From the IMG/VR virus record IMGVR_UViG_3300030376_005909, positions 1 through 28,943 of that record: DNA of 28,943 bases; one strand, written 5' to 3'. The notes below the pieces were generated by a model. It searched no databases. It was not told where the DNA came from and was given only the letters and a program-made list of their open reading frames with translations. Source of the DNA: a virus (Duplodnaviria; Caudoviricetes). Positions 1-28,943 of this stretch are shown piece by piece. A program made the translations under genes and the position numbers. Each line of letters begins with the position of its first letter. Positions within the stretch are counted from its first letter, which is position 1.

Positions 1-402
1 ACCACCAAAGCCTTGTGATTCTAAATATTGTTGTTTAGCCATCTTTCTTTGATTAATTACTTCACTGTTAATAGCGGAATGCAATACTTTTTGAATGTCT
101 AATTCAATATTTTCTTGAGTGATTCTTTCATATTCTCTTAAACAATCTGTATTTACAGTTAGATTACCTGAACTATCAGTAGTAAAAGAAAGTTTAGCGA
201 GCATCTGACTAATTACTCTTTCAGTAACATCTTCCATCATTTGTTCGAGAGCAGTTAAAAATTGCTCACCATGATACTGAAAAAATTCTTCTACATGATT
301 TTCCTGCAAAGAAAGTAGATTATTCACATTTTTAAATGTAGTATCATTCTGGGCATTTACAGCCCCCATTAAAGCCCCATTACTTGTTCCAAATACTCCC
401 AT
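1..402 (-). CDS. Hypothetical helical protein, 3'-truncated by the window edge
   Basis: Not in the ORF track. Translated by hand from ATG at 402, just after the upstream stop at 405: MGVFGTSNGALMGAVNAQNDTTFKNVNNLLSLQENHVEEFFQYHGEQFL...QRKMAKQQYLESQGFGG. Open for all 134 codons. Confidence 0.8.
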   Translation of the reverse strand, partial: MGVFGTSNGALMGAVNAQNDTTFKNVNNLLSLQENHVEEFFQYHGEQFLTALEQMMEDVTERVISQMLAKLSFTTDSSGNLTVNTDCLREYERITQENIELDIQKVLHSAINSEVINQRKMAKQQYLESQGFGG

Positions 403-404
403 AC

Positions 405-1076
405 TCATTTCTCCTTAATTGTTTCTTTTTCTTCTGGTAATTCATTAGTAGCCTTAACATTATGCTTTAACATTAAAAGATTCAGTCTTTCAGTTATTAT
501 GTTTATTTCAGCAACTAATCGAATAACCTCATCGGTGGCTGTCCTATTATCGGCTAGAGCAGGTGGCCGTATAAACCATCCGGCGGCAGTTAAAGAAGTA
601 ACATCATTCTTAGTTAAATTACTTATTGGCCCGCCTTTAAGCATTTTAGGCATTCTTGGCTTAAATGCTTTGAATTCTAATCCATGTTGCTCTGCTAATA
701 TTTGCTGTTGAAGCATTTCTAACTGAACATACATAGAAGCATGTTTAGGACAATATGTTCCCCTTAAAGGCCTACCTTTAACTACATCATCTAAAGGTAT
801 AGGTGGACGCATATAGTCTCCCTGTTCCCAAATATGATGAAATCCACACACTACACATCTATCTTTTAAATTAAATTTTTTACCAAATTTTAAAAACAAA
901 AAACTTTTTCTCTCTGCTTTTAATACTGATTTAAGTTCTTTTAGTTTCTTTTTAGGTTTAATAGCAACAAACTGATATTCAGTAACTGTGCCACTTGCTC
1001 TTGCCTGTTGAAAGGGCTTTAAATATGGGTTAAAGTTCTGCCCTGTGGTCTGTCCTATTATTTGGTTATTATACAT
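405..1076 (-). CDS. Hypothetical protein with putative Zn-binding motifs
   Basis: 223 aa ORF in the operon, with CVVC-x2-HH and CPKH motifs and a C-terminal helical segment. Confidence 0.75.
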   Translation of the reverse strand: MYNNQIIGQTTGQNFNPYLKPFQQARASGTVTEYQFVAIKPKKKLKELKSVLKAERKSFLFLKFGKKFNLKDRCVVCGFHHIWEQGDYMRPPIPLDDVVKGRPLRGTYCPKHASMYVQLEMLQQQILAEQHGLEFKAFKPRMPKMLKGGPISNLTKNDVTSLTAAGWFIRPPALADNRTATDEVIRLVAEINIITERLNLLMLKHNVKATNELPEEKETIKEK

Positions 1077-1079
1077 TTT

Positions 1080-1427
1080 TCATTCCTCTCTTTTATTTAC
1101 TTCTCTAAATTTATTATTAAATTTGGGTCTTTCTTTATATTCATTAATTATATTAAACAAATGTTCATCAAAATCAAAATCTTCATCTTTTATTTGGTCT
1201 AAAGTAAGTGTGGCATAATATTCTTCAACTATTTCATCAAATGCGCTTTCTATTTCTTCATCAGGTATTTCAGGACTAAGCCATTCATGTTTCACTTCAT
1301 CAAAATTACCTATTGTCATTGATGCTGACGGAAATTTATTATGAATAAAATCTTCTTCATTATATGGAGAATTTTTAATATTATCTAAAATATCATCAAT
1401 ATCTCTTTTCAATATTTTTTTCCACAT
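1080..1427 (-). CDS. Small acidic hypothetical protein with N-terminal W-x-x-I-L-K tag
   Basis: The ORF track starts it at 1436. ATG at 1427 gives MWKKILKR, followed by a D/E-rich body. Confidence 0.7.
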   Translation of the reverse strand: MWKKILKRDIDDILDNIKNSPYNEEDFIHNKFPSASMTIGNFDEVKHEWLSPEIPDEEIESAFDEIVEEYYATLTLDQIKDEDFDFDEHLFNIINEYKERPKFNNKFREVNKREE

Positions 1428-1432
1428 TTTAA

Positions 1433-2101
1433 TCAATAATCCTTTATCATTGTAGTGATTCCTTTATACACCATTTCTGGGTCTGACTTTGCCGATACTA
1501 TATATTTAAAACAAGGAATTCCTTTTTCATTTAATTGTCTCATTCCGTATTTAAATGGTTCAAAAATCTCATGTTTATCAATAGGCTGCCCCTCTATCAA
1601 AGGATATTTTTCTCCCCATATATCATATTTATTAGCCCATATTGCTATTGCTATTGGATAGTCCGAATCTCTTTTTTTTTTATTAGAAGGCCATGTGGAA
1701 GAAACTACTGTATCTACTATAAATTTCCATGCTAATTGGTGGTCTAAATTTGAAGGCGAATCTAAGTGCCTATGGTCTATCATAAAAATAATATATTTAA
1801 CTTTGCGAAGTTGCATATCCTTAACCCATTCTTTCCAATAAATTGCCTCTCCTCCAATATCAGCACTACGAATAGTATGTGAATCACCATCTATTTTAAT
1901 ACCTTTCCTAGAAGCCCTATGTCTTCCTACAGTCCTTTCATTAATTTGAGCCACTTCGCCCCTTGTTTTTAGTTGCTGACTCAAAGTAGTTTTACCCACC
2001 ATAGTAGAACCATAAACTCCAAAATTGATAGCATGAACTTTTCTATAAAAACCAATTACGGCTTCACCTAATAAAATAGCAAATCCTGTCATAACGGACA
2101 T
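1433..2101 (-). CDS. Ras-superfamily-like small GTPase (Arf/Rab-like) with hydrophobic N-terminal helix
   Basis: G1 GSTMVGKTT, G2 Thr (ERTVG), G3 DIGG(E) with a downstream Trp (YWKEW), IIFMID strand, G4 NKYD, G5 SAK. N-terminus MSVMTGFAILLGEAVIGFY. Confidence 0.85.
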   Translation of the reverse strand: MSVMTGFAILLGEAVIGFYRKVHAINFGVYGSTMVGKTTLSQQLKTRGEVAQINERTVGRHRASRKGIKIDGDSHTIRSADIGGEAIYWKEWVKDMQLRKVKYIIFMIDHRHLDSPSNLDHQLAWKFIVDTVVSSTWPSNKKKRDSDYPIAIAIWANKYDIWGEKYPLIEGQPIDKHEIFEPFKYGMRQLNEKGIPCFKYIVSAKSDPEMVYKGITTMIKDY

Positions 2102-2102
2102 A

Positions 2103-2321
2103 TCAATGTCCCCAACTATCCCAGAATTTATCTATTACCCATCCCATAATATTAATGTCAAAAACACCCATAATATTTCCTATAAGTAATGCTGATAATA
2201 CAGCACAAGAACCCCAAAACCACATTCTCATTTTAACAAAAAACATATCAGCAGAATGAGCCCTTTGTGAATTGTAAGCATAATCAGAATCGCTAAATCC
2301 CATTATATCGCCCAATACCAC
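2103..2321 (-). CDS. Small membrane protein
   Basis: 72 aa, GTG start after GAGGTGGG, hydrophobic segment WFWGSCAVLSALLIGNIMGVF. Confidence 0.75.
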   Translation of the reverse strand: MVLGDIMGFSDSDYAYNSQRAHSADMFFVKMRMWFWGSCAVLSALLIGNIMGVFDINIMGWVIDKFWDSWGH

Positions 2322-2331
2322 TTAACCCACC

Positions 2332-2721
2332 TCATTGAAGTGCTGCTAAAAATTCATTTCCTATGGTATTCTCTTCTTCTGACTGAACAGGTTGGTAATT
2401 ATTAAAAGAAGTATTATGTTGTTTAGCACTTTCTCGCATCTTTTGTCTTTGTTGTTCATCTATGGCTTTTCGTTCCCAATAGGCTGTAATTTTTCTATCG
2501 AGGAGCCACATTTCTATTTTATCATTAAGAGCCAAATCAAATAGGGCTTTCATGACCATAATAGAACCAATGGTTCCTAGCCCGAATAAAACTGAATGTG
2601 CTAAAGACCCATAAGGAAAGGTAAGACCAAACTGTGCATAAACAAATACATTAGTTCCGCTCATTACACCGACAAATAAAATTGTCATAACTAGTCTAGT
2701 ATCTTGGCTTAGTGCTGGCAT
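2332..2721 (-). CDS. Membrane protein (2 predicted TM helices plus a soluble helical tail)
   Basis: Likely start is ATG 2721 (MPALSQD) after GAGGCTGA. Hydrophobic segments LVMTILFVGVMSGTNVFVYA and LAHSVLFGLGTIGSIMVM. Confidence 0.75.
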   Translation of the reverse strand: MPALSQDTRLVMTILFVGVMSGTNVFVYAQFGLTFPYGSLAHSVLFGLGTIGSIMVMKALFDLALNDKIEMWLLDRKITAYWERKAIDEQQRQKMRESAKQHNTSFNNYQPVQSEEENTIGNEFLAALQ

Positions 2722-2732
2722 ATTTATCAGCC

Positions 2733-3008
2733 TCAAGCAAATTCAACGGTAACGTCTAAGTGATTAGGAACAATTGCACAAATTCCATTAGTGCAAATTA
2801 CCCCATGCATATCAAACTCTAAACTTGTTCCTGCTGGGACTCTTAGTCTTGCGACTATTTTTCCAGAAGCAGCAGTATTATCATAAATAGTTGCTTCTAA
2901 TGCGCCACCAGTATCATTAGCACCACGCACCGATACAAGTTTTGAATTTCCTGTAACGACTACTTTGGTTTCATTTGTTATCAAACCACTACTTCTACAA
3001 CTTGCCAT
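2733..3008 (-). CDS. Small beta-rich protein, probable virion structural protein
   Basis: 91 aa, G/A/T/V-rich with a beta-strand pattern (ATIYDNTAASG), located downstream of the capsid gene. Function is inferred. Confidence 0.65.
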   Translation of the reverse strand: MASCRSSGLITNETKVVVTGNSKLVSVRGANDTGGALEATIYDNTAASGKIVARLRVPAGTSLEFDMHGVICTNGICAIVPNHLDVTVEFA

Positions 3009-3066
3009 ACCTATACTCTCCGTTCAATTGCACTACGAGGCTTCACCCTCTTAACTCTGTTGGTGA

Positions 3067-3390
3067 TTATTCTTTTAATGCTGATTTCTTAGCCTTAGAC
3101 ATAATTTTTTTCGTCTTTGGCTTAGATGGTAGCAATAATGCACACAATTCATCATGGGTAGTAATAGTAGAACCTAATGATTTTGATAGTCTTTTAAATC
3201 CAGAAGGGTCTAATTGACGTAATTCTTCTCTATCTGATTCTACAAAAGTTATTTCTAAGTTTGAATCACCTAAATACTTAAAGCAAAATGAAGGAGGTAA
3301 ATCCTCAAGGACTTGTCCTCTTGTTAGAACAAGTCCCTGAAGACTTACTTTCATTGACCTTGCTTGCTTAGTCAATTTAATTGTTGCCAA
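3067..3390 (-). CDS. Hypothetical protein downstream of the capsid genes
   Basis: 107 aa, TTG start 5 nt after the GGTGA RBS (3396-3400), Lys-rich tail. Confidence 0.7.
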   Translation of the reverse strand: MATIKLTKQARSMKVSLQGLVLTRGQVLEDLPPSFCFKYLGDSNLEITFVESDREELRQLDPSGFKRLSKSLGSTITTHDELCALLLPSKPKTKKIMSKAKKSALKE

Positions 3391-3400
3391 TTAAATCACC

Positions 3401-3754
3401 TCAAAGTATTCCATAAACTCTCATTCGGACTGAACCGCCGTTACCATCATCAGCGAGGGTAGCGTTTGTTCCGTCTAAACTTGTAAACATCAGTGCTAAT
3501 GAAGAATTAGATTCATAAGCCCCTGTTGCCGAACATTCTATTTGTGGTTGTAGCCCATTAGCATTATCGTGTCCTGTAATGACTGCTGCACTAATTGATG
3601 CTAGACCAAAAGCAGAAGCAGGTATTACTGAACCTGCCGCTACTATTGAACTTACATCAACTAATGCGTCAACCATATATTCGTCACCATTTGCTCTTGG
3701 TTTTGTAAAACCTTTATGGTCTGCTAAAAGCGTAACTGTATATGCTAGTGCCAT
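3401..3754 (-). CDS. Probable head decoration / minor capsid protein
   Basis: Real start is ATG 3754 (MALAYTVT) after GAGGTGA; the longer track ORF overlaps the capsid gene. Lies immediately after the MCP and is A/G/S/T-rich. Confidence 0.6.
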   Translation of the reverse strand: MALAYTVTLLADHKGFTKPRANGDEYMVDALVDVSSIVAAGSVIPASAFGLASISAAVITGHDNANGLQPQIECSATGAYESNSSLALMFTSLDGTNATLADDGNGGSVRMRVYGIL

Positions 3755-3764
3755 ACTAATCACC

Positions 3765-5114
3765 TCAGAGTAAGTTGGTAATCTTTCCTTGACCCTTGAA
3801 GTAAGAACAGCCCATTTCCGCCATAGTTCGGTAAAGAGCCTTGTTTCCAAGAGAACCGACGCCGAATGGGTTTCCGTTACTGATACCATCTTCAAAGTAT
3901 TGAGTAGGCTTCATAACTGATAGCCAAATGTGGTCTGTATCGACAAACAACATATCACTAATACAAGCAGAGTTAGCCCCAGTTGAAGGCATAGCAGCAA
4001 CTGGAATTAGAGGTATATCGTAGTAGGTAGAAACTCTAAATCCTACTTCTGCACCCTTAACGCCACGAACACCGTTTACTGTTGGGACAATTTCCTTTCT
4101 GTCCATAAAGCGTTCTTGGGCTTGCAATAGGTCAGAAAGAGTTTGTAGTGTATCATATCCAGTTAGAATAACCTTTGGTGAACCACCAGCAACTCTCAAA
4201 TCTCTAATCATATTGTTTATTACAGTTAGAGTCATTTGACGTGCTTCTGCACTAGTATAACCTGCACCGAAACTTACTTGAGCATCAAGGAATGAACCAC
4301 TATCACGGTTTGAACCGTAAATGTGACTAATACTAGCATCAGTAGCAGCATCAACTAAGTTTCCACCAGAGTTATCAGCCAATTCAACTATCTCAGCGGT
4401 TGAAGTAATAATCTTGTATAGAGAAGTATATGCTCTATCCATACCAGTAGTTACAGTAGTATATGCGGTTGTTGGAGAATAGTTTTCCAAAGGCATAACA
4501 AGCATTTGGTTCTGAACCTCAGCATGATGCTTACCCATATCTTCTCTCAATTGTGCTCTAATATCACCGATACCATCATCAATTTGAGCCATTTCCATTG
4601 CCAACTCACTGAAAGCGAATTGATGAGCAACGATTTTAGGGCTTGTATGTAGTGTTGTGTAAGTTGGTGCAAGTGGCATCAATCCATCATTAACAGTATC
4701 TAATGAAGCATTTTCTGGAACTCCACCAATAAAGTCTGCTCTTAGTGAATCTTCTCCTAATTGAGAAGCATCAAGTGTAGCGTTAGAAGCAGCAGTAATA
4801 TCCAAAGAATTACCAGAGCCACCAGCAGGACGGTTACTTAGAACTCTCCAACCACTAGAAGTGTATGGTCTCTTAGCAATTACTGAAAGAGCATTACATT
4901 CTCGGTTTAGCATAGACCAAACTTTTTGTCCATATAGTTGATTGTAAAGGTTAGCATTAATACCAGAAGGTGCTCCTTGTGCTCCATCGTGGGCTGTGTG
5001 AATACCAGACAATGTTCCCTGTGCCTTAAGCAATTGATTACCAAATGCACCTGTATGGCTAATTCCGTATGTTTCTGCTTCTAAATCTGCGATTGTGTTA
5101 ATATATCCTGTCAT
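3765..5114 (-). CDS. Major capsid protein (HK97-like fold)
   Basis: 449 aa directly after the prohead protease. HK97-like pattern (GGVPEN..., PKIVAHQFAFSELA, YYDIPLIP, C-terminal GKITNL). Confidence 0.85.
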   Translation of the reverse strand: MTGYINTIADLEAETYGISHTGAFGNQLLKAQGTLSGIHTAHDGAQGAPSGINANLYNQLYGQKVWSMLNRECNALSVIAKRPYTSSGWRVLSNRPAGGSGNSLDITAASNATLDASQLGEDSLRADFIGGVPENASLDTVNDGLMPLAPTYTTLHTSPKIVAHQFAFSELAMEMAQIDDGIGDIRAQLREDMGKHHAEVQNQMLVMPLENYSPTTAYTTVTTGMDRAYTSLYKIITSTAEIVELADNSGGNLVDAATDASISHIYGSNRDSGSFLDAQVSFGAGYTSAEARQMTLTVINNMIRDLRVAGGSPKVILTGYDTLQTLSDLLQAQERFMDRKEIVPTVNGVRGVKGAEVGFRVSTYYDIPLIPVAAMPSTGANSACISDMLFVDTDHIWLSVMKPTQYFEDGISNGNPFGVGSLGNKALYRTMAEMGCSYFKGQGKITNLL

Positions 5115-5115
5115 C

Positions 5116-6297
5116 TTAAATGCCCCCTACCATTTTGTGGATATCAGACCAATTCATCTCGGCCAATTCATCCATATTTGGGAGTTTTATTACAGACTCT
5201 TCTTGAGCCTTAACGATTGAATTCTTCTCGTCAGTTAGAGACTTTCTCAGTTGAGTAAACTCTTCCTTCATTGAAGCGATTTCTGCTTGTGCATCATATT
5301 GAGACTTTGCTAGAATAGTCTCTTTATCAGAAACTTCTGCGTTAAAGCGAGCATCAAATGTTTTTTGTAGATTGTCATAAGCCAACTTTTCAAGTTGCTC
5401 TTGACGGTAAGCCTCGTAAGCCTTCTCGATGTTAGCATTAGACAAATCAAGAGTGCTTAGTTCTCCATTGTCAAAAGCCTTTACTACTGGCATATCGTGT
5501 GACTTTGGCTTACCATTGTCAATAACGACTCTATCAGCATTATCACCGATTTGAACTCCTGCGCCATCTACTGTTGGAACATAGGCTTTCTCTTCACTGT
5601 CCATGTATTCCATGCTTTCAGTCTCATCTTCCTCTTCTGTCATGTCCATTCCCTTTTCTTCTTCAGGCATGTCCATGCTTTCGTCTTCTTCCTTACGGAG
5701 AGTATTAACTTCAACCATAAGTGCGTCTAATTCTGCTAATGCTTTTTCAATTTTAGTCATTTTGCTCACTTCTTTTTCTTTTTTATCTTGTTTTAGAATA
5801 TCAAATCTTGCTTCTGGGTTTATTCCTTTTTCACAGATTGTTACTTCATGTAATTCTAATTTGCTAATTTCGTTGTAGTCTCCTAATTCTTGGTGGTTTT
5901 TCTTAACTTTCTCTAATGCTTGCCCACCTATACTAAATGACCTTAACGAACCTTTTCTGATGCCTCTGTTTATTTCCTTGGCTTTTTCTATATCATCTCT
6001 TAATTTAATAACTACAAAAAATCCCACATCATCTACTTCTGTTTTCCAAAGTTTTCCTGTTTTGTCTCTGTATGATTTTACAACTTCCCCTACTTGAACA
6101 TTAGAATGATTAGTCATTACATTTCTAAACTTAGGGTTCTCCATATATTTGTTAGTTGCTTCTTTAAGTGCTTTGAGTGTAATTAAGTCATTCTGTTTAT
6201 CAACGATTTCAATAGAAGCATAACCACCTATCATTAATTCATCGCTTTTTAGAATCCTGAACTCGTTGGCTCTGTTTGACATTACCGCCGAACTCAT
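5116..6297 (-). CDS. Prohead (maturation) protease fused to an acidic coiled-coil scaffold
   Basis: HK97-type protease motifs IGGYAS..VDKQND, H (MTNHS), RSFSIGG and LHEVTICEKGINPEA, followed by an acidic coiled-coil C-terminal half. Confidence 0.88.
   Translation of the reverse strand: MSSAVMSNRANEFRILKSDELMIGGYASIEIVDKQNDLITLKALKEATNKYMENPKFRNVMTNHSNVQVGEVVKSYRDKTGKLWKTEVDDVGFFVVIKLRDDIEKAKEINRGIRKGSLRSFSIGGQALEKVKKNHQELGDYNEISKLELHEVTICEKGINPEARFDILKQDKKEKEVSKMTKIEKALAELDALMVEVNTLRKEEDESMDMPEEEKGMDMTEEEDETESMEYMDSEEKAYVPTVDGAGVQIGDNADRVVIDNGKPKSHDMPVVKAFDNGELSTLDLSNANIEKAYEAYRQEQLEKLAYDNLQKTFDARFNAEVSDKETILAKSQYDAQAEIASMKEEFTQLRKSLTDEKNSIVKAQEESVIKLPNMDELAEMNWSDIHKMVGGI
5126..5157 (-). repeat. 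Copy 1 of a 32-bp repeat encoding M-[ND]-WSDIHKMVG
   Basis: 27/32 identical to 9384-9415. Confidence 0.8.
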
Positions 6298-6327
6298 TCT
6301 TCCTCAACTCTTTGTTGCTCAATCTAC

Positions 6328-6335
6328 TATATAAA
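6328..6335 (-). promoter_or_regulatory. Putative archaeal TATA box upstream of the protease-capsid operon
   Basis: TTTATATA on the minus strand about 30 nt upstream of ATG 6297, in one of the few intergenic gaps. Confidence 0.5.
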
Positions 6336-6349
6336 GAACACACTATCTT

Positions 6350-8839
6350 TTAATTAGGAAAGGGTAATTTATTATATTTATCAGCATAAATGTTCCATTT
6401 CCCTTCATCTGTTTCGGTATCAGCAGGTTCTTGTTTATAGCCAGTCCATGCTAACCACATTTCTGTTCCTTTAACTTCAATTACTCTAAAGTGCATTTTA
6501 GTTTCAAATTTATTACCTTCTAAAAAATATTCATGGTAGCCATCTTTTTGGACTCCTAATTTAATTTTGCCGGAATCAATAACCTTACCTCTTTCAATAT
6601 TCTTTGCTACTTCTGCTGGATATTTACCAGCCGCACCAAATAAATCAAATAGTTCCTTTTCATCATCTAATTCAATTGTCCAAAACATAGTTTCTTTTTC
6701 TAATTTAATTGCTAAAGTAACATTATCATCTTCTCTAGAATACAATTTAAATTGTCCTTCTTGTAATTTTTCAGGAGTCTTATATTCCTTTAAAATTTCT
6801 TCTTCTTGCATAATTTTATCTTCATCTGCAACCAATTTATTTTCTCGTATAGAAATACCATCTCTTAATCCAGCCCATTGTTTTAAATCAGTTTCTTTAG
6901 ATTCTAAAATGTCTTCATATAATGATGGGTGATTTTTTACTAAATGAAGATGCACTTCTTTAATAATTGATGGCCCTTTTAATTTTAAGAATTGAAAAAT
7001 AGCCACAGTTAATTCGCTTTGTTTGGATTTCATAATATCAATAGCCTGTTGCTTCCACATATCTAAATCCATTAAAGCGTTTTTAGACATTAAATTATTT
7101 TGCTCGAAGCCATAAATAGTAAATCCATTCATATCAGACTTAATAATTAAATTAGTTTCACCGTGAATATAATCAGTAATTTTAATACCTTTAGTTAAGG
7201 CCTCAACATCATAATTTAAAGATTTTTTAGTATCTTTAGAAAGTAATTCTAGAGTAACTAATTTATCAGGGTAATTTACTTCAGGCACTTCTATTACTTT
7301 AGCAGAATATAAACTATAGGAATCTCCTTGCTTTTTGACCTCATCTACTTTGACTCTAATAATATCCCCTATATCAACAGACACTTTAGTATTGAGGGCT
7401 TTACCCACATTCATATAATTATCTCCTTTAATCTCAACTAAGTTATTTAAGTCTTCAGTGATTGGCCCTACACCTAAACCATAGGAATATAATCCGCTTT
7501 TGGTTTTCCTTTTAGTTAAAACCATAACATCTAAATCGACGAACTTTTTCCACTTAATCCACTTAGGGTTCTTTTTAGTGCCTACATAATAAGTAGAAGT
7601 AGCATCTTTTATTACTACACCTTCAGCAGTAGGAATTTCCATCATTTCCTTAGCATATTTCTCAATATCTTTTAAATTATCTGCTTCTCTAGTATCTTTT
7701 TTAGAAGGGAAGGCAATTGCATCATTAGATTTAGAAGAATAATTATTAAATAAAGTAATCATTCTTGCACTTAATTCTTCATCAGCCATAGTCTGTGCTT
7801 CGTGTCGTATAATATCGAAAACATGACATCTTAAATTAGCGTCTTGGTATTTATTCTTAAAAACATGAGCCACAGTATCTGCTCTATGTAATGCTTCTTC
7901 TCCTTTGAATAGAATCAATTCACCATCAAAAATACAATCACCGTATTCTTTCTTTTTAAGTTCTTTAACTTGTTCTGGACATTTATCAGTAATGTCTTTT
8001 TCATTATAAGAATAAATAGTAACTTTATCATCTAATTTATGTAATTGAATTCTCATACCATCATACTTTTCTTGAACATACCAATTACCACTAAATCCTT
8101 TTAACTCTTTAATGTCTTCAATATCAAATATTCTATACATTGGTTTATTAGGAATAATAAAATGAGAAACAGATTTCTTTTCATCAGACTTTTCAATCTC
8201 TGTTAATTCGACCCATTCTTCTTCTTCATGTTTAGAAAAGAAAATTAACTCTAATACATCCATAGCAGCAGTTACTTTGGATTCAACCTTCTTTGAGTCT
8301 TTTCCATCCCCATAATGCTCAATAATATAGAGAGCAATATCCTCTGACTCTAGGTCAAGACCTTCAAGACCCTCTGTTATTGTGTCAGGTTCCATGCCCT
8401 TAATGCTTAGAACTTCAGGTGAAAGAACTTTATTGTCTTCTCTTAGCGCATAATGCACGAATTTAACCATGCTTTCAGGATTAGATAGCAATTCTTCTAA
8501 GACATTTCCCTTAAACATTTTAGAAAAAGGGTCTTCTACCAATTTTGAAGAATATCTAATTAGTTTAATTTTTTCAAATAAATTAGTAGCACTAGGGCTA
8601 GTAGGGTCTTTGGTTTCCTTTTCCATTAAGTCATCTTCATCAATGTAATTATTCAGTTCTTTACCTGCTGAATCTAATTTGTTATAGGAGTCAATTATTA
8701 AATCAACTGTTTTACGCCAACGGCCCCCGTATTCTTTAGGGTCTGTTTTAGCAGAAAGATAGGCAACCCTAGTTTTTTCAAATAGTCTAAGTATTTCTTG
8801 AGAAGGTTGCTTATCCTTCTCAATAGAGCCGAGTTTCAT
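6350..8839 (-). CDS. lig: ATP-dependent DNA ligase with long N- and C-terminal extensions
   Basis: Motif I QEKYDGMR, III IFDGEL, IIIa VFDII, IV EGVVIK, V WIKWK, followed by an OB-fold-like region. Confidence 0.88.
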   Translation of the reverse strand: MKLGSIEKDKQPSQEILRLFEKTRVAYLSAKTDPKEYGGRWRKTVDLIIDSYNKLDSAGKELNNYIDEDDLMEKETKDPTSPSATNLFEKIKLIRYSSKLVEDPFSKMFKGNVLEELLSNPESMVKFVHYALREDNKVLSPEVLSIKGMEPDTITEGLEGLDLESEDIALYIIEHYGDGKDSKKVESKVTAAMDVLELIFFSKHEEEEWVELTEIEKSDEKKSVSHFIIPNKPMYRIFDIEDIKELKGFSGNWYVQEKYDGMRIQLHKLDDKVTIYSYNEKDITDKCPEQVKELKKKEYGDCIFDGELILFKGEEALHRADTVAHVFKNKYQDANLRCHVFDIIRHEAQTMADEELSARMITLFNNYSSKSNDAIAFPSKKDTREADNLKDIEKYAKEMMEIPTAEGVVIKDATSTYYVGTKKNPKWIKWKKFVDLDVMVLTKRKTKSGLYSYGLGVGPITEDLNNLVEIKGDNYMNVGKALNTKVSVDIGDIIRVKVDEVKKQGDSYSLYSAKVIEVPEVNYPDKLVTLELLSKDTKKSLNYDVEALTKGIKITDYIHGETNLIIKSDMNGFTIYGFEQNNLMSKNALMDLDMWKQQAIDIMKSKQSELTVAIFQFLKLKGPSIIKEVHLHLVKNHPSLYEDILESKETDLKQWAGLRDGISIRENKLVADEDKIMQEEEILKEYKTPEKLQEGQFKLYSREDDNVTLAIKLEKETMFWTIELDDEKELFDLFGAAGKYPAEVAKNIERGKVIDSGKIKLGVQKDGYHEYFLEGNKFETKMHFRVIEVKGTEMWLAWTGYKQEPADTETDEGKWNIYADKYNKLPFPN

Positions 8840-8852
8840 ATGGATTCCTCAA

Positions 8853-9365
8853 TCAATCCATTGTCGGAATTATTTTCTTAGGGGGGTTAATATCTTGCTG
8901 AGAACTTTCAGGAATCTTACTACTAATACTATCTTTCATAGTGTCTAACATAGACATTAATGCTCCCATTTGTCCACTAATATCAGTTTTACCTGATTTA
9001 ACATCTGATAAAAGTTTAGACATTTGGTCATGGGCTTGTTGCAAATCTTGTTTAAGCGACTCTCTTGCTTCATCATTTAACATAGGATTATCTTCCCAAT
9101 CACTTTCGCTTATTGCTTTAAGAATACTAAATGCTTTTTTAAATGTTTCACCAGCATAAGAACTATTACTAGCAGGGCCATCATTTGACACAAACTTAGG
9201 TTCATAATTTTCTGCTTTGGGTCGCTTTAGTTTAACATGTTCTGATTCATCTTCAGCAGGATTACGATTATTTTCTAAAGACATAATTAATATCTCTTTT
9301 GCATTTCTGGCCTTTTCAATTAATAGGCTTATTTGTCTTTCTTCCTTTGTTACTCTTTCCGGCAT
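8853..9365 (-). CDS. Hypothetical protein
   Basis: Likely start is ATG 9365 (MPERVT) after GGAGTGA. Contains an internal FSILKA. Confidence 0.7.
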   Translation of the reverse strand: MPERVTKEERQISLLIEKARNAKEILIMSLENNRNPAEDESEHVKLKRPKAENYEPKFVSNDGPASNSSYAGETFKKAFSILKAISESDWEDNPMLNDEARESLKQDLQQAHDQMSKLLSDVKSGKTDISGQMGALMSMLDTMKDSISSKIPESSQQDINPPKKIIPTMD

Positions 9366-9370
9366 TTTAA

Positions 9371-9619
9371 TCACTCCATTTGTCCAACCATCTTATGGAT
9401 ATCTGACCAATCCATATTAGATACATCAGTAGGGACACTTCCTGTTCCACCAATAGAATTATCCATAGCGGGAGTAGGACTATTAGTCACTACTAGTCCT
9501 GCTTTCATTAAAAGACTATCTTTAGCATAAATAGTCTTTTCTAATGCTTCTACTTTATCTGCTAATGCTTTCACTATTTGAAGCATTTCGTCGTTAATAT
9601 TTGTTTCTTCTTCTGTCAT
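9371..9619 (-). CDS. Small coiled-coil protein sharing the protease/scaffold C-terminal peptide (putative accessory scaffold)
   Basis: 82 aa: N-terminal coiled coil, flexible linker, ends in MDWSDIHKMVGQME. Confidence 0.7.
   Translation of the reverse strand: MTEEETNINDEMLQIVKALADKVEALEKTIYAKDSLLMKAGLVVTNSPTPAMDNSIGGTGSVPTDVSNMDWSDIHKMVGQME
9384..9415 (-). repeat. Copy 2 of the M-[ND]-WSDIHKMVG-encoding repeat
   Basis: 27/32 identical to 5126-5157. Confidence 0.8.
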
Positions 9620-9623
9620 TCTT

Positions 9624-9980
9624 TCACTTCCCTTTTCCAGCAGGATAAATCAAATCCCTTAATTGACGGTAGAGCAACTCATACTCCTTACGAAGTTTGG
9701 TGGCAGTAGCAACTATGTCAAGGTTTCGCTCATCCATTGATTTCATTTTTTTATTTAGTTTCTTATCAGATTTAGTTAAATCTAACTCACTAAGAACCTC
9801 AATCAGTTCTCCTAATTTAGTAAAGTCTTGTCCGAAGAATTCAGTAGGTTCTGCTGATTGAAGAACCTTTTTGAGTTTCTTTCTGCCTTTAGCATCTAAA
9901 CTATCTAATAGTTCTTTAGGCACTTGTTTCTTTTCTTTAAGGATAAAATCCTCACCTTCTCCGTAATAATCCCAAGTCAT
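9624..9980 (-). CDS. Hypothetical helical protein
   Basis: 118 aa, ATGA overlap with the upstream gene, N-terminus MTWDYYGEGEDFILKE. Confidence 0.75.
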   Translation of the reverse strand: MTWDYYGEGEDFILKEKKQVPKELLDSLDAKGRKKLKKVLQSAEPTEFFGQDFTKLGELIEVLSELDLTKSDKKLNKKMKSMDERNLDIVATATKLRKEYELLYRQLRDLIYPAGKGK

Positions 9981-11701
9981 TGTTTTCCACTTCCATCAAT
10001 CATATGATTTATTTCATTTACTATTTCTTGTAGTTCTTCAACCAATTGTTCATATTCATCAGTTAAATTATCAATACGAGTCATTTTATCAGTATCAATC
10101 GTAGGTAGCCCAAAAAAATTCAAACCATCTGCTTCTATAGTTAGTTTAGCACCCTCAGAACCTAATAAAGTATCGGCTAACCCTTGCTCAATACTATCAG
10201 AAGCACCAGAAGAGAGTCTAATTATTTTTTTGACTTTTCGTCGCATTTTAATAATTAACCCAATGCTTTCCGTAAGTTTTTCTTTAATGACATAGATAGG
10301 CTTTCGGCTTTCTCTCGCTAATAAATCTTTTTTATTTGAAAGATACCTACGAAGTATTTTATTATATTCTGATAGTGGTTCTTTTAATCTATCAAAAACC
10401 TCTAAGTCCTTAACAAGTTTTTCTAACTTAACCTTTTCTACCTCTATATCCTCGCCAAGTTCCTGACGACCTTCCTCTAAATACTTTTCAGGATTATCTT
10501 GTATGTCTTTAATTGCTTGTGTTTTTTCTTTAATAAATTCAGGAGATAACGCACTAGGGCCAACTGCTTGGATTGGTTTGCTGGCAATGGGGTTAAGCCT
10601 CCTACTATCTCTCCATCGCAAATATTTTCTTTCATATTCTGCTCTACCAGACTCAGTATCTTGATAATCTTTAGGGTCTGGCTTTTTTTCTGGAGGGGCA
10701 GTTTCAGGTTTACTGTGACTAATAACAGCCTTAAGACCAATTACTAATTTTCTTAATTTATTTTCAATTATTTTGTCAGTATTTTTTTCTACTTCTTCTA
10801 ATTCTTGTATTCTATCAACTATTCTATCTTTTTCGTTTTTAATACTTTGAATTTCAGCAATCATTGTTTTATAAGTTTTATTTGCTCTATCATACTCATT
10901 GTCGATTTTAGGGTTTTTTCCCTGAAGCCTTGCCATTACGTTTCTTAATTCACGCCCTCTTTTTGAGTCATCTCTAGTAGCCTTAGGTTCATATCCATGC
11001 TTCTGTGAATGCAGTTTTAAAATTACTTCATAGAATGGCATAGTCTCATTACTATCTGCGATGGGAAAAGAAGAGTTTAGCAATTTGTTTATTCTATCTT
11101 GTAACTTCTTAACATCAATATCATCTTTTTTAGATGTGCTAAAGAACACCCCATCACTTAATACATCAGAGTATAATTTAATTAAAATATTGTTATTGTC
11201 CTTAAGCGAATTTAGTGTTCCTAATAACTTATTAGATGTTCCCTTTTTATTACCAAACCTTCGATATGTTTTTCCAGCACCAATAACAGTTTTATCTGGC
11301 GTAACTCTAGCAGTTTTACTTATTTTTTCTAAATCACTCACTTGATTTTGAAGAACAGATAAATCTTTATAAACATCTTCTCGACGTTTTTCTTCACTTG
11401 CTTTACTTTCTATTTCACCAGAGACTACTCTTGCTTCTCTTCTACTACTATCATCAGTTATTTTGTAGTCTTCTTCTTCACTTAGCAGTCTGTCCTTTTC
11501 TGCTTCTTTCTCTTCTTTGGTTGCTTTAAGAATATATTTTCTATATTGAATTAAATTAGAAGAAGTAATGTTATTTTCTAAAGATTTTTTAATATCAGAA
11601 ATAGGAGCCTTTACTTTAACTAACTCAGTAGTCTCTTCGTCTAGTTCCACTTTACTTAAAACATAAAGCAAAGATTTATTCTTAGACAATTCAAAAATCA
11701 T
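9977..11701 (-). CDS. Large charged coiled-coil protein
   Basis: 574 aa, K/E-rich heptads, GAGGTGA RBS. Confidence 0.75.
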   Translation of the reverse strand: MIFELSKNKSLLYVLSKVELDEETTELVKVKAPISDIKKSLENNITSSNLIQYRKYILKATKEEKEAEKDRLLSEEEDYKITDDSSRREARVVSGEIESKASEEKRREDVYKDLSVLQNQVSDLEKISKTARVTPDKTVIGAGKTYRRFGNKKGTSNKLLGTLNSLKDNNNILIKLYSDVLSDGVFFSTSKKDDIDVKKLQDRINKLLNSSFPIADSNETMPFYEVILKLHSQKHGYEPKATRDDSKRGRELRNVMARLQGKNPKIDNEYDRANKTYKTMIAEIQSIKNEKDRIVDRIQELEEVEKNTDKIIENKLRKLVIGLKAVISHSKPETAPPEKKPDPKDYQDTESGRAEYERKYLRWRDSRRLNPIASKPIQAVGPSALSPEFIKEKTQAIKDIQDNPEKYLEEGRQELGEDIEVEKVKLEKLVKDLEVFDRLKEPLSEYNKILRRYLSNKKDLLARESRKPIYVIKEKLTESIGLIIKMRRKVKKIIRLSSGASDSIEQGLADTLLGSEGAKLTIEADGLNFFGLPTIDTDKMTRIDNLTDEYEQLVEELQEIVNEINHMIDGSGKQ

Positions 11702-11710
11702 TTAATCACC

Positions 11711-11938
11711 TCAAAATGGAATGTTTTCAGTTTTTCCATGTCTCTTAGGAGGAAGAGTAATTACATCAGGAATATCTGCTGATGAAGGAGAAGGCTTAGG
11801 GCTATTATCCGCAGGGAAACCCATAGTCATATCCTTAGTTTTTCTAACTTTATCATTATTAGAACTGGCATTCATGGCCTTAACCTGTGCTAGTTCTTTT
11901 GTCAATCTAATTTGTTTTTGTCTCATATCTTCTGTCAA
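11711..11938 (-). CDS. Small hypothetical protein
   Basis: The track's GTG at 11947 lies inside the GGTGA RBS, so TTG at 11938 is the more likely start. Confidence 0.7.
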   Translation of the reverse strand: MTEDMRQKQIRLTKELAQVKAMNASSNNDKVRKTKDMTMGFPADNSPKPSPSSADIPDVITLPPKRHGKTENIPF

Positions 11939-11948
11939 TTTAATCACC

Positions 11949-12260
11949 TTAAAATTTTGGTTTTTTCAATTTAATTATCCCTTGTGTCTTAACTAATATT
12001 TCTATTAATTCTTTATGAGTTAATTCATTTAATTTTTCTTCAAAAGCATCCATCAATTGATTGTGAGTTGAAGCAGCCAGCATATCTTCATATTCTTTAT
12101 TTGTCTCAACATCATCAAGGCTGTCTTCTTCAATATCTTTAGGTTCTCTTAAAGAAGTTCTTTTATTTTGTTTTTTATCATCAGACCTATCAAACCCTAC
12201 TACCTTAGTAGGAACCTTTCTTCTCATAGGCTGTCCTTTAATTATATTTTCCCAGTTCAT
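11949..12260 (-). CDS. Small hypothetical protein with N-terminal W-x-x-I-I-K tag
   Basis: ATG 12260 after AGGTGA gives MNWENIIKG. Confidence 0.7.
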   Translation of the reverse strand: MNWENIIKGQPMRRKVPTKVVGFDRSDDKKQNKRTSLREPKDIEEDSLDDVETNKEYEDMLAASTHNQLMDAFEEKLNELTHKELIEILVKTQGIIKLKKPKF

Positions 12261-12280
12261 TTTAGTCACCTTAATTTCTC

Positions 12281-12303
12281 AAAAAATTGGCGGGATTTTT
12301 TTT
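12281..12303. terminator. Possible terminator: A-tract/T-tract inverted repeat after the portal gene
   Basis: aaaaaat-tggcggg-atttttt(tt) in the 40-bp gap gives an oligo-T run on either strand. Confidence 0.35.
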
Positions 12304-12309
12304 CTGCCT

Positions 12310-13947
12310 TTAACCTATTCTCCTTTCAGTTCGCTTATCATTATTTTGGTTTCCCGCTGCTAATGGTAGGCCACTTAGCCTTTTATCTGGCCCTTGATTC
12401 ATTGAAGGCTTATTTCTAGTTGTCGCTGGATTTTCTTGAGGTTTTCCTTCACCTTGCATCATTTGTTCTTGCATTTGACCCATTTGTGAAGCATCAATAT
12501 TAGTTCCCGCATAAGGGTCTAATTCAGCCGATTCTCCTTTCTTTGGGGCTTCTTCTTCTTTAGGCTCAGGTTTAGTAAAAGTAAAGTTTCCATCTTCATC
12601 CATTTCAACTTCAAATCCTAAATTTTTTGTTGAAGCAGCAATATTAACTTCAATTTCTCTCTTTCTTAATACTGCTATTTCATCTTCCTCTTCAGATGGA
12701 GGTAGTTTTAAATTCCAATCAGTAATCCCAAATTGCTTAATTAGGAAAGGGAATACATAATTATTATACACAGTCTGTGCTTTCTGAACTGCTCGGTTAG
12801 TAACTAATATTTGCATACCTTCATTATTTAATCCACCACTAGTGGTGTTATCAGCCATGAATACTTTACTTACACCATAGAATGCGGAGATTCTATCTCT
12901 TAAATCATCTTTAACCTGAATATAATCCATCTCTTTTAGACTATCCATAAATTTAATCCACTCTACTGCACCTTTACCATTCTCGGCTTCGATTCCCATA
13001 ACAGGAATAAAGTGAGGGTCGGCCTCCATCTTCTCTTTGACTGCTCGCCAAAAAGATTTCATAGATTCCATATTTCTAGTTTGGACTGCCAATAGACCTC
13101 TAGGCATTCGGCTCTTAGTGTATGCTGAATTAACATAGTTCTCCATAGCAATAAGAGTCATTATATTATTAAACAAAGTAATAATAGGAGACATACCATA
13201 TAATCGAGTCGGACTATATTTGCTAAAGTGAAGGACTTCACCCTTCAAAAAGTGCTGGTCTTCACCATTCACTCTATTAACATAATGAACTGGGAATAGA
13301 TTAGAGCCACAAGTTTCACATAATTCATGAGGCTCGTTAGAAATAAGAGTCCGATGATTTATACAAGTAAATCCCTTAGTTCCCCTTTGACCTAATTCAT
13401 CACTATAAATGAACATAGTTATTGGGTCGCCTCTGTAAAGTTCCTTAACTCGGTGCATTTTAATTTTACCATTACCGTCAATAAAATATTCTTTGACTAA
13501 TACAATGTAAGCATCATCCATAATGTTTAAATCATCTTCTAATTCTTGTAATACATCAATAAATAATTGCTCCGATTTATTAACATAACCCTCAATGAAT
13601 TTTTCAGCATATTCTAACTGCTTAACGTCCGGTAATTGCAAGTCAGTGCTTCCACAACGAGAACACTCTTGAACAGGTCTTGTGTGTGTTTTACTACAGG
13701 TTTTACATTTTGCTTCGTAAGCCTTTTCCCAAATATATCCTCGCCTAAACACTTCTTGTTTTAATTGAGTAATGCAAGTTCTAGTGATAACTGATTGATT
13801 AACAACATTATAAATCAGTGGCCCAGTCATCATATGACTATTCTGCCTTTCTTGAATACCCATGTTAAATACAGTTCTATCCATAGGTTTAGGAGTTGAA
13901 CGCCTAAACAAATTAGTTAAACTAAATCTTTTTTTGCCTTCAGACAT
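12310..13947 (-). CDS. Portal protein
   Basis: 545 aa. Portal-like motifs (EVLHFSKYSP..LYGMSPI, PRGLL, RISAFYGV), position between terminase and protease, two Cys-rich inserts. Confidence 0.85.
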   Translation of the reverse strand: MSEGKKRFSLTNLFRRSTPKPMDRTVFNMGIQERQNSHMMTGPLIYNVVNQSVITRTCITQLKQEVFRRGYIWEKAYEAKCKTCSKTHTRPVQECSRCGSTDLQLPDVKQLEYAEKFIEGYVNKSEQLFIDVLQELEDDLNIMDDAYIVLVKEYFIDGNGKIKMHRVKELYRGDPITMFIYSDELGQRGTKGFTCINHRTLISNEPHELCETCGSNLFPVHYVNRVNGEDQHFLKGEVLHFSKYSPTRLYGMSPIITLFNNIMTLIAMENYVNSAYTKSRMPRGLLAVQTRNMESMKSFWRAVKEKMEADPHFIPVMGIEAENGKGAVEWIKFMDSLKEMDYIQVKDDLRDRISAFYGVSKVFMADNTTSGGLNNEGMQILVTNRAVQKAQTVYNNYVFPFLIKQFGITDWNLKLPPSEEEDEIAVLRKREIEVNIAASTKNLGFEVEMDEDGNFTFTKPEPKEEEAPKKGESAELDPYAGTNIDASQMGQMQEQMMQGEGKPQENPATTRNKPSMNQGPDKRLSGLPLAAGNQNNDKRTERRIG

Positions 13948-13973
13948 ATGTTACACCCCTCAAACTTTGCAGC

Positions 13974-14855
13974 CTATGCTTCAGTTATAGAACCTTCGGG
14001 AAATGATGCATTTACCCTTTCTAAACTTCTAACAAAGCGACTTACATGAGTCATTTTCTTGAGATTAATTCCTGTTTCGTAGTCATTATCATGCGCCCAA
14101 CTAACAAGTTGGTTAGTAGAAAGGTTGCTGCCACTAGTAGGAATAAAAGGGCAGCCCCCAAGCCCATTGATACTAGAATCAAAAGAAGTAACTCCTAAGT
14201 CTAAAGAAGACTTAACATTATTTAGTATATTGTTACCTCCTATTTTCTTCTCATGAAAGTGCATCGCTATTTTAGAATCAATATTCCGAGTTAATTCTAA
14301 GGCTTTGGCTATTTTTGTAGGGTAAGCACTACCTATAGTATCGCAGAGAACAACCGTTTCAGCAATATCACTGGCCTTAGTGATGGCATCTTTCAATTCA
14401 TGTTCAGCAGGTAGCCCTTCAAAGGGACAACCAAATGCACAAGAAACATAGGCTCTAACATCTTCTCTATTAGTATCACTTAACATTGTCTTTATATTAT
14501 CATATACTTCATCTAATTTTTTTCCTAAGTTTCTAATATTAAATTCATTAGAAGGAGAAAAAAATACATTTAGTTTTTTAGCACCCACCTTTTTAGCCCT
14601 ATCAAATCCTTTTTGGTTAGGAATAAGGACTCCTAAGTTTCCTAGTTCTTTAGTCTGAGAAAAAACTTCTTCTGCGTCTGCTAGATTGGGAACCCTTTTA
14701 GGATGAACAAATGAAGTCGCCTCTATGTTCTTAAAACCCGCATAATAAAGTTCTTCAATCATAGTTATTTTATCAGAAGTAGATACTTTAAATTTACTAT
14801 TTTGTAAGCCATCTCTAGGCCCAACTTCATATATGTTTAAATCCATCCTCACCAC
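13974..14855 (-). CDS. hmgL: Hydroxymethylglutaryl-CoA lyase (DRE-TIM metallolyase)
   Basis: IYEVGPRDGLQN, IEATSFVHPKRVP, YVSCAFGCPFEG, LCDTIG, HFH metal site and GLGGCPF with the catalytic Cys. The start may instead be ATG 14846. Confidence 0.88.
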   Translation of the reverse strand: MVRMDLNIYEVGPRDGLQNSKFKVSTSDKITMIEELYYAGFKNIEATSFVHPKRVPNLADAEEVFSQTKELGNLGVLIPNQKGFDRAKKVGAKKLNVFFSPSNEFNIRNLGKKLDEVYDNIKTMLSDTNREDVRAYVSCAFGCPFEGLPAEHELKDAITKASDIAETVVLCDTIGSAYPTKIAKALELTRNIDSKIAMHFHEKKIGGNNILNNVKSSLDLGVTSFDSSINGLGGCPFIPTSGSNLSTNQLVSWAHDNDYETGINLKKMTHVSRFVRSLERVNASFPEGSITEA

Positions 14856-14861
14856 TTCACT

Positions 14862-15476
14862 TTAATTGAGCAACAACTTATCATATTCGTCTTTCCAACT
14901 TTTCTCATCAAGGTCTAACTCTTCCATTACACTCTCTTGAGTAATTGGCTTATTCATATGTTTGAACATTTGAATCACTTGTTTTATCTTAGGGGTTAAA
15001 TCAACATCTCCCCCACCACTATTTGCTTCTTGTGATAATAATCCTTTAACTTTCTTAAATTCTTCCATATTATACCCATGTGTTTTCATCACTGTAATGA
15101 AATACTGTAAATGTTTATTTAAATCTAGCCCATTAATATATTTTTTATCCCTTTCATAACCGTCAAAATCAATCACATATTTTAGTTTTTTCGCCTCATT
15201 AATAATTTCTTGTGGATTATGTGGGTCAAAATTAGTAATCATGCTTCCGCTGGCAGCGATTTCATCAAATTTATATTTTGACACCAATAAACCCAAGGCG
15301 GAGACCGGAGGCGAAGCATCCCAATCTTTTCCCTCTAATCTATTTTTAACAATTAAAGCAAATAAATCTACTGCCGCTTGTTCGCTTTTCACATTTACAT
15401 ATAACCAAGGTTGACCCCCTGAATCCCCTTTTAATATTTCCAAACTTTCCAATTTTAATATCTCAAACCAACCCAT
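14862..15476 (-). CDS. Hypothetical protein with N-terminal W-x-x-I-L-K tag
   Basis: MGWFEILKLESLEILKG (doubled EILK), with a small HTH-like C-terminal segment. Confidence 0.75.
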   Translation of the reverse strand: MGWFEILKLESLEILKGDSGGQPWLYVNVKSEQAAVDLFALIVKNRLEGKDWDASPPVSALGLLVSKYKFDEIAASGSMITNFDPHNPQEIINEAKKLKYVIDFDGYERDKKYINGLDLNKHLQYFITVMKTHGYNMEEFKKVKGLLSQEANSGGGDVDLTPKIKQVIQMFKHMNKPITQESVMEELDLDEKSWKDEYDKLLLN

Positions 15477-15482
15477 TCTAAA

Positions 15483-17093
15483 TCACACCATATCATAATC
15501 ACTTTTAGGATTTAACCAATCTCTTTTTTTCCCATCAGCAGTAATCTCATACCAAATAAAACCGCTAAACTCTCCAAGTTTATCTCCTAACCAATCTCGC
15601 AAGTTATCCTCAATGTCTTCATAAGAGGCATCTATTTCTAGTCCTAACTCCTTAGCCGTTTCCATCATATTAAGTTCAATATCTTCCATCGGTTCATCTT
15701 CTGTTGAATAAGACTCAATTACAAAAGTCCTTTCTTGTTGTTTAAGAATACTTTCATGGCTTTCTAAACTATCCATAGTAGACATTTTACAATTGGCTTG
15801 TAACTTAGCAATATCAGTTAAATAAATATCTTCTTTGAGCCAATCGTAACCTACGTGGTCTTTGTGATTTTCCCATTTCATTAACTTAAAAATTTCATCG
15901 CATCTAGACTTATACCAATCTGTTTTCTTATATCCTTTTTTCATTCGGATAAGTTCTAGAAGTAGTTTAGCATTGCCTTTCTTTAATCTAAAATGAGGCA
16001 AGCACTTAGTCAACAAGTCGGTGACATCATCTTGTGAATAAAAGTTTAATCTTTGAATAAGCCTTGTCTGTTGAGGAGATTTTTGGTCTAGATGCATTCG
16101 CCCATACCCTATTGACTTATGCATTTCTTCCATGAAAGCCTTACCTCTCGAACCTGTTGCAATTAAACCTACTCTTGGATTCATATTACGGTCTAAAGTA
16201 ATATAACCATCAGAGTCAATAAAAGCAGCAGTATAAGCCCAAATATTTTTCTTAATCATAGACGGCATCTTATAATAAGAACCATTAGATGAAACAATAT
16301 CTAATTTTTTAATTGCTTTAGCAATTGTATTTGGGCTACTTATTTTAAATAAAGGAGTAGGCATTATTTCGTGAATGTTCTGTGCAGTAATTCCGGGTTG
16401 TTCACAAACAGATTTAAGAATAAAATCTTCTTGTCTTTGCTTTTTAGTTTTAGTAATAGACTGGTTAGTAATTTTAGAAATAGCATTTCTAAAATCTTTT
16501 TTAGCCAATCTCATTTCTTTAGCAAGTTCACTATACTCTTTACTATAAGCCATGCCTTCTTGTTTTTGTTCGGCTTCCCAATACTTACATAGAGAATCGA
16601 CAGTCTCTCTTCTTAACTCAAGGCTTTTCATTTTATTAAGTTTAGATAAGTCTTTTTCATTATATCTCATTTTAGATAGAGGAACAGTATAATCACTTAG
16701 CCAAGTAATAGAACCAATGCACTTTTGTAAATGGTCTGCATAGGCATCAATCATTGTATCAATAGCCTTTGCCATTTTAATTCTTTGTTCCCCTTTTAAT
16801 GCTCTGCGGGATTTTCTCATCTTTCTAATCAAATCAGGAATAGAATGTTCTTCAACAAGATATTGGTCAGGAAAAACACTTAACTGTTTTCTAGCCTCAG
16901 TAGAATTTATATTTAATGTAGATGCTAATTTAGTTATTTCTTCATGCTCTGACATTACATGAGAGACACTTTTTAACTCCGTATCTAATTGAGTTTCTAT
17001 ACTATCTTTAGTTTCTTCCTCTTCTTCATCTAATTCAGCCAAACGATTCATTTGTTGAGCCGCCTCTCGATATTTATCTGCTTGCTCTGTCAC
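15483..17093 (-). CDS. Multi-domain protein: helical N-terminus + winged-HTH-like segment + single LAGLIDADG endonuclease domain + acidic tail
   Basis: IWAYTAAFIDSDGYI motif with downstream LTKCLPHFRLKK. Upstream ILKSVCEQPGITAQNIH...SPNTIAKAI. GTG start after GAGGTGG. Confidence 0.75.
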   Translation of the reverse strand: MTEQADKYREAAQQMNRLAELDEEEEETKDSIETQLDTELKSVSHVMSEHEEITKLASTLNINSTEARKQLSVFPDQYLVEEHSIPDLIRKMRKSRRALKGEQRIKMAKAIDTMIDAYADHLQKCIGSITWLSDYTVPLSKMRYNEKDLSKLNKMKSLELRRETVDSLCKYWEAEQKQEGMAYSKEYSELAKEMRLAKKDFRNAISKITNQSITKTKKQRQEDFILKSVCEQPGITAQNIHEIMPTPLFKISSPNTIAKAIKKLDIVSSNGSYYKMPSMIKKNIWAYTAAFIDSDGYITLDRNMNPRVGLIATGSRGKAFMEEMHKSIGYGRMHLDQKSPQQTRLIQRLNFYSQDDVTDLLTKCLPHFRLKKGNAKLLLELIRMKKGYKKTDWYKSRCDEIFKLMKWENHKDHVGYDWLKEDIYLTDIAKLQANCKMSTMDSLESHESILKQQERTFVIESYSTEDEPMEDIELNMMETAKELGLEIDASYEDIEDNLRDWLGDKLGEFSGFIWYEITADGKKRDWLNPKSDYDMV

Positions 17094-17102
17094 ATAACCA
17101 CC

Positions 17103-18533
17103 TCAAAAATTCAACCCTATAGCCGTTCTTTTAGGCATTGCCTTATTATCAGGGACATCGCCAAATAAACCTAAATCATCTAGTAGTATGAAGTTTTCGT
17201 TGGCTGTATATGTGGCTGCATTTGCTAATGCTAAACTCATAACCATGTCGTCATGCGCCCCGATTCCTTCAAACTTACCCCGTTCAGTAATAGCAAACAT
17301 AGATAGTTCTTCAACTAAAATAGCAGTTACTCTTCTGCTCTCTTCATTACCGTAAGGAAAATTTAATTTGTTATTTTCAAGAGTCATTTGTAAATTAAGT
17401 ATAATCTCTTGCTTCTTTCTTCTAGTGGTATTAAAGTCATGTATGTTTAAATCTGCAACTTGTCTAAGTTCCTGTGTAAAAGATTTAGCAAAGGTATTGG
17501 TTTCAAAAAGAATTGCTTCTGGTCTGAATACTTGACCTATCATTTTTACCTTTTGTATATTCTCTCTGAACTGAACATTTTTTGCTCTATCAACATAAAT
17601 CACAGACTTATTTTCATCGGCATCCATTTCTATAACTGTAATAACATTGTAGTCCCCATCAGTAGATATAGCAGGGTCTACACCAACAAAATATTTGTAG
17701 CCTTCTCTTCTTAAAGGCTTCAATACTAAGTCTTTATTTTTAGCCGCATCTAAGTATTCAGGATTAAACAAAGAAGTTCCCGTTGAAATAGGCACACACA
17801 TATATTCTCTTGTAAACATCAAAGAACCTACTTCTGCCTTTCTAGCAATTAGTGCTTCATAATTCCAACGACTTGGCCAAAGTGGTTCATTAAGAGCATT
17901 GAGGCAGGGATAAGTATTAACCGTATAAGCAGGATTTTCTTCTAGTTGAGCATATATATCTGTATAACTAAAAGGAGTCCCAATGACTCTAAGAGAAGCA
18001 GTATGGTGAAGAGTAGGAATCATGTCACCATAAAACCAATCAGTAACCTTTTGAATACCAGTCATACTAAACTCTTTCAAAGGGTCATCAATAATAATTT
18101 CTTGAGGGTGAAGTCCACGAATCTGTGAACCTACGGAACGCTCTAAGATTTGATTTCCATTAGTCAATGTAATATTTCCAATAGCCCAACCCCTAAGCGG
18201 CTTGAACTTCTTAAGTAAGGGGTGAGCAAACATCTTATCAATGTCTCTCATGTGAACTAAAGTCTGCTTTTGGTTAGAAGAAATATACAGCATTTGGTAT
18301 GGAGGCTCCTCAAAAATTAATTTCCAAACTACCCATGAGTGCATAAATACAGATTTTCCGTGGTCTCTAGCACAAATGATAACAGTTCTCTGAGTATTGT
18401 TCATCAAATCATGCCATTCTTTTATGTAAGAAGGAAAGTCAAAGCCCAATACATTTTGAAAAAAATATGGAAATGAGTTTTTGGATAACCTCATATCCAT
18501 TTCATGCTCAAAATTATAGGCTTCTAATTCCAT
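17103..18533 (-). CDS. terL: Terminase large subunit
   Basis: Walker A ARDHGKS, Walker B IIIDD, VIGTP coupling motif, RNase H-like GVDP and HDDMVMS. Start ATG 18533 after AGGTGA. Confidence 0.92.
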   Translation of the reverse strand: MELEAYNFEHEMDMRLSKNSFPYFFQNVLGFDFPSYIKEWHDLMNNTQRTVIICARDHGKSVFMHSWVVWKLIFEEPPYQMLYISSNQKQTLVHMRDIDKMFAHPLLKKFKPLRGWAIGNITLTNGNQILERSVGSQIRGLHPQEIIIDDPLKEFSMTGIQKVTDWFYGDMIPTLHHTASLRVIGTPFSYTDIYAQLEENPAYTVNTYPCLNALNEPLWPSRWNYEALIARKAEVGSLMFTREYMCVPISTGTSLFNPEYLDAAKNKDLVLKPLRREGYKYFVGVDPAISTDGDYNVITVIEMDADENKSVIYVDRAKNVQFRENIQKVKMIGQVFRPEAILFETNTFAKSFTQELRQVADLNIHDFNTTRRKKQEIILNLQMTLENNKLNFPYGNEESRRVTAILVEELSMFAITERGKFEGIGAHDDMVMSLALANAATYTANENFILLDDLGLFGDVPDNKAMPKRTAIGLNF

Positions 18534-18538
18534 GCTAC

Positions 18539-19099
18539 TCACCTAATTTTAATTAAGTTAAACCAGTCACCCATAATATCATCAGGATAAGAACATTTAG
18601 CCATATCCTCTGCTCCTTTAACTGGACGAATAGCCATATTAGAACGAAAGCGAGAAAGCCAATCAGTTAATACTTCTTCAGGAATTAAAGTTTTATATTT
18701 TTCCCAATTAGGGTCGCCCACAAAAGCCCAACCATTATCTTTCGCATGTTGAATCCATCTAGCAGTATCGCCCTTTTTATCAGCCCTACCAAAAGCAGCA
18801 ACTAAAGGTTTAGATTGATTTATCTGCCGTTCTCTTGCTGATACTATTGCTTTGTATTGGCCCGCTGGTGCATTTTCTAATGCCTTAACTCCACCAACTG
18901 CTGTATGAGTAGGGTGTTCCTTCCAACCGCTAGCGGCTATTACTTTACCTTCATCATTTACACGAACTATCCATTTATCTAAAGCATAGCGACCCTCAAT
19001 CAAATCACTTTGTCTATTATAAGGCTCATCAGGATTATCAGCATCCCATTTTTCTTTCATGCCTTGATATGAAAAAATAGAAGGTAATACTTTAGACAT
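18539..19099 (-). CDS. Possible GNAT-fold protein with a C-terminal W-x-x-L-I-K motif
   Basis: Start ATG 19099 after GGTGA. WIVRVNDEGKVIAASG...AVGGVKA...AKDNGW resembles the GNAT strand order. Ends DWFNLIKIR. Confidence 0.5.
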   Translation of the reverse strand: MSKVLPSIFSYQGMKEKWDADNPDEPYNRQSDLIEGRYALDKWIVRVNDEGKVIAASGWKEHPTHTAVGGVKALENAPAGQYKAIVSARERQINQSKPLVAAFGRADKKGDTARWIQHAKDNGWAFVGDPNWEKYKTLIPEEVLTDWLSRFRSNMAIRPVKGAEDMAKCSYPDDIMGDWFNLIKIR

Positions 19100-19103
19100 A
19101 TAT

Positions 19104-21749
19104 TCACCTAAATAATGCTTTAATTTTATAAACATGCTCTGCACTAATGCCATGTTCTCTAGAAATATTTTTATGAGAATCAACTCCTTTAACAATTTGT
19201 TCTATTTCTAGATAACTTAAATCAATATTTTCATCGGTTTGCATTTTATTAATTACTTTAGTAATCCCATACTCATTCAAAGGATTATACCCATAAGTTA
19301 AGTCCATACCTAATTCGCTTCTAATTACATCATGTGCTTTTAATAACTTATGAAGCAACACAGGTAAATCCGTTTGAACATGTTCAAAAATATCTTTTAG
19401 TCTAGTGTAGGCTCTTTTTAATGCAGGAGTTTCAGTTAGTATTCCTTGATTCATATCTAACCAATGGGGCATAGCAAACATAGGAATGGCCTTTCTAGAA
19501 GTATAATCTTCGTGAAAATCCACAGACCTTTGCAAAATACTCTTCCCATCAAAATCATCTTTTTCTCTACTTAAATCTCCTATATCTTCCATATAATGAT
19601 GAATTAATGCAGCACAATAATTATTGTTTCTTTCTTCTTTACCAAAAATCCTAGTTAGTGACTGCGCTGCTTCTTCCCCATCAAGAATGAGCCCGTCATC
19701 AATTTCAACAGAAGGCATAAAAATATTATCTAAAAAGTCAGCAATAGTGTCTAGGTCTCCTATATTTATTTCTTTAGATGAACCTGCCGATAAAGTATCA
19801 TACGTTGCTGACATAACTGTTTCTAAACCTAAGTCAAGGGACATACTTTGCATTATTTTAGACCCTATACTTGAACCAAACGTAGGCATTTGAATAGGTA
19901 ACAACCCACTATATAGAGGGTCAAAATAATAGTCATTAGCGGAATCTAATAACTTCTGTAAAGACTCTTTAACTGATTCAAGTTCTGGTCGAAGTTTTCC
20001 TTTTTGATTCATGGACAAAGGATTAGCACTTACTCCTTCCATACTAGTCCCTCTTTTCTCTCTCCAATCCATCTCGCTACCCCTGCTACTTCCTTTAGAA
20101 GAGCGGGCTTTAACTTCAAACTGAAACTCTTCATCACTTAATAGAATATGTAAGTCACTAAAGAAATCTTTAATAGTGCTCATAACACCTACATCAATGT
20201 CTTTATTTCTGCTCATAGATTTAAATTTATCAGTAGAATACATCTTACTAAATTCTGAATTTGTCATTACTGAAATAGGTAAGGGCATTTTCGCACTAAA
20301 GGACTCGTCCACACCTACGTCGCCTTCATCTAATACAAGAGTATCTTCCATTTCATCAAACCACCTATCAATATCAGTGGTGGTATCTAATGAAACGCCT
20401 TGACCTTCATCTAAAACATCTTCTAATTCCTCTAAAACCTTTAATAGTTGCAATTCCATTTCCTTTGATATAGAAACCAATTTATCCCCCTTATTAATTT
20501 CATACATTAATAGTGGGTCAGCCGCACTTAGTATTGCTTCATAATTCTGTTCCCAAACAAACTCTTCTGTTTCTATTCCTTCTAAGATACTTGCTCCCTC
20601 AGTAGAACTGTTTCCTAAATTAGACATCATTTCAGCGGCTAATCGAGAATTAACATCTCCATAGTCACTTTCAGAATGCTCTTCTTCTTCCATAAAATTA
20701 TAATTATCCTTATCAAATAGCCTCTCTGCTGCTATCTTAGCAGCAATTATATTGAAAAATCTATGATGAGCATCTAAGAACCTACCTTCAACATTTTCAA
20801 ATAAGGCAATGTATTCTAAGTTTTCTTGGGCTACCTTAGAATAAAGTTTATCAAAAGTATCTAATATGTTTTCAGGTAGTTTACTTCTTTTAATACTTAA
20901 GAAAAACTCAGCAAGATTATCTTCAAAGATATCATATAAGTCTCCTACTTCTGCCCAATAATTATATATTTCAATTCTATTTTTCTTCTTAGAAACATCA
21001 ATTGCCCCTAAATATTTATTGACTGGAAATTTATTTTTTAATTCAACTTCTTCAGATACCCTCAACTTATTTTCAAGAGTTTGTTTAATTTTATCATAGT
21101 TGAATTTAAATGCTTCAGGACTTGCAGTAGATTTCAAATCCTCCTGTAACTGTTCGTTTTTTAAGTTTTCAGGAAGCGGGTTTCGTATATCTAATTTACC
21201 TTTAATCTTAGTCGAATATAAATCATCACCGTCCATAAGATTTCCATCTACATAAATATTCATATCTAATAAAGGCTCAGTTACCCTTCTTTTGTAATTT
21301 GCTAAATCTGATGTATCCTTTCCTGCTATTTTTACACTTGCTTTGATGTATGCTCTTGCTGCAATTATTTCTGCTGCTATATCATCATAGGCTTCTTGTT
21401 GAAGTTTTTTCATTCTAAGAGTTTCTACTGGGAGAATTTCTAATCTAAGTCTTTCTCTTTCTTTTACTTTGGAGGCTTCTATTTCTTTAACTTTATCTTC
21501 AATTTGTTTTTCAGATAAATTTTTTGAGTCTTTAGTCCTTTTTATTTCTTTATTTTTTTCTTTATCAAAAGAAATAACTTCTTCTTCAACTAACCTATCT
21601 ACTTCTTTATCTGAAACAACTAATTTTCTAGCAGCAGACTCTAGTTCATCTCTATACCTTGAAATTTCTCTATTTATTTTGGCTTTCTTTTGAAGTCCTC
21701 TAAGGCTAGCGATTTCATCTATTGCGTCTTTACTTAATTTAAATGCCAT
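19104..21749 (-). CDS. Large acidic protein with a C-terminal HTH-like motif
   Basis: About 881 aa from ATG 21749 (GGTGA RBS). C-terminus DSHKNISREHGISAEHVYKIK follows LLKAH. Confidence 0.75.
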   Translation of the reverse strand: MAFKLSKDAIDEIASLRGLQKKAKINREISRYRDELESAARKLVVSDKEVDRLVEEEVISFDKEKNKEIKRTKDSKNLSEKQIEDKVKEIEASKVKERERLRLEILPVETLRMKKLQQEAYDDIAAEIIAARAYIKASVKIAGKDTSDLANYKRRVTEPLLDMNIYVDGNLMDGDDLYSTKIKGKLDIRNPLPENLKNEQLQEDLKSTASPEAFKFNYDKIKQTLENKLRVSEEVELKNKFPVNKYLGAIDVSKKKNRIEIYNYWAEVGDLYDIFEDNLAEFFLSIKRSKLPENILDTFDKLYSKVAQENLEYIALFENVEGRFLDAHHRFFNIIAAKIAAERLFDKDNYNFMEEEEHSESDYGDVNSRLAAEMMSNLGNSSTEGASILEGIETEEFVWEQNYEAILSAADPLLMYEINKGDKLVSISKEMELQLLKVLEELEDVLDEGQGVSLDTTTDIDRWFDEMEDTLVLDEGDVGVDESFSAKMPLPISVMTNSEFSKMYSTDKFKSMSRNKDIDVGVMSTIKDFFSDLHILLSDEEFQFEVKARSSKGSSRGSEMDWREKRGTSMEGVSANPLSMNQKGKLRPELESVKESLQKLLDSANDYYFDPLYSGLLPIQMPTFGSSIGSKIMQSMSLDLGLETVMSATYDTLSAGSSKEINIGDLDTIADFLDNIFMPSVEIDDGLILDGEEAAQSLTRIFGKEERNNNYCAALIHHYMEDIGDLSREKDDFDGKSILQRSVDFHEDYTSRKAIPMFAMPHWLDMNQGILTETPALKRAYTRLKDIFEHVQTDLPVLLHKLLKAHDVIRSELGMDLTYGYNPLNEYGITKVINKMQTDENIDLSYLEIEQIVKGVDSHKNISREHGISAEHVYKIKALFR

Positions 21750-21750
21750 A

Positions 21751-24045
21751 TTATTCACCTACTCTTAGAAGTCCATATTTTTCTACAAATTGCTTTTTAG
21801 CATTTATTATTTGATTGGGAGGGAAATTATAGGGTTTAGTTGCGAACTCTTCTAGTTTTATTCTAAATGCACCAACAGTTTCTTTTTTCATTTTATCTAT
21901 CAATGAAGGCATATTATCGTCTAATTGCCCCGCTACTTTAATTGCATTGTCTGAATCGGGGTCTTTGTCTATTGTCTTAAATGCTTCCCTTACTTCGCCA
22001 TTAGAAGTCAAATCAGCCATCTGAGAAAAGAAACTTAAACTTCTTTCAGGAGTAATTTGGTCTAATGCTGCTGCTGAATTCTCTATCTTTTCAACTAATT
22101 TAGTAAGGCCACCTTCATCTTTTAATTTTTTAGCCATACTTAGAACATACTTAGCAAAGGTGCTGCTATCAAGAAGCCCCTGCCTTAAAGATTGAGTCTT
22201 CTCTCCAATGTCTTTAGGACTTATTCCTGACTCCATTCTTTCTTTTATTTCATTAATTAATCTTTCAAGTTTCTCAACTCTTTTAGTGCCTATTTCTTTT
22301 CCTTCTTTGGGCAAGGTCGCAAGTTTCTTTTTTGCTGCTATAAGTTCTTTTTCTTTGGTTTCAAGTTCTTTCTGTCCTCTTTCTTTACGCCCCGATGCTT
22401 CAGGAGTAGTTACTTTTAATTTTCGTCCGGTGTTCTCGTCTTGCCATTTATAAGCAGATTCAGGAGTTAATCCATCACCATCAAGAGTTACTTTAGCATA
22501 GTTAGCCCTTTCTTTTCCTTTATCGTAACGAGTAATAATTGAACCTTTTTCATCTCTTTTTACATTACCTTCACTATCTATGTCATTTATAGTTTCTCCA
22601 GTTGGAAAACCATCTCTAAAATATTCTATTTCTAGTTCATCTTCAGGATATTCTTCTTTGTCTAATTGAGAATAAAATTCTTCAAAGTCTGCCGCTTCTT
22701 TAATAGTGAAATTCCCTTTTAAATATTGCAATTGACCGGCTTGTAGTTCATCTTTAGCCCTTGACAACTGGTTTCCTAAATTATAATTAGTATCAATAAT
22801 TTCAATAATTTTAGACTTAACTGAACTATCAGATGAAGTTCTAAAATCACCCATGATATTATTAATAATGTTTTTCATAGAATCAATTTGACCTTCTCTA
22901 AAATAGTCACTTTTCTCGCCGGTTTTCATAGAAACATAAATATCATTAATAATTTTTGTTTGGGCGTCTTTATTACTTAGCATTTGGGTCTTTCTTAGAG
23001 TATCAAAGAAGGTTTTGAACCAAGTTTCTCCGCCATAATCTCCTAGTAGAATTAATTCACTATAAGGATTCAAATTCATAGAATTAGGGCTACTTTTTTC
23101 CAAGAAAAGAACCTTAGCAGTATCAGCAGTATTAGGATATTTCTTTGGCCTAAAGGCTCTTACACTTCCTGTAATATTATCAACTGCTTTTATGTATTTT
23201 ATTACAGAACTCTCATCAAAAGGCTCAACAACTGATAATTTAATGTTTGAAGCAATAAATAATTTTCCTTGAGCAACTAAATCATCCGCATCAATAACAT
23301 TTCCTCCAGCATGTAACTTCCATTTAGAATTTTTTAGGTTTTTATTGTAAAATTCTTTAATTTCTTTCTTTTCTGCTACTATTTCAGGTGTATCTAAAAT
23401 TGCCCCAGTTTTTTTATCTATTTTAGGGTTTAATGCTTGAATAAAATCATTTTCGGAAGTATAATCTACTAAAATTATGTCTCCTTTGGCCTCTCCGCCA
23501 ATTAATTTGGCAAATTGCCCTATGAGTTTGGAATTTTCAGGTAGACCTTCAAAGGAAAGGTAAGGTTTGTCTGCTTTTAGCCGCAAAATCTCTAATTTAG
23601 TTCTTAAATCTTTATTTGTTCTAAGTGTTCTCTCACTTAAATGACCTTTTTCATCAATTTCTTGTAAAATTTCCTCAACTAACTGATTATTTCCTTTAGT
23701 TTTGGCTTCAAGCCCTTCTTCTACTTTTGCTTTCACATCAGCCGTAGTCATAAAAGTTAAAGCGTCTTTAAGTTTAGTAATATTTTCTTCAATTTGACTT
23801 AATTCTAAATCAGCAACAGGACTATTTGAGTAAGGAGCAATAATATCTTCTAATGGAGGATTGCCTCCTTCAATACTTATTAAAAGACCCTTTAAATAAT
23901 TGAATTTTTTCTTAATTTTATCGTCAGTTAAGTCTGCTTCTTCAATTCTTTTAATGAGTCTCGCTGTGCTTGCTGCATTGACTATAGTAATAGCAAAAAA
24001 ACTCTTCTCTTGAGGAATAGCCTTCAATACAGTTTGCCAAAGCAC
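21751..24045 (-). CDS. Large hypothetical protein with N-terminal W-x-x-V-L-K tag
   Basis: 764 aa, GTG start overlapping the upstream TAG, begins MLWQTVLKA. Confidence 0.75.
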   Translation of the reverse strand: MLWQTVLKAIPQEKSFFAITIVNAASTARLIKRIEEADLTDDKIKKKFNYLKGLLISIEGGNPPLEDIIAPYSNSPVADLELSQIEENITKLKDALTFMTTADVKAKVEEGLEAKTKGNNQLVEEILQEIDEKGHLSERTLRTNKDLRTKLEILRLKADKPYLSFEGLPENSKLIGQFAKLIGGEAKGDIILVDYTSENDFIQALNPKIDKKTGAILDTPEIVAEKKEIKEFYNKNLKNSKWKLHAGGNVIDADDLVAQGKLFIASNIKLSVVEPFDESSVIKYIKAVDNITGSVRAFRPKKYPNTADTAKVLFLEKSSPNSMNLNPYSELILLGDYGGETWFKTFFDTLRKTQMLSNKDAQTKIINDIYVSMKTGEKSDYFREGQIDSMKNIINNIMGDFRTSSDSSVKSKIIEIIDTNYNLGNQLSRAKDELQAGQLQYLKGNFTIKEAADFEEFYSQLDKEEYPEDELEIEYFRDGFPTGETINDIDSEGNVKRDEKGSIITRYDKGKERANYAKVTLDGDGLTPESAYKWQDENTGRKLKVTTPEASGRKERGQKELETKEKELIAAKKKLATLPKEGKEIGTKRVEKLERLINEIKERMESGISPKDIGEKTQSLRQGLLDSSTFAKYVLSMAKKLKDEGGLTKLVEKIENSAAALDQITPERSLSFFSQMADLTSNGEVREAFKTIDKDPDSDNAIKVAGQLDDNMPSLIDKMKKETVGAFRIKLEEFATKPYNFPPNQIINAKKQFVEKYGLLRVGE

Positions 24046-24311
24046 TAAGATTCCACCTTTAAAATAGTTAAAATTATCTTGAACATACCTATTCTTTGCT
24101 TTTCTGTGGCTGACATGCCTGACTCTAGTAATGTTTTAATCGTTTCTTTAGCATCAGAATTAGATAAAGAATTAAATTTATTCTTTAAAGATTTAAGACC
24201 ATCAGGAATAGGTGTGTCCTTCCACCTTTCATAATCAAATTCTCCTAATAGGACTTCGCTGAGTGCTTTCCACTCTTCCTTTTCTGTTTTAAGAATACTT
24301 TGCCAACTCAT
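24045..24311 (-). CDS. Cassette gene 5, tagged small protein
   Basis: 88 aa, MSWQSILKT, start codon inside repeat 24303-24331. Confidence 0.75.
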   Translation of the reverse strand: MSWQSILKTEKEEWKALSEVLLGEFDYERWKDTPIPDGLKSLKNKFNSLSNSDAKETIKTLLESGMSATEKQRIGMFKIILTILKVES

Positions 24312-24328
24312 TGTAATCTCTCCTGCAT

Positions 24329-24733
24329 TTACCTATACTGTTCCCATGATTCTATTTCCTTAATAGCCTCTGCTATTGAATTAACCTCGTCGCCCATTTC
24401 ATTACTATCCTCGTTTTGAGGATAATATCTATATAGTATCTTGTCGGCCATATTGTTTACTTTAGTTTCATTATTGACATGCCTTTCAATTTCTGCTTGC
24501 ACTTGCTCAGGGCTTTTATTTTTCCAAGTTGTGTCAAAATCAACATATTCATCATCATTTTGGTATTCGTCTAAATCTCGAACAATAACATCTCCGTTAC
24601 TAACAATACCAACATCAATAACAACTTTTATGGAGTCATCTGTTGTTCTATCTCCAAACCCATAAGGGAAATACTCTCCATCGCTACCATAGGTTTCACT
24701 CCTATAATTTTTTAATATTTCTTTCCAACTCAT
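24329..24733 (-). CDS. Cassette gene 4, acidic tagged protein (paralog of 25110-25493)
   Basis: 134 aa, MSWKEILKN, contains DGEYFPYGFG. Confidence 0.78.
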   Translation of the reverse strand: MSWKEILKNYRSETYGSDGEYFPYGFGDRTTDDSIKVVIDVGIVSNGDVIVRDLDEYQNDDEYVDFDTTWKNKSPEQVQAEIERHVNNETKVNNMADKILYRYYPQNEDSNEMGDEVNSIAEAIKEIESWEQYR

Positions 24734-24750
24734 TGTAATTTCTCCTGCAT

Positions 24751-25104
24751 TTACAAATCAAATATACTCGGTTGGTTAGGGTCTATATTCGGTCTTTGTT
24801 TAGGTTTCTTTAGACGAGACAATGGCTCTTTTCTTTTTCTTTTAAGAGAAGGTTGTTCATTAAAGAATTTTTCAAAAGCAACAATATCTAAAAATCTCTC
24901 ATAGTTGTTTTCATCTAAATCTTCGGGTTTAATCTCCCCGAAGTTTGTAAGGTCGGCTAATTCATGAGACTGTTCATAAATAATAGCCTTTCCACTTTCT
25001 TGGCCCACTCTTTTATTGCTCATATTTTTAATTTCTTCTTTTCTTTTGTCAATATCCTGTCTAACCTTTTCGGAATATCCTTTCAATATATCTTGCCAAC
25101 TCAT
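24751..25104 (-). CDS. Cassette gene 3, tagged small protein
   Basis: Start ATG 25104 inside the repeat gives MSWQDILKG. Confidence 0.75.
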   Translation of the reverse strand: MSWQDILKGYSEKVRQDIDKRKEEIKNMSNKRVGQESGKAIIYEQSHELADLTNFGEIKPEDLDENNYERFLDIVAFEKFFNEQPSLKRKRKEPLSRLKKPKQRPNIDPNQPSIFDL

Positions 25105-25109
25105 TGTAA

Positions 25110-25493
25110 TCACTTCCATTCTTTTACTGCTGAAATTGCTTGTTGTAATGTATATTCTTGGTGGCCTGAACCAAGACTATCTTCACCATCTTGATATGGT
25201 TGAAATACTACGGTAACAATGTCAAATTTATCCCACATAGATTCTATCTCATCTTTAACTTCTTGTTCAATTGACTCAATAGGTTTTCCAGTATTCCAGT
25301 TACCTTTCCAATTTTTACTTCCCGCCCCATCCATAACCTCAAACATTTGGCCGTTTGCGTAAACCCCAACATATCTTGTTATTTCTTCTTCATCATCATC
25401 ATCGCTATTTCCAAAGTATTGAGGGAAATAGTGTCCATCACCGGCATAATATTCAGAAGGTGCATCATATTTAATTATATCTTTCCAACTCAT
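25110..25493 (-). CDS. Cassette gene 2, acidic tagged protein (paralog of 24329-24733)
   Basis: 127 aa, MSWKDIIKY, contains DGHYFPQYFG. Confidence 0.78.
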   Translation of the reverse strand: MSWKDIIKYDAPSEYYAGDGHYFPQYFGNSDDDDEEEITRYVGVYANGQMFEVMDGAGSKNWKGNWNTGKPIESIEQEVKDEIESMWDKFDIVTVVFQPYQDGEDSLGSGHQEYTLQQAISAVKEWK

Positions 25494-25747
25494 TGTAATT
25501 CCTCCTGCATCTCTTTAATTGATTCTTCTAAAACATCAAGGAATTTTTTTATTCTTTCGTTGCGATAGGCAGGGTCTTTTTGTTGAAGTAATTTAATCAT
25601 CTCAATACCTGCTTTCATATCTCTAATGCGCTCAGGAATATTGTGTTTTGCTTTCCTTTTTTGTTTTCGCCTTTCATTCAGTTTACCCATATTTCTATTC
25701 GCCCTGCGAGCCTCCCTAGAAGGGTATCTTTTGTTAATATCAGTCAT
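25490..25747 (-). CDS. Cassette gene 1, basic small protein without the tag
   Basis: 85 aa, R/K-rich, ends MQEELQ* through the repeat, ATGA overlaps at both ends. Confidence 0.7.
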   Translation of the reverse strand: MTDINKRYPSREARRANRNMGKLNERRKQKRKAKHNIPERIRDMKAGIEMIKLLQQKDPAYRNERIKKFLDVLEESIKEMQEELQ

Positions 25748-26409
25748 TGTAATTTCTCCTGCATTTTAGATTTAATCTCAAGCCAAATGTCGGGATTGTT
25801 CTGTGCAAGCACTTCTTGAACAATTTGCATTTGTGCGACTATAATAGTATCTTGTCTCTTATGAATGAGTTTACCCTTAAACTCCATAAGATATTTTAGC
25901 GACTCTCTAATTTCCCTTGCTAACTTAGTAAGAGCATCAATCATCTTAGGGTCAAGGTCATTTCCTAATTCGTCAAATACCTGCGATAATCGCACATCTA
26001 ACTTAGCAACATTGTTTGATAGTAAATCAACTTCATCTACTTCCTTTTTCGCTATCATAAGTGCTGCGGATTCCTGCACGATTGGCATCAAGTGGTGCTT
26101 CATGTGTCTTTGGACTTGACTTTTTGTAGTGTTAAGAGCAGTAGAAACCGCCTCACTAGTAATATTACCTTCATTGATGGCCTGTTCATAATGCTTCCTC
26201 ATAGGGTCTGTGCATAAAACACATTTTGGATTGGATGACATTTTATATTCACCCATATGATTTCTTTGATGTTGAGCAGATGTCCCGCTTCTCCAATCAT
26301 TAGCCTTATCTAATTCATCACAAGTCACTGTTCCCATTTCAAGAGAAGATTCTAATTCCTCTCTATTCTCGGATTGGCACAAACCACAACGCTTACGATT
26401 AACTGTCAT
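25744..26409 (-). CDS. Tandem CxxC/His Zn-HTH protein with coiled-coil tail; putative terminase small subunit
   Basis: Two units, CGLC...QHQRNH and CVLC...RHMKHH, then helical oligomerisation-like segments. Upstream of terL. Likely start ATG 26409. The TerS role is an inference. Confidence 0.55.
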   Translation of the reverse strand: MTVNRKRCGLCQSENREELESSLEMGTVTCDELDKANDWRSGTSAQHQRNHMGEYKMSSNPKCVLCTDPMRKHYEQAINEGNITSEAVSTALNTTKSQVQRHMKHHLMPIVQESAALMIAKKEVDEVDLLSNNVAKLDVRLSQVFDELGNDLDPKMIDALTKLAREIRESLKYLMEFKGKLIHKRQDTIIVAQMQIVQEVLAQNNPDIWLEIKSKMQEKLQ

Positions 26410-26411
26410 AG

Positions 26412-27539
26412 TTAATTCCGCCATAGTAGGTGTTGCCACATTTTACTAATCACTTTATTGTCGGGACTAGTGGCGTCCTTTCCATATTTTTCTCTACGAG
26501 TCTTTCGGTAATCAAATCCTCTCTTGGTTTTATTTTGCCAAGCCCTATACTGATTAGGTGCTTTGATAGTGTTCTTTCTTTTTAATGCTCTATTAGTTAA
26601 AGTAATAATAGGAGTAGCAGTAGTCATTAATTTAAAAGTAGTTACTCTTCCAGCAAGCCCTTCCTTTTCTTTTATACTACCTAAGTTGGCTAATTCTCTA
26701 ATCATGGCTTGGTCTTTATTGCTCAAGTTAAAAGAAGTAGACTGTAATTCTCTTCTAACTTTATCCACTAATAGTTTTCCACCAGAATTCCAATAAGTTT
26801 CTTCTCTGACTACTTTGTTAAAGAAGTCTTCAATGGCACTAAGTTCATCAATATCTGCTGCATCTGTTCCGCTAGGTAAAGTGTCAATTTCAACTTCTAT
26901 TTCCGCATCATCTATGTCTTCTGCTGCTTCTTGCATAATATATAACAGGCCTTTAGGTTTAGAATACGGGCCACTTGAGTATGAAAATAATGCTTCATGA
27001 GGAGGATTGTTGCCTGTCATCCATTCATCAGGAACCTTTGATACTCCTTCATGTCTTTTAGCATACCATTCAGTAGCGTAATGCCCTTGAACTGTTCTAG
27101 GTGCAAGTTTTTCTCCCGTTGGAGTTTTGTCTTGTTCAGTAAATAGAATAAAAGCAGGGTCAAAAGCGGGGGTTGTTCCGCCAGCATCTTTACCAGTCTT
27201 TTCCATAGCCTTTAATGCTTTAGCGTATTCAGCAATAAATTCTGCTTGAACATTAGTAAATAATTCAGGCCCATCTACCATGTCTTCAATAACCTCTAAA
27301 AATTGAATTGCACCTTGACCATCTAAACCCTGATTCCTACTATTTTCTCTAATGTTATCTTGCATATGGTTTTTCAACATAGTGTATAAATCAGGAATGT
27401 TTTTTACTTTTAAATCGCCACCGCTAACTCCTTCACAGTTAGTTCTCCAAGTATTAAAATCATCAATAAAATTACTTTTTACTTCTTGTTTAACTCTATT
27501 ACCTTTATAGGGAACATAGTTTTTCTTTTCATCTGGCAT
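26412..27539 (-). CDS. Hypothetical protein
   Basis: About 375 aa, start 27539 or 27548 (GGAGG RBS), basic C-terminus ending ISKMWQHLLWRN. Confidence 0.75.
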   Translation of the reverse strand: MPDEKKNYVPYKGNRVKQEVKSNFIDDFNTWRTNCEGVSGGDLKVKNIPDLYTMLKNHMQDNIRENSRNQGLDGQGAIQFLEVIEDMVDGPELFTNVQAEFIAEYAKALKAMEKTGKDAGGTTPAFDPAFILFTEQDKTPTGEKLAPRTVQGHYATEWYAKRHEGVSKVPDEWMTGNNPPHEALFSYSSGPYSKPKGLLYIMQEAAEDIDDAEIEVEIDTLPSGTDAADIDELSAIEDFFNKVVREETYWNSGGKLLVDKVRRELQSTSFNLSNKDQAMIRELANLGSIKEKEGLAGRVTTFKLMTTATPIITLTNRALKRKNTIKAPNQYRAWQNKTKRGFDYRKTRREKYGKDATSPDNKVISKMWQHLLWRN

Positions 27540-28353
27540 CTTCTTCATCCTCCTTTTTACCTGAATACTTTACATTGAATAGGGCGGGGGCCGAAGAAGT
27601 GCTTACTGCCCCAGTTATTTTTTCTAAGTCACTACCTTTAACCTTTTCGAGTGCTTCTTGAATCATATCATAAAGAGCATCAAATTCTTTAGCACCATAT
27701 CTATTTTTCATTTCTTCTATATCATTAAAATTAATTTCTGAAATTTCAGGCTTTCCTGCTTGTCTAGCAGTAATTTCTAATCTAGCCAGTTTCTCTTTAA
27801 TTTCACCTGTTAGTTTATCATCGCTAAGTCCTCTAGTAATACCATCGACAAAAGCAATAATAGTTTCAACCATCTCAGTAGTTCTAGGAGTATGCATACC
27901 CTTAACCCCTAATATATTTGTCAGTGAAGGAGGAAAATAACTAGTTCTTGCTTGAGGGTGCATTAAAAAAGTTTTTAGTCTTAAGTATGTGCTTTCTGGA
28001 AATTGCCCTACAAATGCTCCATATTCTTCTTGGGCAGAAGTCATAGAAAATTGTTCTTCAGCCATACCAGCATGAGTCCCTTCATGCATAATAATCCTAA
28101 TAATAAAATCAGAAATGTCTTTATCTGTAGGTTCCCTTTCTAATTTATCTTTTAAATAATCATAAGAGAGGGCAGGATTGATTCTAATAGATTCATGCAT
28201 AGCATCTTTAAATGTCAAATTCTTACCACTAAATAATATATTAAATACTTCATCCAGTTCTAATTTTTTTGATTCTCCCATATACATACCAAATGCCTCA
28301 ATAGCATTATCAAAGTCAATGTCTTCTACTTTAATAATGTCAAACCATTTCAT
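27529..28353 (-). CDS. Putative zincin-like metallopeptidase with N-terminal W-x-x-I-I-K tag
   Basis: IIMHEGTHAGM (HExxH) with a downstream EEYGA. Start ATG 28353 after AGGTGA gives MKWFDIIKV. Confidence 0.6.
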   Translation of the reverse strand: MKWFDIIKVEDIDFDNAIEAFGMYMGESKKLELDEVFNILFSGKNLTFKDAMHESIRINPALSYDYLKDKLEREPTDKDISDFIIRIIMHEGTHAGMAEEQFSMTSAQEEYGAFVGQFPESTYLRLKTFLMHPQARTSYFPPSLTNILGVKGMHTPRTTEMVETIIAFVDGITRGLSDDKLTGEIKEKLARLEITARQAGKPEISEINFNDIEEMKNRYGAKEFDALYDMIQEALEKVKGSDLEKITGAVSTSSAPALFNVKYSGKKEDEEDAR

Positions 28354-28357
28354 AATC

Positions 28358-28627
28358 TCACCTTCTAGATTTATTGCCATGACACTTCCACTTTTTACGG
28401 CTTAAGTTGTTAGGGCTGTTTGGGTCTTTACGCCAATCACCTTTGATATTATTTGACCTTGCACAGTAAGCATCTCCCTTAGAAGTTCCCGGCCTGATTC
28501 TATCTTTACCATCTTTGGCTTTACCTGCTTGGCCATATTTGACAGTTTTTTTTCTTCCTGTTTTTTTATTAGTAACTACTTTCTTAAAGCGCCTTTTAAA
28601 TTTTAAGACTTCTTTCCATTCGCTCAT
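28358..28627 (-). CDS. Small, highly basic protein with N-terminal W-x-x-V-L-K tag
   Basis: 89 aa, MSEWKEVLKF. The KTVKYGQ...AYCARS...SPNNLSRKKWKC pattern resembles small basic proteins I recall from marine viruses. Confidence 0.75.
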   Translation of the reverse strand: MSEWKEVLKFKRRFKKVVTNKKTGRKKTVKYGQAGKAKDGKDRIRPGTSKGDAYCARSNNIKGDWRKDPNSPNNLSRKKWKCHGNKSRR

Positions 28628-28943
28628 GCCCCTTTCCTCCTTTTGTAAGTTTTACAAGCAGAACAAGTAGGCCTACATCTTTGCTTAGTTCCCTTAGAAG
28701 CATCCTTTCTACCACAGGGTTTTGTTCCTTCTTTATCATCTTCACATGATTGACAGGAAACCCAACCACTTTGGCCATCTCCGCCCCTTCTTGAAAACCA
28801 GCCGTGTAATCCTTCTTTCTTTTCTCTTGCGAAATTATCATTCTTTTTAACTGAATTGCCCCAATTAGCAGCGCCAACTTTACGACACTGAACTAAAGCA
28901 CCAGAAGCATAAGCCGAAGGCCACTTTTTATAACGGCTTTTTA
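28624..28943 (-). CDS. Basic Cys-rich protein, 5'-truncated (WPSAYASG type)
   Basis: Not in the track. Frame from 28941: KSRYKKWPSAYASGALVQCRKVGAANWGN...GLHGWFSRRGG...WVSCQSC...KPCGRK...CRPTCSAC...GA*. The TGA overlaps the next ATG. Confidence 0.75.
   Translation of the reverse strand, partial: KSRYKKWPSAYASGALVQCRKVGAANWGNSVKKNDNFAREKKEGLHGWFSRRGGDGQSGWVSCQSCEDDKEGTKPCGRKDASKGTKQRCRPTCSACKTYKRRKGA

Follow-up and report, generated by a model that had tools for sequence, protein, structure and literature searches.

A conserved five-gene block of magroviruses encodes an Arf-leaning small GTPase and may serve in virus egress

Gene content of the locus

The window, meaning the whole stretch of 28,943 nt that was analysed (record IMGVR_UViG_3300030376_005909), comes from a magrovirus, a tailed virus of Marine Group II archaea, which are abundant in the ocean. 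On its minus strand, between head and neck genes, lies a block (the cassette) of five genes in the order M1-M2-GTPase-B-A, encoding two membrane proteins, a small GTPase, a zinc protein (B) and a Gln/Gly protein (A), with junction gaps of 11, 10, 1, 5, 3 and -4 nt. The features of the region are the following.

1..408, minus strand: A, the N-terminal 136 aa of a helical protein of ~220 aa, cut by the window edge
405..1076, minus strand: B, 223 aa, with CxxC and GTYCxxH forming a predicted zinc site (C74, C77, C109 and H112 invariant in 33/33)
1080..1427, minus strand: variable inserted acidic gene, 115 aa from its ATG, with an MWKKILK leader; outside the cassette
1433..2101, minus strand: Ras-superfamily small GTPase, Arf-leaning, 222 aa, from G motifs, fold and profile matches
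1487..1495, minus strand: G5 SAK, residues 203-205 (ATxIG in the distant lineage)
1622..1633, minus strand: G4 NKYD, residues 157-160 (N157, K158 and D160 invariant in 42/42)
1847..1861, minus strand: G3 DIGGE, residues 81-85, the last position varying among E/Q/D/H
1931..1936, minus strand: G2 switch I, Arg56-Thr57, invariant in 42/42 across both lineages; candidate intrinsic arginine finger
1988..2011, minus strand: G1 P-loop GSTMVGKT(T), residues 31-38 (G31, G36, K37 and T38 invariant in 42/42)
2036..2101, minus strand: N-terminal helix, residues 1-22 (model helix 3-22), a predicted membrane anchor without Gly2
2103..2321, minus strand: M2, 72 aa, with one TM segment predicted from hydropathy and an invariant RAHSAD motif ahead of it
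2332..2721, minus strand: M1, 129 aa, with two TM segments predicted from hydropathy and a charged tail, helical, at its C-terminus; holin-like in shape
2733-3008, 3067-3390 and 3401-~3769: three small conserved genes between the block and the major capsid gene
3765..5114, minus strand: HK97-type major capsid protein (phrog_24667 match; 24% identity to the capsid protein of halovirus HCTV-1)

A sequence-only reading of this DNA had described the GTPase gene as tightly coupled to two upstream membrane-protein genes, and M2 and M1 indeed lie upstream with junction gaps of 1 and 10 nt. The zinc protein and helical protein that it placed after the GTPase are both real, but it overlooked the variable gene inserted between the GTPase and B in this genome. 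Its placement of the block directly downstream of the capsid genes does not hold, as the three small conserved genes (2733-~3769) intervene before the major capsid gene. The inserted gene has no homologs among 80 close loci, and unrelated inserts with the same MWKKILK-type leader occupy the GTPase/B junction at 17 of 77 loci.

A Ras-superfamily GTPase that leans toward Arf

Defining the Ras-superfamily motifs as G1 GxxxxGK[ST], G2 Thr, G3 DxxG, G4 [NT]KxD and G5 SA[KL], all five are present in the 222-aa protein, as the earlier reading had claimed; the G1-G4 residues are invariant in all 42 family members compared, and G5 differs in the distant lineage. The TIGR00231 (small_GTP) profile matches 42/42 members, below its cut-off, and a single structural model (pLDDT 78, with low confidence in the switch regions) has the Ras-type G-domain fold, for which the best Foldseek matches are Rab33 (E 1.6e-8), G-alpha and Ras. 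Because TIGR00231 matches every member and the Foldseek E-values are near 1e-8, the assignment is not due to chance: the protein is a genuine member of the Ras superfamily with a Ras fold. A PDB search with the single sequence gave no significant match; a profile built from two lineages matched 8OUN best (E 1.9e-4) and also an SRP-receptor protein. A tblastn search with the GTPase against 50,697 phage records, a set that may lack close ones, gave 0 matches, and there were 0 longer fused forms among 7,999 candidates, which is weak evidence. A pattern scan of GTDB, which covers close relatives only and would be compatible with a host copy, gave one hit. This was a contig of 12.2 kb binned with Maricaulis, whose length and match coordinates equal those of viral locus L041, and it was taken to be a misbinned virus.

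The description of the GTPase as Arf/Rab-like stands as to the superfamily and a lean toward Arf (8OUN) and falls short in that Gly2 and three of five checked Arf signature residues are missing, so that Arf membership appears to be only partial. The Arf profile PF00025 matches 4/42 members (best E 7.4e-4), and in the ESM Atlas the nearest non-viral clusters consist of bacterial proteins, in part with a PF00025 annotation. Within the Arf signature wDvGGQxxxRxxW plus Tyr81, which is present in five giant-virus Arfs of this analysis, D[IVLM][GA]G is kept in 42/42 members, as is the final Trp, the counterpart of Arf Trp78, whereas the first Trp, Arg and Tyr are replaced in 42/42, with Ala/Ser for the Trp before DxxG, Trp for Arg75 and Asp for Tyr81. 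The Trp after G3 that had been noted is real (Trp89/Trp92). Also shared with the Arf family (Arf/Arl/Sar1, SR-beta and Asgard ArfR, bioRxiv 10.1101/2024.02.28.582541) are a helix ahead of the G domain, GKTT and D[IV]GG. The hydrophobic N-terminal helix reported earlier is borne out by the model as a predicted helix, its first half being hydrophobic with a low moment (0.18/0.06) and its second half amphipathic and basic (0.44/0.32) across 42 sequences. The N-terminal extension is ~25 residues long, compared with ~18 in Arf, and is more hydrophobic than amphipathic; a Gly2 myristoylation site is found in 0/42 members versus 5/5 giant-virus Arfs, and is also absent from Sar1 and Asgard ArfR. Arf proteins have a nucleotide-driven interswitch toggle that frees the helix. 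The cassette protein differs from the Arf family in being virus-encoded with dedicated partners and in that Foldseek places Rab33, G-alpha and Ras first. Giant viruses likewise encode Ras-superfamily switches of Rab, Ras and Arf type (BFVD fold matches; Arf genes in loci such as L123 and L154), but these proteins are of eukaryote type, come from viruses that infect eukaryotes and share 11-21% identity in the fold matches, whereas the window belongs to an archaeal tailed virus whose GTPase has a family of its own.

The Glu of DxxGE had been singled out as a distinguishing feature; across relatives the residue varies among Q, E, D and H, and its role as a defining catalytic change was rejected. 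The catalytic Gln after DxxG is not conserved, the position being E in 48 and Q in 10 of 58 sequences of the window's lineage and Q in 50, E in 11, D in 7 and H in 1 of 76 in the distant lineage, with 7 unmatched. Group-1 MglA, as described in PMC4316618, shares an Arg directly adjoining the G2 Thr (R56-T57 in 42/42 cassette GTPases) but has TVPGQ at G3, where the cassette has D[IVL]GG[EQDH], and is paired with the roadblock GAP MglB; the roadblock family was not detected among the neighbours of the cassette GTPase. By this sequence resemblance, the invariant Arg56 is a candidate counterpart of the intrinsic arginine finger of MglA.

The partner proteins

M1 (present in 78/80 close loci) fits the holin criteria of small size, at least one TM segment and a charged C-terminal tail by hydropathy and composition, and has no Pfam or PHROG family. 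The RAHSAD motif of M2 is found in 114/114 distinct sequences of the window's lineage, and R-[AS]-x-H in 63/74 positional counterparts in the distant lineage. By shape, M1 and M2 resemble phage and XhlA-type haemolysin holins (small, one or two TM segments, charged C-terminal tail, late region); neither matches a known holin family, and no endolysin was identified. We know of no precedent for a holin coupled to a GTPase. Complex prediction with the GTPase, M1 and M2 gave M2 as partner a score of 0.00 against a mark of 0.32, which is uninformative either way.

Protein B has no Pfam match and no PDB match to its fold at E<=0.001; a profile match to a flavin oxidoreductase (E 0.013) was judged to be chance. 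Its homolog in the distant lineage has CxxD(GC) and GTYCPEH. A zinc protein next to a GTPase recalls the haloarchaeal operon ArvA/OapA-ArvB-ArvC, for which PMC10927574 describes a small GTPase whose N-terminus forms an amphipathic helix, a Zn-ribbon operon partner, the abolition of vesicle formation by arvA knockout and its increase by ArvA overexpression. The cassette GTPase might accordingly drive ArvA-like budding, virions or viral material leaving in vesicles with no lysis, and a review speculates that archaeal viruses might exploit ArvA. This is improbable: ArvB/OapB (PF09846) was not found in the window, where the next genes are the inserted gene and B, although control searches of Haloferax and Methanosarcina were positive; B lacks a Pfam match; and a tailed morphology is predicted for the virions. 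The Arv system is cellular, membrane-acting and made of three genes, whereas two or three of the cassette proteins have TM segments.

Protein A is 222 aa in a 96% relative, and its relatives continue into a Gln/Gly/Met linker, then the motif GYPxPP..PYW and, at the C-terminus, an amphipathic helix rich in Gly. A profile match to colicin Ib in the PDB (E 0.71) was judged to be chance. Among named ESM Atlas clusters, T7_gp14 (0.87, 16% of members) and P22_gp7 (0.85, 13%) lie nearest, both below the lead threshold of 0.9. The composition and amphipathic tail of A, these two clusters and the position of the cassette inside a structural operon would suit packaging of all five proteins in the virion and their ejection as a DNA-entry channel, like T7 gp14-16 or P22 gp7/16/20. 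That arrangement is judged quite improbable in view of the sub-threshold scores, of a long-tail module in this virus (tail tube and tape-measure-like proteins, from sequences read by eye), and of an MxWxxILK leader that is on nine other minus-strand ORFs of the window and in none of the five cassette proteins. Integral membrane proteins are, moreover, rare as capsid cargo.

Conservation across magroviruses

The order M1-M2-GTPase-B-A is fixed in 110/110 loci with enough flank, out of 159 examined, some contigs having been fetched twice; 40 others with short flanks are consistent and 9 lack the GTPase. In a distant lineage (capsid ~35% identical) the same order, with a third membrane gene, stands directly before the small terminase gene at 86/89 loci. 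HHalign probabilities between the lineages are 100% for the GTPase, 96.5% for B and 86.6% for A; homology of M1 and M2 between the two is not significant (E 0.036 and 0.051). The neighbours are therefore kept with the GTPase in related genomes, so that the loss of synteny by which the earlier reading offered to be refuted did not appear, and the block has been relocated as a unit between two deep lineages. No cassette homologs were found at the capsid-gene loci of halovirus HCTV-1 and methanogen virus vir335, and no paper describing the block was found in the literature searched. Cassette pN is well below pS. RNA runs yielded small shares only, and contigs of four runs are mainly capsid gene with scattered pieces elsewhere, so they cannot show expression or timing of the block.

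In two relatives the five cassette proteins are 71-85% identical to those of the window, compared with 36-49% for two adjacent head-region proteins. This better conservation, the setting amid head-assembly genes (head/neck, or before the small terminase in the distant lineage) and the combination of a switch with soluble partners, which fits signalling or positioning as in MglA, are also what might be seen if the cassette reorganised the infected cell with no lysis, by building a membrane-attached assembly site or altering host membrane traffic, defence or superinfection. Such a role is unlikely, since a sister lineage, related in its capsid and packaging genes, manages without the cassette and the distribution of the H2 gene, described below, is left unexplained by it.

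A lineage without the block

A third magrovirus lineage without the block is newly recognized here. The GTPase is present in 30 of 40 long records and absent from 10. A two-TM, holin-shaped protein (H2) is encoded in 10/10 cassette-less and 0/30 cassette-bearing records, and a protein with a coiled coil and a TM segment (H1) in 8/10 and, weakly (E 0.002), 1/30, respectively; the profiles were built from the cassette-less lineage, and one record (G071) was picked for having H2. Four of the genomes without the cassette are complete; in two of them H1 and H2 are neighbours immediately behind the tail genes, where lysis genes usually lie, and in one they are near the small terminase gene. They are likened to holins and XhlA-type proteins by weak matches (Phage_holin_1, E 0.011; PHROG hemolysin, E 0.009 and 0.012), all below cut-off and limited to 1/10 H2 and 1/9 H1 members. 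Homology of H1/H2/H3 to M1/M2/M3 was rejected, every HHalign probability being <2%. In a complete cassette-bearing genome (G045), a hydropathy scan judged by eye revealed no convincing other holin candidate. The pattern of exclusion favours a lysis or egress role for the block; on the capsid tree, the records without the cassette group in a single clade (support 90/95), and the exclusion is therefore a single event for which unrelated gene turnover could also account.

Proposed function

The late membrane egress or lysis role suggested by the earlier reading is thus supported indirectly, in that the block and the holin-shaped genes exclude each other, tempered by the single event and the below-cut-off holin matches. 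The best explanation, given close to an even chance, is that the five genes act together late as a GTP-switch-controlled breach of the host membrane that releases virions and replaces a simple holin. M1 and M2 would accumulate in the membrane, where the hydrophobic N-terminal helix would hold the GTPase; GTP turnover would rely on the intrinsic Arg56, because the switch-II position is not a fixed Gln; regulation of the switch may fall to B and/or M2; and A may be the effector, engaging the bilayer by its C-terminal amphipathic helix. Late expression is presumed from gene position only. More tentatively, this would be a lysis/egress machine timed by the magroviruses' own Arf-leaning GTPase, a machine that the ancestor of the group already had and that was exchanged a single time for ordinary holin-like genes. 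We know of no lysis system that requires a GTPase.

Implications

Magroviruses rank with the most abundant viruses of the sea (PMC10160649); neither host nor virus is in culture (PMC10768690), and holins of archaeal tailed viruses remain elusive, as stated in a review (PMC10791045). The cassette and the alternative H1/H2 offer two concrete candidate gene sets for the exit of tailed archaeal viruses. If the proposed role is true, the cassette would be a five-part system for membrane remodelling, encoded by a virus and working in an archaeal host outside Asgard. An Arf-leaning GTPase that is anchored in the membrane and has its own partners, in neither Asgard archaea nor eukaryotes, would in addition bear on the origins of membrane remodelling by small GTPases.

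Genomic setting of the cassette

The window belongs to the late gene cluster of a tailed virus, which here, all on the minus strand, includes terminase, portal, an HMG-CoA-lyase-like gene, DNA ligase, prohead protease and an HK97-type capsid gene, whose product is about 24% identical to those of haloviruses HCTV-1 and HVTV-1. Because the GTPase shares 72% identity with gp088 of Poseidoniales virus YSH_150918 (named 'hypothetical protein' at NCBI) and HMG-CoA lyase belongs to the ICTV profile of Aoguangviridae (PMC10768690), the virus is assigned by its sequence to the magroviruses, close to Aoguangviridae. The lyase-like gene (13974-14855; PF00682, E 2.5e-25) lies between portal and terminase. 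The ATP-dependent ligase (6350-8839; 829 aa with long extensions) sits within the head operon, immediately ahead of the prohead protease; PMC5434244 already reports a ligase in the structural module. Immediately downstream of the terminase large subunit, a 536-aa protein (15483-17093) with the LAGLIDADG-like stretch AFIDSDG and a match to PHROG 5046 (E 8e-6) is possibly a head protein carrying a fused homing-endonuclease domain. Short basic ORFs rich in Lys, Arg and Cys (28358-28941; motifs such as YCARS and CRKVGAANWG), which recur near terminase genes in several magrovirus genomes, may encode DNA-binding internal proteins.

An MxWxxILK-type leader, M(x)WxxILK, begins otherwise unrelated ORFs: nine of 39 on the minus strand of the window versus none of 46 plus-strand controls. 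Five relatives have 12-23 per genome, and the distant lineage (capsid about 35% identical) has one. We take this leader to be reminiscent of the sequence that targets T4 internal proteins to the capsid. ILK or LLK followed by a small residue is also present close to where the protease and capsid proteins begin, possibly as a cleavage site.

ORFs of the window that begin with the M(x)WxxILK leader
1080-1427, minus strand, acidic gene
11949-12269, minus strand, ORF
14862-15476, minus strand, ORF
24045-24311, minus strand, ORF
24329-24733, minus strand, ORF
24751-25119, minus strand, ORF
25110-25493, minus strand, ORF
27529-28380, minus strand, ORF
28358-28627, minus strand, ORF

Conservation of the cassette

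Genes of the cassette in the window
2332-2721, minus strand, M1, two predicted transmembrane segments
2103-2321, minus strand, M2, one predicted transmembrane segment
1433-2101, minus strand, G, the GTPase
405-1076, minus strand, B, CxxC/CxxH predicted Zn protein
1-408, minus strand, A, helical Gln/Gly protein

As a sequence-only reading had described, the GTPase has five G motifs and a hydrophobic N-terminal helix, its gene is preceded by two membrane genes and followed by those for the CxxC/CxxH and helical proteins, and coupling is tight, with junction gaps of -4 to 11 nt. That reading is amended in two respects: the Zn-protein gene follows the GTPase but an acidic gene (1080-1427) between them had been overlooked, and the block, which had been placed directly downstream of the capsid genes, is separated from them by three small conserved genes. 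The acidic gene, with no homolog across the 80 loci compared, is interpreted as a passenger; at this junction 17 of 77 loci have unrelated inserts with an MWxxILK-type start, and the variable inserts of the cassette share the leader. Neck and tail genes come after the block in relatives, as read from their sequences.

The order M1-M2-G-B-A was found in all 110 viral loci with enough flank, down to about 55% GTPase identity (159 loci were examined, some contigs being counted twice; nine lacked the GTPase and 40 were cut short but consistent). The conservation of neighbours with the GTPase that had been proposed as a check is therefore upheld, and extends to the distant lineage, where this order, with a third membrane gene of two transmembrane segments, occurs in 86 of 89 loci. 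Compared with the window, two relatives have cassette proteins 71-85% identical and two adjacent head-region proteins 36-49% identical, with pN well below pS. In a sample independent of the GTPase (a capsid-motif scan of 120 loci, 80 of them analysed with flanks), the block always followed the capsid genes where capsid identity was 54% or more and the contig long enough; the post-capsid position lacked it in capsid groups at 43-51% and 33-38% identity. In the latter group the GTPase is at another site (E~1e-36), immediately ahead of the small terminase. GTDB apparently assigns one 12.2-kb magrovirus contig (NZMJ01000024.1, locus L081) to the bin of a Maricaulis genome.

Between the lineages, HHalign shows that G (100%), B (96.5%) and A (86.6%) are homologous; M1 and M2 share position, topology and short motifs without significant sequence similarity (E 0.036 and 0.051). 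The Zn site of B changes from CxxC to CxxD(GC) in the distant lineage, with GTYCxxH retained. The third membrane gene there, with two transmembrane segments (L415:8651-8908 and L415:9173-9874; motif ksv.vDMiMVQl), stands between A and the small terminase, adjoining the latter. In one genome of the distant lineage, L418:4704-5672, upstream of the cassette, encodes a protein of 322 aa that is rich in Gly and Ala and hydrophobic in a stretch at its N-terminus, resembling an ejection or pore-forming protein in composition.

A literature search found no paper joining magroviruses with a GTPase; 'GTP' is absent from the accessible main texts of PMC5434244, PMC10160649, PMC11706807 and PMC5332604 and from the accessible supplements of the first three (for PMC11706807 a part, probably without annotation tables), and wider searches of literature listings returned nothing on the cassette. 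The five-gene system is real, strongly conserved, undescribed in the literature searched and without known counterpart.

Family and switch residues of the GTPase

The AlphaFold model of the GTPase (pLDDT 78) matches Rab33, G-alpha and Ras at E~1e-8 and, among viral models, giant-virus Rab/Ras proteins. The best PDB match of the two-lineage profile is 8OUN ('GTP-binding protein'; E 1.9e-4), followed by an SRP-receptor protein and Rab33B; after viral clusters, the nearest ESM Atlas neighbours of the GTPase are bacterial proteins partly annotated as Arf, and JGI automatically labels several members 'GTPase SAR1 family protein'. Criteria for Arf membership were taken from bioRxiv 10.1101/2024.02.28.582541. 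Arf residues, their numbering checked on five giant-virus Arfs, were scored in 42 family sequences: DxGG and the Trp78 equivalent are retained in all 42, whereas Trp before Asp, Arg75, Tyr81 and Gly2 are missing from all 42. The earlier label 'Arf/Rab-like' thus stands as to the Ras superfamily, the profile match and the retained residues, but not as to the four missing ones. The N-extension of about 25 residues is plainly hydrophobic in its first half. Taken together, sequence and model argue for a new family within the Ras superfamily, closer to Arf in tendency but not an established Arf. The motif scan also recovered Arf genes of the canonical eukaryotic type on contigs that seem to come from giant viruses (L123:1929-2495, L154:2885-3424, L179, L190, L201).

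The switch-II Glu, previously contrasted with the Gln of Arf, is present in the window protein but not fixed: the window's lineage has E in 48 and Q in 10 of 58 distinct sequences, and the distant lineage (n=76) has Q 50, E 11, D 7, H 1 and seven unmatched. Arg56, beside G2 Thr57, is invariant in the family and occupies the position at which group-1 MglA has an intrinsic arginine finger (accessible part of PMC4316618); by analogy it is a candidate finger that may act similarly. ArvA-like vesicle budding by the GTPase, a comparison based on the accessible part of PMC10927574, is improbable, and ArvB was not found in the window.

A lineage without the cassette

The 43-51% capsid group lacks the GTPase, including in four records rated 100% complete, where unfiltered profile searches found no cassette gene except one 52-aa match to B (E 0.048). 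Its small membrane genes are H1 (coiled coil and C-terminal transmembrane segment), H2 (two transmembrane segments and coiled tail) and H3, candidate holins in their own right. In genomes G030 and G031, H1 and H2 form a pair just behind the tail genes; all three are near the small terminase in G041 and apart in G039.

H1/H2/H3 small membrane genes
L661:5212-6084, genome G041
L667:17718-18373, genome G030
L677:6561-7481, genome G031
L672 and L675, genome G039

Weak lysis-family matches are limited to one of ten H2 and one of nine H1 members (Phage_holin_1, E 0.011, below the cut-off; PHROG hemolysin families, E 0.009 and 0.012). Among 40 long records, 30 have the GTPase and 10 lack it; with profiles built from the cassette-less lineage, one record of which was chosen through H2, H2 was found in 10/10 GTPase-less versus 0/30 GTPase-bearing records, and H1 in 8/10 and, weakly, 1/30. 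Of the 24 records with a completeness of 90% or more, 19 have the GTPase and five H2, with no overlap. This exclusion is one evolutionary event, not 40, because the cassette-less records form one clade of the capsid tree (37 rows; support 90/95). That clade is the sister group of the window's lineage (joint support 95/100), and the outgroup branches of the tree are long. The simplest history suggested by the tree is a single loss of an ancestral cassette, H1/H2 taking over its place; alternatively, the cassette may have been transferred between the two lineages that carry it.

Possible function

A lytic tailed virus must get across the host membrane. No holins have yet been identified in archaeal tailed viruses according to the accessible part of PMC10791045, and that of PMC11706807 reports them only for unrelated Adrikavirales. 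In one complete cassette genome, the cassette contains the only convincing small membrane genes noticed. Because of this, and because the cassette is absent exactly where holin-shaped genes occur, we rank first, at close to an even chance, a role in which it would effect a GTP-controlled breach of the archaeal host membrane, the roles of individual parts being suggested by shape only. Intracellular organisation or host manipulation is unlikely, although somewhat less so than vesicle budding; a virion-carried entry channel, to which a weak resemblance between A and T7 gp14 and P22 gp7 in the ESM Atlas points, is the least probable by a little. Membrane breaching is thus preferred; as to what the cassette does in these viruses, lysis or egress is the conjecture that the data favour most.

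Follow-up and report, generated by a model that had tools for sequence, protein, structure and literature searches.

A hypervariable gene slot in a magrovirus head module, probably exchanged by short-homology recombination at copies of a conserved coding tail

Integrons carry promoterless single-ORF cassettes with little non-coding DNA and the newest cassette at the proximal site, and CRISPR arrays acquire next to the leader by duplicating the first repeat while the distal repeats decay. In T4-type phages, PeSLs are mobile regulatory cassettes (Arbiol et al. 2010, PMC2839356); the parts of that report available to us show PeSL mini-circles and draw a comparison to integrons, and the available part of a report on halovirus HGTV-1 describes PeSL-like motifs (PMC3950731). 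According to the accessible portions of three further sources, T-even phages have internal proteins with a capsid targeting sequence (CTS), and those of T4 are packaged, injected and block host defences (PMC3012670, PMC12373910, PMC9391042).

The 28,943-nt stretch of viral DNA analysed here (the window) is, on its sequence, the head module of a magrovirus (Magrovirales), a marine virus of archaea. Magrovirus hosts are some of the most abundant archaea in the ocean, and we know of no magrovirus isolate. The assignment rests on an HK97 head module nearest to those of haloviruses (best MCP matches HCTV-1/HVTV-1, 24% identity) and on a ligase within the structural module; ligase, portal, terL and protease were all found among the window proteins. 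A 94-kb relative (G002) with a split PolB, a clamp loader and a chaperonin fits the ~90–110-kb genome and PolB replisome of magroviruses, traits checked against PMC5434244. Between two conserved genes, here called X and Y, lies an array of small genes (cassettes), all on the minus strand, with copies of the X tail among them and, on most of their products, a short N-terminal tag. Look-ups in three magrovirus papers (PMC11706807, PMC10160649 and PMC5434244) turned up no description of this array, and a broader literature search found only the analogues from T4 and a halovirus. The features are as follows.

25744..26409, minus strand: gene X, 221 aa, conserved and anchoring the slot; weak candidate for a terminase small subunit
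25744..25764, minus strand: founder repeat, MQEKLQ* codons with a GGAG ribosome-binding site, stop overlapping the next ATG (ATGA)
25490..25747, minus strand: cassette 1, 85 aa, basic, untagged, ending in frame in a tail copy (..MQEELQ*)
25490..25510, minus strand: repeat copy 2, 20/21, in-frame end of cassette 1
25110..25493, minus strand: cassette 2, 127 aa, acidic, tagged
25101..25121, minus strand: repeat copy 3, degenerate, with just the final ~11 nt preserved; cassette 3, recently transferred, has its left border here
24751..25104, minus strand: cassette 3, 117 aa, tagged, start corrected to 25104
24730..24750, minus strand: repeat copy 4, 21/21, beginning one base after the cassette-3 stop
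24329..24733, minus strand: cassette 4, 134 aa, acidic, tagged
24308..24328, minus strand: repeat copy 5, 20/21, a mini-ORF like copy 4
24045..24311, minus strand: cassette 5, 88 aa, tagged, without a tail copy behind it
21751..24045, minus strand: gene Y, 764 aa, tagged; conserved, and bounds the slot on the right
5116..5160, minus strand: C-terminal end of the prohead protease/scaffold, carrying W-S-D-I-H-K, a motif that resembles the tag

The locus likely represents PeSL-like exchange in which the copy acts as a translational coupler. As far as the available parts of the PeSL reports describe them, both systems have short repeated elements flanking single ORFans, filled and empty sites and chimeric copies without an integrase; here the repeats flank single accessory genes and the borders fall within the repeat. 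The PeSL repeat, in those same parts, is a promoter plus a stem-loop terminator, neither of which was found in the magrovirus copies (sigma-70 scan), whereas the magrovirus repeat consists of the end of a conserved reading frame, has translation signals only, includes tag codons, occurs at one late locus only and forms a polar array. The slot shares with integrons its promoterless single-ORF cassettes, newest proximal, and little non-coding DNA, but it has no IntI, attC hairpin or fixed crossover, and its order is not reshuffled. With CRISPR arrays it shares polar growth, duplication of the first repeat and distal repeat decay, but the inserts are whole genes of ~100–1100 nt, there is no Cas1 and copy length varies.

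The repeat-separated gene array reported for this DNA is real. With the final 21 nt of X, six codons and the stop, as the reference, we recovered the five copies noted originally, spaced 254, 389, 371 and 422 nt apart with a single gene in each interval, and the best other match anywhere in the window, on both strands, was at most 15/21. The X-tail repeat precedes four of the five small genes. Four copies lead into the tag, MSWxxI[LI]K, the native copy leads into the untagged 85-aa gene, and the tag codons lengthen the homology between copies to ~40 bp. Copy 4 is a 6-codon mini-ORF overlapping the following ATG, and copy 5 has a G allele absent from the window's own X tail. The sequence supports the proposal that the copy would supply the ribosome-binding site and ATG of the next gene. 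With 13–19 nt of repeat there is no room for a promoter; a sigma-70 promoter and terminator scan, with archaeal promoters outside its scope, gave chance-level results, Rfam gave no match, and none of the five copies folded more stably than its shuffled versions (z −0.64 to 1.73).

Gene X was present in 80/80 kept relatives at 57–88% identity. The terminase small subunit role given to it originally fits in architecture: two Cys/His plus helix-turn-helix units are followed by a long helical hairpin (alignment; model pLDDT 67), in keeping with a TerS plan of an HTH DNA-binding domain plus a helical oligomerisation domain, and X lies 7 kb from terL. On the side of homology there is only a weak match to HVTV-1 gene 108 (31% probability, E 5e-4), an unannotated gene two genes upstream of terL. 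Searches of Pfam, PHROGs, NCBIfam, annotated phages and PDB/BFVD folds returned nothing for X, and no source name appeared among the best 120 of its 963 homologues.

We compared the slot in 74 loci, comprising 73 relatives and the window. It held 0–8 genes per locus, as expected if cassette number varies, and its 231 genes fell into 144 families (clustered after masking tag and tail), of which 91 were singletons. Five sites were empty, with X coupled directly to Y behind a single copy, as had been anticipated. In one filled/empty pair (L025/L028; X 96% and Y 98% alike), the difference is one 413-nt insert plus one tail copy. Cassette 3 matched at 99.3% over 404 nt in L184, where X identity is just 55%, with borders in both repeats; it is 73% identical in L002, and is first in the array in both loci with different neighbours. 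Many more near-identical cassettes have other neighbours and borders inside tail plus tag, so that the expected breakpoints in the repeat were indeed seen, and 15/138 cassette pairs had DNA identity at least 5 points above that of their X genes. The cassette unit is tag, body and trailing tail copy. A good copy was found at 62/231 junctions and not at the remaining 169/231; the repeat therefore helps but is not required, and one cassette end adjoins a cassette-5 homologue without a tail copy (L183). In all five complete relatives the repeat is confined to the X–Y locus. The order of cassettes, which had been predicted to vary, was kept in 17/17 cassette-family pairs common to different genomes. 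Of the families, 24/144 have homologues elsewhere in the fetched loci, the cassette 1 family occurs in 5 loci scattered across the X tree (FastTree, read without support values), cassette 4 has 3 clusters among 5.8 billion proteins, and the distal, older cassette 5 is also last in the array in L001, L006 and L008.

The derivation of the copies from the X 3' end, another part of the original prediction, is borne out by their alleles. The copy allele was that of the resident X in 66/80 junctions and in 35/38 counting one per locus, and the first junction was better than the last in 50/62 arrays and worse in 9 (24 versus 11 of 42 without the Y junction, p 0.0007), kinship being handled in these counts only by the one-per-locus count and by disjoint pairs. 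In disjoint close pairs the first cassette was shared in 2/14 and the last in 11/14. These polarity counts place the newest cassette at the proximal site, an integron-like polarity without an integrase. Among families with a copy, 47/62 fall into three kinds of join: the stop touches the ATG in 17, there is an in-frame fusion in 15, and the stop overlaps AGGAG in 15. The mini-ORFs were open in 17/17. Crossover borders fell at varied places in tail and tag, with no fixed crossover. Close pairs had no clear rise in divergence at the X 3' end, so most donor patches end at the tail. On its 5' side the copy had a sharp border, with an unbroken match of 12–19 nt in 61/62 families; such a border is also expected from a targeted enzyme.

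We give a probability of about 0.7 to the reading that the hypervariable X–Y slot is exchanged by general short-homology recombination over ~40 bp and that its tag, as predicted, loads the prohead. Relatives differ by whole genes bordered in ~40 bp (X-tail copy, ATG and tag codons), with general recombination rather than an integrase likely crossing over in the tail-plus-tag stretch. A new copy probably arises when the stop/start junction of a tagged head-module gene meets the X tail at a 3–5-nt microhomology (ATG or AG), and the joins retained would be those that provide the following gene with a ribosome-binding site and couple its translation; through a double crossover or in circular form, the cassette could then move into other arrays. 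The X coding sequence would keep the founder copy intact as the derived ones degenerate, so that newcomers would be directed to the front and the distal genes would stay fixed. A conserved gene's coding tail may serve as both a self-renewing entry point and a translational coupler. Neither an actual recombination event nor a circle or an enzyme was observed. The relatives have genes for a PD-(D/E)XK exonuclease and for weakly matching ATPases of the AAA_24 (Sak4-like) type, which fall under the curated cut-off in 5/5 genomes, with Pfam and Atlas picking different ORFs in G002; a Rad51 profile matched in 0/5 complete relatives. SSAPs pair sequences of 40–50 bp (PMC8093625). As to excised circles, contig joints that go back on themselves had sides of <40 nt and fit repeat cross-mapping (contigs only).

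It is unlikely that the virus has an unrecognised enzyme dedicated to inserting whole ORFs at the X tail with duplication of 13–19 nt of that tail, much as Cas1–Cas2 acts at the repeat beside the CRISPR leader or IntI at attI. Such an enzyme would account for the polarity at the front end, for the sharp 5' border, often at the base just after the cassette stop, and for the resident X allele carried by the copy; a Cas4-like nuclease is present below cut-off, and most viral ORFs lack annotation. Against it, none of the five complete relatives matched profiles for a tyrosine recombinase (PF00589; control 14/14), resolvase, Cas1 (PF01867), reverse transcriptase or Y1 transposase, no copy forms a hairpin, there are at least two border classes with chimeric tags and tails, and changes occur mid-array too (L044/L045, L054/L056). 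The 34 window proteins likewise gave no match to an integrase or transposase family, in line with the original note; the missing tyrosine recombinase and hairpin and the crossovers spread over ~40 bp speak against membership among integrons. A fuller version, in which the enzyme captures ORFs from start to stop where an essential packaging gene ends, each capture duplicates a 13–19-nt translational coupler and the array is a chronological record, newest first, of an injected anti-defence payload, is if anything slightly less probable.

General recombination at the repeat also has to be weighed against convergence, in which selection on ribosome-binding site, spacing and tag would shape the repeat and ordinary mosaicism would vary the slot. 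GGAG does lie at standard spacing in the copy, the tag codons are common to the whole module, and slots between a 375-aa gene and X vary as well without a tail copy. But a 13/17 match to the tail occurred in 1/392 tagged ORFs outside the array versus 63/145 inside, the non-coding letters ATGCA and ATTACA form part of the copies, and the copies follow the resident X allele; convergence is largely refuted and we consider it improbable.

That the mosaics are chimeric metagenome assemblies, switching between co-occurring viruses at the 40-bp repeat, is very improbable. The data are, as far as known, all short-read assemblies, and in 8/8 runs the Logan contigs end and accumulate at the copies (where a run had uncovered bins over cassettes, these were excluded unless a contig joined across). 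Yet a second assembly (L182), which may share its sample with the window, matches it at 100% identity across 4256 nt that take in the entire array, the array in X1 is tiled by pieces at an even depth of 7.3–8.5, X–Y linkage is kept in 18/20 close pairs, and the conserved order argues the same way. Tandem duplication of one gene with later divergence is hardly credible: cassettes 2 and 4 are paralogous, at 30% identity (E 4e-14), and L014 holds a further pair within its array, but the remaining window cassettes are unrelated, and the division of the slot genes into 144 families refutes it for most cassettes.

The tag was found on 178/231 cassette proteins, cassette 1 being among the untagged. 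It had been thought to come with the repeat; instead, only 1 of 392 tagged ORFs outside the array has a tail copy, and the cassette of the filled/empty pair came with its own tag. By sequence, the tag belongs to the genes, module-wide, and is not taken from the repeat. In four genomes, all 63 tagged ORFs are encoded on the structural strand. The predicted role of the shared tag is to load cassette proteins into the prohead. As far as the accessible parts of the T-even reports go, the two sets resemble each other as diverse, small, non-homologous proteins with a common short N-terminal motif at variable loci; the magrovirus motif differs, the host is archaeal, and the tag is also on large conserved proteins and C-termini. 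In T-even phages the CTS governs packaging, cleavage and injection; the magrovirus tag is predicted to act in loading. If cargo loading holds true, the 8-residue tag would be for an archaeal virus what the capsid targeting sequence is for T4. Slot position alone picks out >100 families of fast-turning small proteins, in an approximate order of age, as candidates for factors that the virion delivers against host defences or for host takeover. No representative of at least 75 aa scored above the Pfam cut-off (0/110, covering 110 of the 144 families; the window's own were scanned separately). A motif similar to the tag ends the protease/scaffold in 72/76 relatives; this count is biased, since the motif belonged to the six patterns searched for. 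The tag at the N-terminus (WxxILK) is not the same as this scaffold motif (WxDIHK).

We found the array to be a real, polar and repeat-assisted gene accordion. It lies on the minus strand between X, a conserved 221-aa gene, and Y, a 764-aa gene at its right boundary, and it consists of the native X tail (the last 21 nt of X), three copies matching it at 20–21 of 21 positions and one degenerate copy, with one small gene (cassettes 1–5) between successive copies. Elsewhere in the window, the best match to the X tail was at most 15/21.

25744–25764, minus strand: native X tail, reference for the copies
25490–25510, minus strand: repeat copy, 20/21
25101–25121, minus strand: degenerate repeat copy
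24730–24750, minus strand: repeat copy, 21/21
24308–24328, minus strand: repeat copy, 20/21

Cassette 1 reads through its tail copy in frame. In cassettes 3 and 4 the stop codon ends immediately before the ATG of the copy, leaving a mini-ORF of six codons, the stop of which overlaps the start of the next gene. With 30% identity, cassettes 2 and 4 are paralogous. A second assembly was identical to the window across 4256 nt, and contigs of the public sequencing run X1, possibly the source of the window, tile the array at a depth of 7.3–8.5 but break at the copies.

Querying with X gave 130 related stretches, the best 80 of which were kept. The window was added, and 74 loci remained once truncated loci (2), loci lacking a right boundary (3) and duplicates (2) had been removed. 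The right boundary of the X-to-Y slot was set at the first ORF of at least 450 aa, homology to the Y of the window not always being detectable in distant loci, and genes were called automatically in the relatives, with a few wrong starts. The slot held from 0 (5 loci) to 8 genes, 231 in total, with a median length of 91 aa and falling into 144 families of which 91 were singletons, and 178 of the 231 carried the strict N-terminal tag, with the consensus M-S-W-x-x-I-[LI]-K. Cassette number is thus variable and empty sites exist, as the original prediction anticipated. The repeat was confined to the array locus in all five complete relatives (1–5 occurrences each; control, 0). In L049, whose slot is empty, X (L049:5465–6130) ends in FQSDLQ*, the sole different X C-terminus among the relatives and a single case.

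In the related locus L025, X is directly coupled to Y with no cassette between them. L028 resembles it at 96% in X and 98% in Y and carries an extra 413-nt insert that consists of one tagged gene plus one tail copy. The window's cassette 3 and the first cassette of L184 were 99.3% identical over 404 nt where X was only 55% identical, and this identity begins within the upstream copy and stops within the tag codons of the next gene. Many further pairs were 80–99% identical with unlike neighbours and similar borders, some near-identical bodies bearing different tags, so that the breakpoints expected in the repeat were indeed observed. Cassette identity exceeded X identity by at least 5 points in 15 of 138 pairs, and several cassette families were scattered across the X tree. 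Among the public runs, contigs of X7 and X9 joined gene X straight to cassette 5, similar joints occurring in X5 and X15 (all of these joints have short sides and are supporting only), and in X6 the depth of cassette 3 was 20 versus 2–3.4 for the adjoining pieces. The repeat is a preferred crossover site, not an obligatory one, because only 62 of the 231 junctions matched at 14/17 or better, one cassette end in L183 abuts a cassette-5 homologue with the tail copy absent, tagged genes were gained without tail copies in a slot upstream of X, and mid-array changes were seen among relatives.

A match of 13/17 to the X tail was found upstream of 63 of 145 tagged ORFs inside the array and 1 of 392 outside. 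At a polymorphic position, 66 of 80 junctions had a copy with the genome's own X allele; counting a single junction per locus, this held for 35 of 38. The 5' end of the copy was sharp, with an unbroken match of 12–19 nt in 61 of 62 families. Joins in these 62 families were a stop touching the mini-ORF ATG (17, with the mini-ORF open in all 17), in-frame fusion (15), a stop overlapping AGGAG (15) or other (15). Since overlapping stop and start codons with an upstream ribosome-binding site lead to translational coupling in archaea, as one account has it (PMC6728339), microhomology and coupling-driven selection may each account for the copy border. Homologues elsewhere in the fetched loci were found for 24 of 144 cassette families, so genes are also supplied to the array from within the head module.

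Comparing first and last junctions, the first was the closer match to the X tail in 50 of 62 arrays and the last in 9; with the Y junction left out, the counts were 24 versus 11 of 42 (p = 0.0007). Twenty pairs had X genes of at least 95% identity: 2 of them had the same content, 2 the same first cassette and 13 the same last cassette, and in disjoint non-empty close pairs the first was common in 2 of 14 and the last in 11 of 14. Singletons held the first position in 32 of 62 arrays and the last in 13 (p = 0.0007). X–Y linkage was kept in 18 of the 20 close pairs, making the array events two-sided (insertion or patch) rather than arm swaps. Cassette order, predicted to vary, was conserved in 17/17 pairs common to different genomes, five further rows being within-locus paralogues.

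Profiles of tyrosine recombinase, resolvase, Cas1, Rad51, reverse transcriptase and Y1 transposase matched nothing in the five complete relatives, and none of these enzymes was found among the 67 (Pfam) and 52 (PHROGs) ORFs scanned of about 120 in G002, a complete relative (L087). No hairpin formed at the repeat copies. Given these results and the conserved order, the array is not an integron. As a general recombination candidate, G002 encodes a PD-(D/E)XK exonuclease; a Cas4-like match was below the cut-off. Weak AAA_24 matches occurred in 5/5 genomes, every one below the cut-off, and one ORF had an Atlas score of 0.97 to clusters with AAA_24 in 17–75% of members. AAA_24 is the Sak4 annealase family, described in one report as pairing 40–50-bp sequences (PMC8093625). 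The exonuclease and AAA_24 ORFs are leads only. The array works like PeSL shuffling as outlined in PMC2839356 and is comparable to the halovirus PeSL analogue presented in PMC3950731; a description of the array itself was not found in the searched literature.

The tag is module-wide: all 63 tagged ORFs of four complete genomes lay on the structural strand, and in the window 10 proteins carry it N-terminally. A similar C-terminal motif was found on four proteins (9371–9619, 18539–19099, 26412–27539 and 5116–6297), including the protease/scaffold, which shares W-S-D-I-H-K at its C-terminus with the 82-aa protein of this set. The scaffold motif occurred in 72 of 76 relatives, a count biased by the search pattern. 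Tag codons were more uniform inside the array than outside (19.7 versus 18.2 of 24), a pattern expected if these codons are involved in recombination. On the model of the T4 capsid targeting sequence, prohead loading is the likeliest predicted role, at slightly better than even odds, and the putative payload may be likened to T-even internal proteins.

The interval between the 375-aa gene (26412–27539) and X (25744–26409) is a second variable slot of a different kind. It is empty in the window and spans 225–1208 nt in 18 of the 27 relatives listed (L001, L006, L029–L031 and others), where inserts mostly begin with a tagged gene and have no X-tail copies. The tagged gene at 28358–28627 lies upstream of X in the window; its homologues in L007 and L009 are members of the array, and those in L011 and L049 lie downstream of Y: genes move between head-module slots. 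In L065, three weak tail-like matches (17–20 of 24) before tagged genes, ∼3.5–4.0 kb upstream of the X stop, are perhaps a second small array.

X has two Cys/His and helix-turn-helix units followed by a long helical hairpin, and weakly matched HVTV-1 gene 108 (31% probability, E = 5e-4), which lies two genes before terL; X is plausibly a putative terS. The window is a magrovirus fragment. Every long ORF lies on its minus strand, including genes for the terminase large subunit, portal, prohead protease, major capsid protein and ATP-dependent ligase and an endonuclease-like gene. The only strong relatives of the capsid protein among annotated phages were those of haloviruses HCTV-1, HVTV-1 and HCTV-5 (23–24% identity; 8 of 11 records). 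A ligase within the structural module is reported for magrovirus groups A and B in PMC5434244. The 94-kb G002 encodes a split PolB, a clamp loader, a chaperonin and a second ligase, and clade B is likely because PolB is split.

Directly before the protease, 6350–8839 encodes an ATP-dependent DNA ligase of 829 aa (1001 aa in G002), in which long extensions are unassigned. An HMG-CoA-lyase-like gene (13974–14855; PF00682, E = 2.5e-25) separates the endonuclease-like gene from the portal, a position occupied in G002 by tagged genes, one a PAP2 phosphatase. The 536-aa gene after terL (15483–17093) has a homing-endonuclease-like domain at its C-terminus (phrog_5046, E = 8e-6), and a small P-loop GTPase-like gene (1433–2101; PF01926 slightly below the cut-off) lies downstream of the capsid gene, amid genes for membrane proteins. 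G002 also has TFIIB zinc-ribbon protein, ThiF/E1, Myb-like and JAB-domain genes in one row (L087:6304–10165).
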